A DNA stretch of 64,000 bases from the IMG/VR virus record IMGVR_UViG_3300021093_000041, positions 15,814 to 79,813 of that record. The stretch is one strand, 5' to 3'. Both the position numbers and the translations under genes were made by a program. This stretch comes from a virus. The notes under the pieces are model-generated. The model was not told where the DNA came from and made no database searches. It saw only the letters and a list, made by a program, of their open reading frames with translations. Positions 1 to 64,000 of this stretch are shown here, in pieces. Positions within the stretch are counted from its first letter, which is position 1. Each line of letters starts with the position of its first letter.

Positions 1-867
1 AAAGATACACCAGTAATTTATAACGATACAGATTCATCTTATATATCAATTAGACATCTTATTGATAAATTAAATATCCCATTTATCGATAAAGATGGTA
101 ATGTTAGTCAGCAAGTGTATAGTATTGAGAATGAACTTGTTACGTTTCTTAACAAGGAAATTACAAAGTGGGGTTTAAGTGAATTAAACAGTAAAGACTG
201 TAGATTTTCATTTAAACGTGAATGTATAGGTGATGTCGGTGTTTTTCTACAAAAGAAAAGATATGTATTACATGTTCTTGACGAAGAAGGTGTAAAGAAA
301 GCTAAAACAAAATATGTAGGCGTTGAGGTAGTACGCACTTCAATACCTACTGCACTTAAACCTTTACTTAAAGAGGTTATGGAAATAATGTTAAGTACGC
401 AAGATTATGCAAAAGCTAATCATGCGCTTAAACATGTATATGATACTTTTAAAACACTACCTATTGAAAATGTAGCAACGGTAATGGGTATGAAAAATTA
501 CGAAAAGTATGCAGCACAGTGTAATGAGTTCACTGTATGTAAAGGTATGCCTATACACTGCAAAGCTGCATATTATTACAATAAAATACTTGAAAGAGAT
601 AAGCTTGATAAAATTTACGAAAAAATAAGCTCAGGGGATAAGGTTAGATTTTTCTATGTTCAAAAACCCAACCAGTTTGGTATTGATGCAATAGCATTTA
701 AATATTCATGGCCTCAAGAACTTTCAAAGTATTTCAAACTTGACTACGATAAGGTTTTTGAAAAAGCAATATTTGCACCAATTGAACGAATGTATGAGGC
801 TGTAGGTTGGAGAGCTCATATACCTAATAAGGCTGTGCAGACAGATTTATTTTCACTCTTAAGTTGA
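1..867 (+). CDS. 43: Family B DNA polymerase, C-terminal part (T4 gp43-like), truncated at the window start
   Basis: Frame 1 is open from nt 1 (KDTPVIYNDTDSSY, PolB motif C), then KKRY, KYVGVEVVRTS, PIHCKAAYYYN, GDKVRF. Confidence 0.95.
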   Translation, partial: KDTPVIYNDTDSSYISIRHLIDKLNIPFIDKDGNVSQQVYSIENELVTFLNKEITKWGLSELNSKDCRFSFKRECIGDVGVFLQKKRYVLHVLDEEGVKKAKTKYVGVEVVRTSIPTALKPLLKEVMEIMLSTQDYAKANHALKHVYDTFKTLPIENVATVMGMKNYEKYAAQCNEFTVCKGMPIHCKAAYYYNKILERDKLDKIYEKISSGDKVRFFYVQKPNQFGIDAIAFKYSWPQELSKYFKLDYDKVFEKAIFAPIERMYEAVGWRAHIPNKAVQTDLFSLLS

Positions 868-899
868 TTTTTATTTATTTCAATTATAATAATAATATT

Positions 900-1256
900 A
901 TGGAAGAACAAATAAGCATATATGTCGATGGTGCTGGTAGATACATACTTGGTATTGAAATTGCTTCAGACAATGACAATACTATACGTGTTAAAAATCC
1001 TGCATTAATTGTAATCAATACCGGTGCAAATGGCCAAATTCAAATTCAAACAATACCTTTTTTCTTTAGAGAGTTAACCGCACCGGGTTGCGACCGGTGT
1101 ATTTGGGACTTTCCAAAGAATAATTGTGCTAAAGCAACTTCAATTGAATTGAGTGAACAGCTTAAAAAGCAGTATTATAATGCTGTAAACCCACCACAAG
1201 CACAAGTGCAACAAGCTAGCGAGCAAATAAAGGTTGTCAAACTTTTTGATGAGTAA
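900..1256 (+). CDS. Hypothetical protein between pol and uvsX (possible small beta-barrel)
   Basis: ORF; ATG at 900 preferred over TTG 864 because it follows TTGATT(864)/TATAAT(885). Confidence 0.6.
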   Translation: MEEQISIYVDGAGRYILGIEIASDNDNTIRVKNPALIVINTGANGQIQIQTIPFFFRELTAPGCDRCIWDFPKNNCAKATSIELSEQLKKQYYNAVNPPQAQVQQASEQIKVVKLFDE

Positions 1257-1258
1257 AT

Positions 1259-2359
1259 ATGGGAACTAAAGAAATAGATATTAACGACGTTTTTGAACGT
1301 CTTGATAAACTCAACCCTGAAGCTACTTTTCTTAGTGAAAGTGCTTTATCAAACGTAGATACCTGGTATGATACTGGTTGCTACGCTCTAAATGCCATTG
1401 TTAGTGGTAAAATACGCAATGGTGGTGTACCTAAAGGTCGTATCGTAGGGTTTTCTGGAGAATCTGGTGTTGGTAAAACCTTTATTATTAATAAAATTCT
1501 TGGTATTGCACAAAATAAACTCGGTTTGATACCAGTTATTTTTGATACTGAGTTCGCTGTCGATAAAGAAAGTGCTATCAATGTTGGGGTTAACCCTGAA
1601 AAGACCAAATATGTTCCAGTCTATACTGTTGAGCAATGCAGGAATCAACTATCTACATTTTTAGATAGTGTGGTTGAAAAAGGTCTTCAAGGTAGGTTTA
1701 TTGTAAGTGTTGACTCACTTGGTAACCTTGCATCTCAAAAAGAAATTGATGATGTTGAAAAGGATAAATCTGCTGCTGATATGGGTCTTCGTGCTAAGAC
1801 GCTGAAAGCTATGATGCGCCTTATTACCTACAAGGCTGCTGCTGCAGGCACCACTATATTGTTTAGTAACCATGTTTATGGTGATCCTACTGCAATGTAC
1901 CCATCTTTGGTAAAGAACCAGGCTGGTGGTAGTGGTCCTACATATCTTGCAAGTGTTCTATGTCAAATAGCTGCTTCTAATGAAAAGCAAGATGAAAATA
2001 ACGAGAATGATGAAATGCTTACAGAAGCACGTAATTACTCTGGTAAAACTTTACGGTTTTTAACTGTAAAAAATCGTTTTATACCTCAGTATTTACAGGC
2101 TGAAATTTATCTTAATTTTAAGACAGGTTTAGATAAATACAGTGGTTTGAGGGATATGGCTGTAAATCACGGTGTTCTTATATCCAATGGGCCCACATTT
2201 CAGATTGGAATAACATCTGAAGATGGTAAGTATAAACAAGGTGATAAGATTGGGTATTACAAAAATTGGTCTAAAGATATCGATTTTTGGGAGAACTACA
2301 TTATACCTGAACTCGATAAAAAATTAGCAGTGGCTTATAGGTATGGTGTAAGTAAATAA
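1259..2359 (+). CDS. uvsX: RecA-like recombinase UvsX
   Basis: DTGCYALNAIVSG, Walker A GESGVGKT, IFDTEFA, VDSLGNL, DMGLRAK, KNRF. Confidence 0.93.
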   Translation: MGTKEIDINDVFERLDKLNPEATFLSESALSNVDTWYDTGCYALNAIVSGKIRNGGVPKGRIVGFSGESGVGKTFIINKILGIAQNKLGLIPVIFDTEFAVDKESAINVGVNPEKTKYVPVYTVEQCRNQLSTFLDSVVEKGLQGRFIVSVDSLGNLASQKEIDDVEKDKSAADMGLRAKTLKAMMRLITYKAAAAGTTILFSNHVYGDPTAMYPSLVKNQAGGSGPTYLASVLCQIAASNEKQDENNENDEMLTEARNYSGKTLRFLTVKNRFIPQYLQAEIYLNFKTGLDKYSGLRDMAVNHGVLISNGPTFQIGITSEDGKYKQGDKIGYYKNWSKDIDFWENYIIPELDKKLAVAYRYGVSK

Positions 2360-2363
2360 GTAC

Positions 2364-3935
2364 ATGGCTAATATTGGATTTTACGGCTCACATAACGGTG
2401 GTATTGCAGTTGAACAGAACGGTAAATATACTGTTGTTGAGTTTGAAAGATTATTTAACGGTAAAAATTTAGGTCTAGCACAATATAAAGTTGCTAGGAA
2501 TAGAGAGTTGGGTTTAAAGACGGCTCTTTTATATTTACAAAATAATCTTGGTATTGAGTTTCCTGTAGATGTAATGGTTCATAGTAACTCTGAAGTTACA
2601 CACAATGATATAGTAACAAGCTACAAGGATTTTATACCAGCTACAAAATTAGTAAGAACTTGGCACCACCGTGCCCATGCAGCCTCATCGTATTACCAGT
2701 CTAATTTTGATGAGGCTGTTATTATTTCATATGATGGTGGTGGTGATGATGGGTTTTTTAACGTATTTACAGCAAATAGAAAAGACGGTTTATCACATAT
2801 AGGAAGTCACCATGTTGATATGGGGTTCCCGTACATGATAATAGCTCATTATCTTGAACCGATAAAGCAAGAATGGATAGGTGATGGTAATTTAGTGTAT
2901 GGTGGTAAGATAATGGGTCTATGTAATTATGGTCAATCAATACCTGCATGGGAAAAACCTATGCGCAAATTCTATATGTCAGCTCCATGTGGTGAAACTT
3001 ATATAGAAAAAGTAAAAATATTAAGTGCTGAGATAGGTGTACCGTTCAACGAGGGTTTGAGACTCACAGGTGAGATTGCATATAATTTAGCGGCTACGTC
3101 GCAAAAAGTTTTTGAAGATATTTTCTTTGAAATAGCGTCACCTTATTTCATTAGATGTAATTATCCAATTATATTAACAGGTGGATGCGCTTTGAATATT
3201 TTAGTAAATCAAAAGGTTAAGGAAAAATACCCTAACCGTAAAATATTTGTAGCACCCAATAGTAATGATTGCGGTATTGCGTTAGGGTTTTTACTTGATT
3301 ACATGAAACCTAAGGACCCTGTAGATGTAACTTATGGGGGACCTGAAGTTTTTGATAGAAATACACTTTCTGATATATACGAATCACGGTATAGTTTTAA
3401 AATAACACCTGCAAAAGCAGCTTCTTTATTTGCTGATGGTAAAATAGTGGGTGTAGTACAAGGTGGTTGTGAACACGGACCTAGAGCATTAGGTCATAGA
3501 AGTATTATGTGTAACCCTTCGTTTCCTCAAATGAAGGATATATTAAATGCAAAAGTAAAAAATAGAGAATGGTATAGACCTTTTGCACCTGTTGTAAGAC
3601 TTGAAGAAGTTTCGACGTATTTTGAATGGGAAGGTGAGTGTAGGCATATGTTATTTTGTCCTAAAGTTAAACCTGAATGGAGAGATAAATTATCATCTAT
3701 CACCCACGTTGATGGTACTGCAAGAGTTCAAACAATTACCCGTGAACAAAATGAATGGTTGTATGATGTTTTAACAGAGTTAAAAAAGCTTGTAGGTCAC
3801 GGGGTGCTGTTGAATACATCATTTAATGTTGCAGGCAAACCAATATTAAACACATACCGAGATGCACTCGTTGTTTTAGATAAGACGCAAATGGACTTTT
3901 TAATATTGGAAGATATTCTTGTACATAAGTCTTGA
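2364..3935 (+). CDS. O-carbamoyltransferase (CmcH/NodU/TobZ family)
   Basis: HHRAHAASSYY, DGGGD, GKIMGL, GGCALN, NDCGIALG, EHGPRALGHRS, KNREWYRPFAP, HVDGTARVQT, LNTSFN. Confidence 0.93.
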   Translation: MANIGFYGSHNGGIAVEQNGKYTVVEFERLFNGKNLGLAQYKVARNRELGLKTALLYLQNNLGIEFPVDVMVHSNSEVTHNDIVTSYKDFIPATKLVRTWHHRAHAASSYYQSNFDEAVIISYDGGGDDGFFNVFTANRKDGLSHIGSHHVDMGFPYMIIAHYLEPIKQEWIGDGNLVYGGKIMGLCNYGQSIPAWEKPMRKFYMSAPCGETYIEKVKILSAEIGVPFNEGLRLTGEIAYNLAATSQKVFEDIFFEIASPYFIRCNYPIILTGGCALNILVNQKVKEKYPNRKIFVAPNSNDCGIALGFLLDYMKPKDPVDVTYGGPEVFDRNTLSDIYESRYSFKITPAKAASLFADGKIVGVVQGGCEHGPRALGHRSIMCNPSFPQMKDILNAKVKNREWYRPFAPVVRLEEVSTYFEWEGECRHMLFCPKVKPEWRDKLSSITHVDGTARVQTITREQNEWLYDVLTELKKLVGHGVLLNTSFNVAGKPILNTYRDALVVLDKTQMDFLILEDILVHKS

Positions 3936-3959
3936 TTTATATTTGAGAATTTTTATAAT
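3932..3959 (+). promoter_or_regulatory. Sigma70-like promoter of queC, representative of about ten similar sites
   Basis: TTGATT(3932-3937)-16 nt-TATAAT(3954-3959), with ATG 6 nt downstream. Confidence 0.65.
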
Positions 3960-3965
3960 AAAAAT

Positions 3966-4706
3966 ATGACCAACAATGGTGTTGTATTAGGTGTAAGTGG
4001 TGGTATGGACTCTTCTGTACTACTTCACAAAACGTTAGAATATTTTGATAATATACATGCAGTGTTTTTTGACTATGGTCAAAGACATATTATAGAAAAG
4101 ACTTGCGCTGAAATGCAAATTAATCACGTTAGGTCAAAATTGAAACCTAACCAAACGTTACAATTTAAAACAATTGATGTGAGATTTATTAGAGAAATTG
4201 CTCCAACGAGTTCGTTAACTAATAATAAAATTGCTACACCTAATGTTAAAAATGTAATGGGAGAGGCTCAACCATTAAGTTACGTACCAAACCGCAACTT
4301 GATGTTTTTAAGTATTTTAGCCTCATTAGCTGAAGCAAATAACATAACATCAATATGGCATGGGTCTGCTCAAGCTGATACACTTGCAGGTTATTGGGAT
4401 TCAAGTAGCGAATTTAGAAATAATTTAAATAACCTACTTTCATTAAATAGAACAATACGAATAACGGTAGATACACCTCTTATATTAATGAGTAAAAAAG
4501 ACATTGTACTTGAAGGTGTGCGGTTAGGTGTTAATTTCGGTAATACATACACTTGTTATAGCGGTGAAATGGTTTCAGATGCTGAAAGTGTAAGTAGTAG
4601 TTTGCGTATTAAAGGGTTTATCGATGCAGGTTATATAGACCCACTTGCTTATAAGCAAGATTTATCCCTAATATGGGAAAAATATAACTGTAAACGTATA
4701 GATTAA
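3966..4706 (+). CDS. queC: 7-cyano-7-deazaguanine synthase QueC (atypical Zn site)
   Basis: PP-loop SGGMDS, FDYGQRH, SYVPNRNLMFLS, TPLILMSKKDIV, TYTCY. Confidence 0.9.
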   Translation: MTNNGVVLGVSGGMDSSVLLHKTLEYFDNIHAVFFDYGQRHIIEKTCAEMQINHVRSKLKPNQTLQFKTIDVRFIREIAPTSSLTNNKIATPNVKNVMGEAQPLSYVPNRNLMFLSILASLAEANNITSIWHGSAQADTLAGYWDSSSEFRNNLNNLLSLNRTIRITVDTPLILMSKKDIVLEGVRLGVNFGNTYTCYSGEMVSDAESVSSSLRIKGFIDAGYIDPLAYKQDLSLIWEKYNCKRID

Positions 4707-5764
4707 AGTTCGTCGGGTGATACTGGTTCGTCTTCATCAGATATTTCAGTATCAGTCTCTTCAATTTCTTTTTCTCTAGCTTTTTCTTCAGCTTCGTACT
4801 TTTGTTTTTCTTCTGCACGTTGACGTCTGAGTTCAAGCATTTTATTGACAAATTCTTTACGTTTTTCTTCTTCACTCTTACCTGAAGGTAAGAATTTTTT
4901 AAGTGGTAAGAACATTTTTAATGTAGATTCTAAATCTTCGTCAGGTTGTTCTTTTGGTTCTTTACCGCCTAATTTTAACTCTTTAGGTGCTTTAGGTATA
5001 TCATCTTCACTTTCGTCGTCGTTAGATAAGCTAATATCTTTAGTTAGTTCAGGGTCATATTCCATTTCACCGCTTTGTTCATCTGGTATACTAATTTCAC
5101 CGGGTATTTCTTTTGGGGTTTCTTCACCTGAAAAATATAACTTTAATATATCTAATAATGCTAAACTTGCAACTTTATTTTTTGCATAAACTTCATTAAC
5201 ACCTTTATCTATTAAAAAATTGACAATTTCTTTACCGGTGGCAGGTGTATCCTCTACATACTGCAAGATATCTTGCGTCATCGCATCTAGCGGAGCTTGT
5301 TCATACTTGTCACCAAGTGTTAACGTAGTGTTAAAGTTAAACGCTCCTACATCCTCTATAGGTTTACTTCCAATATCTATATCAACATCTTCATCAGGCT
5401 CAGCATCTTCATCGGGTTCCTGTTGACCAGTTAATTGATTTTGTAAATCTGCAATTTTTTGTCTCAATTGATCTTCAACACTACCACTTGCTACATATGG
5501 TTCTTCTGTTGTTGGCTCATCTATTGTTGGTTCATCTGAAATTGGTTCGTTTTCTGATTCAGAAGCTGCATTTATTGCTGCACGTTTAAGTCTTTGCATC
5601 ATTTCATAATATGATTCTAAACGTTGTTCCCCTGTTTTAGGGTCGGTTATCATCTGTTTGACACGTTCACCATATTGTTTCTTTCTACCCCTAGCTTCAT
5701 TAATAGCATTATTAATAGCATGAAAATAACTTTCAAAAATTAAATTATCATCGGAATGAAGCAT
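4703..5764 (-). CDS. Acidic hypothetical late protein, possible internal head protein
   Basis: E/D/P-rich ORF; N-terminal DDNLIFESY...INEA; TAAATA 5 nt upstream of ATG. Confidence 0.6.
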   Translation of the reverse strand: MLHSDDNLIFESYFHAINNAINEARGRKKQYGERVKQMITDPKTGEQRLESYYEMMQRLKRAAINAASESENEPISDEPTIDEPTTEEPYVASGSVEDQLRQKIADLQNQLTGQQEPDEDAEPDEDVDIDIGSKPIEDVGAFNFNTTLTLGDKYEQAPLDAMTQDILQYVEDTPATGKEIVNFLIDKGVNEVYAKNKVASLALLDILKLYFSGEETPKEIPGEISIPDEQSGEMEYDPELTKDISLSNDDESEDDIPKAPKELKLGGKEPKEQPDEDLESTLKMFLPLKKFLPSGKSEEEKRKEFVNKMLELRRQRAEEKQKYEAEEKAREKEIEETDTEISDEDEPVSPDEL

Positions 5765-5818
5765 AAAATTATTTATTGTTTTGTAGTAATTTAATGGTTA
5801 AATAACTATAATAAAAGT

Positions 5819-6490
5819 ATGTGCGCAATATTTGGATCGTATAATTTATCACATTTTGTTAGACTTTATTTAACAAATAAATTTAGAGGTAATGTTTCGT
5901 TTGGGATAGCTGTGTTATCTAGTGAAACAAATAGATGGGAAATACATAGAACTACAGATTCTGAACAAACACTTAGAATTTTAGAAAAATATGGTCAAAA
6001 TACCAGATATTACCTCGGTCATATACAAGCTCCTACAGGTTCAGATAGGAATATTAATGAAAATACAATCCATCCTTTTAGCTATAATAATATACATGTA
6101 GCACATAACGGTATATTAACCAATTATGAAGATTTGAAGCGTGAATTTAATTGCAATAATATAGATAGTAATGTAGATAGTTCTATTATACCGTATATTA
6201 TAAATTACTATAAAAGCTTAGGCAAAACAACGCAAGAAGCTATAATTGAAACTTGTAATAAATTAAAAGGTACATTTAGTTTATGGATTATTGATGAAAA
6301 TAATGATTTATATATTTGTAGGTTAAGTAGCACTTTATTTCACGAAGAAAATTGGTTTTCTTCTGTAAAGTACATGCTCATGGTACCGGTACCAGAAAGA
6401 ACTTTGTTTAAACTTGATTTAAACAATAATACCTTTTATAATGTAGGGACGTTTGCCGCTGATTCTCATTTCTTTACTCTCGGATCATGA
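5819..6490 (+). CDS. Class II (Ntn) glutamine amidotransferase
   Basis: N-terminal MCAIFG (Cys2 nucleophile), RG, GHIQAPT, HPF, AHNGILTN, VDS. Confidence 0.85.
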   Translation: MCAIFGSYNLSHFVRLYLTNKFRGNVSFGIAVLSSETNRWEIHRTTDSEQTLRILEKYGQNTRYYLGHIQAPTGSDRNINENTIHPFSYNNIHVAHNGILTNYEDLKREFNCNNIDSNVDSSIIPYIINYYKSLGKTTQEAIIETCNKLKGTFSLWIIDENNDLYICRLSSTLFHEENWFSSVKYMLMVPVPERTLFKLDLNNNTFYNVGTFAADSHFFTLGS

Positions 6491-7821
6491 AAAATTTATC
6501 GTTAGATTTAGATATTTTTGAAACAACCATATTTTATAAATCATTTACCGATCAAAAATACCTTGCTTCAATTGTAGACTATATTAGACCTCATTACTTC
6601 AAAGATAAAGATTTTAAAAACGTTTTCACCATAATAAAAATCTTTTTTGAAAAAAGAAATACGTTACCTTCAAAAACTGAAATTTTAAACTATTGTAACA
6701 CATCAGAATATAAAGATAGTTTAAAAAATGCACTTAATAAAATTCAAAAAGTCGATAAAAACTTTAACGAAGATGACTTGTACGCAAGTACTGAGCAATT
6801 TTTAAAGGAAAAGGCTGTATTCCATACAATGATGGATGTGGTGGATAAGGTAACTAATAACACGGTAAATACAGCAGAGATATTAGAAAAATTTGAGGAG
6901 AGTTGCAGTATAAATCTAACCCAGACTTTAGGTATTGATCTCTTCAAAGACATTGGTACAGTAATAAATGATCTTGAAACCATACAACCTGTGATTTCAA
7001 CGGGTTGGAAATGGTTAGATGAAAGATTAGACGGGGGATGGTTGGCTTCAGGTAGAGCTTTATATTTGTTTGCAGGTGAAACTAATGTTGGTAAATCTAT
7101 TTTTCTAGGTAACGTAGCAACAAACATAGCCAAACAAGGTAAAACAGTAATTATCATTTCACTTGAAATGAGTGAAATGATTTATGCACGAAGACTTGCA
7201 TCAAGCATTACCAGTATACCGTTATCTAATCTACGCCATGAAACAGGTTTGTTGAGAGGTAACGTTGAATTGTTTTTCGAAAAATACCCAGGTGGTAAAA
7301 TACTTATTAAGGAATTTCCACCTAGTACTATAACACCTATACAATTATCAGCTTTTCTTAAAAAGTTACAATCGCAAGGTATTGCTTTTGATGCGGTTGT
7401 TTTAGATTATCTTAACTTACTACATTCACCGATAGGTTCAAATAGCAACGAACGTGGTAAATATATAACCGAACAGGTACGTGCATTTACTTATATGTTT
7501 AATGCGCCGTTTATATCTGCTACTCAGTTAAATCGTACAGGTTATAATGTTTCAAACCCAGGTGTTGAAACTATCGGTGAGAGTTTAGCAATGGCACAAG
7601 CGGTTGATGCAATGATGAGTATTTGGCAAGAAGAAGACGATAGATCTCTAAACATAATACGATTAGGTATGATGAAAAACCGATTTGGATCTAACACCGG
7701 TTGTACTCAATTACAAATTAATTACCCTACATTAACTATTACCGAGGAAGATATACCACAATTAGAATCAGTAGCAGCTACAGCTATTAACGCTCTTGAC
7801 TTGTTAGGTGATAATAGTTGA
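6487..7821 (+). CDS. 41: Replicative DnaB-like helicase (T4 gp41)
   Basis: STGWKWLDERLDGG, GETNVGKS, ISLEMSE, IKEFPP, LDYLNL, SATQLNR, KNRFG. Confidence 0.93.
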   Translation: MKNLSLDLDIFETTIFYKSFTDQKYLASIVDYIRPHYFKDKDFKNVFTIIKIFFEKRNTLPSKTEILNYCNTSEYKDSLKNALNKIQKVDKNFNEDDLYASTEQFLKEKAVFHTMMDVVDKVTNNTVNTAEILEKFEESCSINLTQTLGIDLFKDIGTVINDLETIQPVISTGWKWLDERLDGGWLASGRALYLFAGETNVGKSIFLGNVATNIAKQGKTVIIISLEMSEMIYARRLASSITSIPLSNLRHETGLLRGNVELFFEKYPGGKILIKEFPPSTITPIQLSAFLKKLQSQGIAFDAVVLDYLNLLHSPIGSNSNERGKYITEQVRAFTYMFNAPFISATQLNRTGYNVSNPGVETIGESLAMAQAVDAMMSIWQEEDDRSLNIIRLGMMKNRFGSNTGCTQLQINYPTLTITEEDIPQLESVAATAINALDLLGDNS

Positions 7822-7848
7822 TATCAATAAAAACGTATTTAATTATTT

Positions 7849-8736
7849 ATGATGGATAAGTATTTCGTTTTCACAGATTGTGATCTCGACGGCGCTTGTA
7901 GCTATTTATGTGTTAAATGGCTACTTGGGTCCACTCCTCTACCATATAAAGCAACAACAGTCAAAAATTTTAGTACCGATTTTAGTGCATGGTTATCTAA
8001 AAATGATATAAATTCATTTAAGAAAATTTTTATATTAGATATTGATGTTTCAAAAAATATAGATCTTGTTGATTACCCTAATGTTATTGTGATTGATCAT
8101 CATCAATCACATAAACCAAATTATAAAAAAGCAGTTAAAATTGTTAAAACACATACAAGTAATGCTGATTTAGTTAAGCAAACATTACTTAAAAATACTA
8201 GTTTAACACCCGAACAACAACATTTAATTGCATTAGTTGACGACTATGATAGTTACACCCTTAAAAATCAAGAATCATTACTTTTAAATTTTCTTTACTG
8301 GCAATATCAAGGGGATAGAGTTAAACAGTTTGTGGTGGATTTTGAAAACGGTTTCAAATTGTTTAACGTTCAGCAAAGAAATATCATTTTATTACAACTT
8401 AAAAAATTACAAGAACATATACAGACAAATCCAATATACTATTATAAAAACGATAGATATTCAATAGCATCCATGTTTGGTGATTTCAGTATTAACGAAC
8501 TCGCTGACCATGTTCTTAAAAAAACGCAATGCGATATAGCGTGTATAGTCAACACTCGTTTAAAGCGTATATATTTTAGACGTAAAAAAACATCTAATGT
8601 ATCACTTTCAACTACCGTTGAAGAAGTAACGGGTGAGAAAGGAGAAGGTCACGATAATGCTTGCGGAGGTACCATAACAGAAAAGTTCTTAGAGTACACC
8701 AAGTTGTTATCGGTGTATGAAAAAGACAAATACTAA
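7849..8736 (+). CDS. DHH-family phosphoesterase
   Basis: TDCDLDG, ILDID, VIDHH, DDYD, C-terminal GEGHDNACG. Confidence 0.82.
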   Translation: MMDKYFVFTDCDLDGACSYLCVKWLLGSTPLPYKATTVKNFSTDFSAWLSKNDINSFKKIFILDIDVSKNIDLVDYPNVIVIDHHQSHKPNYKKAVKIVKTHTSNADLVKQTLLKNTSLTPEQQHLIALVDDYDSYTLKNQESLLLNFLYWQYQGDRVKQFVVDFENGFKLFNVQQRNIILLQLKKLQEHIQTNPIYYYKNDRYSIASMFGDFSINELADHVLKKTQCDIACIVNTRLKRIYFRRKKTSNVSLSTTVEEVTGEKGEGHDNACGGTITEKFLEYTKLLSVYEKDKY

Positions 8737-9031
8737 CCCATCTAATAATCTATCAAATGATGAGATGGAGCATATATTTTTAACGTGTTGTTCATACACT
8801 TATATTTATTTTAATAAAAAAATAAACTTACCCAACATTTTCCTTAAGGTTATAAGCGATAAACATATATGTGAAGTGTTTCTTAAATGTATGGATTTAG
8901 ATACACCTTTCCAAGTAGTGCAATATTTTTTAAATTACGATCCCACATTGTATAAGAGCAAATATATCAATATGTTTTTGAATAATAAAAAAAATAAATT
9001 GATAGTAGATTCGTTTAAATTATCATATTAA
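8717..9031 (+). CDS. Hypothetical protein
   Basis: 104 aa ORF overlapping the upstream gene in an operon. Confidence 0.55.
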   Translation: MKKTNTNPSNNLSNDEMEHIFLTCCSYTYIYFNKKINLPNIFLKVISDKHICEVFLKCMDLDTPFQVVQYFLNYDPTLYKSKYINMFLNNKKNKLIVDSFKLSY

Positions 9032-9032
9032 T

Positions 9033-9668
9033 ATGACAGAGTTTGAAAAAGATATTTACAATAAATATCTTAAAGTATCTCGTCGAAGTTTAGACAAACC
9101 ATATAAAACGAGAGTAAATTTCGAAAATTTTGAAAATGAAGAAAATTACATTTATACAAAAAAGCTTGCAATTTTTTTCACAAAATACAACCATATTAAG
9201 ATTGAAGACTTTTTTCTTGCACCTTACTATATTTATCCAAAATGTGATAAATCGTATGATTTAAAGTTTTATTCATCATATAATGGTGTGAAGGTGTACA
9301 ACCTTTATGAGAAAAAGCTATTAACAATAAACCCCGATACCGATATTGTATTGCAAAGAACAAAAGACGGTATAAAACATATCATGTCTTTTTGTAAAGA
9401 AAATAATTTGAAATACTCTGATTATTTTAATCATATTACCGATAAGGTAAATACATTTTGGGTACATTTAAAGGAAAATAAAATTAGTGTGTATTGTCTT
9501 TTTCTTTGCGATAAAATTGATTTAATCTACAGTAGATGCGATAAGGAAATCATTAATTTTATGTTGGGTAATTTAATGCATGATTTTAATCTTTACAGAT
9601 CCGTTTATTATAACTCTAAAACGACAAAGAAAATAATTTCGGAATTAAAACCTTATTTTTCCATTTGA
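9033..9668 (+). CDS. Probable helicase loader (T4 gp59-like)
   Basis: Size and position directly upstream of gp32; basic/aromatic composition; KISVYCLFLCDKI resembles the gp59 C-terminal segment. Confidence 0.5.
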   Translation: MTEFEKDIYNKYLKVSRRSLDKPYKTRVNFENFENEENYIYTKKLAIFFTKYNHIKIEDFFLAPYYIYPKCDKSYDLKFYSSYNGVKVYNLYEKKLLTINPDTDIVLQRTKDGIKHIMSFCKENNLKYSDYFNHITDKVNTFWVHLKENKISVYCLFLCDKIDLIYSRCDKEIINFMLGNLMHDFNLYRSVYYNSKTTKKIISELKPYFSI

Positions 9669-9697
9669 AATTTTTGGTAAAATATATTAAATATAGA

Positions 9698-9771
9698 TCA
9701 ATACGTGAGTAGCGTATTGAAAAATAACTAATAAACTAATAAACTAAAAAAACTAAAAATAACTAAAATAT
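9698..9771 (+). promoter_or_regulatory. Gene 32 leader: hairpin plus five AACTAA repeats (putative translational autoregulation site)
   Basis: TCAATACG/CGTATTGA 8-bp stem (9698-9720); AACTAA at 9726, 9734, 9742, 9751, 9761. Confidence 0.65.
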
Positions 9772-10638
9772 ATGAATAACATAATAACAGCATCGATGTT
9801 TGATAGCATCAAACAAGCATTAGTCAAGAACGAAAACAACAGTGTGGGTAAGTTCATGAAGACAGAAGTAGGTAATACCTACACTGTAAGATTGTTACCT
9901 AACATTAAAGATCCAAGCAAAACGTTTTTCCATTACTTTACTTTTGGTTGGACGTCTTATTCAACTGGGCAATATATTAACTTGGTAAGTCCTCAGACGT
10001 GGGGTGATCGTGACCCGATCAATGAGTATAGATATAAAATTACCAAGACTGGTTCGCAAGAAGAAAAAGACAAGGCAAGCAAAATTCTTCGCAAAGAGAA
10101 TTGGCTTGTAAATGTTTATGTCATCAACGATCCTAAGAACCCTGAAAATAATGGTCAGGTAAAACTTCTTAAGTTCGGTCGTCAATTGCATAAGATTATT
10201 ATGGATGCAATTGAGGGGGAGGATAGCGATTCACTTGGTTCGAGAATCTTTGACCTTAGCGGTAAGGGTTGTGATTTCAAGGTTAAGGTGGATAAGCAAG
10301 GTGAATATCCTTCGTATTCATCTTCTAAATTCACAATGCCCAAAGCAATCGAGAATCTTACCGAAAATAAGATTCAGGAGATTTACAATGACACTATTGA
10401 TCTTGAAAGGGTGTTCACTGTTAAGAGTTACGACGAGCTCACCAAGGTTCTTAATGAGCATTATCATTGCACAGCCACACCTGCTGCAAAGGAGGATGTG
10501 AAGGTAAATATTATTGAAGCTGCTACACCTGTAGCTCAGAAGCCAGTTAGTAAAGCAGTTGCAGAAGCTGAAACATCTCTCAATACTCAAGAGGAAGATG
10601 ATGATATAAGCAAGATTCTTGAGCAGTTGAATAGTTAA
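9772..10638 (+). CDS. 32: Single-stranded DNA binding protein (T4 gp32)
   Basis: VRLLP, NVYVINDPKNPENNGQVKLLKFGRQL, IFDLSGKGCDFKVKV, YSSSKF, acidic C-terminal tail. Confidence 0.93.
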   Translation: MNNIITASMFDSIKQALVKNENNSVGKFMKTEVGNTYTVRLLPNIKDPSKTFFHYFTFGWTSYSTGQYINLVSPQTWGDRDPINEYRYKITKTGSQEEKDKASKILRKENWLVNVYVINDPKNPENNGQVKLLKFGRQLHKIIMDAIEGEDSDSLGSRIFDLSGKGCDFKVKVDKQGEYPSYSSSKFTMPKAIENLTENKIQEIYNDTIDLERVFTVKSYDELTKVLNEHYHCTATPAAKEDVKVNIIEAATPVAQKPVSKAVAEAETSLNTQEEDDDISKILEQLNS

Positions 10639-10655
10639 ATAGTTATATAAATACA

Positions 10656-10685
10656 GGGGAAGGTGTACACCTTCCCCATTTTTTT
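10656..10685 (+). terminator. Rho-independent terminator after gene 32
   Basis: GGGGAAGGT-gtac-ACCTTCCCC followed by A and T7. Confidence 0.85.
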
Positions 10686-11147
10686 ATGTCTGCAAATAAT
10701 GTAAAAGAAGATTTAGAATTGATTGCAGCATTAACTGCAAGCACAGCGGGGTTTATTAAAAACAACGTTAATGGTATGATGGTTGGTGATAGTAAATTTA
10801 TTAAAACTGATATCCAACCACGTGATATTATTGAAAAAGCAAAAGCTAATTTAGTTAAAGAGCATATTAGGGTTGTACCTGCTCAACAAGTACAACCACA
10901 ATTACCTCGATCGCAACCAGTTCAATACCCTGTAGTAGAACAACCTTCACCGGTTAATACACCACAAACACCGGTGAATGATTCTAATCAAATGATGTTT
11001 AATTTCGATAATTCACCTACAGCACAAAATATATATTATAAACTCAATACAATTATTGAACGTTTAGATAAATTAAATGAAAAAGTTAATGGTCTTTCCG
11101 AACATATTGTAAAAAAAAAGTTGGACAAGAAAGAAAAAAAAGTCTAA
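10686..11147 (+). CDS. Hypothetical protein (Q/P-rich linker, C-terminal coiled coil)
   Basis: 153 aa ORF. Confidence 0.6.
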   Translation: MSANNVKEDLELIAALTASTAGFIKNNVNGMMVGDSKFIKTDIQPRDIIEKAKANLVKEHIRVVPAQQVQPQLPRSQPVQYPVVEQPSPVNTPQTPVNDSNQMMFNFDNSPTAQNIYYKLNTIIERLDKLNEKVNGLSEHIVKKKLDKKEKKV

Positions 11148-11156
11148 CATAGAAAT

Positions 11157-11891
11157 ATGGAATTGGTTATCAAAAATAAAGGGGAATTTCTCACGAAATT
11201 CTTAAAACCTGTATGTAATATATCAGACTCAGGTAATCTTAAGATACAAGAAAATAAAGTAACATCAATAAATGCCACACAAGATGCATCGGTAATTTTA
11301 TTTGCGCAAAGTAATATTGAAATTAATACCGATAAACCTGTTGTATTAAATTGCCCCGATCTTCGTAGGTTAGAAAGAATAATAACACTTCTAGATTGTG
11401 AAGAAGTCAAATTAAAATATAATGGTAATAGTTTAGGTTACAATGATGGTAAAATAAGATTCACATACCATCTTTTGGAAAATGGAATTATCAATGGACC
11501 TTCATTAAGTGCTGAAAAAATAGCAAAACTTGAATTTAATATTCAATTTACCGTTGACCATAATAAAATTATTGAGTTAATTAAAGGGTCGAGTTTTGCA
11601 AATACAGCAAGCAAGTTATATATTTCATTTGTTGAAGGTAAAGTTTACGGTGAAATTGCAGACAAAGCAAATAGTTTATTGGATACATTTTCAACAGTGT
11701 TAAATGATGACTTCCAACCTAAAGAACCGATAAATGATATACCAATTATATTCGAAACAATAAAAATAATTTCATCGGTTAAATTTGAAAAGCTAACTGT
11801 TAATATTAACCCTAAACTTGGGGTTATATTGTTTGAAATAAGTGAAGATCAATATAAATTGAAGTATATTGTATCGGCACTAATGACATGA
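11157..11891 (+). CDS. 45: Sliding clamp (T4 gp45-like)
   Basis: 244 aa, clamp-like alternating beta/alpha pattern, C-terminal LKYIVSAL, replication-module context. Confidence 0.7.
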   Translation: MELVIKNKGEFLTKFLKPVCNISDSGNLKIQENKVTSINATQDASVILFAQSNIEINTDKPVVLNCPDLRRLERIITLLDCEEVKLKYNGNSLGYNDGKIRFTYHLLENGIINGPSLSAEKIAKLEFNIQFTVDHNKIIELIKGSSFANTASKLYISFVEGKVYGEIADKANSLLDTFSTVLNDDFQPKEPINDIPIIFETIKIISSVKFEKLTVNINPKLGVILFEISEDQYKLKYIVSALMT

Positions 11892-12214
11892 ATAATATTA
11901 CCACGCAAGGTTATTTTATCAAAAGACTACGTGATTGCGGTTTTGTGGTAATTAAACTGTTTCACAATTATAATTTTATAGATCCACGTAAATGGACAAT
12001 TATTATTAACCCCAATAGAGAGTCAGTGGTGGTGACTTGTTACTGTAATAAAGATTCTCTGAAGGAAATAATGTTTGAATTCAATGACGGTGGTAATAAA
12101 ATACCTAAAAATTTTTATTTAACAACAAATTCAATGGAAGTTGTTATATCTTTTTTAATTAAAAGAGGTATATCGAACAACGTTGATTTTAACGATCCTT
12201 ATATTAAAAAATAA
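11888..12214 (+). CDS. Hypothetical protein
   Basis: 108 aa ORF, ATGA overlap with the upstream gene. Confidence 0.6.
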   Translation: MNNITTQGYFIKRLRDCGFVVIKLFHNYNFIDPRKWTIIINPNRESVVVTCYCNKDSLKEIMFEFNDGGNKIPKNFYLTTNSMEVVISFLIKRGISNNVDFNDPYIKK

Positions 12215-12215
12215 T

Positions 12216-13190
12216 ATGAAAATACTGGTACTCGGTAAAGGTTTTATTGGTGAGCGTTTAAGTTTTTTTCTTGCTAAAGCTCCAAACTTTGAGGTACATA
12301 ACGTAAGTGTAGATATATTAGATTATACAAATCCGGAAATGCTTAGCATGTTTTTAAATTACCATGCTAACACTCAACAGTTTGATAAAGTTATAATTGC
12401 ATTTGGGTATACCGGTACACCCAACATTGATTCATGCGAATTACCAGAAAATAAGCAACTAACATATCGAAATAATGTTACTATACCGAATAATATTATT
12501 GATGTTGTAAATCAATATGGTAGTAGTTGTATATACATTGGGTCGGGTTGTGTATATGATGGGTATGATAAGGAATATACAGAAACCGATGAACCAAATT
12601 TTGGGTTATACAATAACGATAGCAGTTTTTATTCAAAAACAAAGCATTTAGCTGAATTAACCTTTGGTCATAAGTGTCATATCTTTAGAATTAGGTTACC
12701 TTTTACGTTTATTGACGTTGAAAAGAATTTATTTAATAAACTTTTAAAGTATGAAAAGACTTTAGATGTATTGAACAGTGTAACATGTGTTGATGATTTC
12801 TATAATTTTGTATATAACTTTTTACTATTAGATAATCAATCACCTTTACCGTTTGGGCCTTATAATGTAGTTAACCCGCAACCAATTAAAGCAAATGAAA
12901 TTGTGGAGTTAATGAAGGAAGTAAATATACCTAGTGTTTTCGATAAGAAGTGGAATTTTATTTCAGATCCTGCAAAGTTTAAATTTAAAGCTAATAGAAG
13001 CAACACGGTTCTTAACACCGACCTTATAACTTCGCTTGGATTGGGTTTACCTAAAACCGAAACATCTATTAAAAACATATTAATGCTTTATAAGCAAATC
13101 TTAACCACGGGTAATGCTGTAATTGAACCCCCTCAAATTGTATCTACAACCGAAACCATACCTACAAGTGCTGTAGAAATATCTTCTTAA
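12216..13190 (+). CDS. NDP-4-keto-6-deoxyglucose epimerase/reductase (RmlD / NRS-ER-like SDR)
   Basis: MKILVLGKGFIG Rossmann start, GYTGTPNIDSCE, GSGCVYDG, SSFYSKTK (YxxxK), RIRLP, RSNTVL. Confidence 0.82.
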   Translation: MKILVLGKGFIGERLSFFLAKAPNFEVHNVSVDILDYTNPEMLSMFLNYHANTQQFDKVIIAFGYTGTPNIDSCELPENKQLTYRNNVTIPNNIIDVVNQYGSSCIYIGSGCVYDGYDKEYTETDEPNFGLYNNDSSFYSKTKHLAELTFGHKCHIFRIRLPFTFIDVEKNLFNKLLKYEKTLDVLNSVTCVDDFYNFVYNFLLLDNQSPLPFGPYNVVNPQPIKANEIVELMKEVNIPSVFDKKWNFISDPAKFKFKANRSNTVLNTDLITSLGLGLPKTETSIKNILMLYKQILTTGNAVIEPPQIVSTTETIPTSAVEISS

Positions 13191-13203
13191 ATTCATCTAA
13201 TAA

Positions 13204-13539
13204 ATGAATTTTTTTAGAAATAAAAAAAATAAATTTAAAAAAGGTGATATATACGCAGTACATAAAGGTACGTATATAGGTCATCTATTGGTGTTTATAG
13301 AACAAAATACTGAAACAGATACGTTTAATTTTTTATCTACAAATAACCTAGAAAATTTTTACATACCATCGAAAGACGTTAAAGAAGGGGTGGAAAATAA
13401 TTTATTACGTAAAACAAATGCTGTTTTATCTGGTAAAATACTTGAAATTTGTTTGAAACAATACAAGTTTAATATTGACCATCCTAAAAATACAAATATT
13501 ATTAAAGAGGATGAAAATACTGATTTTGGATTGCAATAA
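13204..13539 (+). CDS. Hypothetical protein
   Basis: 111 aa ORF. Confidence 0.55.
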   Translation: MNFFRNKKNKFKKGDIYAVHKGTYIGHLLVFIEQNTETDTFNFLSTNNLENFYIPSKDVKEGVENNLLRKTNAVLSGKILEICLKQYKFNIDHPKNTNIIKEDENTDFGLQ

Positions 13540-14413
13540 TTTACTGTATAGAACGTTTTGGGTTTCAAAAAATACAATAGGTAATGATAGCGATGGCCCT
13601 ATTTTAGTTCATTTATTTTTAAATTCTGTTTATTCTTACGTCAATCAATTCAAACCTGATAAGGTTTACACGGTATGGGATAAAAAATTATTGGAAAATT
13701 CTACAAATTTTAGAAAAGAAGCATTAATACATCAATATAAAGCTAATAGGGATAAATCTTTAGCTCTAGAAGCACATCAATATGATGAACAGTTAGTGGG
13801 TATGTTAGAATCGATCGGTGCTTGTAATTTTTACCCATATAAACTCGAGGCAGATGATGTTATATCATGGCTCACCACAAAGAAAAACAATCATTATACA
13901 ATTGTAAGTGTTGATAAAGATCTTTTACAGTTGGTAGATGATAATATTGATGTATATTCCCCAATTAAAAAAGACCTTATTACTAAAAATAACTTTACAT
14001 TAACCAATAAAGGTATCGATAAAAGATATTTTCTAACTTATAAAGCTTTGATTGGTGATAATAGTGATAATATACAGGGTTTATATAAGGTAGGCCCAAA
14101 GAAAGGTCTTAAACTTGCTGTTGAAATAGTTGATACAAACAATATTAGTTGTCTCACCGATGAGCAACGTGTTATTTTTGAGAGAAATATGCGAATAATG
14201 GATTTACATGTAGGTTATACTATTGAAGATGAATATAAACACTATGAGAAACAATTGGATAACATAGTTGATACAAGGGATTACAATAGATTCGTTAGAT
14301 ATTGTAACGATTTGTCGTTAAACCGTATCATTTTAAATAAACATAAATGGTATAAAACGTTTTTTGAAGCAAATAAATTGAATAAACTTGTTCAACAATT
14401 AGGATTATATTAA
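13511..14413 (+). CDS. rnh: T4 RNase H-like 5'-3' exonuclease/flap endonuclease
   Basis: ILDCNNLLYR, YKANR, EADDVI, SVDKDLLQL, KALIGDNSDNIQG, VGPK. Confidence 0.9.
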   Translation: MKILILDCNNLLYRTFWVSKNTIGNDSDGPILVHLFLNSVYSYVNQFKPDKVYTVWDKKLLENSTNFRKEALIHQYKANRDKSLALEAHQYDEQLVGMLESIGACNFYPYKLEADDVISWLTTKKNNHYTIVSVDKDLLQLVDDNIDVYSPIKKDLITKNNFTLTNKGIDKRYFLTYKALIGDNSDNIQGLYKVGPKKGLKLAVEIVDTNNISCLTDEQRVIFERNMRIMDLHVGYTIEDEYKHYEKQLDNIVDTRDYNRFVRYCNDLSLNRIILNKHKWYKTFFEANKLNKLVQQLGLY

Positions 14414-14421
14414 ATACATGT

Positions 14422-14619
14422 ATGATTAACAATATGAGCAATCAACAATTTGTTAGACCTACTGTTATAACCAGCCCAATCAGTGGTGCACCGGTAAAAC
14501 CACAGTTGAAAACATATGTGCGTAACAATCAAAAAGTTACTGAAGCACATTGGATTGATCCTAACAGTGGTTCATTTATACGAAAAGGTATAGTTAGTAT
14601 TGAGCCCGCTGGTAAATAA
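14422..14619 (+). CDS. Small hypothetical protein
   Basis: 65 aa ORF with TAAATA 5 nt upstream. Confidence 0.55.
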   Translation: MINNMSNQQFVRPTVITSPISGAPVKPQLKTYVRNNQKVTEAHWIDPNSGSFIRKGIVSIEPAGK

Positions 14620-14620
14620 A

Positions 14621-15640
14621 ATGTATATTCCAGAAGAATATGTAATTCAGAAATTTTATCAATACGCAAACAAACCAAAGTATAACCGTCTTACACGTAC
14701 CTACCAGGGAGGGTGCCCGATATGCAAAGAGGGTAAAAGCTGGGGGTTAAAAAGACGGTTATTCTATGTAGTAAAGAAAAATTTAATATTTTGTCATAAT
14801 TGTGGGTGGAGTGGTAACCCATTAAAATGGATTACGCAAGTATCAGGAGATTCTTACAATAGCATACTAAATGATTTACAACAGTATGATAGTATTAAAA
14901 TTGTAACTGAAAAAGAAGAGAAGCAACCTATAACTAATGATTTACCCGATGATTGTATTAACTTACTAGATGAACAACAGTTACAATTCTATAAAGATAA
15001 TAAAATAATTAACACGATACACAATTATATTATTGAAAGACGGTTGAACACAGCAGTAAATAGACCTAAGACGTTATATACAAGCTTAAAAGATGGTACC
15101 CATAAGAACCGTTTAATTATACCATTTTACGAAAATGGTAAACCTATATATTATCAAAGTAGAAGTGTGTTAGATTACGATAAAAAGTTTAAACCTAAGT
15201 ATCTATCTAAAAGAAACGGTGAGAAGTCATTGTTCAATATTGATAATATCAATAATGATACTGATTTTATTTTTATATTTGAAGGACCTATAGATAGCTT
15301 TTTTGTACCTAATGGAGTGGCGGTAGCTGGCATTCAAGAAGATAGTTATTCTACATTTACAGACTTACAATCACACCAAATTAAGAAATACCCACTACAT
15401 AAACACGTGTGGGTACTGGATTCACAATGGCAAGATGAAGCAGGATTAAAGAAAACGTATAAACTTATAGAGAATAATCAAACAGTGTTTGTCTGGCCAG
15501 AAAATATCGGTAAAAAATTTAAAGATTTTAATGAAATGTGTTGTAAAGTTAAAATAGACAAAGTTAACCCAGCGTTTGTTATTGAAAACAGTTACGCTGG
15601 GTTAAAAGCTAAGTTAGTATTAAGTAAGATAAAGATATAA
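14621..15640 (+). CDS. 61: DNA primase (T4 gp61)
   Basis: Zn finger CPIC...CHNCG, RLIIPF, YQSR, TOPRIM FEGPIDS, KDFNE. Confidence 0.9.
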   Translation: MYIPEEYVIQKFYQYANKPKYNRLTRTYQGGCPICKEGKSWGLKRRLFYVVKKNLIFCHNCGWSGNPLKWITQVSGDSYNSILNDLQQYDSIKIVTEKEEKQPITNDLPDDCINLLDEQQLQFYKDNKIINTIHNYIIERRLNTAVNRPKTLYTSLKDGTHKNRLIIPFYENGKPIYYQSRSVLDYDKKFKPKYLSKRNGEKSLFNIDNINNDTDFIFIFEGPIDSFFVPNGVAVAGIQEDSYSTFTDLQSHQIKKYPLHKHVWVLDSQWQDEAGLKKTYKLIENNQTVFVWPENIGKKFKDFNEMCCKVKIDKVNPAFVIENSYAGLKAKLVLSKIKI

Positions 15641-16042
15641 TTAAGCGTTCTTACCACTGATTAAGTAACCTTTGAACGATTGTACGAGACCGCTAAGTTC
15701 GCTAGCTACTCTAGCTATTTTCTTTGATTCAGATGATGCAATTTTTTCAAACATTGTGTCGCAACTAGCGTTATGTAATTTGGATTGAATAGACTCTTGT
15801 GGATTCCCGTTAATATATTGCACAAACTCTTCAATCTGTGTTATCCAGCCTTGTAATTCACCAGCTTGCATGTCATAAGATTGTTTAAGAACATCTTTTG
15901 TTGATAAAGTTGGTGCTTGTACATCATACTCTGCTGCTTCAGTACCTTGATCAAGTGTAGCTGTCATTGCTTCTCTATCAGAAGCTGCATCATCGTTGGC
16001 TGCTTCAATTACTCTACAAAATCTCTTATGGAATACGCTCAT
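15641..16042 (-). CDS. Hypothetical late protein
   Basis: ATG 16042 (MSVFHKRFCRVIEA) with TAAATA 5 nt upstream. Confidence 0.6.
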   Translation of the reverse strand: MSVFHKRFCRVIEAANDDAASDREAMTATLDQGTEAAEYDVQAPTLSTKDVLKQSYDMQAGELQGWITQIEEFVQYINGNPQESIQSKLHNASCDTMFEKIASSESKKIARVASELSGLVQSFKGYLISGKNA

Positions 16043-16074
16043 ATTATTATTTATTCGCAGACTAAATATTTTAT
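16043..16074. promoter_or_regulatory. Back-to-back divergent late-promoter motifs
   Basis: TAAATA on - strand (16048-16053) and + strand (16063-16068), 5 and 6 nt from their start codons. Confidence 0.65.
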
Positions 16075-16461
16075 ATGCCTCACTACATATCTGAAGACGA
16101 TAAAATGATGTACAATAAATGGGTGCAAGGCATAGCAACCCGGGATCTTAAGGGTAATAACATACTTTTATCTGATTTAAAACAACAAAGCAGTACACAA
16201 AATTATACAAATAGTGATGTAGGTTCACCTAATTATAAATTACCAAAAAAACTTCCATACCCTCTCGATACCATTTACGATGACTTAGCTGGTTTTATAG
16301 TTTCATATAGTAATATCCTTGAAAAACTTAAAAGAGGGTTTGAAAACCCTATAACAAAAGGCAAGGATAAAGAAAAGTATGATCAAATAATTAGTAAGTT
16401 TAAATTAATTGAAACTATACTTAAAGACACTGTCAACACATTTGATGACAAAGTTGAATAA
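16075..16461 (+). CDS. Hypothetical protein
   Basis: 128 aa ORF with late motif upstream. Confidence 0.6.
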   Translation: MPHYISEDDKMMYNKWVQGIATRDLKGNNILLSDLKQQSSTQNYTNSDVGSPNYKLPKKLPYPLDTIYDDLAGFIVSYSNILEKLKRGFENPITKGKDKEKYDQIISKFKLIETILKDTVNTFDDKVE

Positions 16462-16488
16462 TTAATTTTATTCAATATATTATGTAGT

Positions 16489-16926
16489 ATGAATTTTAAT
16501 AAGGTTATACTAGGTGTAATTATTTGGGTTGCAATGAGTGTTGGTATTGCAATTAGTTTGAATATGATACTAAATGTATCGTTTTTTCCAACTTTTTTTG
16601 TTTCTTTATTGGTTCAATATTTTATCAGTGATACCGTGTATAGAATTTTAGCTGCAAAAGATATCACCAAAGCAAGAGAGTTGGAAAAAGAAATGTTAGA
16701 CCAAATGAGTCAACAGTATGCGCAAGTAAAATGTCCTTGCGATAAAAATACTTCGCAACTTGTAATGTTAAATATTAATCAAGAAAATTTGTACAATTGT
16801 AATAGTTGTAATAAAGAATTAAAATGTATAGTTGGTTGGAAATCGTTTCAAACTACCGAACCAGTAACCCAAGATCCGTTTAAAAATTTCAATTTCGTAG
16901 AAAATAAAGATTATGAAATACAGTGA
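16489..16926 (+). CDS. Hypothetical membrane protein with C-terminal Zn ribbon
   Basis: Two hydrophobic N-terminal helices; CPC...CNSC. Confidence 0.6.
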   Translation: MNFNKVILGVIIWVAMSVGIAISLNMILNVSFFPTFFVSLLVQYFISDTVYRILAAKDITKARELEKEMLDQMSQQYAQVKCPCDKNTSQLVMLNINQENLYNCNSCNKELKCIVGWKSFQTTEPVTQDPFKNFNFVENKDYEIQ

Positions 16927-17299
16927 AGTAAACCCCACTTTTGCACCACCAATACGTGACGTACCACATCAAATTGATTATACAAATTTAGATCAAAAAT
17001 GGTCTAATGATTCTGATTTAAATATAAAATATAAATTAGGTCAACAGTATAAAATAACTGACAATACACCTTTATGTGTTTTAGATACTATTGTTGATTG
17101 TGTGTTTGACTATATTAAAAGTGTACAGACTGACCCTAATACTAAAATTATTATAGCAAATCACCGTGATATAATTAAAAGTGTAATTAAAAATTTACAC
17201 GATTCGAAAATAACAGTTGATTATAAACATATTTTATGTATTATTGATGGTATAACATATGCAAATGGAAGAAATTTATACCGCAAAGACAGTAGATGA
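16913..17299 (+). CDS. Hypothetical protein
   Basis: 128 aa ORF in operon. Confidence 0.55.
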   Translation: MKYSEVNPTFAPPIRDVPHQIDYTNLDQKWSNDSDLNIKYKLGQQYKITDNTPLCVLDTIVDCVFDYIKSVQTDPNTKIIIANHRDIIKSVIKNLHDSKITVDYKHILCIIDGITYANGRNLYRKDSR

Positions 17300-17597
17300 A
17301 ATGGGTAGTGAAGAATTAGCAAGATGGTTATGCTTGTTTGAAGCAGTTGATATAGTAACAGAAAAAGCTAACAAACAAAACATTGACCTTAATCAAACTA
17401 ATGAATGGATCAAACCACTTTCATTTAAAACCTATATAAAAGAAACATATTTTTCGATGCTTGATAAAGTATGTCATTATCGTAATGAAATACCTCGTTT
17501 TGATGTACCAGCTTATTCAATCGTTGAAGTTGATAATCAAGATTCAATTGAAATAAATATTGAAACAGAGGAAGAGAGTAAAGATGTGTTAATATGA
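17259..17597 (+). CDS. Hypothetical protein
   Basis: 112 aa ORF in operon. Confidence 0.55.
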   Translation: MQMEEIYTAKTVDEMGSEELARWLCLFEAVDIVTEKANKQNIDLNQTNEWIKPLSFKTYIKETYFSMLDKVCHYRNEIPRFDVPAYSIVEVDNQDSIEINIETEEESKDVLI

Positions 17598-17884
17598 CGT
17601 ATATAATTGGTACAACTTTTAGTGTAAAGCGTCAGGAGTTAAAACCTGGTATAACTAGTTCAGCTCTTAGACCAAAGAGTAGCGGTAGTTTTTTACCACC
17701 AGGTACATACACTATTAATTATATCAAACTAATTAAAGAAGGTGTGGATTATACATTTGTAAATCAAAACGGTGAAATGTTAGTTGTTAATTTTAAATCT
17801 ATAGGTCAAGCAGATGACTTCATATCTTCTGCAAGAGGGGAAAGAATACCCAATTACACTCAAATATACAGTAAACTAGCTTAA
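17594..17884 (+). CDS. Hypothetical protein
   Basis: 96 aa ORF, ATGA overlap. Confidence 0.55.
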   Translation: MTYIIGTTFSVKRQELKPGITSSALRPKSSGSFLPPGTYTINYIKLIKEGVDYTFVNQNGEMLVVNFKSIGQADDFISSARGERIPNYTQIYSKLA

Positions 17885-18621
17885 GTACCGTAACCACCGT
17901 ATACATCATCATTGCTATCAGTATTGTCTGTATAGTTGAATATTTCTTTTGAACTATCATCAAAGTTTTCAGCGTATGGTTTCTGATCCATTGTATTACC
18001 AGATAATCCTGCGTATCTACTATCGTAAACTTGATTGTTAACACCTTCTGCAGATAAGCCAGGTTCGTAACTCCATTCGAATCTCTTAGCCTTAATTAAC
18101 CAAACGTAGTGACCCATCAATTGACTGGTACGTGATGCGTCTTCGTCGAATCTTTCTGTAATTTCAAATTGTTTACCGGTTCTACCATTTGGTCTACCTT
18201 CACCGTATTCAGTTAAAACAAATACATCTCCCGCTTTAGGTTCGGTATTTTGACCAAAGGCATTATAAAAACCTTTTATAGATATATAAGCTGTTACTTC
18301 ATCTTCAGATTGTATACCAAATTTTGTCAACATTATAGCATTTTCATTTAAGTCTACACCTATAACTATTTCTTTAGGATCACCATAATGTCTGGTTGGA
18401 TCTTCACCATAAAAATTATCGGCTCCAGATAAACTGTAATTGTTTACAAAATACGATACTTTTTGACCATACAAATTAATTATTTCCCGCCAATAATTAT
18501 CGAAAACGTCTTGCTCACAACCAAGTGTAGTTTTATTTAAAAATCTAAAACAAGTATTAACCGGTTGCGAGTACGGATATACTTTTGCACTATTATTACC
18601 TTTGTAACGACCCATTGACAT
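17881..18621 (-). CDS. 14: Neck protein (T4 gp14)
   Basis: REIINLYGQKVSYF, FYGEDP, TKFGIQSEDEVTAYIS, EPKAGDVF, FEIT. Confidence 0.8.
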   Translation of the reverse strand: MSMGRYKGNNSAKVYPYSQPVNTCFRFLNKTTLGCEQDVFDNYWREIINLYGQKVSYFVNNYSLSGADNFYGEDPTRHYGDPKEIVIGVDLNENAIMLTKFGIQSEDEVTAYISIKGFYNAFGQNTEPKAGDVFVLTEYGEGRPNGRTGKQFEITERFDEDASRTSQLMGHYVWLIKAKRFEWSYEPGLSAEGVNNQVYDSRYAGLSGNTMDQKPYAENFDDSSKEIFNYTDNTDSNDDVYGGYGT

Positions 18622-18622
18622 A

Positions 18623-18946
18623 TTATTTTGTTTTAACCATTAAAATTTTTCCTGTATTTGTTTTTTTCAAACCAACACCTGTACGTTTCAAACCTTTTAC
18701 CTTACCTACCGGTAAATGCCTCACGTTAAACATATTTTTTAATTTATTTGTATCTGTATTTGATAAAGTTGTTTGATTTTTATTTTTTTGTTTTTTAAAG
18801 TGGTTTTTTGTTTTAGGTGAGGTTTTAGGTCTTATATATTTAGGCACTGTGTAAGCATGTTTTCTAGTGCTAGGGTCTCTAACAAGGGGGTGTCTATGCC
18901 TATGTTGTACTTGTCTATCAAAGTAATCTTTAAATGACCCCAGCAT
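18623..18946 (-). CDS. Small very basic late protein (possible internal DNA-binding head protein)
   Basis: K/R/H-rich; ATG 18946 (MLGSFKDYF) with TAAATA 7 nt upstream. Confidence 0.55.
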   Translation of the reverse strand: MLGSFKDYFDRQVQHRHRHPLVRDPSTRKHAYTVPKYIRPKTSPKTKNHFKKQKNKNQTTLSNTDTNKLKNMFNVRHLPVGKVKGLKRTGVGLKKTNTGKILMVKTK

Positions 18947-18961
18947 ATATATATATTTATT

Positions 18962-18991
18962 AAAAAACCCTGATAGTTGCCTATCAGGGTT
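18962..18991 (-). terminator. Rho-independent terminator
   Basis: On - strand AACCCTGATAG-gcaa-CTATCAGGGTT then TTTT. Confidence 0.85.
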
Positions 18992-19012
18992 CAATATTTT
19001 GTAAACTATTTA

Positions 19013-20590
19013 TTACGCTGGTTGAAAGAATGTATCACCGACTTTTGAACTTGTTGTTGACTTAACAACGTTTGACTTACCTTTAACATTTGTCAATTCT
19101 GTACCTTTTGTCTGATTAACTAATGGGTGGCCTTCGTCACCATCATTACCAACCTTGTCAGTTACTTTACCGTCGCCACCTTTACCTGGCTTAGCAAGTT
19201 TTGATACTGTGCTGTCGACTACGTTACCTTTACCTTTAACTGGAATAGGGTCACCTTTCTTCTGATTTACGAGTGGATGGCCAAGTTCTTCAGCTTCAAT
19301 CTCTTCACCATATCCCATCATTGGTTGCTGTTCGTCTTCCTCACCTATTTCTTCGACTTCACCTTCATCTTCAAGTTCTTCTGATCCACTGAGAATATCA
19401 CTTAACAAAGCGTGAAGATGTTGTGCAACTTCTCTTGGAATGGTAAGAGTAACATTTTCACCCTCATCACCAGCTTCGAGTTCAGGTGCACCAGCTTCTG
19501 CCTCAGCTTCAGCTGCACCAAGTGCAATTGCGTCTTCATCACCCATTACATCTTCATAAAGTTTATCGAATATTGATTTACTCATATCATTATTTATATT
19601 TTCTTTAGCAATTTTCTTTACCCCCTGTGAAAATTTATTTACATCGTAAAAATTTTCTTTTGTACCACCTGGTTCAATAGGGGTTTGGGGTAATTCAACA
19701 CCATCTGATTCAGGGCCAGAATTTTTTATAAAAGGTGTTTTTGTTGGTGTTTCTGTTGCTGTTGGTAACGATTGAAATTTAACTTTACCTGGTTGTTTAA
19801 AGGTTTTAGCTTTTTGTGGCTTATAATTAGCACCAGTCATTAAATTTGGATTTTTTTTACCACCGAAAAAGTCAAATTTTTCAGAACGTAATTTAGCTAA
19901 AACAGCTCCAGCTACTTTTTGACCAGCTTTTTTAGAACCATATTTTTTAGCTGCACCCTTAGCAATTTTCTTAAATTGTTTGCCAGGTTTACCAATATCT
20001 TTACCAGCTTTTGCTTGCTTAGCTGAATATGATTTTTTAGCTTCTGTTACATGTTCACCTTTTGGTAATTCACCAGAACCACCCATTGCTTTGTCAATTG
20101 CTGAACCTCTGGCTTTTTCGTATTCAGAAAGTTTACCATCTTTATTAAGATCAGATTTAGTTGTATCAATCTCATCTTCTTGATTTAACATTTTTTTAAG
20201 TTCGTTAATTGCCATGTCACCTTCTTCATCGGTAAGGCCTTTACCTGTTTTGCTCTTAATATCATCGCTGACATCAAATACAAGTGAATTTATATCCGAA
20301 TCTTTAGGCATATTTTCGGTTGCGCTCATACAAGCTTTAAGTATGAGTTGTTCGCGGGAATTACCTAATTTTTCAAATTCACCTTCCTCAACCTTTTCAT
20401 TCACAATTGCGGCACCTTTTGTACCTTTATTGTAAATTTCGGTATACATATTGTTTAAAGTTTTTAAGTTCTTATCACTTGCTGATGAAAAATGGTTACC
20501 TGATTGCTGAGGTGTGTAGGTCTTTTCTTCTATTGGCTTGATCGAAGAATAAAGATCTGCAAGACCTTGCATTTGACGTGTTAAATTCAT
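19013..20590 (-). CDS. Low-complexity late protein, probable prohead core/internal protein
   Basis: Alternating acidic and K-rich blocks, DLNKDGKLSEYE, duplicated GHPLVNQ...VKGKxNVVxST, many (L/I/V)xE sites. Confidence 0.6.
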   Translation of the reverse strand: MNLTRQMQGLADLYSSIKPIEEKTYTPQQSGNHFSSASDKNLKTLNNMYTEIYNKGTKGAAIVNEKVEEGEFEKLGNSREQLILKACMSATENMPKDSDINSLVFDVSDDIKSKTGKGLTDEEGDMAINELKKMLNQEDEIDTTKSDLNKDGKLSEYEKARGSAIDKAMGGSGELPKGEHVTEAKKSYSAKQAKAGKDIGKPGKQFKKIAKGAAKKYGSKKAGQKVAGAVLAKLRSEKFDFFGGKKNPNLMTGANYKPQKAKTFKQPGKVKFQSLPTATETPTKTPFIKNSGPESDGVELPQTPIEPGGTKENFYDVNKFSQGVKKIAKENINNDMSKSIFDKLYEDVMGDEDAIALGAAEAEAEAGAPELEAGDEGENVTLTIPREVAQHLHALLSDILSGSEELEDEGEVEEIGEEDEQQPMMGYGEEIEAEELGHPLVNQKKGDPIPVKGKGNVVDSTVSKLAKPGKGGDGKVTDKVGNDGDEGHPLVNQTKGTELTNVKGKSNVVKSTTSSKVGDTFFQPA

Positions 20591-20624
20591 ATTTATATTT
20601 ATTGTCCGCTTACTAAATAATAGA
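20591..20624. promoter_or_regulatory. Back-to-back divergent late-promoter motifs
   Basis: TAAATA - strand 20596-20601 and + strand 20614-20619, each 5 nt from a start codon. Confidence 0.65.
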
Positions 20625-23381
20625 GTGGCAATAGGAAAACAACGAGAACACTACCTGGGTAATCCAAATTTACCAACAGCAAATACTAGCTTTGAGTATA
20701 CTCCTGAGATGATTAAAGAGATTAAAAAATCATCTGATGATATTGTACACTTTGCTTCAACTTACTTTTATATAATTAGCTTAGATGAAGGTAGAAAATG
20801 TATTGAACTACATAAATGTCAAAAACGGGTTCTCAAAAAAATGATGGATAACCGTTTTTTTATACTTTTAGCTTCCCGTCAGATAGGTAAGGCATTAGCA
20901 TTAGATACACCTATACCAACACCGAACGGGTGGACAACTATGGGTGAGCTTAAACAAGGTGATCAAGTATACGGTTTAGATGGTAAACCATGTAATATTT
21001 TATGTGCGCATGATGTGATGTATGGTAGACCATGTTATAAAATAACATTTGATAATGGTGAAACAATTATTGCAGATGAAGAACATTTATGGTTTACAGA
21101 GTCGAAAAATGAAAGATATAAAGGCGGAACTGTTAAGACAACAGGTGAAATCTGTAAAACATTATTAGCTGGTAAAGAGCCTAACCATCGTATACCAATG
21201 TGTATTAATGGTGTTACATATGAATCTAGTAATTTACCTATTGATCCTTATGTGCTAGGTATGTGGCTAGGTGACGGTACATCAAGTGGTGCTACTATCT
21301 CAATAGGTAAACGTGATTTAAATGAAACGATAGATACACTTAAAACATATCAATCACAATTTGATAAATTAACTTTACACGAATATTATGCAGATAATTA
21401 TACATTAAGGTTATCTACAACAAGTAATGTTAAAACCAAAAGTTTATCTACATTATTGCATGATAATAACTTAATAGATAATAAACATATACCGACTGCT
21501 TACTTACAATCTTCAAGACAACAAAGATTAAAATTATTACAAGGTTTAATTGATAGTGATGGTTATATCAATAAAAACGGTGTTTGTCAATTTTATAATA
21601 CTAATATACGGTTGGTTAAACAGGTAAAAGAACTGGTTGAGAGCCTTGGCTACAAAGTTACATTTAAACAATATACCCCTACATTAAACGGGGTCGAATG
21701 CGCTGAATGCGGGTGTATTACTTTTACACCTATTGAGTATGTAGCAACTTTAATGTTTAAAAAGTCGCGTATAAAACCTAAACCACTACATGTACAATCA
21801 AAATTTAGATCCCAATGGCATTATATTAAAAATGTTGAGAAGATTGACTCTGTACCTGTAAGATGCATAACTGTAGATAGTAAAGATAATTTATTTCTCT
21901 GTGGTAGACAGTATATACCCACACATAACACCACATTAATGACAATATATGCACTTTGGTTTGCTTGTTTTAACGATGATCAAAAAGTGTTAATTGTTGC
22001 AAATAAAGAAGGTACCGCTAAAGAAATTTTTAGTAGAATACGTTTAGCATATGAAGAATTACCTAATTGGTTGAAAGCAGGTGTTAAAGAATATGGTAAG
22101 GAATCCATGGTTTTGAGTAATGGTAGTTCAATAGGTATAAGTACCACAACGGGTACAGCTGCCCGTGGTATGTCAGTCAGTTTACTTATTTTGGATGAGT
22201 TGGCGTTTATTGAACCACACATAGTAAATGAGTTCTGGAAATCAGTGTTTCCCATTGTTTCGTCATCTAAAAAATCAAAAATCTTTATAGCTTCAACAGC
22301 CAACGGGACAGATAATTTATTTTACGATATATATTCCAAAGCAGAAGCTAATAAAAATAATTGGGCTTACGATAAGGTTCTTTGGAGTGAGATTCCTGGT
22401 AGAAATTTACTGTGGAGACGTGAAATGATACTCGCTCTTGGTAGCGAAGAGGCATTTGATCAAGAGTTTGGTTGCAAGTTTATACAAACAGGTGAATCAG
22501 CAGTTGATGAAGTTTTATTTGCACATTTAAAAAAGAATATACGCCAACCACAGTTTGTTTTAGATGAAGGTAAATACTATGTTTATAAAGACCCTGAACC
22601 TAACGGTGTTTACGTTGTGGGTGTTGATGTAGCGGAAGGTCTGGGTGAAAATTATACGTCAATCCAAATTTTAGATTTACAAGATTTGACCAATATTGAA
22701 CAAGTTGCGACCTATAATTGTAACACAATTGCTCCTATTCACTTCACAAAAAAGTTGCATGAAATTTTAACGCAATGGGGTAACCCATTGGTGTCAATAG
22801 AAAGAAATAACTGCGGGGGTCAAGTAATTGATCAATTGTTTTATTCTTATAATTACACTAATATTTTAACTTACGGCTATGGAAACAGCTTAAAAATTGC
22901 AACCAATAAAAAAGGTATTACATCACACTCTAATATAAAATTTAAAGGGGTGATGAATAAAAGATATTGGTTAAAAGAACAAAAAGCTGTTGCAATAAGG
23001 GATGAAAATACGTTAAAAGAACTTAAGAATTTCGTAAGATACCCTAACGGTTCATGGAAAGCTAGACCTGGTGCGGATGTATTTGATGACCGTGTAATGA
23101 GTCTAGTATGGGCTCTAATTGTATTGGATAACGAACTTGTTGAAAAATATTTTCATGTTGAAAAGTATGATGAAAATAAAAGACCGTTAATTATTAAACC
23201 ATATCACGATACATCAAATGTTGCTTTACATTCATTTAATTCAATTTACAACGGGATGAATAATTTACAACAAGGTTTACCTACACCTTTTGTATTTACA
23301 TCAAATGAAGGTGAGCCAAATGAAGACTTAGATGAACTAAAAGCAATGGGGTACTCTTTCTTACATCAACAAAGGTACTAA
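20625..23381 (+). CDS. 17: Terminase large subunit (T4 gp17), intein-containing
   Basis: YLGNPNL, ASRQIGK|TT Walker A, LILDELAF, ASTANG, FDQEFGC, VGVDVAEG, IERNN, DDRVMSL. Confidence 0.95.
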   Translation: MAIGKQREHYLGNPNLPTANTSFEYTPEMIKEIKKSSDDIVHFASTYFYIISLDEGRKCIELHKCQKRVLKKMMDNRFFILLASRQIGKALALDTPIPTPNGWTTMGELKQGDQVYGLDGKPCNILCAHDVMYGRPCYKITFDNGETIIADEEHLWFTESKNERYKGGTVKTTGEICKTLLAGKEPNHRIPMCINGVTYESSNLPIDPYVLGMWLGDGTSSGATISIGKRDLNETIDTLKTYQSQFDKLTLHEYYADNYTLRLSTTSNVKTKSLSTLLHDNNLIDNKHIPTAYLQSSRQQRLKLLQGLIDSDGYINKNGVCQFYNTNIRLVKQVKELVESLGYKVTFKQYTPTLNGVECAECGCITFTPIEYVATLMFKKSRIKPKPLHVQSKFRSQWHYIKNVEKIDSVPVRCITVDSKDNLFLCGRQYIPTHNTTLMTIYALWFACFNDDQKVLIVANKEGTAKEIFSRIRLAYEELPNWLKAGVKEYGKESMVLSNGSSIGISTTTGTAARGMSVSLLILDELAFIEPHIVNEFWKSVFPIVSSSKKSKIFIASTANGTDNLFYDIYSKAEANKNNWAYDKVLWSEIPGRNLLWRREMILALGSEEAFDQEFGCKFIQTGESAVDEVLFAHLKKNIRQPQFVLDEGKYYVYKDPEPNGVYVVGVDVAEGLGENYTSIQILDLQDLTNIEQVATYNCNTIAPIHFTKKLHEILTQWGNPLVSIERNNCGGQVIDQLFYSYNYTNILTYGYGNSLKIATNKKGITSHSNIKFKGVMNKRYWLKEQKAVAIRDENTLKELKNFVRYPNGSWKARPGADVFDDRVMSLVWALIVLDNELVEKYFHVEKYDENKRPLIIKPYHDTSNVALHSFNSIYNGMNNLQQGLPTPFVFTSNEGEPNEDLDELKAMGYSFLHQQRY
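20892..21929 (+). mobile_element. Class 3 intein (346 aa) with LAGLIDADG homing endonuclease in the terminase Walker A motif
   Basis: Starts ALALDTPIPTPNGW; block B ADEEHLW; LGMWLGDG and LQGLIDSDG; block F VRCITVD; ends THN before Thr+1. Confidence 0.93.
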
Positions 23382-23392
23382 TAAATATTATT

Positions 23393-24013
23393 GTGGCAGA
23401 TATACCAGTCAATTCATTACCGTATACGCAAGCTCCGATCAATAAACAGAGAGCGGATAAATTTATTCTTGTGTTAACACCACCTAAGATATTTAGAGAA
23501 TTTGATATCGGTAACATTTTTCCAACAAGTATACAATATAGTGTGTATGGTACTATAATACCTGAAATCAGTGTACCATCTACAACTTTAGGGTTTGGTA
23601 ATCAAAGTATTAAAGTATCAACTTATTCAAGAACACCTTATAATGACATCACTGTAAACTTTACTGTAGATAATAGATTTCATAATTACTATTTTATCTA
23701 TAAATGGTTAGATATTTTAAATGATGATAAAGACGGTATTTTTGCAAAATCTGACCAAGGTGGTATAGATGATGTGGTTAAGTCTATATCAAGAAAGAAT
23801 TACAAACAAGGGTTATCTGAGTCAGACCTTTACTATACTGACTTTACTTTATATAGTTTAGATGAGTATAATAATAAAATAGCACAATTTACATACACCA
23901 AAGCATTTCCAGTAAATTTAGGGTCTTTAACAGCTAATTACAGGGATGCTACTCAATATGATACAGCTTTTACATTTTCATTTAATCAATTTTACATGAA
24001 ACTTTTGATCTAG
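23393..24013 (+). CDS. Tail tube terminator/completion protein (T4 gp3-like)
   Basis: IPEISVP, YNDITVNFTVDNRFHNYYFIYKWL, FTYTKAFPVNLGSL (tube fold). Confidence 0.65.
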   Translation: MADIPVNSLPYTQAPINKQRADKFILVLTPPKIFREFDIGNIFPTSIQYSVYGTIIPEISVPSTTLGFGNQSIKVSTYSRTPYNDITVNFTVDNRFHNYYFIYKWLDILNDDKDGIFAKSDQGGIDDVVKSISRKNYKQGLSESDLYYTDFTLYSLDEYNNKIAQFTYTKAFPVNLGSLTANYRDATQYDTAFTFSFNQFYMKLLI

Positions 24014-24046
24014 AAAAAAAGTGGTACGTAATCAATAAATATAAAT

Positions 24047-26473
24047 ATGCCTATCACGAATAATAATAGATTAACTAGCCCAGGTGTGCAAATAAATGAG
24101 GTTGATCTCACGCTTAGAGCAGCATTAAAAATCGGTACAAATGTGCTCGTTGCAGGTTTCGCTCCTCAGGGTCCAGCTGATGAAGTAATACAAGTTACAT
24201 CAAGATCCGAATTTCTCGATATTTACGGTGCACCGACAAATGCTGCAGAAAGGTATTTCTACCATTCAGTAGCTCAGTTATTTAATAGCCCGGTAAATGT
24301 GTTGGTTAATAGATTACCTTATGGTGACAACACCGGTGAAGGATTTAGCCAGACCTTTTATAGTGCACTTGTTTACCCTGTTACAGCTTATAACGGCACA
24401 GAGTTAACAAGCAACCTTGCTTATACATCAACCAACCCTATTTCGACATATTTTCTTGGTGCTCCTTATCTTGTAAATTTACCGCTTTCAGCATATAACG
24501 CATTGTTATTACAAGAAGGTACATCATTTACATGGTCAGCTTCATCAACTGATTTATCATCACTTTTAGATTGGAACAGCTCTGATTTAAATATTCAAAA
24601 TTTAGCTAGTGCTGGTGTAATTATTCTTAATAGTGCTCAAGTTGCTAACAACAACAGATTTGAAGGTTATTATACGGCTATAGTAGATAACACAAATTAT
24701 AACCCTGCAACACCATTTGATAATGTTATCGGTGTAAGAGGTGTTTCAACATTGTTGGATTCATATAATCTTAATAGCAATACATACGCTTCAACATTAC
24801 CATCTACACGTCTTAACTTCCAACTTGCATTACCATCAACGGAAATTCCTGCTGGTAACACAGTTTCAGAGGTTATTGAGGCAATTCCAACATATAATCT
24901 TAACACAAGAGGTTTTGATGATACATTAACCCTTGCAGTGTTTAAATTACGCCAATCAACGTTCTCACCCGATACCATTAAGCTTGATTTCGTTTATCAA
25001 GAAGGTTATATTGGTTCACTTGATTTTAATCGTCAAATTAACAGTGAAAATGGTGGTCAACCTATAAGTTTCTTTTTACCAAAAGTTGCACAAACAAGTC
25101 CAAATGTTAAAGTTCTTGTTAACCCGTATATTTCTGGTGAGATATATCAACCTGCAGGTGCACCAGATTACAGAACAACAACTTGGTTAAGTTTAGATGG
25201 TTTACCTAAGACCAAAGTAAGAATGGCAACAAATACACTCACATATTTGTTATCATCCACAGATATTACAGATAGTGAATATACATCAATTGTTGGTGCA
25301 GCATCAGGGGTTGTTCAAAGTGCAGCAACTGGTATTGGTAGCGATGGTGGCTATCTTTGGGCTCAGGGTGTATTTACACCAACTCAAATAACAAATAAGA
25401 GTGTTGGTAGCATACCTAATAAATTAGATCGTTTATTTGACAGATTGTCAAATATTGACCTTTATGATATTGATATTGTTCTTGACGCAGGTCTTTCAAC
25501 AATATTCACTACATGTCAAACATTAGGTACCAATTACTTTGATGACACGGTTAGCATGTTACAGTTTGTAGATGGTTTGAGAACAGCTAAACCAACCACT
25601 GACATTTTAGGTGGTAATGATACAGATGCATCAGCAATTATAACAAACTGGAATGTTATATTCTCACAGATGAATTCATTCTGCCAGAACACCAGAAAAG
25701 ATTGCTTGCTTATTGCTGATGTATATAGAAACTTGCTTGTTGATGGACCCAACCTTAAAACAATAAGCCAAGGTAGCTATAACTTCGGTCAATATATTTA
25801 CTCACCGTTAAAACATTTGTTGTATAATGCTAACACAAGTTACGCTTGTATATATGGTACATGGGCTAAAGTATTTGATTCGTTTAGCAGCCAACAAGTT
25901 TGGATACCATTCAGCGGTGTTGCAGGTCAATTGATGGGTAACACTGATGCAAACTTTAAACCATGGTTTGCACCAGCTGGTTTCACAAGAGGTTTAGTGC
26001 AAACAATTACTGATATTGCATTTTATCCAAATCAAGCACAACGTGATCAATTATACCCGTTAAGTATAAATCCTGTTGCATTCTTCCCAGGTGAAGGGTT
26101 TGTTGTAATGGGTCAGAAAACATTATTAGACAAGCCAAGTGCATTTGATAGAATTAATGTAAGGAGATTGTTCTTGGTGTTAGAGAAACAAACAAGAAAT
26201 ACAGTTAAGTATTTCATATTTGAACCTAATACATTGTTTACAAGATCTAGTCTTGTTAATGTTATCAACCCAATATTTGATGATGCTAAAAATACTGAAG
26301 GTGTATATGATTATCTCATTGTATGCGATGAAAGGAATAACACACCTGAAGTAATTGATCAAAATCAATTGATTGTTGATATTTACATTAAACCTGTAAG
26401 AACTGCAGAGTTCATCTTAGTGAACTTTATTGCAACGAGAACATCGCAGAACTTCCAAGAGTTGGTAGGATAA
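24047..26473 (+). CDS. 18: Tail sheath protein (T4 gp18)
   Basis: SPGVQINEVDLT, PWFAPAGFTRG, RDQLY..INPV, GQKTL, SAFDRINVRRLF, FEPN, DIYIKPVRTAEFI. Confidence 0.96.
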   Translation: MPITNNNRLTSPGVQINEVDLTLRAALKIGTNVLVAGFAPQGPADEVIQVTSRSEFLDIYGAPTNAAERYFYHSVAQLFNSPVNVLVNRLPYGDNTGEGFSQTFYSALVYPVTAYNGTELTSNLAYTSTNPISTYFLGAPYLVNLPLSAYNALLLQEGTSFTWSASSTDLSSLLDWNSSDLNIQNLASAGVIILNSAQVANNNRFEGYYTAIVDNTNYNPATPFDNVIGVRGVSTLLDSYNLNSNTYASTLPSTRLNFQLALPSTEIPAGNTVSEVIEAIPTYNLNTRGFDDTLTLAVFKLRQSTFSPDTIKLDFVYQEGYIGSLDFNRQINSENGGQPISFFLPKVAQTSPNVKVLVNPYISGEIYQPAGAPDYRTTTWLSLDGLPKTKVRMATNTLTYLLSSTDITDSEYTSIVGAASGVVQSAATGIGSDGGYLWAQGVFTPTQITNKSVGSIPNKLDRLFDRLSNIDLYDIDIVLDAGLSTIFTTCQTLGTNYFDDTVSMLQFVDGLRTAKPTTDILGGNDTDASAIITNWNVIFSQMNSFCQNTRKDCLLIADVYRNLLVDGPNLKTISQGSYNFGQYIYSPLKHLLYNANTSYACIYGTWAKVFDSFSSQQVWIPFSGVAGQLMGNTDANFKPWFAPAGFTRGLVQTITDIAFYPNQAQRDQLYPLSINPVAFFPGEGFVVMGQKTLLDKPSAFDRINVRRLFLVLEKQTRNTVKYFIFEPNTLFTRSSLVNVINPIFDDAKNTEGVYDYLIVCDERNNTPEVIDQNQLIVDIYIKPVRTAEFILVNFIATRTSQNFQELVG

Positions 26474-26495
26474 AAACAGGTAAATATTAATACAG

Positions 26496-26522
26496 AAGGG
26501 ACCGTTTTTCGGTCCCTTTTTT
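26496..26522 (+). terminator. Rho-independent terminator after the sheath gene
   Basis: AAGGGACCG-ttttt-CGGTCCCTT then TTTT. Confidence 0.8.
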
Positions 26523-26557
26523 ATGTAAAAAAAACCCATCCAAGAATAAATAATTAT

Positions 26558-27121
26558 ATGCCAGACGTAAAGCAAACTATAGCCGATTTTTACAGAGTAG
26601 CATTACAACGTGATTTTGCACGTAATTTTCAATTTAGATTACTTTCAATGAACACGGGTGGTGCTAGTACTATTACATTCGATGAGAATGATTTGGTTTA
26701 CTTGACAGCTGGTTCACTACCTGCAAGATCAATCCAAAACGTTGCAGTACCATACATGGGTCTCAATTTTAACTTACCCGGTGTAGCAACTTACGATGGC
26801 TCAGAAGGTTATAATTTAACATTCTATTGTGATTCAAGATCACAAATACGTCGCAAATTCGAAGATTGGTCACGTGATATATTCGACGATGCAACAAGCA
26901 CAGGTAATTATTTTGCACCAAGACAGACTGCAACAATTGATATGTTACAATTAGATACCCAGCTTAATAGAGTATCACAATATCAGTTAGTTGGTGTATC
27001 AGTAAGAACCGTTGGAGCAATTGAGTATAATATGTCATCTGGTACAGGTGATGTTGTTAACTTTACAGCAACTGTAGCATACCATTACTTTAGAAGATTA
27101 GCCCCACCAAGAGGACAGTAA
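26558..27121 (+). CDS. 19: Tail tube protein (T4 gp19)
   Basis: Follows sheath; ARNFQF, SLPAR, VPYMG, LTFYCD..IRRKFEDW, QLD, FTATVAYHYF. Confidence 0.85.
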   Translation: MPDVKQTIADFYRVALQRDFARNFQFRLLSMNTGGASTITFDENDLVYLTAGSLPARSIQNVAVPYMGLNFNLPGVATYDGSEGYNLTFYCDSRSQIRRKFEDWSRDIFDDATSTGNYFAPRQTATIDMLQLDTQLNRVSQYQLVGVSVRTVGAIEYNMSSGTGDVVNFTATVAYHYFRRLAPPRGQ

Positions 27122-27143
27122 TTCTAAGATTAAATAATCTTAG

Positions 27144-28013
27144 ATGAATAACCCAATAACAGATGTAGTAAGGGGTTTAGGTGAAAATATATCAGGTGTT
27201 TTCACTGGTACAAATTCGTTAATTGCACCTCAAATAACGAATATTTTTGGTTACACAATTCCAGGTATACCACTAATTAGTGCGAGGGATTATTTTATTG
27301 CACAAATGGAGTCGTGGTTAACTGCTATACCACTTAAAACTCAATGGTTAGTATTAATACAAGGTTACCCTAAAGCTTTAACAACGCAAACATTGCAAAT
27401 GCTTGAACGCACAGAAGGTAACACCCACAACTTTAATATAAATAGTGCTGTTACAAAATTAAAATCATTTCCATTGAATAAAGTTGTAGGTTGTATTTTC
27501 GCACAAGGTGTAGGTATACCTGAAAATGAAGTTAATAATACATCTTCTACTGAAAATGGGTTTAATAGAGGTTTTTTAAACGGTTCAGTTAGTAACGGTA
27601 GAACAGGTTTCGATTCAGGCTTTCAAATCAACTTTTTGGAAACCAATACATCGTTTGTAGATTTTGTAATTAGACCATGGGTAATTTTAAGTGAGCATTA
27701 TGGTTATGTTGCAAGACCAATTAACGAAGCAGAAAAAGACGTCAGTACAACTATAACAATTTTGCAGTATACTAGATCGTATCAAAAACTATCTATGATA
27801 CCTCGCAAAATTTGGACTTTTTATAATTGCTATCCAACTACAGTGGCAAGTAGAGAGTTGGTGTATGAGGGTGAAGCAATTGATACATACCCGGTAACAT
27901 GGAGATATAGTAATTATGCGGTACAAAATACGCTATATTTACCATTACCTGATATAATTAATAGAATAAGATCAGGCAATATTATACCACGTATATCGCC
28001 ATTACAGGGTTAA
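27144..28013 (+). CDS. Tail tube-like baseplate protein (gp54/gp48-like initiator)
   Basis: Tube-fold motifs INFLETN, IRPW, WTFYNCYPTTV, VTWRYSNY. Confidence 0.55.
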   Translation: MNNPITDVVRGLGENISGVFTGTNSLIAPQITNIFGYTIPGIPLISARDYFIAQMESWLTAIPLKTQWLVLIQGYPKALTTQTLQMLERTEGNTHNFNINSAVTKLKSFPLNKVVGCIFAQGVGIPENEVNNTSSTENGFNRGFLNGSVSNGRTGFDSGFQINFLETNTSFVDFVIRPWVILSEHYGYVARPINEAEKDVSTTITILQYTRSYQKLSMIPRKIWTFYNCYPTTVASRELVYEGEAIDTYPVTWRYSNYAVQNTLYLPLPDIINRIRSGNIIPRISPLQG

Positions 28014-28050
28014 AATTGATTTAAACTTATATTATAGATAAATTATTTAC

Positions 28051-28932
28051 GTGGCTTTTACTATCCGCATATATTTACCATACAGTAAAAAAACTGTTTC
28101 TATTAAACAGTTTACTAATTTGGAATATAAAAATTTACTTAAAACATTAACCAATAAAAATTATAGTCAATGTAATAATTTTATTAACAGTCTTATATAT
28201 GATTGCTCCTTTGGAGAATTGACGGATATAAATTTTATAGATAAATTCGTTACACTACTTAACTTACGTTGTATTTCTATAGGTGACACTCTAACCCAAT
28301 CTATACAAAAAGATAGCGCTAAGTATAACTTAAATTATAGTATATATTCAATAATAGATAAAATTGTAAACAACTCACAACTAACTTTTGCAGATAACAT
28401 ACAGTATGGGTTATTACAAGTTACTACTGGGGTACCTAAACAAATTTTTATCAACCCGCAAGATATTCACAATTTTATATATTCAATTAAAATTGGTAAT
28501 AGAATTTTTGATCTTAACAATTTACCTGAAAATGAAAAAATTGAAGCTATCAATATATTACCAGGTCAGATTATGTTGAGATTGTATCAAAGCATATATC
28601 TTTTTAAACAACAAATACAAGATTTTGATATTTTAACTCTCAAAGTTAATATTGAAACAAAAGAAGAAACACCTGTTAAGCTATATCTAGACCAAGATAA
28701 TATGCATGCTTTATTATCCGTATTTTTTAATGAACATTTAACCAATATATTTTTAAAGCAATTTATTTTATCAAAACAGCATAATATTGATTGTAATTAT
28801 TATGATTCTTTACCACCTGTAGAATCAGATATATTTTATAATTTTCATAAAGAATTGCAAGAACATGAAAAACAACAAAATGAAAGCACAAAAGGTGTTT
28901 CAATAGGTGTACCACCATCAAGTGAATTTTAG
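28051..28932 (+). CDS. Baseplate hub assembly protein, gp26-like with gp51-like C-terminus
   Basis: LPYSKKTVSIKQFTNLEYKNLL and DKFVTLLNLRCISIGD (gp26-like); FILSKQHNI..YYDSLPPVESDIFY (gp51-like). Confidence 0.6.
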   Translation: MAFTIRIYLPYSKKTVSIKQFTNLEYKNLLKTLTNKNYSQCNNFINSLIYDCSFGELTDINFIDKFVTLLNLRCISIGDTLTQSIQKDSAKYNLNYSIYSIIDKIVNNSQLTFADNIQYGLLQVTTGVPKQIFINPQDIHNFIYSIKIGNRIFDLNNLPENEKIEAINILPGQIMLRLYQSIYLFKQQIQDFDILTLKVNIETKEETPVKLYLDQDNMHALLSVFFNEHLTNIFLKQFILSKQHNIDCNYYDSLPPVESDIFYNFHKELQEHEKQQNESTKGVSIGVPPSSEF

Positions 28933-28966
28933 TTGATATGTATCTTACAGCATTATAAATAGCAGT

Positions 28967-29152
28967 ATGACAAAAGAAGAAGCATTTAAGATTAACGAAC
29001 TTTATCGTGAAATAGATTTATTAAAAAGTGCAAATAAGATTCAAACACAAACAATTGAAAAGCTTGAAGCTGAAAACAAGTTGTTAAGTGTAGCAGTTAA
29101 TGTCGAAAAGATTCTAAATAGGATTGAGATAATAAATAAAAAGAAAGAGTGA
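28967..29152 (+). CDS. Small coiled-coil hypothetical protein
   Basis: 61 aa ORF with TATAAATA upstream. Confidence 0.55.
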   Translation: MTKEEAFKINELYREIDLLKSANKIQTQTIEKLEAENKLLSVAVNVEKILNRIEIINKKKE

Positions 29153-29373
29153 TGAAGAATTTGTATATCATTACAGCTACAAAAAACCAAATAAAAGTTT
29201 TTAATTCTAAAACAGGTACACTATTAAAAACTTTTATTTTGCCTGGTAATTTAGTTAATGGCCCGGTTCAATCTGATGATATATTTACGGTGGTTATAGA
29301 CCTCAACGGTCAGCAACAAGGTAGAATATATAAGTTACCTAATTGTTTCTTACAAAGAACATTTAAAGTGTAA
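29149..29373 (+). CDS. Hypothetical protein
   Basis: 74 aa ORF. Confidence 0.5.
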   Translation: MMKNLYIITATKNQIKVFNSKTGTLLKTFILPGNLVNGPVQSDDIFTVVIDLNGQQQGRIYKLPNCFLQRTFKV

Positions 29374-29410
29374 GAGTGGATTTTTAATTTTCATAATTTA
29401 CTATTGAATT

Positions 29411-29911
29411 ATGAATAAATTAGAAAACACACAATACTTCAAGTTAGTTGAATATCCAGTTGTTTTAGATAGTATAGAGATTACTTCTAATTACGATAAA
29501 AAAGCTTTCGTGGGATTTCCTATTCGTAATGAATATGATAGAGTGAGACATAAAATACCTGACGAATATAACCCGACTTATGTTCGTCACGATGATGGTA
29601 ATACATATTACGGTATTTGGTCGGACCTAACTAGAGAAGGAAATGAGTTGTATAATTTTATAAGCGATTTTAAATTGCTTAATATTACAGATATTAAAAC
29701 GTCGATGAATATCTGCGCAAAAGAATATGATATTAATTTATCTGAATCATTTTTATTGACGAATAAAGACACATTAGCATTAACATTCGATCAAGGTAAA
29801 AAATATATAGATAGCAACCATTCTAACCTCGATGCTATAGCTTATAACTGTTCTAGCGCACCAAGTTACGTAAAAGTTACTGGGATGTATATTTTCCTAT
29901 TTTACTATTGA
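29411..29911 (+). CDS. Hypothetical protein
   Basis: 166 aa ORF with sigma70-like promoter directly upstream. Confidence 0.55.
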   Translation: MNKLENTQYFKLVEYPVVLDSIEITSNYDKKAFVGFPIRNEYDRVRHKIPDEYNPTYVRHDDGNTYYGIWSDLTREGNELYNFISDFKLLNITDIKTSMNICAKEYDINLSESFLLTNKDTLALTFDQGKKYIDSNHSNLDAIAYNCSSAPSYVKVTGMYIFLFYY

Positions 29912-29947
29912 TATAACACCAAAATAATATATAAATAACGATATTCT

Positions 29948-32425
29948 ATGAACGTAATCAAACGAAACGGTGATAAAGAAACTTTCAACGAAGAGAAAAT
30001 ATTGTCTGTTGTAACAAGATGCTGTGCTGATATACAGCATGTAGATGTTACACAGGTAATGTATAATGCAAAGATTAAACTATACGACGGTGTTCCAACT
30101 ACGGAAATAGACAAGGCTTTAATTAAGTCAGCAAGAGCTCTTATTGAAGAAGAGCCGAATTACACATATGTTGCAGCACGCCTTCTTCTTACAACTATAT
30201 ATAAGGAAGTTTTCGGTGAAAATACCGATAACGATCTGTTTGAACTTCAATACAGGAAAGCCTTTATTTCAAACATAAAGAACTTAATTGATGAGGGTAT
30301 TGTAAGTAAAGAACTTAAAAAGTTTAACCTTAAAAAGCTTTCAGAGTTTTTGTCTGTACCACATGATAATAATTTTGAGTACCTTGGTCTACAAACTGTA
30401 TACGATCGCTATCTTTATCACATCAAAGGTCGTCGGGTTGAAACACCTCAGGCATTTTGGATGCGGGTTGCAATGGGTTTAGCAATTAACGAAAAAGCTG
30501 AAGACCGTGATGAATGGGCTATTAAGTTCTATAATGTGTTGTGTACATTCAGCCTAATATCATCTACACCGACCTTATTCAATAGCGGTGGTGTACACAA
30601 TCAATTATCCTCATGTTTCTTGTCAACGTTTGAAGATAGTATAGATGGTATTTTCGATGGGTTACATCAAGAGGCTCTCAAGAGTAAATACGCTGGTGGT
30701 CTTGGTATGGATCTTACAGCATTCAGACCTCAAAATTGTTACATTAAAGGTACTAACGGTTACACCCAAGGAGCGGTATATTTCTGGAAAGTTTACAATG
30801 ACATGCTTGTTGCCGTAAATCAGGGTGGTAAACGTAAGGGTGCGGGTTGTGCTTATCTCGAATCATGGCATGGTGATGTAAATGATTTTCTCGAATTGAG
30901 AAAAAATACCGGTGATGAACGTAAGCGTACTCATGATATGAATACCGCTAACTGGATTCCTGATTTGTTTATTCAACAAGTTAATAAGGATGGTCCTTGG
31001 TATCTTTTTTCACCAGCTGAATGTCCAGAGTTGCATGAAACTTTCGGTGAAGAATTTGAAAAGATATATTGGAATTATGTCGATAAAGGTAAGGCTGGTA
31101 AGCTTAAATTTTTCAAAGAAATAAGTGCAAAAGATCTTTGGAAAAAGATGTTAAGAATGATTTACGAGACTGGCCACCCTTGGATAACATTTAAGGACCC
31201 TTCTAATATTCGTTATAGTAATCAACATGTAGGTGTAGTTCATTCAAGTAATCTTTGCACTGAAATACTTTTACATACCAAACCAACATCATACAAAGAT
31301 GATGGTACACGTAAGGTGAAGGAATACGGTGAAACCGCAGTATGTAATCTTGCAAGTATTAATCTAGCTAAGTTTGTTACACCTTCTGAAGGTATTAATT
31401 GGGAAGGTCTTGAAGATACTATACGTGTAGGAATGCGAATGCTTGATAATGTTATTGATATCAATTTTTATCCTACCGAAGAAGCACGTAAAAGCAATAT
31501 GAACCACAGACCCGTTGGGTTGGGTTCGATGGGTTGGCATGACCTATACCATGCATTAAATGTTGCTATGGATAGTGAACTTGCAGGTAGTCTTGCAAGT
31601 CAAATATACGAGTTTATTTCATTTAATGCAATTAAAGCAAGCAGTGAACTTGCTAAAGAACGCGGTACATATCCTTCATACGATGGGTCGCTTTGGACTA
31701 AAGGTAAATTACCGGTTGATACATATATTGAATTGATAAAGTATCGCACTGGTAAAACACTAAAGCGTGACAGTCTTGAAACACTTGATGACTGGGATAT
31801 ATTGCGTACACATATTAAGAAGCACGGTATGCGTAATAGCAATACCATGGCAATAGCACCTACTGCATCAATTAGTTCTATTACCGGTGCAAGTCAAAGT
31901 ATTGAACCATACTTTAGCAATATTTTTGTGTATAGTACTTTATCGGGTGATTTCACTATGGTAAATAAATGGTTTGTTGAAGATATGAGAAAGTATGGTT
32001 TATGGAATGAGTCTATGCTTTCTCACCTTAAGAATAATAATGGTGATATTCAAAACTTTAATTTTGAAGCTACTGGTAAAATTAAAGCAAATGAAATTGC
32101 AAATATTAAAGCAAAATATAAGACTGCATTCCAAGTAGATCAGTTTAAATTAATTGATAATGCTGCGTATAGGCAAATTTGGATTGATCAAGGTCAAAGC
32201 TTAAACCTCTACAACGATAAAACATCGTTGAAGCATTTAAATGACCTTTATATGCATGCATGGGGTTCATGTTTAAAAACAACGTATTACTTGCGAGGTA
32301 AAGGTGCAAGTGAAGTTGAGAAGAGCACTGTTTCTAAGAATGAAATCCAACAGGCTGAACCGGTGGAGGATAACGAACCTAAAATGTGCAAGATTAATGA
32401 TCCTAGTTGCATGAGCTGTCAATAA
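29948..32425 (+). CDS. nrdA: Class I ribonucleotide reductase alpha subunit with ATP cone
   Basis: VIKRNG ATP cone, STPTLFNSG, QLSSCF, SNLCTEI, CNLASINL, APTASIS, KTTYYLR, C-terminal CMSCQ. Confidence 0.97.
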   Translation: MNVIKRNGDKETFNEEKILSVVTRCCADIQHVDVTQVMYNAKIKLYDGVPTTEIDKALIKSARALIEEEPNYTYVAARLLLTTIYKEVFGENTDNDLFELQYRKAFISNIKNLIDEGIVSKELKKFNLKKLSEFLSVPHDNNFEYLGLQTVYDRYLYHIKGRRVETPQAFWMRVAMGLAINEKAEDRDEWAIKFYNVLCTFSLISSTPTLFNSGGVHNQLSSCFLSTFEDSIDGIFDGLHQEALKSKYAGGLGMDLTAFRPQNCYIKGTNGYTQGAVYFWKVYNDMLVAVNQGGKRKGAGCAYLESWHGDVNDFLELRKNTGDERKRTHDMNTANWIPDLFIQQVNKDGPWYLFSPAECPELHETFGEEFEKIYWNYVDKGKAGKLKFFKEISAKDLWKKMLRMIYETGHPWITFKDPSNIRYSNQHVGVVHSSNLCTEILLHTKPTSYKDDGTRKVKEYGETAVCNLASINLAKFVTPSEGINWEGLEDTIRVGMRMLDNVIDINFYPTEEARKSNMNHRPVGLGSMGWHDLYHALNVAMDSELAGSLASQIYEFISFNAIKASSELAKERGTYPSYDGSLWTKGKLPVDTYIELIKYRTGKTLKRDSLETLDDWDILRTHIKKHGMRNSNTMAIAPTASISSITGASQSIEPYFSNIFVYSTLSGDFTMVNKWFVEDMRKYGLWNESMLSHLKNNNGDIQNFNFEATGKIKANEIANIKAKYKTAFQVDQFKLIDNAAYRQIWIDQGQSLNLYNDKTSLKHLNDLYMHAWGSCLKTTYYLRGKGASEVEKSTVSKNEIQQAEPVEDNEPKMCKINDPSCMSCQ

Positions 32426-32427
32426 AT

Positions 32428-32664
32428 ATGATATTCAATCATGAGCTTGGAAAATTAACAGAAGATGAATTAGGTTTACTTCAATACATTATTACTAATA
32501 AAGGTAGTGATGAAAGTATGCTTAATATTATTAACTCTATTCGTAAAGAATATATAATTAATTATTTTGTTAGAAATAAGCAAACCTTCAATCAGAAAGG
32601 GTTGGAGGTTGCTCAATCTTTAATAACAAAATTAATTGGAGAACAAAAAAGTGCTGCACTGTAA
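32428..32664 (+). CDS. Hypothetical protein
   Basis: 78 aa ORF between nrdA and nrdB. Confidence 0.5.
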   Translation: MIFNHELGKLTEDELGLLQYIITNKGSDESMLNIINSIRKEYIINYFVRNKQTFNQKGLEVAQSLITKLIGEQKSAAL

Positions 32665-32749
32665 AACGTGTAGCTCCTGGTAAGAGCGTTAAGAAAAAAC
32701 TTGGTACTAAAACACAAGTATACTACACTATTGGCAATAAATTTTTCGT

Positions 32750-33745
32750 ATGAAGACAGGTACTATTATTTCAGCAAATCAAACAGGTGTTAATCAAATA
32801 TTACCCCATGTTAACAAGTGGGCTTGGGATCTTTATAAAACAGGTAAACGTAATAATTGGGACCCAGAAGAGATTGCAATGACTCGCGATATTCAAAATT
32901 GGAACAGCGGTGTTCTAACAGAGGATGAAAAACGTGTTGCAAAAAGAACACTTGGATTCTTTGCTGGTAGTGAGAGCCTTGTTGGTAATAATCTGGTGAC
33001 ATTATATCAATATGTAACTGACCCTGAATGTAGACAATATATGTCTAGACAGATATGGGAAGAATGTTTACATAATGATACAATTGTACATGTTTGCGAT
33101 TCCTTGTCATTAGATATAACCGAGGTATATCAAGCATATACCTCAATACCTTCTATTAAAGCAAAAGATGATTTCTTGATGAGTGTAACAACGGGTATAC
33201 TTAAAAATGTAGATGTAACCACCACAAGGGGTTTACAAGAAGTTGTTAGAGCAGCATTTCTTTATTGGATTGTATGTGAAGGTACATTCTTTTTCTCAGG
33301 ATTTGCAATGTTACTTGCAATGAAAGACAAGTTACCTGGTGTAGGTGAACAAATTGAATACACACTTCGTGATGAAAGTAACCATATTAAATTTGGTACA
33401 GCGGTAATAAACAAAATTAAAGAACAGAACCCTCAAATTTGGACTAAAGAGTTCGAAAATGAGTTGACTGAATACCTTAGAGAAGCAGTTGCACTTGAGA
33501 TCGCTTATGCGAACGATGTTCTCCAAGGTGGTATACTTGGTTTAAATTCAAGTATGTTTGTACAATATATGGAATACATTGGTAATAGAAGACTTGAAGG
33601 TGTAGGAATGTTATATAGATTTCCAAGTGATAAAAACCCGTTTAAATTCTTGAGTGAAGTTCAAGATCTTATTAAAGCTAAAAACTTTTTTGAAACTAGA
33701 GTGATAGAATATCAAAGTTCGGGTGCACTCAGTGATGATTTTTAA
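32750..33745 (+). CDS. nrdB: Ribonucleotide reductase beta subunit with class Ic (R2c) signatures
   Basis: WDPEEI, LGFFAGSESLVGNN, EECLHNDTI, EGTFFFSGF, RDESNH, NFFETRVIEYQ. Confidence 0.95.
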   Translation: MKTGTIISANQTGVNQILPHVNKWAWDLYKTGKRNNWDPEEIAMTRDIQNWNSGVLTEDEKRVAKRTLGFFAGSESLVGNNLVTLYQYVTDPECRQYMSRQIWEECLHNDTIVHVCDSLSLDITEVYQAYTSIPSIKAKDDFLMSVTTGILKNVDVTTTRGLQEVVRAAFLYWIVCEGTFFFSGFAMLLAMKDKLPGVGEQIEYTLRDESNHIKFGTAVINKIKEQNPQIWTKEFENELTEYLREAVALEIAYANDVLQGGILGLNSSMFVQYMEYIGNRRLEGVGMLYRFPSDKNPFKFLSEVQDLIKAKNFFETRVIEYQSSGALSDDF

Positions 33746-33746
33746 T

Positions 33747-34268
33747 ATGCATTTAGCTAAAATAGATAGAGCAGAAGTGATTAAGTTATTTAGCAACTAT
33801 CCAGAAGATAGTTTCGACCACACTTATATTTTTTATGATTGTATACCATACTACGATAAAAATAATTTTTGGTTAACATCACCTGCAGCACTGTTTGATA
33901 GTAATGCGAAAATAGGTGGTATTTGTTTTTATGTATATGATATGTATAAAGATTTAATATATCTTGACATAAAACGTATTTTAACAACTACAGATAATCG
34001 AGGTAAAGGTTACGGTACTGCATTACTTTCAAATATTAGAAAACATGCATTGGAAAATGATGTAAAGTATATTAGAATGTTTTGCGACCCCGATTCGATA
34101 GATTTTTATCGTAAAAATGGATATTATTTTCACGGTGAAACTGACGAAGGTTATGCATTTGTATTCCAACCTATAGCAGAGTTTGAACGTAGTGCAGAAA
34201 CTGTAGAGTTAGAGCAAGAGTTTATACATCATCAACTTAAAAAATATAATGGATGTATTTACCATTGA
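33747..34268 (+). CDS. GNAT acetyltransferase
   Basis: NRGKGYGTALL acetyl-CoA motif, SIDFYRKNGY. Confidence 0.8.
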   Translation: MHLAKIDRAEVIKLFSNYPEDSFDHTYIFYDCIPYYDKNNFWLTSPAALFDSNAKIGGICFYVYDMYKDLIYLDIKRILTTTDNRGKGYGTALLSNIRKHALENDVKYIRMFCDPDSIDFYRKNGYYFHGETDEGYAFVFQPIAEFERSAETVELEQEFIHHQLKKYNGCIYH

Positions 34269-34299
34269 TTTTTGATTGGTGTTATTATATTCTTAACGA

Positions 34300-34908
34300 A
34301 TGAAGACGCCGGTATTGGTAAAACCTACCGATGAGTTGGTTTTAATTTTAGACTATTGTTGGATGCCTTTACATATAACATCAGTACGTGAAGGTGTAAA
34401 AAAACTATTCACATTCGGTGGTAAACATAAAAAGAACCCTAAAGTTAGAGCGTTAAACAGAGTCGGTGAACCGGTCTGTTGGGAGGATTGGGTTAATTCA
34501 GGTGGTACACACTATTATGAAAACCAACCTTTTATTCGATCAATAAATCAGTTAATACCTGTACCTACAATATTATTAACTACGGCACATTTTTACCATC
34601 AAGCAAAGAAAATGCCTAAACTTTCTCTCCTTTATAAGAAATATAAAGGTATTTGTCAAATTTGCGGTTTACATAAACCGCAAGATATAATGACTCTTGA
34701 GCATATATACCCAAAATCTTTCGGTGGTACACTTGATTGGTTTAATATTACTTTAACGTGTCAACCCTGCAATACTAGAAAAGGTCAAATATACCCATAC
34801 CCAAACTATAAAGGTGAGGAACTTACTGGTACCACCTACGATAAATACGATAAATTACAATACAAAGTATTGAAAAGGGAAGAATGGAGACCATATATAT
34901 TTAGATAA
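34300..34908 (+). CDS. HNH endonuclease (McrA-like)
   Basis: CQICG, TLEHIYPKSFGG, WFNITLTCQPCNTRKG. Confidence 0.85.
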   Translation: MKTPVLVKPTDELVLILDYCWMPLHITSVREGVKKLFTFGGKHKKNPKVRALNRVGEPVCWEDWVNSGGTHYYENQPFIRSINQLIPVPTILLTTAHFYHQAKKMPKLSLLYKKYKGICQICGLHKPQDIMTLEHIYPKSFGGTLDWFNITLTCQPCNTRKGQIYPYPNYKGEELTGTTYDKYDKLQYKVLKREEWRPYIFR

Positions 34909-34909
34909 T

Positions 34910-35671
34910 ATGAAATTTTTTAAACAAATAGACTACAGTAGTATACTAGGTGATGAGCAATACTTTTTAGATTGTATTAAAAAGTATAAAGTGTTAGTCG
35001 TCAAAAGCTACATTTTTAATACGCCTATCACTGAATTTATAGAAAATTATATTAAAAAATTTGGTAAAATAGTAGACTCACAAGAAGATTTAAAAACCGG
35101 GGTAACTACAGGTGAACAACTAATGGAAATTAGCTTTGATCCAGAAGATCAAAAGCAATACCGTACTGCAAAGGCTAATCAACCCCTACATACAGATTAT
35201 AGTTATGTTAATGTTGATAATAATATTCAATTTTTAATGTGTGTAAAAAAAGCTCCAATAGGTGGTGCTACCACATTTATTGACACTCGTTTATTAGTAG
35301 AATTGTTACTAGCGGATAATGAAGAAGTTTTATTTAATGATTTGTTATCTATTCCAGTATTGCATGCTAAAGGTAATAGAGTTAAAAGACGGTGTATTTT
35401 AGAAAAAGTGACGGACGATTATAAAATTAATTGGAATTACCCCCCTGCTAAAAGAGCATTAAATACACATGCAGCTAAAGATTTAATTGAAAGATTTAAA
35501 AATTGGTTAGATAATCGTGTTGAAAAATCTGGATTAGTTCACAGCGTTTTACTTAAAAACAACGACACGGTCTTTTTTCATGATTATAGAGTATTACATG
35601 GCAGAAATTGTTATTTTGCCTCTAAAAAAGGTGACCGTTGTTTATTAAAAAGTACATTAATTATCGGATAA
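34910..35671 (+). CDS. TauD/TfdA-family Fe(II)/2-oxoglutarate dioxygenase
   Basis: PLHTDYS, GGATTFID, FFHDYRVLHGR. Confidence 0.82.
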   Translation: MKFFKQIDYSSILGDEQYFLDCIKKYKVLVVKSYIFNTPITEFIENYIKKFGKIVDSQEDLKTGVTTGEQLMEISFDPEDQKQYRTAKANQPLHTDYSYVNVDNNIQFLMCVKKAPIGGATTFIDTRLLVELLLADNEEVLFNDLLSIPVLHAKGNRVKRRCILEKVTDDYKINWNYPPAKRALNTHAAKDLIERFKNWLDNRVEKSGLVHSVLLKNNDTVFFHDYRVLHGRNCYFASKKGDRCLLKSTLIIG

Positions 35672-35713
35672 TTTTCCTATTGATTTATTTTTGGATTACT
35701 ATATAATAACATT

Positions 35714-35893
35714 ATGCAAAATAAGCTAACTAAGCAGCAAGCAGAAGCTAAGATATACGAACTCACTGAAGATCTTATTCGTATTCGTCAAGAAAAGAAA
35801 GATATGAACGCAGGGTATCGTGAAAAAATTAAAAGTATTGAAGATGAGATTCAATGTATTATTGATGATGTAAAAGAGAAAGAAAATCCTTAA
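35714..35893 (+). CDS. Small coiled-coil protein (59 aa, not in ORF track)
   Basis: MQNKLTKQQAEAKIYELTEDLIRIRQEKKDMNAGYREKIKSIEDEIQCIIDDVKEKENP*; TTGATT-16-TATAAT 6 nt upstream. Confidence 0.7.
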   Translation: MQNKLTKQQAEAKIYELTEDLIRIRQEKKDMNAGYREKIKSIEDEIQCIIDDVKEKENP

Positions 35894-35894
35894 T

Positions 35895-36074
35895 ATGAAA
35901 TATCAAGTTGTACTTGAGATTTTTACAGATGATACTGTTGATATAACAAAACGTGCAACTAAGAAAAAGATTGAAGAAGAGATATTAAATAAGTATACAT
36001 CCGGTAACTTGTTTAAACGGGTTAACGGGATAAATAGAATTAATCTTGCAGTGAAAGCTGCAGGTGTTGTTTGA
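35895..36074 (+). CDS. Small hypothetical protein (59 aa, not in ORF track)
   Basis: MKYQVVLEIFTDDTVDITKRATKKKIEEEILNKYTSGNLFKRVNGINRINLAVKAAGVV*, 1 nt after the previous stop. Confidence 0.6.
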   Translation: MKYQVVLEIFTDDTVDITKRATKKKIEEEILNKYTSGNLFKRVNGINRINLAVKAAGVV

Positions 36075-36077
36075 TAT

Positions 36078-36151
36078 TGAGACGTTGCATAATGGTAGTG
36101 CTTCTGACTTTGGATCAGACAGTGGTGGTTCGATTCCACCCGTCTCAGCCA
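36078..36151 (+). tRNA. tRNA-Gln(UUG)
   Basis: Acceptor TGAGACG/CGTCTCA, anticodon arm TCTGA-ctTTGga-TCAGA, GGTTCGATTCC, encoded CCA. Confidence 0.95.
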
Positions 36152-36211
36152 TTACCGAGAGTCGTGGTAAAATAATTCGATCGAAATTTGTCATGCAGAC
36201 TAAATATTTAC

Positions 36212-36694
36212 ATGACAAAAATAGAACTAAAATGTTCCATTTGTACCAAAATATCACATAAATGGCCGTATGAATATAGGGCTATAAAAAATACAGAACA
36301 TTATAAATGTAAAAAATGTAAACGAATTAATTACGAAACAAGACAGTGCCCGTCATGTTTGAAACAGTTTAATACCCCTTCAAAAAGTAAAAAGATTACT
36401 TGTTCGTATAAATGCTCTAACAAAATATTTAGAACCGGGCCCAATAATGGTAATTGGAAGCATGATGTATATAGAAGTACTTGTTTTTACTACCATAAAA
36501 AAGAATGTATTATTTGTAAAGAATGCAATATTGTAGCAGTTCACCATTACGATATGAATCATAATAATAACAACCCTTGCAATTTAATACCTTTATGCCC
36601 CACTCATCATCAATATATGCATAGTAAATTTCATATTGAAATAAAGGATCAAGTCGATAAATATATACGTAATTTTAAACTCGGGTTCGCCTAG
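36212..36694 (+). CDS. Zn-finger HNH endonuclease (free-standing homing endonuclease candidate)
   Basis: Several CxxC pairs, GPNNGNWK, VHHYDMNHNNNNPCNLIPLCPTHHQYMH; TAAATA 5 nt before ATG 36212. Confidence 0.82.
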   Translation: MTKIELKCSICTKISHKWPYEYRAIKNTEHYKCKKCKRINYETRQCPSCLKQFNTPSKSKKITCSYKCSNKIFRTGPNNGNWKHDVYRSTCFYYHKKECIICKECNIVAVHHYDMNHNNNNPCNLIPLCPTHHQYMHSKFHIEIKDQVDKYIRNFKLGFA

Positions 36695-36757
36695 CTTGGT
36701 ATGGCACCACATTTGGGATGTGGAATAACGTGAGTTCAAATCTCGCACCCGAGACCA
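36680..36757 (+). tRNA. tRNA-Pro(UGG)
   Basis: CTCGGGT/ACCCGAG acceptor, CCACA-ttTGGga-TGTGG, GTTCAAATC, CCA. Confidence 0.93.
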
Positions 36758-36785
36758 TTTTTGTTCTTTAAAAATTTGATCATTA

Positions 36786-36899
36786 GTGATATAGAATTGT
36801 AAAACACCTCCAGTCTGGGGGAGGAGAAGGCTGAAGTTGACGAGATAGACATATGGAACACAGTGAAATCCTCGTATATTCGCAGGCCGTGGTCATCCA
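36786..36899 (+). ncRNA. Candidate structured ncRNA or degenerate tRNA-like element
   Basis: GC-richer island between tRNAs with CCTCC/GGAGG and ACGAG/CTCGT stems, ending in CCA; no canonical T-arm. Confidence 0.4.
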
Positions 36900-36907
36900 A
36901 TTTAAAT

Positions 36908-36982
36908 GGGCTGGTAGTGATAATGGTAGCACGGGAGCTTTGCAAGCTTTAGGTAGGAGTTCGATTCTCCTCCGGTCCACCA
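36908..36982 (+). tRNA. tRNA-Ala(UGC)
   Basis: GGGCTGG/CCGGTCC with G3:U70, GGAGC-ttTGCaa-GCTTT, GTTCGATTC, CCA. Confidence 0.95.
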
Positions 36983-36988
36983 ATTGAA

Positions 36989-37063
36989 GCGGGTATGATG
37001 TAGTGGCTAGCCTGGAACCTTGCCAAGGTTTACGTGTCGGTTCGATTCCGACTACCCGCTCCA
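36989..37063 (+). tRNA. tRNA-Gly(GCC)
   Basis: GCGGGTA/TACCCGC, U73, GAACC-ttGCCaa-GGTTT, GGTTCGATTCC, CCA. Confidence 0.95.
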
Positions 37064-37078
37064 GTTCTTTTACATTAT

Positions 37079-37454
37079 GGGGATGTACTGGTTTCGATTT
37101 AATAGTTGATATAAACTAGGCATGTAGAGGATGATAGTTGGCCTCTTTAATCACCTGTCAAAAAAGTAACTACTGAAATAGTTGCCGAATACGACTATTC
37201 GTTTGAGGACGAAGAAGTCGCAATCGCAGCCTGAATCTGCGACATCTATTATATAGATACCTAATATATGTAATAGGTGTATATTATTAGGTTAGATTGT
37301 TATTATTATTGTATATAGCAATTAAAACTTACAATATAGATAATATACGGTTTGTTAATTCATAATATATTGTTTAAATTTAAAATTAACTAAGCATGTA
37401 GTCTGGTTATTGAACCTATTAAAGACAGGGGTTCAACTCCCCTCATCTCCACCA
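37079..37454 (+). ncRNA. ssrA: tmRNA
   Basis: 5' GGGGATGTACTGGTTTCGA, 3' GACAGGGGTTCAACTCCCCTCATCTCCACCA; GCATGTAG; ATAGTT-GCC resume context; tag AEYDYSFEDEEVAIAA* (37184-37234). Confidence 0.93.
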
Positions 37455-37459
37455 ATTTA

Positions 37460-37548
37460 GGGTAGATGGCTGAGTGGTTTAAGGCAATTGACTTGAAATC
37501 AATCGTAGTTAATAGCTACCGGGGGTTCAAATCCCTCTCTACCCGCCA
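37460..37548 (+). tRNA. tRNA-Ser(UGA)
   Basis: GGGTAGA/TCTACCC, ATTGA-ctTGAaa-TCAAT, long variable arm GTAGT/GCTAC, G73, CCA. Confidence 0.95.
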
Positions 37549-37553
37549 TTTTT

Positions 37554-38543
37554 ATGCGAAAGTTAGATGTTTATTTTAAAGATTGGCGACATATAAATAC
37601 CAATTATTATTTTTATAAGATATTTGAGTATTTAAAAAACACATTTACAGGTATTGAGATTAATCATATCGATATACCGTGTTACGGTGGTTTTGATTGT
37701 TTCAAAAAAATAGGACCTAATCTTTGTACAATAGAAAACCCTGAAAATGGTAAATATTCGATAATATCATTTGTAGATTCACCGTTTGTTTTGTTTGATA
37801 AACAGTTATGGCCTAATATCGAACAAATGCAGCAAATTTTTACATGTAATAATTTTACAGTAAAATCATATTATAATTGGCGTGATGTAATACCCGTTTT
37901 TTTAGAAAAAGTACATTATTTCGATAATATACAAGAAAAACTAGTACCTGTTTCGTTTCACCCTATTATTGAAACAAACGAAACAGGTGTCGAAAAAATG
38001 TATGAGTTGAGAAAAACTAAAACAACTTTTGGTGATAAAATTGTTTTTAGAGGTATAAAATCTATTCCATATAGAGAATTAGTGATGGATACTTTAAAAC
38101 ATCCAAATATTTTAGTTACATCCGATAAAGTACCAGAACAACAATTCTTAGAAGAACAATCAAATAATCTTTGCTCATTGTCAATGCCAGGTATAGGTGA
38201 TATGAGTTGTAGAGATATTGAATTAATGGGTATGGGTATTTGTATGTTTAGAACACCTTTCCATAGCAGTTTTGATGATCCACCTATTGAGGGTGTTCAT
38301 TATGTTAAGATATGTGACTGGGATTGGGAGTTTATTGATGCATCATATATAAAAGCAATTGATATTGAAAAACATAATGCAAATCTAATTGCTTTGCAAG
38401 AAGGTATAAAAGATAATATAGATAGATACAAACAAATAGGTGAAAATGCTAGACAATGGTATCTTAAAAATTGTACACGCAATTCACCTAACAGTACTCT
38501 CGAAATTTTTAAACGTAATTTTAAGTTAGATCTATTGTTCTAA
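37554..38543 (+). CDS. Putative GT-B-type glycosyltransferase
   Basis: IVFRG, SLSMPGIGDMSCRDIELMGMG, IEGVHYV, IGENARQWY resemble GT-B C-terminal motifs. Confidence 0.5.
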   Translation: MRKLDVYFKDWRHINTNYYFYKIFEYLKNTFTGIEINHIDIPCYGGFDCFKKIGPNLCTIENPENGKYSIISFVDSPFVLFDKQLWPNIEQMQQIFTCNNFTVKSYYNWRDVIPVFLEKVHYFDNIQEKLVPVSFHPIIETNETGVEKMYELRKTKTTFGDKIVFRGIKSIPYRELVMDTLKHPNILVTSDKVPEQQFLEEQSNNLCSLSMPGIGDMSCRDIELMGMGICMFRTPFHSSFDDPPIEGVHYVKICDWDWEFIDASYIKAIDIEKHNANLIALQEGIKDNIDRYKQIGENARQWYLKNCTRNSPNSTLEIFKRNFKLDLLF

Positions 38544-38587
38544 GCATTTTAATTGTATTCCTAATAGAAATCTTTATAATCTTACAT

Positions 38588-39016
38588 ATGCAAACATTTT
38601 TACCGTATGCAAGTTTCAGTGAGAGTGCTAAAGTTTTAGATCAAAAAAGATTAGGCAAACAACGAGTTGAAGTATTACAGTTATTAAATTCAATATCAAC
38701 AATTAAAAAAGGTTTACCTGTTAGAGGGTGGTCTAACCACCCTTGTCGAAAAATGTGGCAGAACTATAGTAATGCATTAGTTGAATATGGTTTGGCTATT
38801 TGCGATGAGTGGAAATCTAGAGGTTATAAAGACACCTGTTGGGATAAAATTAATAACCATCGTGATAACAATTCATCATATGATAAGCCTTCATTTATAG
38901 GTAATGAAGAGTTTCATCTAAGTCATAGAAGTATGCTTAAGCAGAAAAAACCAGATCATTACGAAAAAATCTGGCCTGAAGTACCAAACAACCTTGAATA
39001 TGTATGGCCTGTATAA
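38588..39016 (+). CDS. Pyrimidine-dimer DNA glycosylase-like protein (DenV-related, MSMEG_6728 family)
   Basis: MQTFLPY, LDQKRLGKQRVE, GWSNHP..KMW, EWKSRGYKDT, HLSHRSML, YVWP. Confidence 0.82.
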   Translation: MQTFLPYASFSESAKVLDQKRLGKQRVEVLQLLNSISTIKKGLPVRGWSNHPCRKMWQNYSNALVEYGLAICDEWKSRGYKDTCWDKINNHRDNNSSYDKPSFIGNEEFHLSHRSMLKQKKPDHYEKIWPEVPNNLEYVWPV

Positions 39017-39028
39017 TAAACATACTAT

Positions 39029-39988
39029 ATGTGGTATGCTCATAAATATTCTGATATATGGTTAGTACCGAGTAAATGTGCTGTTGAATCGCGTTCTCAA
39101 GCACAAACCGATGTCAACTTTGGAGGTTACCGGTTTAAAGTACCGGTTGTACCAGCAAATATGCTTTGCTCAATAGATGAGCGAACTAGTGATACGCTTA
39201 TAAGTAACGATTATTTTTACATCTATCATAGATTTGGTGACACGCTACAATTTTGTAGAAATAAAGTAGAGCAAAAGCAAATTATATCAATAAGCCTCGG
39301 TGTCAAACGGGAAGATCATCATTTAATTGAAACATTAAATGATTATGAAATTGTCCCTGATTATATTACAATAGATATAGCCCATGGTCATGCACCAAGT
39401 GTGGTTGCAACAATACACAAAATTAGACATGAGTTTGGTAAAACACCATTTATTATTGCTGGAAATGTATGTACATCAGATGGTGTAAAATATTTGGAAG
39501 ACGGTGGGGCTGATGCTGTTAAAGTTGGTATAGGTCAAGGTAAAGCGTGCACTACAAAATACAAAACCGGGTTTACAGTTCCAATGTTCACGTGTGTTCA
39601 AGAATGTGCAACCGCTGCAAAAGTACCATTAATTGCAGACGGTGGTATTGAACATAATGGTGATATAACTAAAGCTTTAGTTGCAGGTGCGACAATGGTA
39701 ATGGCGGGTGGTATGTTTGCCTCATTGTATGATAGCCCTGCCCCTTCATTACAAACTGGTGAAAAAGAGTATTTTGGATCTGCAAGTGCAAGAACCAAGA
39801 CTCATATTAGTAAGTCGTTAAAAAATATTGAAGGTACCACAAAACATATACCTGAGAATAAAATGACTTACTTAGAAAAAATGATTGAGATTCAAGAAGA
39901 TCTTCAAAGTTCAATTTCATACGCAGGTGGTATTGATTGCTCTTGTTTAACTTCGGTTGACTATAGAATACACCCTGAATCTACTTAA
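39029..39988 (+). CDS. guaC: GMP reductase
   Basis: PVVPANM, HRF, IDIAHGH, IAGNV, KVGIGQGKACTT, ADGGI, EYFGSAS, DLQSSISYAGG. Confidence 0.9.
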   Translation: MWYAHKYSDIWLVPSKCAVESRSQAQTDVNFGGYRFKVPVVPANMLCSIDERTSDTLISNDYFYIYHRFGDTLQFCRNKVEQKQIISISLGVKREDHHLIETLNDYEIVPDYITIDIAHGHAPSVVATIHKIRHEFGKTPFIIAGNVCTSDGVKYLEDGGADAVKVGIGQGKACTTKYKTGFTVPMFTCVQECATAAKVPLIADGGIEHNGDITKALVAGATMVMAGGMFASLYDSPAPSLQTGEKEYFGSASARTKTHISKSLKNIEGTTKHIPENKMTYLEKMIEIQEDLQSSISYAGGIDCSCLTSVDYRIHPEST

Positions 39989-42270
39989 CCTTTATATTCA
40001 TTTATAATAGGTAAAGCTGGGTTAATAGATGTATTGTTGTTTAACTTAGCAGACAATCTTACTTGATCGTTACCGCTAACTAATTTTAGCGGTATATTTT
40101 TGAAATGATGTGAATGATCATAACATTGTACTATGTTATCATTACTATCATCTATCAATTCAAGTTTAATTATGTTTTCAGGGTCATCATTTACTCTAGC
40201 AAAAAATGTTGTACCTTTAAGTAACTTACCAAATAAGCGTACAAGTTCGGTAGCTTGTATTTCATATGGAGCTGTAATGTGATTTACAGATAGTTCACCG
40301 TCTACGTGCATACCACCGCGTATTATTGCATTACCATTAACACCAAAGTTACTATCTACCAATACCTGACCACCTAGTTTATTTTTTAAAATAATAATGT
40401 TGGATTCAAGTAATAACCTACTTTCTGCATTAATATTTACTTCAGTTTCAGCAGAAATATTTACTTGAACACCGCCAATATTAGTTATTGTACCTGATAT
40501 ATTAACAGGTCCATATGATTTAAGATTCATACCCCCTGCGCCTACATTTAAAGTATACCTGTTACATACATTTAAGGTATAATTACCACCAGGTAAATCG
40601 TCTACATGTACATACTCTATTAAAGGTGACTCTCTTTTTGATATATATACACCTAAATCATCTATTAAAACTTCATTAGGGTATATTTTACCAATGTTAT
40701 CAACACGTATATTACCAAAATCATTCATAACTAAACCGACTGTTTCAACTTTATGTTTAGTTATATCAACTATATAATTACCACCGATACCCATTTTATC
40801 TTCAGTTTTAGCTAACTCTATAATTTTATCATTGTAAAGATTTCTAAGATTATTGTAATCTTTTAATGTTTCAGTAACCCAATCACCGTTCATTGAACTT
40901 GGGCTTATACCAGTACCATTACAAACGGGACATCTTGAAACCGGTGGTAAGAGTCTTTTTGTTGCAGATGATCCAACTAAAGGGTCAGTAATTTTAACGT
41001 AATCAACCACCTCGTTATCTGTATCATTTATAATAGGTATATCTTCTTGAAATGATGATGTATTATTAATTAATATATATTCATTACCTTTTGCACCATT
41101 ACACACCGGGCATTTAGCAAATTTACCTTCTCTTGACTGTAGTGTGCTTGTATATTTTATATATTCCGAGTCAATTTTTTGAGCTCTACGGATATCAAAT
41201 AGTTGTTTAATATTAGCAAATCCTGTTACTATATTTTTCCATTCACTAAAAGCTGTATTATTTAAATTACCAATTTTTAAATAATAATCACCTTTTATAT
41301 TTTTATCTTCATCTCTACCGATATATACGTTTCTATTACCTTTAACCGTATAAAACTGGTCATTCAAAACCATTTTCTGGTCGTTATTAGTAGCTAATTC
41401 AACAGTTGTACCATTAGTAAACCCTTTAAAACTACCGCTTGCATGAGATAACTTAACTGATTCACGGTTATCGCTATTAATAAATTCAAGCGAACCACCT
41501 TTCTGATTAATAAGATACTTGTTTCGATACTGTTCTAAATTAGGTGTATTTTCCGTTACCGGGTTGTTTTCAAATGAACCGGGATAATCTAAACCCGTTT
41601 GATCGTTAAATAGGTAGATATTATTCCAGTCTTGTTCACCGAAAACTGCTGCAAAATAAACCGGGTAATGGGGATCACCGTCATAAAAAAATACCCATAA
41701 ATGGCTACCTACAGCTGGCACACAAAAACTGCCTTTTGCTTTATTAGCGTACACTGACGGTGTATATTCGTGTGCGTATATATTAGCTTGATTAACGTTA
41801 TTTTCTTTTGGATCACTAAACGGGTCACTTAGCTTAGTTCTATATTTTTCGTATAACGCACCTTCTTTTTCACCGGTACCATCAGTGGTAGTATTTTGTG
41901 AATTATTTAACGGGTCTGGTGAACTTTGAAATCCAGATAACCCGAAAAAACTACTATCAGATGTTGAAGCATAATCACGACTATTATTATATCTACCAGA
42001 TGTATTTTCACCAATTAAAGGTGATGCACAAATCGACCATGGTAATATCTCTTTTAGATCTTGTACTATAATACTTAAATCACTATTAATATTTTTACCT
42101 AAAAATTTAAATTTTTTATCTTGCGATAGTTCATTCCACCTTTTATACACTGTAGGGGATATATGAGGTACATATACTTTAACACGACCTTTACCTAAAG
42201 GGTCGTTGTTTTGTATTACTATACCTACATAATTACCGTAAAACTTTTGTTGATGTATTATATTTTGCAT
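39985..42270 (-). CDS. Baseplate central spike/hub (gp5/VgrG-like)
   Basis: OB-fold DPLGKGRVKV...PAVGSHLWVFFYDGDPHYPVYF; beta-helix repeats VKGNRNVYIG; C-terminal HSHHF. Confidence 0.8.
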   Translation of the reverse strand: MQNIIHQQKFYGNYVGIVIQNNDPLGKGRVKVYVPHISPTVYKRWNELSQDKKFKFLGKNINSDLSIIVQDLKEILPWSICASPLIGENTSGRYNNSRDYASTSDSSFFGLSGFQSSPDPLNNSQNTTTDGTGEKEGALYEKYRTKLSDPFSDPKENNVNQANIYAHEYTPSVYANKAKGSFCVPAVGSHLWVFFYDGDPHYPVYFAAVFGEQDWNNIYLFNDQTGLDYPGSFENNPVTENTPNLEQYRNKYLINQKGGSLEFINSDNRESVKLSHASGSFKGFTNGTTVELATNNDQKMVLNDQFYTVKGNRNVYIGRDEDKNIKGDYYLKIGNLNNTAFSEWKNIVTGFANIKQLFDIRRAQKIDSEYIKYTSTLQSREGKFAKCPVCNGAKGNEYILINNTSSFQEDIPIINDTDNEVVDYVKITDPLVGSSATKRLLPPVSRCPVCNGTGISPSSMNGDWVTETLKDYNNLRNLYNDKIIELAKTEDKMGIGGNYIVDITKHKVETVGLVMNDFGNIRVDNIGKIYPNEVLIDDLGVYISKRESPLIEYVHVDDLPGGNYTLNVCNRYTLNVGAGGMNLKSYGPVNISGTITNIGGVQVNISAETEVNINAESRLLLESNIIILKNKLGGQVLVDSNFGVNGNAIIRGGMHVDGELSVNHITAPYEIQATELVRLFGKLLKGTTFFARVNDDPENIIKLELIDDSNDNIVQCYDHSHHFKNIPLKLVSGNDQVRLSAKLNNNTSINPALPIINEYKG

Positions 42271-43622
42271 TGCGTTGGTAGATCTTCTAGTTTAGAAATG
42301 GTAAATTGTGGTAATAAGTCAGTTTTAAACGCGCCATTTAAAAATTCCCCTAATATTAATTTAGCAGCATCATTAGGGTTTTGCGTACCACCGTAAGCTG
42401 TATATGCACCATCTAGACCGTACCTAAATGAACCACCTAATTTAGTGGTGGGTAATTCTTGACCTTTCTTGGTGTATACAAGTTTGTAAAACCAATCTAT
42501 TTTAACTGTATGGTTTCTATCGTCAATTACACTTATTCGCCAAATTCTTTTAGTGTCGCTGACAATTGTTAAAATTAATTCCATATCACAACCTGCTTTT
42601 TCTTGTCCTATATCAAACTTTTGGTTAGATTTAATTGTGCTTAAATTTACTTTATCAATTAAAGCTTTATAACCATCCTGAAATAAAAGGTTTATTTTCT
42701 TATTTGAATAACCGTTACCGTTAAAAACAAACAGCACTTCATCGTCTGGTGTTGTTTCATCAAAGGTATATTGAAGTTGTAATGTACCAGTTATTTCAAA
42801 TGGTATAGCTGGTTCCTCTTCAACTTTTGTTATAGCAGGAACTGTTTGTTGTGCAGTTTTAACAGGTTCAACTTTTTGCTCGACTTTCTTTTCAGTTTTT
42901 GTTTGTAAATTTGTTGTACTTGTTTGCACCGCAGCTGCAGTTGCTTGCTGTTGTTTAACTGGTGATGTAGCTAATTCTTTTTTCTGGGTAGGTGTAGATA
43001 CAGATAATTCATCACAACCAAGAAATTTACTAACACTTAAATCACCGATTTCAATAGTTGATGTTATTGATGTGGTGATATCATTTATAGTACCAAACAC
43101 TGTTTGTTCAAGACTCACTGCAGCAGCAGTTAATTCTTTAAGAACATTATTAAATATTTCACCTATACTTACTTTAGGTACATCAGGTAAATTAGGTATT
43201 TCTAATGGTAAGCCAAATGGTAAAGTGAATATACCAATTATATCTTTCAATTTTTGACCTATACATGCAAGCATGTCTGGTTTATTTGATTCTACTGCAC
43301 TGGAAATACTATCTTTATAATTAGGTGCTGCTGAATTATTTTGAATAAAGTTATTCGATTCTAATTTTTGTAAATTATTGATATTATTTGTAGTTGTTTG
43401 TTTTAATTGTTTTTCCTTTTTTTGAACTTGTTTTTTAACGCTAAAAGTTTCAGGTGCATTTTGCGAATCGTAATAGGCTTGTAAAACACCGGGGTCTTTT
43501 TTACCAGTTTTTTTATCATATAAAGCTATAGCTGTTGTACCATCGGTAAATTTAAACCAAACTCGGATTAAATTACGATCCCATTTTTTAACGGTAAAGC
43601 TTTGTATTTCTTTATCAGCCAT
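42258..43622 (-). CDS. Hypothetical late protein (baseplate-associated by position)
   Basis: 454 aa ORF overlapping the gp5-like gene; TAAATA 6 nt upstream. Confidence 0.55.
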   Translation of the reverse strand: MADKEIQSFTVKKWDRNLIRVWFKFTDGTTAIALYDKKTGKKDPGVLQAYYDSQNAPETFSVKKQVQKKEKQLKQTTTNNINNLQKLESNNFIQNNSAAPNYKDSISSAVESNKPDMLACIGQKLKDIIGIFTLPFGLPLEIPNLPDVPKVSIGEIFNNVLKELTAAAVSLEQTVFGTINDITTSITSTIEIGDLSVSKFLGCDELSVSTPTQKKELATSPVKQQQATAAAVQTSTTNLQTKTEKKVEQKVEPVKTAQQTVPAITKVEEEPAIPFEITGTLQLQYTFDETTPDDEVLFVFNGNGYSNKKINLLFQDGYKALIDKVNLSTIKSNQKFDIGQEKAGCDMELILTIVSDTKRIWRISVIDDRNHTVKIDWFYKLVYTKKGQELPTTKLGGSFRYGLDGAYTAYGGTQNPNDAAKLILGEFLNGAFKTDLLPQFTISKLEDLPTQCKI

Positions 43623-43703
43623 TATATATATTTAATCGTAAATGGGGTAATACAAACTCATAATAAAACTTGAATTTAATAGTGATTTATAATATATTAT
43701 GGT

Positions 43704-44645
43704 ATGGCTGAAATTGATAATACAAATGTATCAAAAGTGTTAGGACGTATTGTAGATTACCCTCAAAACTACGATAAGAGTATCCTAGTACGTGAACCTA
43801 GACAAAGTAATAGAGTTCATTTAAACATTGCTGACGACATACCACCTTTTATAGGGTATGATGTGTGGAATGCATATGAGGTGAGTGCATTAACAATCAA
43901 AGGCTTACCTGTTGCAGGTATACTTAAAATTGTTTACAAAGCAACTAATAATTATATTGTTGAGAGTAAAAGTTTGAAGCTCTACCTTAACAGTTTTAAT
44001 ATGTTTAAAGTCGGTGAGACTTCTGAACAAACAATTTACTTTATTGAAAAAACTGTTGAGGCTGATCTATCTACATTGTTGGAAACAACAGTTAAGTGTA
44101 GATTTTATACTACCACTGAGGTTAATAATTTTATTAAAAATGGTTATGAAATGGATCATTGTTGGCATGCATTTCCAACAATTGAAAACCGTTTTAATTT
44201 GGATGATGTGGAAATTACTCAATTTCAAGAAGATAAAACTTTACTAACATCTATGTTTCAGTATAAAAGTGCTGAACCTAAATCATTACCTATACAAGCA
44301 TATCATAGTAGTTTACTCAAGAGTAACTGCAGAGTTACACGTCAACCTGATTGGGGTGATGTCTTTATTGAAATGCAAGCACAAGATGCAATCGATCCAA
44401 TTGGTCTTGCAAAGTATATTGTATCATTTAGAGATGAATGCCATTTTCACGAAGAAATTTGTGAAACAATTTTCAAAAGATTGTATGATCGTTTCCAACC
44501 TTATTCATTAATGGTTAAATGTCTTTATACCAGACGTGGTGGTATTGATATTTGCCCTATACGTGCAACTAAAAATTACACGTTATTGGATAAATCACCA
44601 TTTGTTGATATAGATGTACCTTACTGTAAAACCCCTCGACAGTAA
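43704..44645 (+). CDS. queF: NADPH-dependent preQ0 reductase QueF (bimodular type)
   Basis: DVWNAYEVS, IVESKSLKLYLNSF, LLKSNCRVTRQPDWG, FHEEICE, YTRRGGIDI. Confidence 0.93.
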   Translation: MAEIDNTNVSKVLGRIVDYPQNYDKSILVREPRQSNRVHLNIADDIPPFIGYDVWNAYEVSALTIKGLPVAGILKIVYKATNNYIVESKSLKLYLNSFNMFKVGETSEQTIYFIEKTVEADLSTLLETTVKCRFYTTTEVNNFIKNGYEMDHCWHAFPTIENRFNLDDVEITQFQEDKTLLTSMFQYKSAEPKSLPIQAYHSSLLKSNCRVTRQPDWGDVFIEMQAQDAIDPIGLAKYIVSFRDECHFHEEICETIFKRLYDRFQPYSLMVKCLYTRRGGIDICPIRATKNYTLLDKSPFVDIDVPYCKTPRQ

Positions 44646-44655
44646 ATATACCGAT

Positions 44656-44689
44656 AAAAAAAGAGCGTACCTTTCGGTACGCTCTTTTT
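44656..44689. terminator. Bidirectional terminator between queF and gene 23
   Basis: A7-GAGCGTACC-tttc-GGTACGCTC-T5. Confidence 0.88.
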
Positions 44690-44709
44690 GTTTATATTGA
44701 CTACTTCGC

Positions 44710-46182
44710 TTAGAAGTAAACAACTTGCTGACCTGGTGCGAATGCAACACCGAGATCCTTGACGATGATTGTATGGTAATACAAATCAGCACCAAAGATG
44801 TTGTCAACGACACCGTAACGTGTTAAGAGACCAACACGTGGTGAGAAGTCGTTAGGACCGATTGTACGCTGTACCATTACTGGTATGTATGGGCAGTAGA
44901 TAATACCTGTGTCGTAGAACTCAGGGCCTTTGTAACCAAGTAATGCATATTCAACATTACGTGTTGAGCTATAACCACTATTAGAATAGAAGCTGGACTG
45001 AGCTTCTGTACGTGTGTCGCGGTAAACATTAAAACGACCACCGAGTGAGCCAATCTTGGCGACACCAACTGGTTGTGTGTTTACGTTACCTTGTACAGGT
45101 ACCCATTGGAACTCAGGTAACATTTCAAGGATTGCTGAAACACGTGGTGTGCAAACGATAAAGTTTGCAGAACCTCTACGGTTACGAACAGCAATTCTGT
45201 TAGCCTGGATTATGATTTGCTGGTAGAAGTCACGATTACGTTCAACTAACCAACGACCGTCCGCTGATGCTGGGCTCCAAAGTGAGTAACCAATGTTGAA
45301 ACCAGCGTTAAGAGAAATTTGAACCATTCTCATTAACATTTCGCGGTCAATTTCAGCCTGAATTTCGTAGCTCATCGCATTGGTTAATTCAGTGTCGATA
45401 TCGATACCGTTCATGTTCTTGAGATCTTGCTCAAGTTCAACTGACCAGCGAGCTGCTAACCTACGGGTACCAGCTTCGACTGCTGTCTTTTCAAACGATG
45501 TTACGATCTGAGGAATCCTACCAGTTAACTCGAAGTTAGCAAGTAACTGTGCAACACCTTGATCTGTAGCAAGATATTGGAAATCAGAACCTGAACCAAG
45601 ACCAGACAATGCTAATGAGCTTGTACCTGTGAATCTTGAGTCAAGATACTGATAACCAATTTCCTTACCATCGGATTGATTTTGTGGTTCGAGGTTGATT
45701 GTACCTGTTGCTGATGGCTGACCGTCAACACCGTTGCCGAGTGCTTCTGATTCGTATTTATAACGAATGGCGAATGCAAGACCTACCGGACCTGACATTG
45801 GCTGAACACCAACGATTTCGTTAGTGATAAGCTCAGGGAAGGTACGACGGATCATTGGGATAAGAATCTTAGGCAATCTGAAATCACCAGTTGCATAAGT
45901 ATCACCTTGGGCATAGCTGTTTGGTATTTGGTTACCAAACTGGCCGACGTTTACAGAGCCGTTTGAAAATACCGAGCCAGTACCACCAGCTACGTTATTT
46001 CCCTCTGTTAAGCACCACTTCTCTTGATTTTCTAAGAGACAAGCGGTTGTATATCTCTGATGGTCGTCAGAGATTGGTTTTACGTTATCTGAAGTGTAGT
46101 CCAATACAGGGGACCACTTCTCGAGAAGAGCCTTAGCACGGCTCATATCGATGAACGAGTTATTTGGTCTTATTTGGTTCAT
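44710..46182 (-). CDS. 23: Major capsid protein (T4 gp23)
   Basis: LLEKWSPVLD, LLENQ, IVGVQPMSGPVGLAFAIRYKY, RRLAARWSVELEQDLK, YCPYIP, TRYG. Confidence 0.97.
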   Translation of the reverse strand: MNQIRPNNSFIDMSRAKALLEKWSPVLDYTSDNVKPISDDHQRYTTACLLENQEKWCLTEGNNVAGGTGSVFSNGSVNVGQFGNQIPNSYAQGDTYATGDFRLPKILIPMIRRTFPELITNEIVGVQPMSGPVGLAFAIRYKYESEALGNGVDGQPSATGTINLEPQNQSDGKEIGYQYLDSRFTGTSSLALSGLGSGSDFQYLATDQGVAQLLANFELTGRIPQIVTSFEKTAVEAGTRRLAARWSVELEQDLKNMNGIDIDTELTNAMSYEIQAEIDREMLMRMVQISLNAGFNIGYSLWSPASADGRWLVERNRDFYQQIIIQANRIAVRNRRGSANFIVCTPRVSAILEMLPEFQWVPVQGNVNTQPVGVAKIGSLGGRFNVYRDTRTEAQSSFYSNSGYSSTRNVEYALLGYKGPEFYDTGIIYCPYIPVMVQRTIGPNDFSPRVGLLTRYGVVDNIFGADLYYHTIIVKDLGVAFAPGQQVVYF

Positions 46183-46278
46183 ATTTAGTTATGGGTTAAA
46201 ATTTAAAAACATATACTATGTGTATAGTACATATCAGAACTATAAGAAACCGTCCTATAGCTCTCAAGTAAGTTGAAA

Positions 46279-47151
46279 TTAATATCTTGTCAACTCAGTA
46301 AGATATAAACTAGCAACAGGGTTGTCTTGCTGTGATTGTGTTGGTTGTACCGACTCCTCAACTACAACACGATCAACAGTTGTTGACGTAGCCTGTTGTT
46401 TAGCTTCTTCTGTGAGGCCTTGAAGTTTTTCCTCTTCTCTCTTATCAAACATTGAAACGGTGTAATCAAAGTTTTCCTTTATAAAGTCATATGACTTATT
46501 ACTAAGGATCTTTTTGATGTAACCCTTTTTATCGTCTGACAAGGTAGCAGTTTTTTGCTCAAGATACAATTTTGCTTTTAAATTAGCATTTTCTTGTTCT
46601 GTTGCAATAAACTTGCTCTTCAAGTCCTCAAGCTCGCTATGAGCTTCATTTATTTGATTCTTACCATCCAAAATTGCTTCACGTACACTCTCTTTAGCAA
46701 TTGCTAAATCAACACCAAGTGCAGAACGTATTGAGTTCAACATGGTGTTTGCACGCTTGTTTTCTACAGCTTGGAGAATTGCATCTTGTGGTACCAATTT
46801 TTCAAGATATAATTCCATATAGTCGCTGATTTTTGTAACTAAAGAAGTTCTGAAATTGTTTGCTTCTTCATTTAAAGCTCCCTCGTACTTCGTGATAACT
46901 TTCTTTAATTTATTGGTGTGATTAAGTTCGATAGCTTCGACCACTTTTTTAAGTTTGTTAGAGTGATCAGCATCTAAAGCATCAAGAAATTTTTCTAATG
47001 CGACAGAATACTCTTCATCTTGTTCATTGAGAGCTTTTTCAACATGAAGCTTGACTTTTTCATTAAAGTGTTGCTCAAGCTTGCTTAAGGATTCTTCAGT
47101 GAGAACTTCCTTAACATCATCTGTGAGTGCATCTTTGATTTCTTTATTCAT
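46279..47151 (-). CDS. 22: Prohead core scaffold (T4 gp22)
   Basis: Acidic coiled coil between protease and capsid genes; KISDYMELYLE. Confidence 0.8.
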   Translation of the reverse strand: MNKEIKDALTDDVKEVLTEESLSKLEQHFNEKVKLHVEKALNEQDEEYSVALEKFLDALDADHSNKLKKVVEAIELNHTNKLKKVITKYEGALNEEANNFRTSLVTKISDYMELYLEKLVPQDAILQAVENKRANTMLNSIRSALGVDLAIAKESVREAILDGKNQINEAHSELEDLKSKFIATEQENANLKAKLYLEQKTATLSDDKKGYIKKILSNKSYDFIKENFDYTVSMFDKREEEKLQGLTEEAKQQATSTTVDRVVVEESVQPTQSQQDNPVASLYLTELTRY

Positions 47152-47168
47152 AATTTAAATTGGTTGTT

Positions 47169-47303
47169 TTACTTAACTTTATCAGCTGCTTTTTTGATTT
47201 TAGCTTTAAGTTTAGCTTCAACTAATTGCTGTAAATATTTATTAGCTTCAGCATACTTTTCCTCCAAAATTGCTGAAATAAAATTATGGTAATTTTTTGT
47301 CAT
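47169..47303 (-). CDS. Small prohead core protein (gp67-like, 44 aa, not in ORF track)
   Basis: MTKNYHNFISAILEEKYAEANKYLQQLVEAKLKAKIKKAADKVK*; TATAAATA just upstream. Confidence 0.65.
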   Translation of the reverse strand: MTKNYHNFISAILEEKYAEANKYLQQLVEAKLKAKIKKAADKVK

Positions 47304-47311
47304 AATATTAT

Positions 47312-47983
47312 TTATAATTTAGCGCTAATTTTATCAATAAATGCTGTTATTTGCTCAAGAAAATATTTTTCTCTATTGTTTCTTGGTAATTTAGAGATTT
47401 TCTCTTCGAATTTTGAGTAAGCCTCTTCTAATTCGCCTTTGGTGTTTAAGACCCATTGCTTAGATTCAAGTATACCATTTACAAATGCTTTTGGACAAGA
47501 AGGGTCAGCTACACAATCAATTGCTACTAACTTAACATCGCTTACTCTGCTTATACCGTTAGACTCTTGACACAATTGGCCAAGTGCTCTAGTACTCATA
47601 CCCATTGTTACACCATCTTGGATTAACGATCTTACAATTAATCCCATTGGGGTACTTAATACTTTAGACTTACCATGGTAAAATTTACCCTCGTTTTTAA
47701 GCTCCACAACCATGTGGCAAGCTCTTTCAGGGTTAACCTCAACAGACGTTGGGTGATTTAATTCACCCATACTGCGTTTCGTTTCAATCATTTCCTTTAT
47801 ATAACGACCAACTTCAGCTCTCATTTCATCTGCAGGATAATATCTTTTATTACGATTGGTTTCGTCTACCATTATATAAGGACCTTTGATATATAATGTT
47901 GAAGGAGAATTAGGACTTTTCTCTTCAAGTATATACTCAAATTGCTCTTTTGGAGCTGGTGTCTCAATAAGTAATCTAAACAT
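47312..47983 (-). CDS. 21: Prohead protease (T4 gp21)
   Basis: LYIKGPY, NRNKRYYP, GELNHP, TPMG, GMSTRALG, DCVADPS. Confidence 0.94.
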   Translation of the reverse strand: MFRLLIETPAPKEQFEYILEEKSPNSPSTLYIKGPYIMVDETNRNKRYYPADEMRAEVGRYIKEMIETKRSMGELNHPTSVEVNPERACHMVVELKNEGKFYHGKSKVLSTPMGLIVRSLIQDGVTMGMSTRALGQLCQESNGISRVSDVKLVAIDCVADPSCPKAFVNGILESKQWVLNTKGELEEAYSKFEEKISKLPRNNREKYFLEQITAFIDKISAKL

Positions 47984-48036
47984 TTAAAATATTTATTGTT
48001 TTACAGTGGTTTATTTAACAATTTTAGTTTTTATAT

Positions 48037-48651
48037 TTATTCAATATCTGGGTCTTCCCTATTTGGATCTTCAGGTTGTATAAAATCGCGACTTCCATGA
48101 ATATCTGATAAAGTTTTACCTACAATTTGACCCACCTCATTTAATGAATTTACTTTATACCAGTCCTGCGGATCAGTGCTAGTTTTATAAAAAACTGCAT
48201 GTATAGGTTCCTTATAGTGATTACCATCCCCGTAATAAAGATAATCAACTGCACCATCATCAATTAATCGATTTATAATTAATTTTGCGGTTTTATCGTC
48301 AACACCACCATCACCGATTAATTCTTTATATACAGACTCAAGATTATGAACTACCGTGACAATATCTTCACCATCTGTACAACTAAAAACTATATCTTTT
48401 TTTGGTGATAATACTAACGCTTTTTTAAAACTAACTTCTTCAGGTTCATACACTTCAATATATTCTAATGATTCCTTATCACCGACAATTTCTATTGCAC
48501 CTTGTAATAATATTTTAGGTAATTGTTGCGCCAAAACAGTTGTTATTTTTGATTGAGAAATATCTCTATCGGAATATGAAATAGAAATGTAAGCTTTATT
48601 ATCGATAGCTTTTAAAAATGCTTCGAATATTAATTTAGTATCTTTATTCAT
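48037..48651 (-). CDS. Hypothetical protein
   Basis: 204 aa; N-terminal MNKDTKLIFEAF. Confidence 0.55.
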   Translation of the reverse strand: MNKDTKLIFEAFLKAIDNKAYISISYSDRDISQSKITTVLAQQLPKILLQGAIEIVGDKESLEYIEVYEPEEVSFKKALVLSPKKDIVFSCTDGEDIVTVVHNLESVYKELIGDGGVDDKTAKLIINRLIDDGAVDYLYYGDGNHYKEPIHAVFYKTSTDPQDWYKVNSLNEVGQIVGKTLSDIHGSRDFIQPEDPNREDPDIE

Positions 48652-48657
48652 AACATT

Positions 48658-49125
48658 TTAATATTTATAATTTATACCCAATTCTTTTTCGGTGAGTATT
48701 TTAAATTCCATATTGTGTTTTTTTGCATAATTTGTTGCAGCTTCCCATTTTGCCTTGTTTTGCACATATGTTACCTGCTCGTATATCATTGTGCTTTTCT
48801 TTTTATTTTTACTTACCGTGGGTGGTATTGTTTGTTTGGATGGTTTTATCTCTATTAAATATCTTTTTTTAATATCACCTTCTTTTATATAGACCATGTT
48901 ATCTACAAAATATCTATGAGGTTTATTATCAATAGGACTTACATAGGGAATTATTACTGTTTCACTTGACCACTCTAATACGTTTGGGTTTACATCGCAA
49001 AATTTAAAAAATTTTAATTCCCAACCTGATCTGTAAACAGGATCTTTTGAACCCTTATATTTTGTTTTATTTAGAGGTTTATAAACACCTTGTCTAAAAT
49101 TAGTTGTAGTGTTAGGTGGTAACAT
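48658..49125 (-). CDS. 4: Head completion nuclease (T4 gp4)
   Basis: KYKG..PVYRSGWELKFFKFCD.NPNVLEWSSE, HRYFVD, IEIKP, KWEAA, ILTEKEL. Confidence 0.88.
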   Translation of the reverse strand: MLPPNTTTNFRQGVYKPLNKTKYKGSKDPVYRSGWELKFFKFCDVNPNVLEWSSETVIIPYVSPIDNKPHRYFVDNMVYIKEGDIKKRYLIEIKPSKQTIPPTVSKNKKKSTMIYEQVTYVQNKAKWEAATNYAKKHNMEFKILTEKELGINYKY

Positions 49126-49128
49126 TTA

Positions 49129-50157
49129 TTATCCTATTAAAAACATTGGTGGTTCTGTATCACCTAAACCAGATGAAGCACCTGTGTAGAGTTTTTCTTC
49201 AAGTGCTTGTTTTTCAGATAAACCTTGTTCTAATAATGATGCATTTAATGATCCTCCACCGAATAAACTCACACCTGTATATTTACCTCTAACCATACCA
49301 ACAGTTATTTTTGATAATGCAAGTGCGTATTGATATATCCAGGGTTCGCTTATCATTTGACTAATTGGTCTTTGAACAAAACATTCTACAATACCGTAAT
49401 ACCTACTTGTATTACCATATGTATTAGGTTCTGGGTAAATTTGCATATATTGTGTTCTTGAATCAAATTTTGTAACAGGGTCCAATGCAAGAACTTTTTC
49501 ACGTGTGTCAAGCCAATTTTTTAATACGTACCAGCTTATTAAATCAAACCCGTAATTACCCATTGCATAACTAAAATATGTTTGTTGCGCTAAAGTTTGC
49601 TCAATCGTGAATAGAGTGTTTACACCATCGCTTGCACCTACTTCTAAACCTTTTACAGATATTACTTTACGATATTCTTGCACTAAATAGTCGTAATCTA
49701 TCATTAATTTACGTGTGCTTGGTCTAATACTATTTGCATCACCTATATTGAAATTCCAAGGATCTGCGGGTTTATTGATAACCATCTTACCAATACTATA
49801 TAATGCAGCTACATCACCATTATCAAAACCAACTCTAGCTGTCAATGGTGGTGTAAGCGAAAATAAAACATCCATTCTTATACCTCTACCAGGCTCGTAT
49901 AAAGCTGAATCAAACACAAGTATTTCTCTAGTGTATCCCGCGTATTTTGAAAACATTTCAGTGGCAATTGCAATATTTTCATACATTTGATCCTGATGTA
50001 TTTCAATGTTTACCAACGGTGCACCTAATGACCGGGAGATTCTATCTCCAAGTCTATCATAACTATTAATTGTGCTGGTGAGGTACGAACTATAAAAAGC
50101 ACTCGTTGGTTCTACCGCTGAACAGCTCATTGTTTCTGTGCAATTACAATCACTCAT
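49129..50157 (-). CDS. 13: Neck protein (T4 gp13)
   Basis: RSLGAPLVNIEIHQDQ, WIYQYALALSK, KYTGVSLFGGGSLN, PPMFLIG. Confidence 0.85.
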   Translation of the reverse strand: MSDCNCTETMSCSAVEPTSAFYSSYLTSTINSYDRLGDRISRSLGAPLVNIEIHQDQMYENIAIATEMFSKYAGYTREILVFDSALYEPGRGIRMDVLFSLTPPLTARVGFDNGDVAALYSIGKMVINKPADPWNFNIGDANSIRPSTRKLMIDYDYLVQEYRKVISVKGLEVGASDGVNTLFTIEQTLAQQTYFSYAMGNYGFDLISWYVLKNWLDTREKVLALDPVTKFDSRTQYMQIYPEPNTYGNTSRYYGIVECFVQRPISQMISEPWIYQYALALSKITVGMVRGKYTGVSLFGGGSLNASLLEQGLSEKQALEEKLYTGASSGLGDTEPPMFLIG

Positions 50158-50160
50158 AAA

Positions 50161-50877
50161 TTAATATATAAAAAATGTTGCATTTGTATTAAAACGCCCT
50201 CCAACGAGAACAACTTCGGTTGCACTACCATTTGCCACAACGGTAGGGTATATATACCAATTTGTTTCACCTTCAACAACAGACACAACCCCGGAAATAT
50301 ATAACGATACACTCTGACTACCACCTGCAACTATATTTTCTGAAACTAATACAGAGTTAATATTGACGCTGGAGGTTTTAACACTTGATTTAATACTTAC
50401 AGCCATAGTATCAGTTGCGAGACCACCTCTATTAAAACCAAAATTAACAACCCCTGTAATCCAAGCTGAACCCGTGCGTGGCGATACGTAACTGCTTGGT
50501 GTCCTATATATTTGACCACCAGATGGGTAACCACTGGATGTAACATTTTGTATTACAAAAGGAGCGGTAGCTGCTGCACTACCTCCAGTAAGTCTTACTA
50601 CTCTACCATATTCATTTACCTGTATATTACTAATACTAGTTAAAAGCCCAGTGTTGAGATTGTTAGTATCTATCCCGGTATCGATATCAGCATCAGTTAT
50701 AGGGAAAAGATCGTCGCGTAATAATTGTTTGAAATTTTTATATTTGAGTAATGCGTTGGTTTTATCAATTGTCGGTGAATTTGCATCTAAAAATGGAAAG
50801 GTACTGTTATCGCTGAAATTATTGATATCAGTAAATTCAGCAAACTGACTCATCGGTATTGGTAACAGGTCGGCCAT
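50161..50877 (-). CDS. Hypothetical virion/fibre protein
   Basis: IQVNEYGRVV fibre-like motif; late motif upstream. Confidence 0.5.
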   Translation of the reverse strand: MADLLPIPMSQFAEFTDINNFSDNSTFPFLDANSPTIDKTNALLKYKNFKQLLRDDLFPITDADIDTGIDTNNLNTGLLTSISNIQVNEYGRVVRLTGGSAAATAPFVIQNVTSSGYPSGGQIYRTPSSYVSPRTGSAWITGVVNFGFNRGGLATDTMAVSIKSSVKTSSVNINSVLVSENIVAGGSQSVSLYISGVVSVVEGETNWYIYPTVVANGSATEVVLVGGRFNTNATFFIY

Positions 50878-50916
50878 AATAATATTTATTTTACAAAAAG
50901 GTTATACAATATTGAG

Positions 50917-53900
50917 TTAAACCATAGGAGTTAGTAAAACAGTTGTGGTATTATTTGGATTGAACGTATTCCAAGTTGCCCCATCTGTTGAGCTCCAATA
51001 CTTATTGAGTATTTTATTCTTAATAACAACCGTAGGTATTGGTACATTGTTTACAGTTATATTGAATGCATCTATTTCCCATGCAAGTATATTTGTTGAA
51101 TTGACACCATAATTAAATGGTGCAAACTGACCATTTTTAAGCCAATCAGTTTCAGGTAAATTATCTATATAAACTGGTTGACCCCAAACTGAAGTGTCAA
51201 TTTGTTTAACGTAATTGATATTACCAGCTTCGGTTGATGTAGGTGGTGTTGTAGGGTTGAATAACGATGAATTTAAAGGGATTTTTAAAACATATAAACC
51301 AGTCGTTTGCGTTTCATTACTCAAAACAGCGTAATATTGATCAGTTGGTTTAGGGCTTGGTATACCCATTGTTTTAAATCCACGCATTAACAAATAAACA
51401 TTATCATTTAATAATGTGCAATCTATTGGTTGAAAATCGTAATTTTCACCTACATCGACAAATCGTAAATTTGTATTTTTTCTATATACGTTAAATGTAA
51501 AATTACCGTTACTTTGTTTTTTTACAATAATTTCATCAATTAAATATGTTGCTGGTGTTGTAATTAAATTACCAGATTGATCTGTGAATTTAAACAATGG
51601 CCAATTAGAATTGTACAATTTGAATACAAAATTGTAAAAATAATTTTTAATAGGTGTAAACCACATTATTATATTATCATTAATTTTTTTAAGTTTCGTC
51701 GATGCATTTATAAACCGTTTGGCAATCCCGCCAGGTGGCCTTAAAATCGCATTATTGTATGAAAATGTTGCTATAATATTATTAGCATTATTTTGATTTG
51801 TAGGTTGACCACCAGATATTGGCCAATCAACTGGCATTGTAGTACCGTTGTAGTAAAGACCTGATTGCGGGTACATTAAAAACCCAGGGTTACCCACTAC
51901 AAATGTTCTTATACCGTTTGCAGCAGTATTATTAACTCTACAATAATCCCATGTAAACATGTCCGATAATGGGTTTAAACCTGTCGGTGTGTTATTGTTG
52001 CTTACCTGCACTTTTATTTTATTTTGAAATTGACTATAATTTGCAATGTAATTTTCTGTTTCACGAGACATTTTTAAATTATAAATTGGTGTTATAGTTG
52101 GTATAACGACATCAACCGGTGTTGTTTGCACCGGGTTATCAACAATAGTTGTAGGTGTTGTAGGTGTTGTTGGTGTCGTGGGTGTAGTAGGTGTTGTAGG
52201 TGTTGTAGGTTGATTAAAAATATTTGGTGTTATAGGCACTACAGTAGGTGGTGCCACTATCGGGGTTACGCTATTATCTAATGTTGTAGATAAAGGTACT
52301 ATTACCGAAACATTTGAGTCTATAACTTTGTAACTTGTTGTATTAGTTGTAGATGGCACAACACTCGGAGCTTGGTAGCCCTCTACAACAATACCCTTAC
52401 CTGCTTGAGATAATATAATACTATTAAAAGTGTTAGGATTAGTAATAGAAAATTGTTCGGTCATAACAAACCCACGAGGTAAATTTGTTATATTTGAAGT
52501 TGATGGTAATATAATAGTATTAAAATTGACATTTACATCATTAGATATTGATTGTAAAGCGAGTTCTATAAGACTATAAAATTGTGTTATGACTCTATTG
52601 ATAGTACTATTGGTCATTATTTCGTTTTCACCAATATAATAATCTTTTGTTTCGATAATTAAAAGTTTAGATAATGCTTCGTTGTTTAAATATTCTAGTT
52701 CTCTAAACACCTTAGAATTTAAACTGGTTCCTATATTTAAATCATATACAGGTCTAAGAGCTATATTACTTAAAAGTTTATAAAAATTATAAAAAAGTTT
52801 TTTAAAGGTTTTATTATAAACAAGAAATGTTTGTAATTCATTACTGTTAATAGTGAGTTCATCGAAAGTATATATATTAAAATCACTATTGGCAAGAAGG
52901 TTGTTGTAATTTACTGTTTCAATAAATTTGACAATTAACCCAAAACCGTTTGAACTATATGTGTAAACATAGTCTTCGTTATCTAAACTAACTACATTTA
53001 AAGATGAAATGTTAGGAATTAATTCAGTAAAGTAACCGATTTGTGAATAATTAGTTATATTAAACTTATATAAATTTTTGTTAGTTGAAATATAAGCAAT
53101 AAAATCAGTTGTAGGGGATTGATTAAATGTGGTTAATATCTCATTAGTGGTGTTGAAACTTAAGTTAACTAAAAATTTAGGTACAAAAGAAGCCGGGTCT
53201 AAAATTACAATATTGTTAATTCTATATGTATTTTGATTACCTATTATAGAATAACTACACAATAACGTAACAGTAAATATACCGTTGTAAACATATTTAC
53301 TAAATGGTTTTACTGAAGATATAAATGGGTATAATTTACCAAGAGTCTTTAAATTGAATCTTCTAAGAAAATTTAAATTTAAATCATATATTTTTAATGT
53401 TAAATTATTTCTATCATAAACATATAATTCATTATTGTATTCAAATTGTAATTCAGGGTAAGAAAATTGTGTTATATCACTTGCAGATCCTGAACCACCT
53501 ATACAACCCTCAACAATAAATCTATCACTATTGATAGGGTTATTACCAATAAACCCGCTTACGTCAACATAGTAAACAGAATCGTAATAACCTTCACCTA
53601 TATATAATTTTTCACCAACAAGTAAAATAGACGTGATTTGTTGGAAGTTAATGTCACGACGATAACCTAATGTATTAGAACTGTATACTAAAGATATACC
53701 ACTGTTGTTTTCATTAAAAACAAATATTCTTGTAGCTGATGCACAAAAAATAACATTTGTATTTGTATACGGATTGTACCCAACTTGCATATCTACCAGG
53801 TTATCCATACCAGCAGATAATTTTGAATAGAAAGAAAATCTAGTAAAGTTTTCAGATGTAGTAGACTCAGATAAACTTGTAATACCACTGTTACTTGTAA

Positions 53901-54492
53901 ACGTAGATGTAGTGAAAAATATATTATTAGGATTGGTGGTGAAACTTTTATTTAACGATGTTGATGGTTTACCAGTTAATGAAACCGTGTAACCAGTGGC
54001 TGTAGAAAGCGGTGTATTACCTGTAAATAAATTATTAGGTAATGAGGTTAATGCATCTACATAACTAAAAGCTAATTGCTCTGGAGTTGTAATTGATGAA
54101 AGCTGTATTGCGATACTATAATTTTCAATATACCTATTAACAGTAAATGTAATAACACCTTTTGGTAAAACGGTGTTTAAATTTTCAGTGTTTATATCAG
54201 TAATTGTTAAAAATGTCAAATCACTGTTTTGTTGATTACCGATATATAACGGTTGATTGGTTGGGAAATTGTTATCAATAGTGAAACATTTACTATACAA
54301 ATATAGGTAATTTAAATATAATCCTGATAAGCAATTGTTTATAGTTGATGATATAGCTTGATAGTTTTCATTTGAATTTATTAAGCATTGCTCTAATGCA
54401 ACAGGCAATTCTATCTCACTATTAACTGTTAAATTACCTGTTCTGTTTTTAGGCAAATCATATGATGTCAACTCCGATGAAATACTATTCAT
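50917..54492 (-). CDS. Large putative virion structural protein with NHL-like propeller segment and PTT linker
   Basis: 1191 aa, N/T/S-rich; GGSGSASDITQFSYP..ELYVYDRNN; (PTT)7. Confidence 0.55.
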   Translation of the reverse strand: MNSISSELTSYDLPKNRTGNLTVNSEIELPVALEQCLINSNENYQAISSTINNCLSGLYLNYLYLYSKCFTIDNNFPTNQPLYIGNQQNSDLTFLTITDINTENLNTVLPKGVITFTVNRYIENYSIAIQLSSITTPEQLAFSYVDALTSLPNNLFTGNTPLSTATGYTVSLTGKPSTSLNKSFTTNPNNIFFTTSTFTSNSGITSLSESTTSENFTRFSFYSKLSAGMDNLVDMQVGYNPYTNTNVIFCASATRIFVFNENNSGISLVYSSNTLGYRRDINFQQITSILLVGEKLYIGEGYYDSVYYVDVSGFIGNNPINSDRFIVEGCIGGSGSASDITQFSYPELQFEYNNELYVYDRNNLTLKIYDLNLNFLRRFNLKTLGKLYPFISSVKPFSKYVYNGIFTVTLLCSYSIIGNQNTYRINNIVILDPASFVPKFLVNLSFNTTNEILTTFNQSPTTDFIAYISTNKNLYKFNITNYSQIGYFTELIPNISSLNVVSLDNEDYVYTYSSNGFGLIVKFIETVNYNNLLANSDFNIYTFDELTINSNELQTFLVYNKTFKKLFYNFYKLLSNIALRPVYDLNIGTSLNSKVFRELEYLNNEALSKLLIIETKDYYIGENEIMTNSTINRVITQFYSLIELALQSISNDVNVNFNTIILPSTSNITNLPRGFVMTEQFSITNPNTFNSIILSQAGKGIVVEGYQAPSVVPSTTNTTSYKVIDSNVSVIVPLSTTLDNSVTPIVAPPTVVPITPNIFNQPTTPTTPTTPTTPTTPTTPTTIVDNPVQTTPVDVVIPTITPIYNLKMSRETENYIANYSQFQNKIKVQVSNNNTPTGLNPLSDMFTWDYCRVNNTAANGIRTFVVGNPGFLMYPQSGLYYNGTTMPVDWPISGGQPTNQNNANNIIATFSYNNAILRPPGGIAKRFINASTKLKKINDNIIMWFTPIKNYFYNFVFKLYNSNWPLFKFTDQSGNLITTPATYLIDEIIVKKQSNGNFTFNVYRKNTNLRFVDVGENYDFQPIDCTLLNDNVYLLMRGFKTMGIPSPKPTDQYYAVLSNETQTTGLYVLKIPLNSSLFNPTTPPTSTEAGNINYVKQIDTSVWGQPVYIDNLPETDWLKNGQFAPFNYGVNSTNILAWEIDAFNITVNNVPIPTVVIKNKILNKYWSSTDGATWNTFNPNNTTTVLLTPMV
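52147..52209 (-). repeat. (Pro-Thr-Thr)7 coding repeat
   Basis: Seven 9-nt units with synonymous variation. Confidence 0.9.
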
Positions 54493-57400
54493 GATAAGTA
54501 ATTGTATTTAATTCCGAACAACTTGGTTTGTTCTTATTAATTACATCTATAAAGGATACATTCAATATCTCTTCTAGAGTAGCGCTTACAGGTAAATCAA
54601 CAACTTCAACATTGAAATAATTTGACTTAGCACCCGGCACTTTAAACATAAAAAACTGTTGTATTGTTTCCACAAAATTACGTTTATTAACCGGTAATTG
54701 AAATTTAACATCACTTATCGGATAGTTTTGCCTTAAATGTAACAGCATATTGTAATATGATAATGCTGTATTGTATATGTATAAATTTTTGAATGGTAAA
54801 GGTGTAGTAAAATAATAATTTGGTTTATCAATATACGAACCAAGTGTAAAGTTATTGTAATATATACAATTACCAGCCATAAATGGTATATTAAGTATAT
54901 TGCTAAATGAATATTGACCGCTTGGTACTAACGTTTGATTAACCTCTCTACCATCTATAAAAATAGAATAAACACCATTTACCGAGTCAAAACGTATTAC
55001 AAAATTATGATAACCTGGTTCGAGAGTTGATACTTCGATAACGTTTCTTACAAGTAAAACATCTGTATTGTTAAAAATATTTGGTAGACCTAATCTAAAC
55101 TCAAATTTACCTTCACCGTTTAAATTACTTAAAGTAAAGTTATAATTAGAGAGATTTGGAGCACATATACCAATCGTATTGTTAAAATCTATTGTATTAA
55201 AAACATTAATGGTATTACTTACAATTTTATTAGTACGTACTAAAACTGTTTTAACATTTGCAGGGTCATATACACCGAAAACTAAACCTTCATCTGCTAT
55301 ACCGTTACTGTTAAAATTGCGTATATAATCTATGCTTTGAACCACCACACCAGATAAACTCGGTTGATCAGTAAACAATTTTACTGGAAACCCATTAGAT
55401 GTTTTGATATTGTAAAATTCATCTGATAGTAATAATTTATTATTATCGAAAACAACATATAGTGCACCGTTTTCATTAACTACATAATCGTTTATCAATG
55501 TGCATTCATAAATTACGGTAAGCGTGCTTGTGCTTATATCATACGAACAAAGGTTTTGTATTGTGTCATCACTACTAATAAAAAATATTTTATTATCGAG
55601 TATCTTAACATTTATACCAGGTACGGTATATAGAATGTCTTTATATGAAATTAAAGTGTTGATATACGATAACGTGCCTACTTTACCAGGTATTGAAATA
55701 GTATTAGTTGAGGATATTTCTTCGTAATCTAATGTAATGTTATCAATTTTTAAAGGTGGTAAAGTATTTGTGTAACAATATGTGTATTCTAGTGTAGAAT
55801 AAAATTGTGTGTAAAGATTAATATCAGGTATAATTTTTTTATCTACTATAACGCTATTGTAACTTATTAATGTTACATAGTTATCGCTAGTAATAGCAAT
55901 AGTATTACCTACAGGGTCTAATTTATTAACATATTTTATTGTCGTATTGCCTAATGATATGCTATCTAATAATTTTAAATCAGTGTTATAGCAGAATATT
56001 GTATTTTTGTTGTAACTTACAACAAAGGGTGTTACGTGTTGGTAGTTAAAAACACCTAAACCGTAATTGTTATAATTACCAAATATCTGATAACCTAACG
56101 GTTTGCTCCAGTCATTAGCATATAAATCAAAATTAATTGTAAAGTTATTAAAATCTTTAATTGCTGTAAATTGTGTGCTATCTAAAAATTTTGAATAGTA
56201 AGTAGGGCCAAGCACTATTTCATTAGATAAATTATCGTAAGGCTGATTTAAATAATCGTAAACAGTTGTGAAATATTTTTGAACAACATTTGCAGATAAC
56301 GAATCGATCAACTGTATAATGTTCTTTTCACCTAAATGTTGTATTGCATATTGTATACCAGGTTCGAACGTTAAATTGCTCAAAACATCATAAACAGGGT
56401 AATTGCTATTTACATTGTTTGCTGTTGAAACTTGTGTGAAATTAGTTGTGTAATTACTATTGATTGTAAACGATAATGCATCTACACCTGAAACCACTGA
56501 AGGGTTATAATATCTATCTACCCATACTGGTTCTGCAGATAATGAATTACCCCCTTTTAACCAACTACATAAATATGCACCAGTTGTTTCGGAATTATTT
56601 GTATTGAAAGGTATAGAAAAATATTCAAGTGTTTTGTGTTTGAAGACTTTATCTGAATTAATAGGTGTATCACCTGCTATACAACCCGAATTAACTAATG
56701 AAGAATCGTTTATATTAAGCTTTATAATTGGAAATGATTCATATGGGAAATAAAAGAATGTTATATTATCACTCTTAACAAGTAATTGAGTGGTTGTTGC
56801 ACTATAGGTGTTATTAAAATCAGGTGAACCTCTTAACTGGTTTGTTCCAGTATTAAGTGATGTATAATCTCGTTGTATAACACCATCAACATTTTGGTTG
56901 ATTATATTACCTCTACTTAAACTGTTTTTATCGTCTTTATCGTTTTTGAGAGGTAAAATATTTACAGGTATAGTATTATTATCCACCTTCTCGTTAGTGA
57001 AATTAAGGATATAGTTGAGCTTTACATTATCTACACTTCTATCGTTATTAACATTTAAGTTATCTAAATCAATTATTTGAGTATATGAGTACCAATCACT
57101 TGGTAATATAGGATTGTAATTATTATAACTGCGAGTTTTAAGTGCGCATGATGTATTAAATATATCACTACCTGATATAAAACCTGTCAAGGTTAACCAA
57201 TTATTTGTTGTATCATAACTAACGTACTTTTGCTCACCATTAACTAATTTATAGAGAACAAGTTGGTTTTTAACTGTATCGTACAAATAATTAAAAATAT
57301 TAACTTCATCATTTTGATATTCATATACCATTAAAAATTCACTGCTACCGGTGTTGCATTGAAAATATGATAAATAGTAATTTATACCGCTAATAGATTG

Positions 57401-57835
57401 TGTTATAGTGCATCTATCACTATCTAAAAGATTAACAGTGTAGTATTGATACTCATAATCAGTATCATATGTATCAAAACCTATTGTATAGGCAACCGTA
57501 TTTAATTGTGGTGTAAAATTAGTTTGTACTGTGAGCGATTTAGGTAAAATTTCACCACTTGTATATAAACCTAGATATGTTAAAAATGATTTAGGATATA
57601 CATCGATAGGTAATTCAATTTTAACTTTATCACCAACATTTGTTTTATTGGTTAGTACAAAATTGCTATAATAGTTATTTGAAGTATCTTTAGCACCAGA
57701 TAAAAAATCTACTATTGACACGTTAATACCCTCGTAGCTGATATAGTTTTGTGTTTCTATATCAATACTAGGGTCGTAACTATAATTAGCACTTACACCG
57801 TTAAAATAGGTGTTAGATAATGTTAAAACATCCAT
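54485..57835 (-). CDS. Large putative virion structural protein with LamG/concanavalin-like segment
   Basis: 1116 aa; FTINFDLY...GYHNFVIRFDSVNGVYSIFIDG...NLYIYNTAL. Confidence 0.55.
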   Translation of the reverse strand: MDVLTLSNTYFNGVSANYSYDPSIDIETQNYISYEGINVSIVDFLSGAKDTSNNYYSNFVLTNKTNVGDKVKIELPIDVYPKSFLTYLGLYTSGEILPKSLTVQTNFTPQLNTVAYTIGFDTYDTDYEYQYYTVNLLDSDRCTITQSISGINYYLSYFQCNTGSSEFLMVYEYQNDEVNIFNYLYDTVKNQLVLYKLVNGEQKYVSYDTTNNWLTLTGFISGSDIFNTSCALKTRSYNNYNPILPSDWYSYTQIIDLDNLNVNNDRSVDNVKLNYILNFTNEKVDNNTIPVNILPLKNDKDDKNSLSRGNIINQNVDGVIQRDYTSLNTGTNQLRGSPDFNNTYSATTTQLLVKSDNITFFYFPYESFPIIKLNINDSSLVNSGCIAGDTPINSDKVFKHKTLEYFSIPFNTNNSETTGAYLCSWLKGGNSLSAEPVWVDRYYNPSVVSGVDALSFTINSNYTTNFTQVSTANNVNSNYPVYDVLSNLTFEPGIQYAIQHLGEKNIIQLIDSLSANVVQKYFTTVYDYLNQPYDNLSNEIVLGPTYYSKFLDSTQFTAIKDFNNFTINFDLYANDWSKPLGYQIFGNYNNYGLGVFNYQHVTPFVVSYNKNTIFCYNTDLKLLDSISLGNTTIKYVNKLDPVGNTIAITSDNYVTLISYNSVIVDKKIIPDINLYTQFYSTLEYTYCYTNTLPPLKIDNITLDYEEISSTNTISIPGKVGTLSYINTLISYKDILYTVPGINVKILDNKIFFISSDDTIQNLCSYDISTSTLTVIYECTLINDYVVNENGALYVVFDNNKLLLSDEFYNIKTSNGFPVKLFTDQPSLSGVVVQSIDYIRNFNSNGIADEGLVFGVYDPANVKTVLVRTNKIVSNTINVFNTIDFNNTIGICAPNLSNYNFTLSNLNGEGKFEFRLGLPNIFNNTDVLLVRNVIEVSTLEPGYHNFVIRFDSVNGVYSIFIDGREVNQTLVPSGQYSFSNILNIPFMAGNCIYYNNFTLGSYIDKPNYYFTTPLPFKNLYIYNTALSYYNMLLHLRQNYPISDVKFQLPVNKRNFVETIQQFFMFKVPGAKSNYFNVEVVDLPVSATLEEILNVSFIDVINKNKPSCSELNTITYHE

Positions 57836-57848
57836 CTACAATATTTAT

Positions 57849-60341
57849 TCAAGACTCCTTGCGAGCATTACCATCATAATGGTCAAATCTATGATGTGTT
57901 ATTGGAGATGCTAACAATAACCCACTGTTTATAACACCTTTTTTAGTTTGTTGGTATATATAAGACATCCATGTTTGCTCGAAAGGGTGATCCCATTTAT
58001 CAGTTAAAAACATTTTTCTATTACCTTCTTTTGATACTAATTGTGGCCAATTGCAATAGTATATTTCTCCATCCACATACGGTAACCCTTCCATACAATA
58101 AATATGTTTAAATTTAGTTTTAGGAGCATATGGGTCTAAACCTTGTGCGGGTAAATATGGTTTTTCCGGAAAATTTTCAATTCGGTACTCACCTGGTACA
58201 TTATACCATGCCCATTGAGTTTTATTATCACCGTAAAATTCAGTAAAACAAAACTTTAAAAAGTCGTAACCGTGTGTTTCACATATTTTATGCACTTTAT
58301 CGTAAAGATTAGGTATATAAGTTTGAAAACCATTTGCACACGACCCTAAAGATGAATTGTTCAAATTCATATCATCTTCGAGGAAAATACAATAATCAGC
58401 ATCTGATGCATCAAAGTGCTCAGCTATGAATTGTCTACCACCACAAATACCTAAATTATCCTTTTTAATATGTTCGAAATTATACTCTTTACAAATTTCA
58501 ACGTACTCTGCTGTTGTATTCAAATTGGTAGAATTATCTAATACGTATCTTCTGCTATGTGTAAAGAATCCAGGTTCTTTACTATATGTTTCACAAAGAC
58601 GTCTAAATTGTTTTGGAGAGTTGAAAGTAATGACATATAAATTAGTTTTAAGTTCATTTACCGGTCTAACCCTGCGGTTACCTATTAACTTAACTTGATT
58701 GTTTTTTAAATTTTCAAAAAATGTTCCAATTAAACCGTCATCATCAATCATTGCACGATCAACTAATTCTGGGTATTTATGTGCAATAATTGTAAAAATA
58801 CTCTCTTCTGTACCCATTAAACCCTTACTTAATGAATCGCTCAGTAATGAGTAATAAATTTCGTTAACTTGTTTAATAAAATTTTTATTACCACCAAAAA
58901 CCCCACCTCTACATACATATGATATTTTATCGCAATTTGCATAATCACGCATAGCACTTTCCGGGAAACCATGTATTTCGTAGTTTGAATACGGGAATGC
59001 TATATATAAAAACTTTTGTAGAAGAGTTTCTATTTTATCTAAAACTTTATCATGCGTAAAATAACCGGGATGTACAGTATTTGTAATACCTGCATCTAAC
59101 CACAAATAATAATCTGTTTCAAAACTATTGTAAACTGCAGCATCATTGAGTAAAAACAATTTAGACATTACAATAGGGTTGTACATGTCGAGATTAGCTT
59201 GTGTACTCTCTTCCAACCACGAAGCAATTTTTCTCCATTCTGGATTATTTCTAATTTCTTGAACCCTATTATAAAATGCAAACCAAGTTTTTAACTCTTC
59301 AACTTCTTTAACAAATACTCTAGTTGTTACGCTTGGTCTTCTAGCTTCAATATATGGGACCAACTTTGCTTCTGTAAAAATAATCATTGGTTCCTCAATA
59401 CGTAATAACTCGTCAAATTTTTCTAAATACGTCTCAAATGATCTTTTAAAAGTACCACTACATGTATCACGTTTAATATCCCACAACCCAGTTACTATTG
59501 TAACGTTCTTCTTCTTAGGTAATTCGGTTACAATATATTCATTAGTATCAATATCATCATCTACATTTTGAGGTATATAGACTGTCTTATACACACATTG
59601 TGCTATTTCACTCCAACGTTTATTTTTACGTAAAAAATCAATATGATCGTTACAAACAGCTAACATATCCTGATTTTCAAACTTGTTAGCTGAATAATTA
59701 TTATCTTCAAACAGTTTAAATAAAGCATTAAGTTCTTCTTCAGGTAAGTTGCTTATTTCAACCTTGAAAATTTTAGGTCTATACTTATCAAATTGAAATT
59801 TAGATAATATCTTATAATCGTAGCCTTCAGTATCGCATTGCACATAGTCAATACGTTCAATATTAAACTGACTACAAAGTTTATCTATAGTTGTAACTTT
59901 AATAGATGTTAAAACCCCATATTTATCTAATATTTGTTTTGTTATTGGATCTGTTTCAAATCCGTTTTTTGGTGGGTATATACAACTCATACCCTTAATT
60001 GCAGGGTCTAAGTTATTTGTTTCAATTACAGCATTAGGTATATAGACAAACTCCACTTCACCGTCTTTATCGCTTAAACCAAATTCAGCAATTTCCGCAC
60101 GGTTTAAACTTATTTGTGTCTTATATGTTTTCTTTAAAGACTCAATATGATCTGGTAATGGTTCAACCAATAAGGTTTTCCAACCATATCCTATTGTATA
60201 ACCTGAAAGAGTGTCGTTTTCAATACCATCATTAGCACCAATTATTAAGGTAAATATATCATTACCATGTATTTTAAATGTGTTGCGTAACGATACGTCA
60301 AATAATCTATGTAATTGTAACGGGGTGAATATATGTTTCAT
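57849..60341 (-). CDS. Fusion: FkbM methyltransferase + HtrL/YibB-like glycosyltransferase + GT-A-like domain
   Basis: IGANDG..VEP..IDYVQCDTEGYD (FkbM); TIVTGLWDIKR..SKLFLL..YLWLDAG..GTEE (HtrL-like); YVITFNS..LDNS..GICGGR..FLEDD (GT-A). Confidence 0.75.
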   Translation of the reverse strand: MKHIFTPLQLHRLFDVSLRNTFKIHGNDIFTLIIGANDGIENDTLSGYTIGYGWKTLLVEPLPDHIESLKKTYKTQISLNRAEIAEFGLSDKDGEVEFVYIPNAVIETNNLDPAIKGMSCIYPPKNGFETDPITKQILDKYGVLTSIKVTTIDKLCSQFNIERIDYVQCDTEGYDYKILSKFQFDKYRPKIFKVEISNLPEEELNALFKLFEDNNYSANKFENQDMLAVCNDHIDFLRKNKRWSEIAQCVYKTVYIPQNVDDDIDTNEYIVTELPKKKNVTIVTGLWDIKRDTCSGTFKRSFETYLEKFDELLRIEEPMIIFTEAKLVPYIEARRPSVTTRVFVKEVEELKTWFAFYNRVQEIRNNPEWRKIASWLEESTQANLDMYNPIVMSKLFLLNDAAVYNSFETDYYLWLDAGITNTVHPGYFTHDKVLDKIETLLQKFLYIAFPYSNYEIHGFPESAMRDYANCDKISYVCRGGVFGGNKNFIKQVNEIYYSLLSDSLSKGLMGTEESIFTIIAHKYPELVDRAMIDDDGLIGTFFENLKNNQVKLIGNRRVRPVNELKTNLYVITFNSPKQFRRLCETYSKEPGFFTHSRRYVLDNSTNLNTTAEYVEICKEYNFEHIKKDNLGICGGRQFIAEHFDASDADYCIFLEDDMNLNNSSLGSCANGFQTYIPNLYDKVHKICETHGYDFLKFCFTEFYGDNKTQWAWYNVPGEYRIENFPEKPYLPAQGLDPYAPKTKFKHIYCMEGLPYVDGEIYYCNWPQLVSKEGNRKMFLTDKWDHPFEQTWMSYIYQQTKKGVINSGLLLASPITHHRFDHYDGNARKES

Positions 60342-60342
60342 A

Positions 60343-61662
60343 TTATGGTAAATTAATTTCTACAGGGCCAATCTTATTACACCAACCGGTATCTTTTCTA
60401 TGTGGCCAAACAGTCCAGCTTATCGGTCTCTTGTCTGAGCAAAATTTTAAAAAGAAACTACAATTAGGTTTTGCAAGTTCTTCGTGTAATCTAAAACCTG
60501 TTAAATCATCTCTAAACACCTCTTCCCCATTTTCATCATGAGCACCTACATACCAAAAATCATAAAGATTATTATCATCTAATGCTACAGATTTACCATC
60601 AACCCAAATATCTACGCACCAGTTTCTACCTAATGCTTTGTAATAATCTTCTTTTGTTGGGTATAAGTTAGGGTTATCTTTCCAATTTGGAGTGGGTGCT
60701 TCAAGTTTTTCGGGCCATGTATATGGGTGTACTTTACGTTCATTAAACTTTAACCCTGCGTATAACTCATAATCTTCTAATGACCGTATTGATCCAAAAA
60801 AGTATTTTTCAAAATTAATATCACGCTCTTCACCATCCATTCCAAATAATTTACGGTTACGTAAATGGCTACGGTCATTAGCGTTTAACCAGTTTTCTTC
60901 AAATTTTCTCTTATCTATATCTGTATCTTCCCAGTGTTTGGGTCTACCTTTTCTTGTGTATTCATGCCATGCTATAACTTTATGTGGGTGAAATAAATCG
61001 TACCCCCATGTATAAGCACGAGCTGCAATACTTATTTCTTCACCGTGAAAATAGTAATTTGGATCATGTTGAACTTCTTTACAAAAAGAACCTAATGTAA
61101 ATGTACAATGTGCACTATAAAATCTAGCACGCATTGGCTCCACACGTGTTTGATAGTCTGGGATTGTTGCAGGTAAAAAGAAAATAGCTCCTTCAGGTAT
61201 AAATCTATCAAACTCCATGAACCAAGGGTCTGGTTGTCGTGCAGCTGGGTCATTGTCGGGATCAAAAGAAGAAGTGTATGCGGTCAATAAAGGTTTTTCA
61301 TACCCCATATTTTGCAATTGTTTAACCATATCAATTGCAATAGTGTCCCAACCTTTATTGAATCTCATATGAGAATCTATTTGAAAAGTATACTTTTCAT
61401 CTTTATAGTGTTGTTGAACTAAATTTCTAGCCCAGCAAACACCTTTACTTTTATTCCATTCTATATCAACAATTCTAAATCTCGGGTCAGACCTATATTT
61501 ATCTACATTGTCAAACCCATCTCCTTCTTTAAATTGTCTTGCTATACCAAAACGTAGATTTTGAGGATTGTTGGCATTTTGTAAACAATCCTCAATTGTA
61601 GGTATAAGTTGTGGGTCTCTATATGATGCAATTTGAATATAAATTGTATCGTCAATCGTCAT
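60343..61662 (-). CDS. GT60-family (Gnt1-like) polypeptide GlcNAc transferase, paralogue 2
   Basis: IYIQIASYRDP, KGVCWAR, QIDSHMRF..GWD, FHGEEI.IAARAYTWGYDLFHP, HEY. Confidence 0.82.
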   Translation of the reverse strand: MTIDDTIYIQIASYRDPQLIPTIEDCLQNANNPQNLRFGIARQFKEGDGFDNVDKYRSDPRFRIVDIEWNKSKGVCWARNLVQQHYKDEKYTFQIDSHMRFNKGWDTIAIDMVKQLQNMGYEKPLLTAYTSSFDPDNDPAARQPDPWFMEFDRFIPEGAIFFLPATIPDYQTRVEPMRARFYSAHCTFTLGSFCKEVQHDPNYYFHGEEISIAARAYTWGYDLFHPHKVIAWHEYTRKGRPKHWEDTDIDKRKFEENWLNANDRSHLRNRKLFGMDGEERDINFEKYFFGSIRSLEDYELYAGLKFNERKVHPYTWPEKLEAPTPNWKDNPNLYPTKEDYYKALGRNWCVDIWVDGKSVALDDNNLYDFWYVGAHDENGEEVFRDDLTGFRLHEELAKPNCSFFLKFCSDKRPISWTVWPHRKDTGWCNKIGPVEINLP

Positions 61663-61675
61663 AATAGTATATACA

Positions 61676-62953
61676 TTAGACTGGATTTATATCCACAGTA
61701 ATTTTATCAAGCCAATTACCGTCTCTATCCATAGGCCAAACAACGTATTTAGCAGGTTTTACGTTGCTATAAACACCTAATGGCCATCGGTATGCATATG
61801 TATCCTGTGTGCATGACATTATTTCAGTCATCTGTTTACCACATACATCTAAACGAGCTAACTCATTATCGTTTTCATCTTGTACCGCACAATACCAGAA
61901 TGTGTATTCTTTGTCCGCAGGTATTTCTGTACGCGGTACAAAGAAATCAATACACCAGTTTCTCTTCCACTCTTTGTCTGGTTGATTTTTATAATCATAA
62001 GTAGGTGTAATATTTTGTATTACATCATCTGTTACCGACCTTAATTTAAAATTAATACCTGAATATTTTTCATACTCTTCAACTGTTCTTATATTACCAA
62101 AACCAAATTCACCGAAATTTATCTGGTTAGGGTCTTCACCATCCATTCCAAATAATATACGGTTACGTTTATGACACATTTCATTTACTTCCCACCAATC
62201 GTATTTTCTACCATCTTTCTTGTTACAATCATCCCAATGGTGAGGTCTACCTTTACGAGTATATTCGTGGTAACATATTATTTCATTTGGATGGAATAAA
62301 TCATAACCATGTGTGAATGTGCGTACAGCGATACTTATTTCCTCACCGTGAAAATAATAATTTGGGTCATGCGCTACTTCATCGCACATTTTACCTAAAG
62401 TGAAACTAAAATGTGCGCTATAAAATCTAGATGGGATTGGTTCTAATAATTCAGCACCGGTCATTGATGTTGGTAAAAAGAAAATAGCTCCTTCAGGTAT
62501 AAATCTATCAAACACCATTTTCCATGGATCTCTTTCTCTACCAAACGGGTCGTTGTCTGGGTTAAAACTTGTAGTGTAAGCTGTTAGTAAAGGTTTTTCA
62601 TGTCCTTTTTCTTGCAAAAGTTTAATCATGTTTATACATTTTTCATCCCAATCTTGCACAAATCTCATATGGGAGTCGATAGCTAATGTATATTCTTCTT
62701 CGCAGTATAGATGTTGAATCATATGACGAGCCCAGCATGTACCCTTACCTTTCCTTGCATCAACATCTATAATGTTAAATCTTTTATCTGTTTTATAATC
62801 GTCTAAATTATCCCATTCATCATCTAGATTATGTTGCCAACAAATAGCAAATCTTAAATTTTCTGGATATTTTGCTCTATCTATACAATCTTTAATAGTT
62901 TTTCTAAGTTCTGGATCTCTATAGGCTGCTATTTGAATGAATATCCTACTCAT
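61676..62953 (-). CDS. GT60-family (Gnt1-like) polypeptide GlcNAc transferase, paralogue 1
   Basis: IFIQIAAYRDP, KGTCWAR, IDSHMRFVQDWD, FHGEEI.IAVRTFTHGYDLFHP, GFGNIRTVEEYEKYSGINF. Confidence 0.82.
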   Translation of the reverse strand: MSRIFIQIAAYRDPELRKTIKDCIDRAKYPENLRFAICWQHNLDDEWDNLDDYKTDKRFNIIDVDARKGKGTCWARHMIQHLYCEEEYTLAIDSHMRFVQDWDEKCINMIKLLQEKGHEKPLLTAYTTSFNPDNDPFGRERDPWKMVFDRFIPEGAIFFLPTSMTGAELLEPIPSRFYSAHFSFTLGKMCDEVAHDPNYYFHGEEISIAVRTFTHGYDLFHPNEIICYHEYTRKGRPHHWDDCNKKDGRKYDWWEVNEMCHKRNRILFGMDGEDPNQINFGEFGFGNIRTVEEYEKYSGINFKLRSVTDDVIQNITPTYDYKNQPDKEWKRNWCIDFFVPRTEIPADKEYTFWYCAVQDENDNELARLDVCGKQMTEIMSCTQDTYAYRWPLGVYSNVKPAKYVVWPMDRDGNWLDKITVDINPV

Positions 62954-63087
62954 TCAAACATTTAGTTATGCAATGTAAATAATCAATTATATATATATAT
63001 TACCGGGTCTCAACCATTCTGGTGCACTCATTATTTGTGATATTTCTGCAAATGTATGGTGTTATAAATACAATTTTATCTATTTAA

Positions 63088-63999
63088 CTAATAACCGTAT
63101 CTACCTTTTACTACATCAAAATTTTGAGTTACTTGTGCAGCAGTTAAAGCTGAACTGTAAACTCTAGCAATAGATATGTATCTATTTGTATCAGAACCCC
63201 ATGCCGCTGCGAATCCGCTATTATACCCACCACCATTATGAATACCTTTAAATTGCCCACCAACTACGATTTTAGTGTTTAATGTGTCATAAATTATATT
63301 TCCAGAAACAGCCGTTGAAGAAGCTCTTTCCGTACCGTTGACATACATTCTTAACGTTGTTCCATCGTATGTACCGAGAATGTGATACCATGTATTTATT
63401 GCAAGAGTTGGATTGTTACCAGCACCTGCAAGACCGATTCCACCACTACTAAATACATATACACCAAATCTACCATCAACATATTTTAAACCATAACTTA
63501 AATCTTCACCGTTACCTTTTTGCACGGTAATTATTCCAAAATTATTTGAACCTGGAACAGAACTACCTGTATTTACCCATGATTCTATAGATATTGATGT
63601 AACTTTTAACGATGTTGATAAAGTACCTGTAGCGTAGATATTTTGATATAGGTTTACATAACCACCATTTGAAGATGAATATGTAGGAGCTGAAGTAAAT
63701 GTCACATCGTTGTCATTTGTGGTAAGGTCATTCCATGCTGTACCAGAGCCAGAATAACTAGATGATTGGCCAATATCTAAATTCATTACTAAATTACCAC
63801 TAACTATTGCAGGTGTGCTTGTTCTAGTTTTAGTAGGTGTTTGAGTGCGAGTTCTTGTATTAGTAGCTGTTCTCGTTCTTGTATTTGTAGGTGTTCTTGT
63901 CCGGGTTGGTGTTTGAGTCTGTGTTGGTGTTTGTGTTCTTGTTCTTGTGTTGGTAGCTGTTCTTGTTTGTGTGGGTGTTTGTGTTTGAGTCGATGTTTG
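63088..63999 (-). CDS. LamG-domain virion protein with (Thr-X)n stalk; N-terminus lies beyond the window
   Basis: Frame is open past the track's Met (63786) to the window end; LVMNLDIGQSSSYSGSGTAWNDL, WYHILGTYDGTTLRMYVNG, ARVYSSALT. Confidence 0.8.
   Translation of the reverse strand, partial: QTSTQTQTPTQTRTATNTRTRTQTPTQTQTPTRTRTPTNTRTRTATNTRTRTQTPTKTRTSTPAIVSGNLVMNLDIGQSSSYSGSGTAWNDLTTNDNDVTFTSAPTYSSSNGGYVNLYQNIYATGTLSTSLKVTSISIESWVNTGSSVPGSNNFGIITVQKGNGEDLSYGLKYVDGRFGVYVFSSGGIGLAGAGNNPTLAINTWYHILGTYDGTTLRMYVNGTERASSTAVSGNIIYDTLNTKIVVGGQFKGIHNGGGYNSGFAAAWGSDTNRYISIARVYSSALTAAQVTQNFDVVKGRYGY
63814..63999 (-). repeat. At least 31 consecutive X-Thr dipeptides (X = R,Q,P,N,A,S,K)
   Basis: QTSTQTQTPTQTRTATNTRTRTQTPTQTQTPTRTRTPTNTRTRTATNTRTRTQTPTKTRTST. 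Confidence 0.92.
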
Positions 64000-64000
64000 A

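Follow-up and report, generated by a model that had tools for sequence, protein, structure and literature searches.

A phage GT60 glycosyltransferase cassette beside a Thr-X repeat gene, a candidate for O-glycosylation of phage Thr-repeat proteins

The window, which is the whole analysed stretch of 64,000 nucleotides of DNA from an uncultured lake-water T4-like phage, carries towards one end a compact group of minus-strand genes. As the original prediction had described, this group comprises a Thr-X LamG protein, two GT60-like genes, an FkbM-HtrL-GT-A fusion and a (PTT)7 tract, each lying where it had been placed:

63088..63999, (-) strand: ORF of a Thr-X repeat/LamG protein, presumed acceptor (PF13385; PHROG matches to virion structural protein families)
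63811..63999, (-) strand: coding repeat (Thr-X)31, the presumed stalk (Thr count and tandem repeats)
63130..63615, (-) strand: Laminin_G_3 (concanavalin-A-like) tip domain (PF13385, residues 129-290, E 7e-15)
62986..63013, (-) strand: sigma-70-like promoter match TTGAGA-16-TATAAT, 11/12, in the 134-bp gap ahead of GT60a (consensus match only)
61676..62953, (-) strand: GT60a, PF11397 polypeptide-HexNAc-transferase-like, with a beta-rich C-terminal domain of ~115 aa (Pfam E 4e-68)
60343..61662, (-) strand: GT60b, paralog of GT60a (PF11397 'Glycosyltransferase (GlcNAc)', E 2.5e-65)
57849..60341, (-) strand: fusion gene of Methyltransf_21/FkbM, HtrL_YibB and a GT-A-fold C-terminal part of 275 residues
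59694..60242, (-) strand: FkbM-type SAM methyltransferase domain of the fusion (PF05050, residues 34-216, E 7e-17, 62.6 bits, cut-off 22.7)
58758..59507, (-) strand: HtrL_YibB domain of the fusion, GT-A fold (PF09612, residues 279-528, E 2e-17, 64 bits, cut-off 24.1)
57855..58676, (-) strand: third domain of the fusion, GT-A glycosyltransferase (residues 556-829; structural model and E-D-D-M motif)
54485..57835, (-) strand: ORF of 1116 aa with no family match, starting 13 bp past the fusion (syntenic in relatives; weak LamG-like lead only)
50917..54492, (-) strand: ORF of 1191 aa with (PTT)7, possible second acceptor (ORF and tandem repeat)

The ORF of the Thr-X LamG protein is open at its 5' end because the source contig stops at window base 64000. 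Within residues 1-64, Thr occupies 31 of the 32 alternate positions, with R (10), Q (8), P (6), N (3), S (2), A (2) and K (1) as the X residues of the (Thr-X)31 stretch, and a chance origin of 31 alternating Thr in a row is impossible. The corresponding DNA is formed by tandem repeats with periods of 6, 18, 24 and 66; lake-metagenome contigs end within it, and the summed depth there is about 100-fold relative to the flanks. Thr-X proteins of related loci have fibre-like or Ig-like N-termini followed by varied tips, such as LamG, P-domain and RCC1.

Regarding the genes past the fusion, the 1191-aa ORF overlaps the 1116-aa ORF by 8 bp and contains (PTT)7, encoded at 52148-52210 by a tandem repeat (9 bp x 7.0), with head-tail connector genes close behind. 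The intergenic gaps from GT60a through the head-closure gene range from -8 to 39 bp, the cassette being located within a close-packed, co-directional and operon-like gene run terminated by head-tail connector genes. The fusion had been predicted to be followed by large virion genes; the ORFs are indeed large and close-packed, one of them bearing (PTT)7, but both gave zero Pfam, PHROG or phage-database matches, and it is their position that suggests that they may have a virion role. A T4-type late promoter was not found ahead of the cassette, where the best upstream match is the sigma-70-like one, and sigma-70-like consensus sites show no enrichment over shuffles.

This gene context bears on an extremely improbable explanation, in which the glycosyltransferases hypermodify phage DNA by placing sugars on hydroxymethylated bases, allowing restriction escape. 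Many phage glycosyltransferases do so, GT-A folds among them, according to a preprint on DNA glycosyltransferases (bioRxiv 10.1101/2023.12.21.572611). No base-hydroxymethylating enzyme was found in the 80-kb fragment, but as only 37% of the genome is in hand, such genes could sit in the rest. However, PF11397/GT60 is not mentioned in that preprint, and the genes belong to a run ending in head-tail connector genes. Besides, a thymidylate-synthase-family gene (possible hydroxymethylase) is absent from four of five complete GT60-bearing phage genomes, and Tet/JBP matched none of the five in a search run without a positive control. Modification of DNA would also explain neither the linkage to Thr-X genes nor the homologs in bacterial chromosomes, as can be seen below.

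Both GT60 proteins match PF11397 with high scores (GT60a 230.9 bits and GT60b 221.7 bits, cut-off 21) over HMM positions 2-51 and 96-350 of 352, and the predicted assignments to this family, to HtrL_YibB and to Methyltransf_21 all hold far above their cut-offs. The paralogs are 48-49% identical, and the two-copy arrangement is kept in the relatives L005-L008. Both genes encode the motifs A(A/S)YRDP, DSHMRF and FHGEE; D93-S94-H95, FHGEE 201-205 and H229-E-Y (GT60a numbering) are invariant among 30 homologs and both window paralogs, every invariant residue being present in GT60b. The AF2 model of GT60a (pLDDT 91.7) has a GT-A core and, together with the alignment, indicates that the enzyme adopts the GT-A fold and keeps a D-x-H motif for metal binding. 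GT27 ppGalNAc-transferases fill the first 29 places among its structural matches (Z 19.3-22.5; 263-285 residues aligned at rmsd 3.3-4.0), while the next GT-A enzymes outside GT27 reach Z 17.5 or less, making GalNAc-T1, T2, T4, T7, T10 and T12 and Toxoplasma GalNAc-T3 the closest solved structures by a clear margin.

GT27 enzymes use D-x-H and a later His for Mn2+, carry a G-E-N/E-x-E-I-S type motif and act on dense Thr/Ser tracts. Unlike them, GT60a has neither a membrane anchor nor a detected ricin-type lectin domain, and with only 11-14% identity it falls outside GT27 by sequence. Pfam finds PF11397 alone in the GT60 proteins, the beta-rich C-terminal 115 residues being unassigned, and hydropathy indicates no membrane segment in GT60a, GT60b or the fusion, the GT60 maximum over 19 residues being 0.96. 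The protist members of GT60 are alpha-GlcNAc-transferases, including Dictyostelium Gnt1, acting on the hydroxyproline of Skp1, and the mucin-type initiators of Dictyostelium and Trypanosoma cruzi. They share with the window proteins the Pfam family, the GT-A fold and D-x-H; the soluble window GT60 resembles the cytoplasmic Gnt1, and protist mucins offer Thr-rich repeats as acceptors, as presumed here. Meanwhile, the window GT60 differs in being viral/bacterial, in its extra C-terminal domain and in having an HtrL-GT-A partner in most loci. Because no prokaryotic member of PF11397/GT60 has been solved or assayed to our knowledge, and no solved GT60 chain was recovered from the PDB by sequence or profile search, donor and acceptor are read by analogy with fold and family. 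Following this analogy, GT60a and GT60b may transfer alpha-GlcNAc from UDP-GlcNAc as retaining enzymes, and a polypeptide Thr/Ser/Hyp acceptor is indirectly suggested by the linkage to Thr-X genes and by nearest folds that are polypeptide transferases.

Two GT-A domains, both bearing an acidic metal-binding motif, share a single chain in the fusion model (pLDDT 86.7). The HtrL domain, from a family for which we know of no assayed function, is structurally closest to the blood-group transferases of GT6 and to BoGT6a (Z 13.4-13.6, rmsd 3.1-3.7, ~190-205 residues), and W414 and D416 of its W-x-D are invariant among homologs. The third domain resembles B4GALNT1, POMGNT1, GnT-I and RmlT (Z 14-15.6, rmsd ~3.3, 185-205 residues), with E655-D656-D657-M658 also invariant among homologs. 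Both domains align one by one to solved GT-A enzymes, and as a pair they match, in Foldseek whole-chain comparison (E 1e-10 to 1e-7), the tandem-GT-A enzymes LH3, Mimivirus R699, LARGE1, K4CP, ColGalT1 and PmHS2; the domain orientation of LARGE1/K4CP/PmHS2/LH3-type enzymes is, however, unlike that of the fusion, with rmsd ~18 when both domains are aligned. A far-reaching reading, considered doubtful, would take HtrL-GT-A as a LARGE1/chondroitin-polymerase-like dual transferase that assembles, on Thr primed by GT60, a polysaccharide of repeating units with methyl, carbamoyl or sulfo tailoring, giving proteoglycan-like 'mucin' fibres in large aquatic phages and in bacteria of several phyla, with this viral and prokaryotic PF11397 clade as the nearest living relative of eukaryotic mucin-type initiators.

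In another explanation, the cassette would act during infection to remodel a host glycan (LPS core, capsule or teichoic-like polymer) or make a free polysaccharide, serving for instance superinfection block or receptor masking. HtrL-family genes have been placed in bacterial LPS/LOS core loci in the literature, the third domain is also similar to WTA and polysaccharide transferases (RmlT, TarP, cellulose and hyaluronan synthases), and among upstream promoter matches the best one has the sigma-70 form used by the host. This role is nevertheless very unlikely, as the cassette is devoid of membrane segments and of lipid-carrier or export genes, the nearest folds of the initiator are polypeptide transferases, well apart from polysaccharide enzymes, and the linkage to Thr-X genes would be left unexplained.

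That linkage was assessed in 89 viral loci, reduced to 72 non-redundant clusters. A Thr-X protein is encoded just upstream of GT60 (rank -1) in 21 of 72 loci (29%) and at rank -2 in 10 of 67 (15%), compared to ~4% (38/935) at ranks of three or more upstream or two or more downstream. A Thr-X gene lies within 10 kb of GT60 in 46 of the 72 loci, with none that near in the other 26, and the closest relative, L005, whose GT60a is 79% identical, has no Thr-X gene within 6 kb. At the genome level, the DNA pattern (ACNNNN)9AC is present in 33 of 37 GT60-bearing viral records and in none of five cultured T4-like phages without a GT60 match (hypergeometric p ~1.5e-4); read backwards, it has 0 matches in 35 of the 37 records and nine in each of the other two. 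Conversely, 12 of 65 records with the pattern have PF11397, and Stenotrophomonas phage RAS14 gave zero matches to the stringent pattern. GT60 homologs in bacterial chromosomes adjoin (PT)n proteins. The co-occurrence proposed in the original prediction is thus borne out as a strong linkage in related phages. Considering the enzymes, HtrL is found in 75 of the 89 loci, the third domain (with HtrL) in 67 and the FkbM domain, fused or free, in 21; GT60 and HtrL-GT-A are a conserved cassette core, while carbamoyl-, sulfo- and methyltransferases and GT2/GT4 genes are accessory, differing from locus to locus.

The cultured Xanthomonas jumbo phage XacN1 encodes a GT60 protein (ORF334) with 45.5% identity, in a cassette with a carbamoyltransferase and a 546-aa gene where HtrL-GT-A would sit. 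Its genome has 122 Thr-X pattern matches (reversed control 0), those listed including large genes beside the tail sheath, and its Thr-X genes are dispersed, away from the cassette. One of its two glycosyltransferases belongs to PF11397/GT60, and the authors of the XacN1 study credited these two enzymes of the phage itself with the periodate-Schiff staining of virion bands, the identity of the stained proteins not being given and the connection to Thr-X not being made (PMC5852040). Virion glycosylation is also established in the mycobacteriophages Che8, Corndog and Myrna, according to Freeman et al. 2023 as cited in PMC12363180 and PMC12619734, where glycosyltransferases encoded by the phage modify its virion proteins within the cytoplasm of the host, as proposed here. 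Their targets, as cited in PMC12619734, are the C-termini of capsid and tail-tube subunits, differing from Thr-X stalks, and the hosts are Actinobacteria. The enzyme family differs as well, since a tblastn search of 50,697 phage records with GT60a found four jumbo phages only (Xanthomonas, Stenotrophomonas) and no mycobacteriophage; in a Che8-type (subcluster F1) genome, two glycosyltransferase genes do have an HtrL/YibB gene a few kb away. Consequently, the claim of an undescribed system needs narrowing, as the glycoprotein staining of XacN1 and the mycobacteriophage modifications were already known.

Those capsid and tail-tube targets illustrate how the enzymes might glycosylate other phage proteins, as the Thr-X and glycosyltransferase genes could merely cluster as neighbours in a variable accessory or fibre region. 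The loci where no Thr-X gene is near, L005 included, and the scattered Thr-X genes of XacN1 are consistent with this explanation, which is still unlikely, because the Thr-X enrichment is sharply positional, the linkage is seen genome-wide and beside (PT)n proteins in bacterial chromosomes too, and the GT60 fold is that of enzymes working on Thr/Ser-rich mucin tracts.

It is probable that the cassette O-glycosylates Thr-repeat proteins of the phage itself in the cytoplasm. The predicted glycosylation of Thr-rich stalks is the best-supported reading, considering the linkage, the GT27-like fold and the presence of two GT-A domains with a methyltransferase, though adjacency is not universal, as seen in L005. 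In the proposed mechanism, soluble GT60a and GT60b would put the first sugar on Thr hydroxyls, by family most likely a HexNAc from a UDP-sugar. The acceptors would be (Thr-X)n stretches, the upstream LamG protein being the first candidate and (PTT)7 within the 1191-aa ORF possibly another. Then, the HtrL-type and GT2/12/13-like GT-A domains of the fusion would lengthen the chain and the FkbM domain would O-methylate a sugar. The resulting stalk would be extended and hydrated, shielded from proteases or antibodies, and would present a binding domain. Donor sugar, acceptor, sequence of steps and benefit are inferred, as are the GlcNAc, the prime-extend-methyl-cap order and the stiff, protease-resistant, lectin-tipped fibre of the original prediction.

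A comparable design is found in the serine-rich repeat adhesins of Gram-positive cocci, in which GtfA/GtfB prime with O-HexNAc in the cytoplasm, followed by variable transferases that extend stepwise. Long (Ser/Thr-X)n dipeptide stalks present a binding domain there, like the proposed Thr-X stalk; however, the initiator is a GT-B (GT4) pair instead of a GT-A PF11397 enzyme, and the substrate leaves via accessory Sec, whereas the phage product would be freed by lysis, presumably in the virion. The chlorovirus PBCV-1 protein A064R is a multi-domain virus enzyme with glycosyltransferase domains and a sugar methyltransferase, acting on a virion protein independently of the host. Like the fusion, A064R and the giant-virus systems, whose fibril glycosylation is treated in a review (PMC9614988), join glycosyltransferase and methyltransferase domains, but they belong to eukaryotic viruses, their glycans are N-linked or atypically linked, and their domain families are unrelated.

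If the proposed O-glycosylation is true, mucin-type modification of proteins would be performed wholly by phage-encoded soluble enzymes and would be widespread, and the surfaces of large aquatic phages would be glycan-coated stalks with interchangeable binding tips. This would have consequences for adsorption, adherence to mucus or particles, protease and grazer resistance and the immune recognition of therapeutic jumbo phages. Moreover, simple soluble enzymes would become available with which to glycoengineer scaffolds of Thr repeats, and the origin of GT60/GT27 initiators could be studied with prokaryotes as a point of reference. The reading is open to direct test, with XacN1 and Xoo-sp13 in culture and XacN1 virion proteomics public. 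As for its spread, PF11397 has at least 598 matching stretches in IMG/VR and is found in more than 6,600 metagenome protein clusters, with 291 stretches confirmed in ~186,000 bacterial and archaeal species genomes.

The original prediction had placed a Thr-rich LamG protein, two GT60 genes and an FkbM-HtrL-GT-A fusion, followed by large virion genes, on the minus strand, and all of these elements are present there, as seen by ORF calling, Pfam and a repeat scan. The first 64 residues of the LamG ORF carry Thr at 31 of 32 alternate positions (Thr-X, X being mainly R, Q or P), and a gap of 134 bp separates it from GT60a. The GT60 assignment also holds, as both genes match PF11397 far over the cut-off in an HMM check; they are paralogs of 48-49% identity. 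The features are as follows:

63088-63999, minus strand: Thr-X LamG ORF, open at the contig end, Laminin_G_3 at the C-terminal
61676-62953, minus strand: GT60a, PF11397 with 231 bits against a cut-off of 21
60343-61662, minus strand: GT60b, PF11397 with 222 bits against a cut-off of 21
57849-60341, minus strand: fusion of 830 aa, starting one base after GT60b, with FkbM at residues 34-216 and HtrL_YibB at 279-528 (Pfam)
54485-57835, minus strand: 1116-aa ORF, 13 bp past the fusion
Gap of -8 bp to the 1116-aa ORF, minus strand: 1191-aa ORF, carrying (PTT)7

The (PTT)7 run is encoded by a 9-bp x 7 tandem repeat at 52148-52210, inside the 1191-aa ORF, and gaps of at most 39 bp continue past an ORF of 238 aa as far as the genes for the head-tail adaptor and head closure. 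Thus, the large genes and the repeat predicted after the cassette exist, whereas for their virion role it is position that speaks. Neither the 1116-aa nor the 1191-aa ORF has a match in Pfam, PHROGs or phage records (tblastn), and language-model atlas similarities of 0.80-0.84 for the two are leads only, including the weak one (0.84) of the 1116-aa ORF to phage LamG-domain clusters; the C-terminal third of this ORF looks like a domain of the concanavalin type, undetected by Pfam. Upstream of the cassette, the minus strand has no copy of the T4 late-promoter motif TATAAATA, nor is the motif enriched across the window, while terminator and promoter scans gave counts at or under shuffle levels.

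For the comparison between loci, a Thr-X protein was defined by at least 14 Thr on one alternating register in a 40-residue window, and the 89 viral loci were grouped into 72 clusters at 90% GT60 identity. Such a protein is encoded directly upstream of GT60 in 21/72 and two genes upstream in 10/67, against a background of about 4% (38/935) at ranks of three or more upstream or two or more downstream, and at least one lies inside 10 kb in 46 of the 72 loci. Some are very large, those from two of the closest viral loci (L006 and L007) exceeding 2,200 residues with 43% Thr. Considering whole records, the pattern (ACNNNN)9AC occurs in 33 of 37 GT60-bearing viral records, its reversed form being essentially absent, and in 0/5 of T4, KVP40, P-SSM2, HTVC008M and S-T4, where no GT60 match was found (hypergeometric p ~1.5e-4). 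When records were chosen solely by the Thr-X DNA pattern, PF11397 was present in 12/65, even though many of these 65 records are small fragments. The expected co-occurrence of GT60 with Thr-X genes is therefore recovered both by gene rank and by whole record. Phage proteins other than Thr-X could be the targets, which would fit the loci having no Thr-X gene nearby, but this is unlikely, being a misfit with such a sharp positional enrichment.

The Thr-X proteins do not form a single common family, having instead several recurrent N-terminal modules, one like a common tail-fibre N-terminus and others like small β-sandwich domains, and differing tips that include LamG, the proprotein-convertase P-domain and the RCC1 propeller. 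This architecture fits interchangeable binding heads on a shared stalk. For the window LamG protein, tblastn against the nine closest loci gave no homolog (E ≤ 1e-5), so conservation of the LamG tip does not track the cassette. Metagenome contigs all break within the Thr-X repeat, the 5' part of the LamG gene being absent from the assemblies, and in four lake-water runs the summed depth over the repeat (window 63896-64000) reaches ~1,400-2,300, compared to 3-20 on the single-copy flanks; many genomes in these lakes must then carry near-alike Thr-X coding DNA. The tract might instead be a plain linker that carries no sugar, or a Thr ladder of the antifreeze kind, readings less favoured here in view of the enzyme linkage.

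The GT60a model, built from a 30-sequence alignment (pLDDT 91.7, pTM 0.89), has polypeptide GalNAc-transferases as all of its best 29 structural matches (Z 19.3-22.5, rmsd 3.3-4.0 across 263-285 residues), among them human T1, T2, T4, T7, T10 and T12, Drosophila PGANT9 and Toxoplasma T3, while unrelated GT-A enzymes rank after them, with Z of 17.5 and lower. GT27 enzymes bind Mn2+ through a D-x-H motif and a His further along the chain, and their sugar site is lined by a motif of the G-E-N/E-x-E-I-S type. The residues D93-S94-H95, F-H-G-E-E (201-205) and H229-E-Y, invariant in the 30 homologs and both window paralogs, are those expected from these roles. After the catalytic core, a β-rich domain of ~115 residues is kept across the family. 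PDB chains were also searched by sequence and by profile, using GT60a, the fusion and the GT60 alignment A1, and gave no match. Both enzymes are PF11397/GT60 by sequence and neighbours of GT27 by structure, standing outside GT27 as they have neither its lectin domain nor a membrane anchor. Some metagenome contigs fuse the two paralogs at equivalent positions (window 60969-62288 and 61398-62835), omitting ~1.3-1.45 kb, at depths above that of the window phage; these may come from relatives that have just one GT60 copy or a recombinant one, although the matching sides are short (21-36 letters).

The fusion (model pLDDT 86.7) possesses two GT-A domains. The HtrL part is closest to GT6 enzymes (Z ~13.5), and the last 275 residues form a second one, with an invariant E-D-D-M, closest to B4GALNT1, POMGNT1, GnT-I and RmlT (Z 14-15.6). 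Together, they match tandem-GT-A enzymes such as LH3, Mimivirus R699, LARGE1, chondroitin polymerase, ColGalT1 and heparosan synthase. As no membrane-spanning hydrophobic segment is present in GT60a, GT60b or the fusion, any chemistry must take place in the host cytoplasm, where the phage structural proteins fold. A remodelling of the host envelope by the cassette would agree with HtrL being typically found in LPS loci, with the resemblance of the third domain of the fusion to polysaccharide enzymes and with a sigma-70-like promoter match; nevertheless, it is distinctly improbable, as the cassette has no membrane or carrier-lipid parts and its initiator is predicted to have a polypeptide-transferase fold.

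The best-supported reading, and a likely one, is that the phage O-glycosylates its own Thr-repeat proteins in the cytoplasm. The fold, motifs, solubility, packing, conserved partnership and Thr-X linkage are observed, while we infer the donor, acceptor, order of steps and benefit. Thr would be primed by the GT60 paralogs with an initial sugar, which the family suggests to be a HexNAc; the fusion would lengthen the glycan through its two GT-A domains, and its FkbM domain would place a methyl onto a sugar hydroxyl. It may be speculated, by analogy with GT27 isoforms, that the paralogs divide bare and pre-glycosylated tracts between them.

Regarding the wider family, clustering at 90% identity yields more than 6,600 GT60 clusters, mostly ~50% identical across the full 420 residues, and at least 598 IMG/VR stretches match it. 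The closest viral loci (L005-L008) share the order GT60a, GT60b, fusion, 1116-aa ORF and 1191-aa ORF. Of the 89 viral loci, 75 have an HtrL domain within 10 kb and 67 the third domain, nearly always joined in one two-domain protein of ~555 aa, often immediately before or after GT60; FkbM is found, free or fused, in only 21/89, and the additions in other loci are an O-carbamoyltransferase, a sulfotransferase, a class I methyltransferase, GT2 or GT4. These counts indicate a conserved core of GT60 and HtrL-GT-A with a swappable tailoring set, which is how glycan-building islands are organised. Among the viral loci, the most distant ones (41% identity) have GT60 followed by a protein whose C-terminal domain is of the crAss-type muzzle family (PF25729, E 4e-18; L011 11077-11871, L012 11005-11799), and no HtrL-GT-A partner is seen within the stretches covered.

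Bacterial genomes likewise contain full-length homologs (34-51% identity), on complete or large chromosomal contigs, including Ralstonia (L261, Ralstonia sp. 25C chromosome), Paraburkholderia (L292, P. ferrariae), Achromobacter (L269), Jiulongibacter (L242, J. sediminis), Gemmatimonadaceae and Vicinamibacterales. Often they are located a few kb away from proteins of 800-950 aa containing long (PT)n runs, or else immediately behind Thr-X proteins, accompanied by HtrL-GT-A genes; the Burkholderiaceae copies are without the C-terminal domain. Glycosylation of DNA by the cassette accounts for neither these bacterial homologs nor the Thr-X linkage. Although the contig represents only 37% of the genome, this role is highly improbable, as a gene of the thymidylate-synthase family is missing from four of the five complete genomes that carry GT60, and a paper on DNA glycosyltransferases (bioRxiv 10.1101/2023.12.21.572611) makes no mention of PF11397/GT60. 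A Tet/JBP family search gave zero matches anywhere, the controls also being without match.

Giant eukaryotic viruses make their own virion glycans. The nearest bacterial analogue in logic is the serine-rich repeat adhesins of Gram-positive cocci, whose systems have a GT-B initiator, unlike the GT-A GT60. In mycobacteriophages, phage-encoded virion glycosylation is established, as cited in PMC12363180 and PMC12619734; however, their glycosyltransferases are unrelated to the cassette enzymes and target the capsid and tail-tube C-termini, compared to the Thr-X proteins presumed here. Searches of the literature on GT60 in phages, Thr-rich phage glycoproteins and phage glycoproteomics yielded no account of the GT60/Thr-X pairing. 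Of the proposed undescribed system, this pairing in phages would be the new part, phage-encoded virion glycosylation being already known.

A GT60 gene is found in only four cultured phages, all of them jumbo phages (tblastn, phage records). In the Xanthomonas phage XacN1, it lies alongside a carbamoyltransferase and a 546-aa gene at the HtrL-GT-A position, and the genome has 122 Thr-X pattern matches (reversed control 0), those listed including ORF350, 369, 370 and 372 (by the tail sheath) and the 8.4-kb ORF384:

AP018399.1 272200-280671: ORF384, annotated as glycerophosphoryl diester phosphodiesterase, with Thr-X repeats
AP018399.1 249342-261711: ORF369-372, four large hypothetical genes, three with Thr-X (ORF369, 370 and 372)

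XacN1 virions show at least two periodate-Schiff-stained bands, the proteins behind them not being named, and its authors suggested the phage's own transferases as makers of the stained glycoproteins (PMC5852040). Public virion proteomics data exist for XacN1 (ProteomeXchange PXD008065). Of the papers found, that one comes closest to linking the GT60 family with phage Thr-X proteins, and ORF384, 369, 370 and 372 are, judging by their sequences, candidates for the stained bands. Thr-X repeats are also present in Xoo-sp13, while RAS14 has no match under the stringent pattern.

The window covers the final 64 kb of an IMG/VR contig of 79.8 kb (CheckV completeness ~37%), with a GC of ~32%, encoding a T4-type major capsid protein, prohead protease, tail sheath, head-closure and adaptor proteins and ribonucleotide reductase, as well as five clustered tRNA genes and a tmRNA carrying the tag AEYDYSFEDEEVAIAA (window 36078-37548). 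The capsid protein shares no more than ~34% identity with its counterpart in any cultured phage, megablast of the cassette region against phage records gave no match, and many lake-water metagenome runs contain near-identical DNA, with no RNA data set among the runs listed. The marker genes, capsid divergence and lake-water runs thus indicate that the phage is an uncultured one from freshwater, belonging to the T4-like group in its wider sense. A GTP cyclohydrolase gene (window 43704-44645, plus strand; phrog_5949, E 3.5e-70) is the lone plus-strand gene between the baseplate-hub-like and capsid genes; genes of this type can supply 7-deazaguanine DNA modification pathways.
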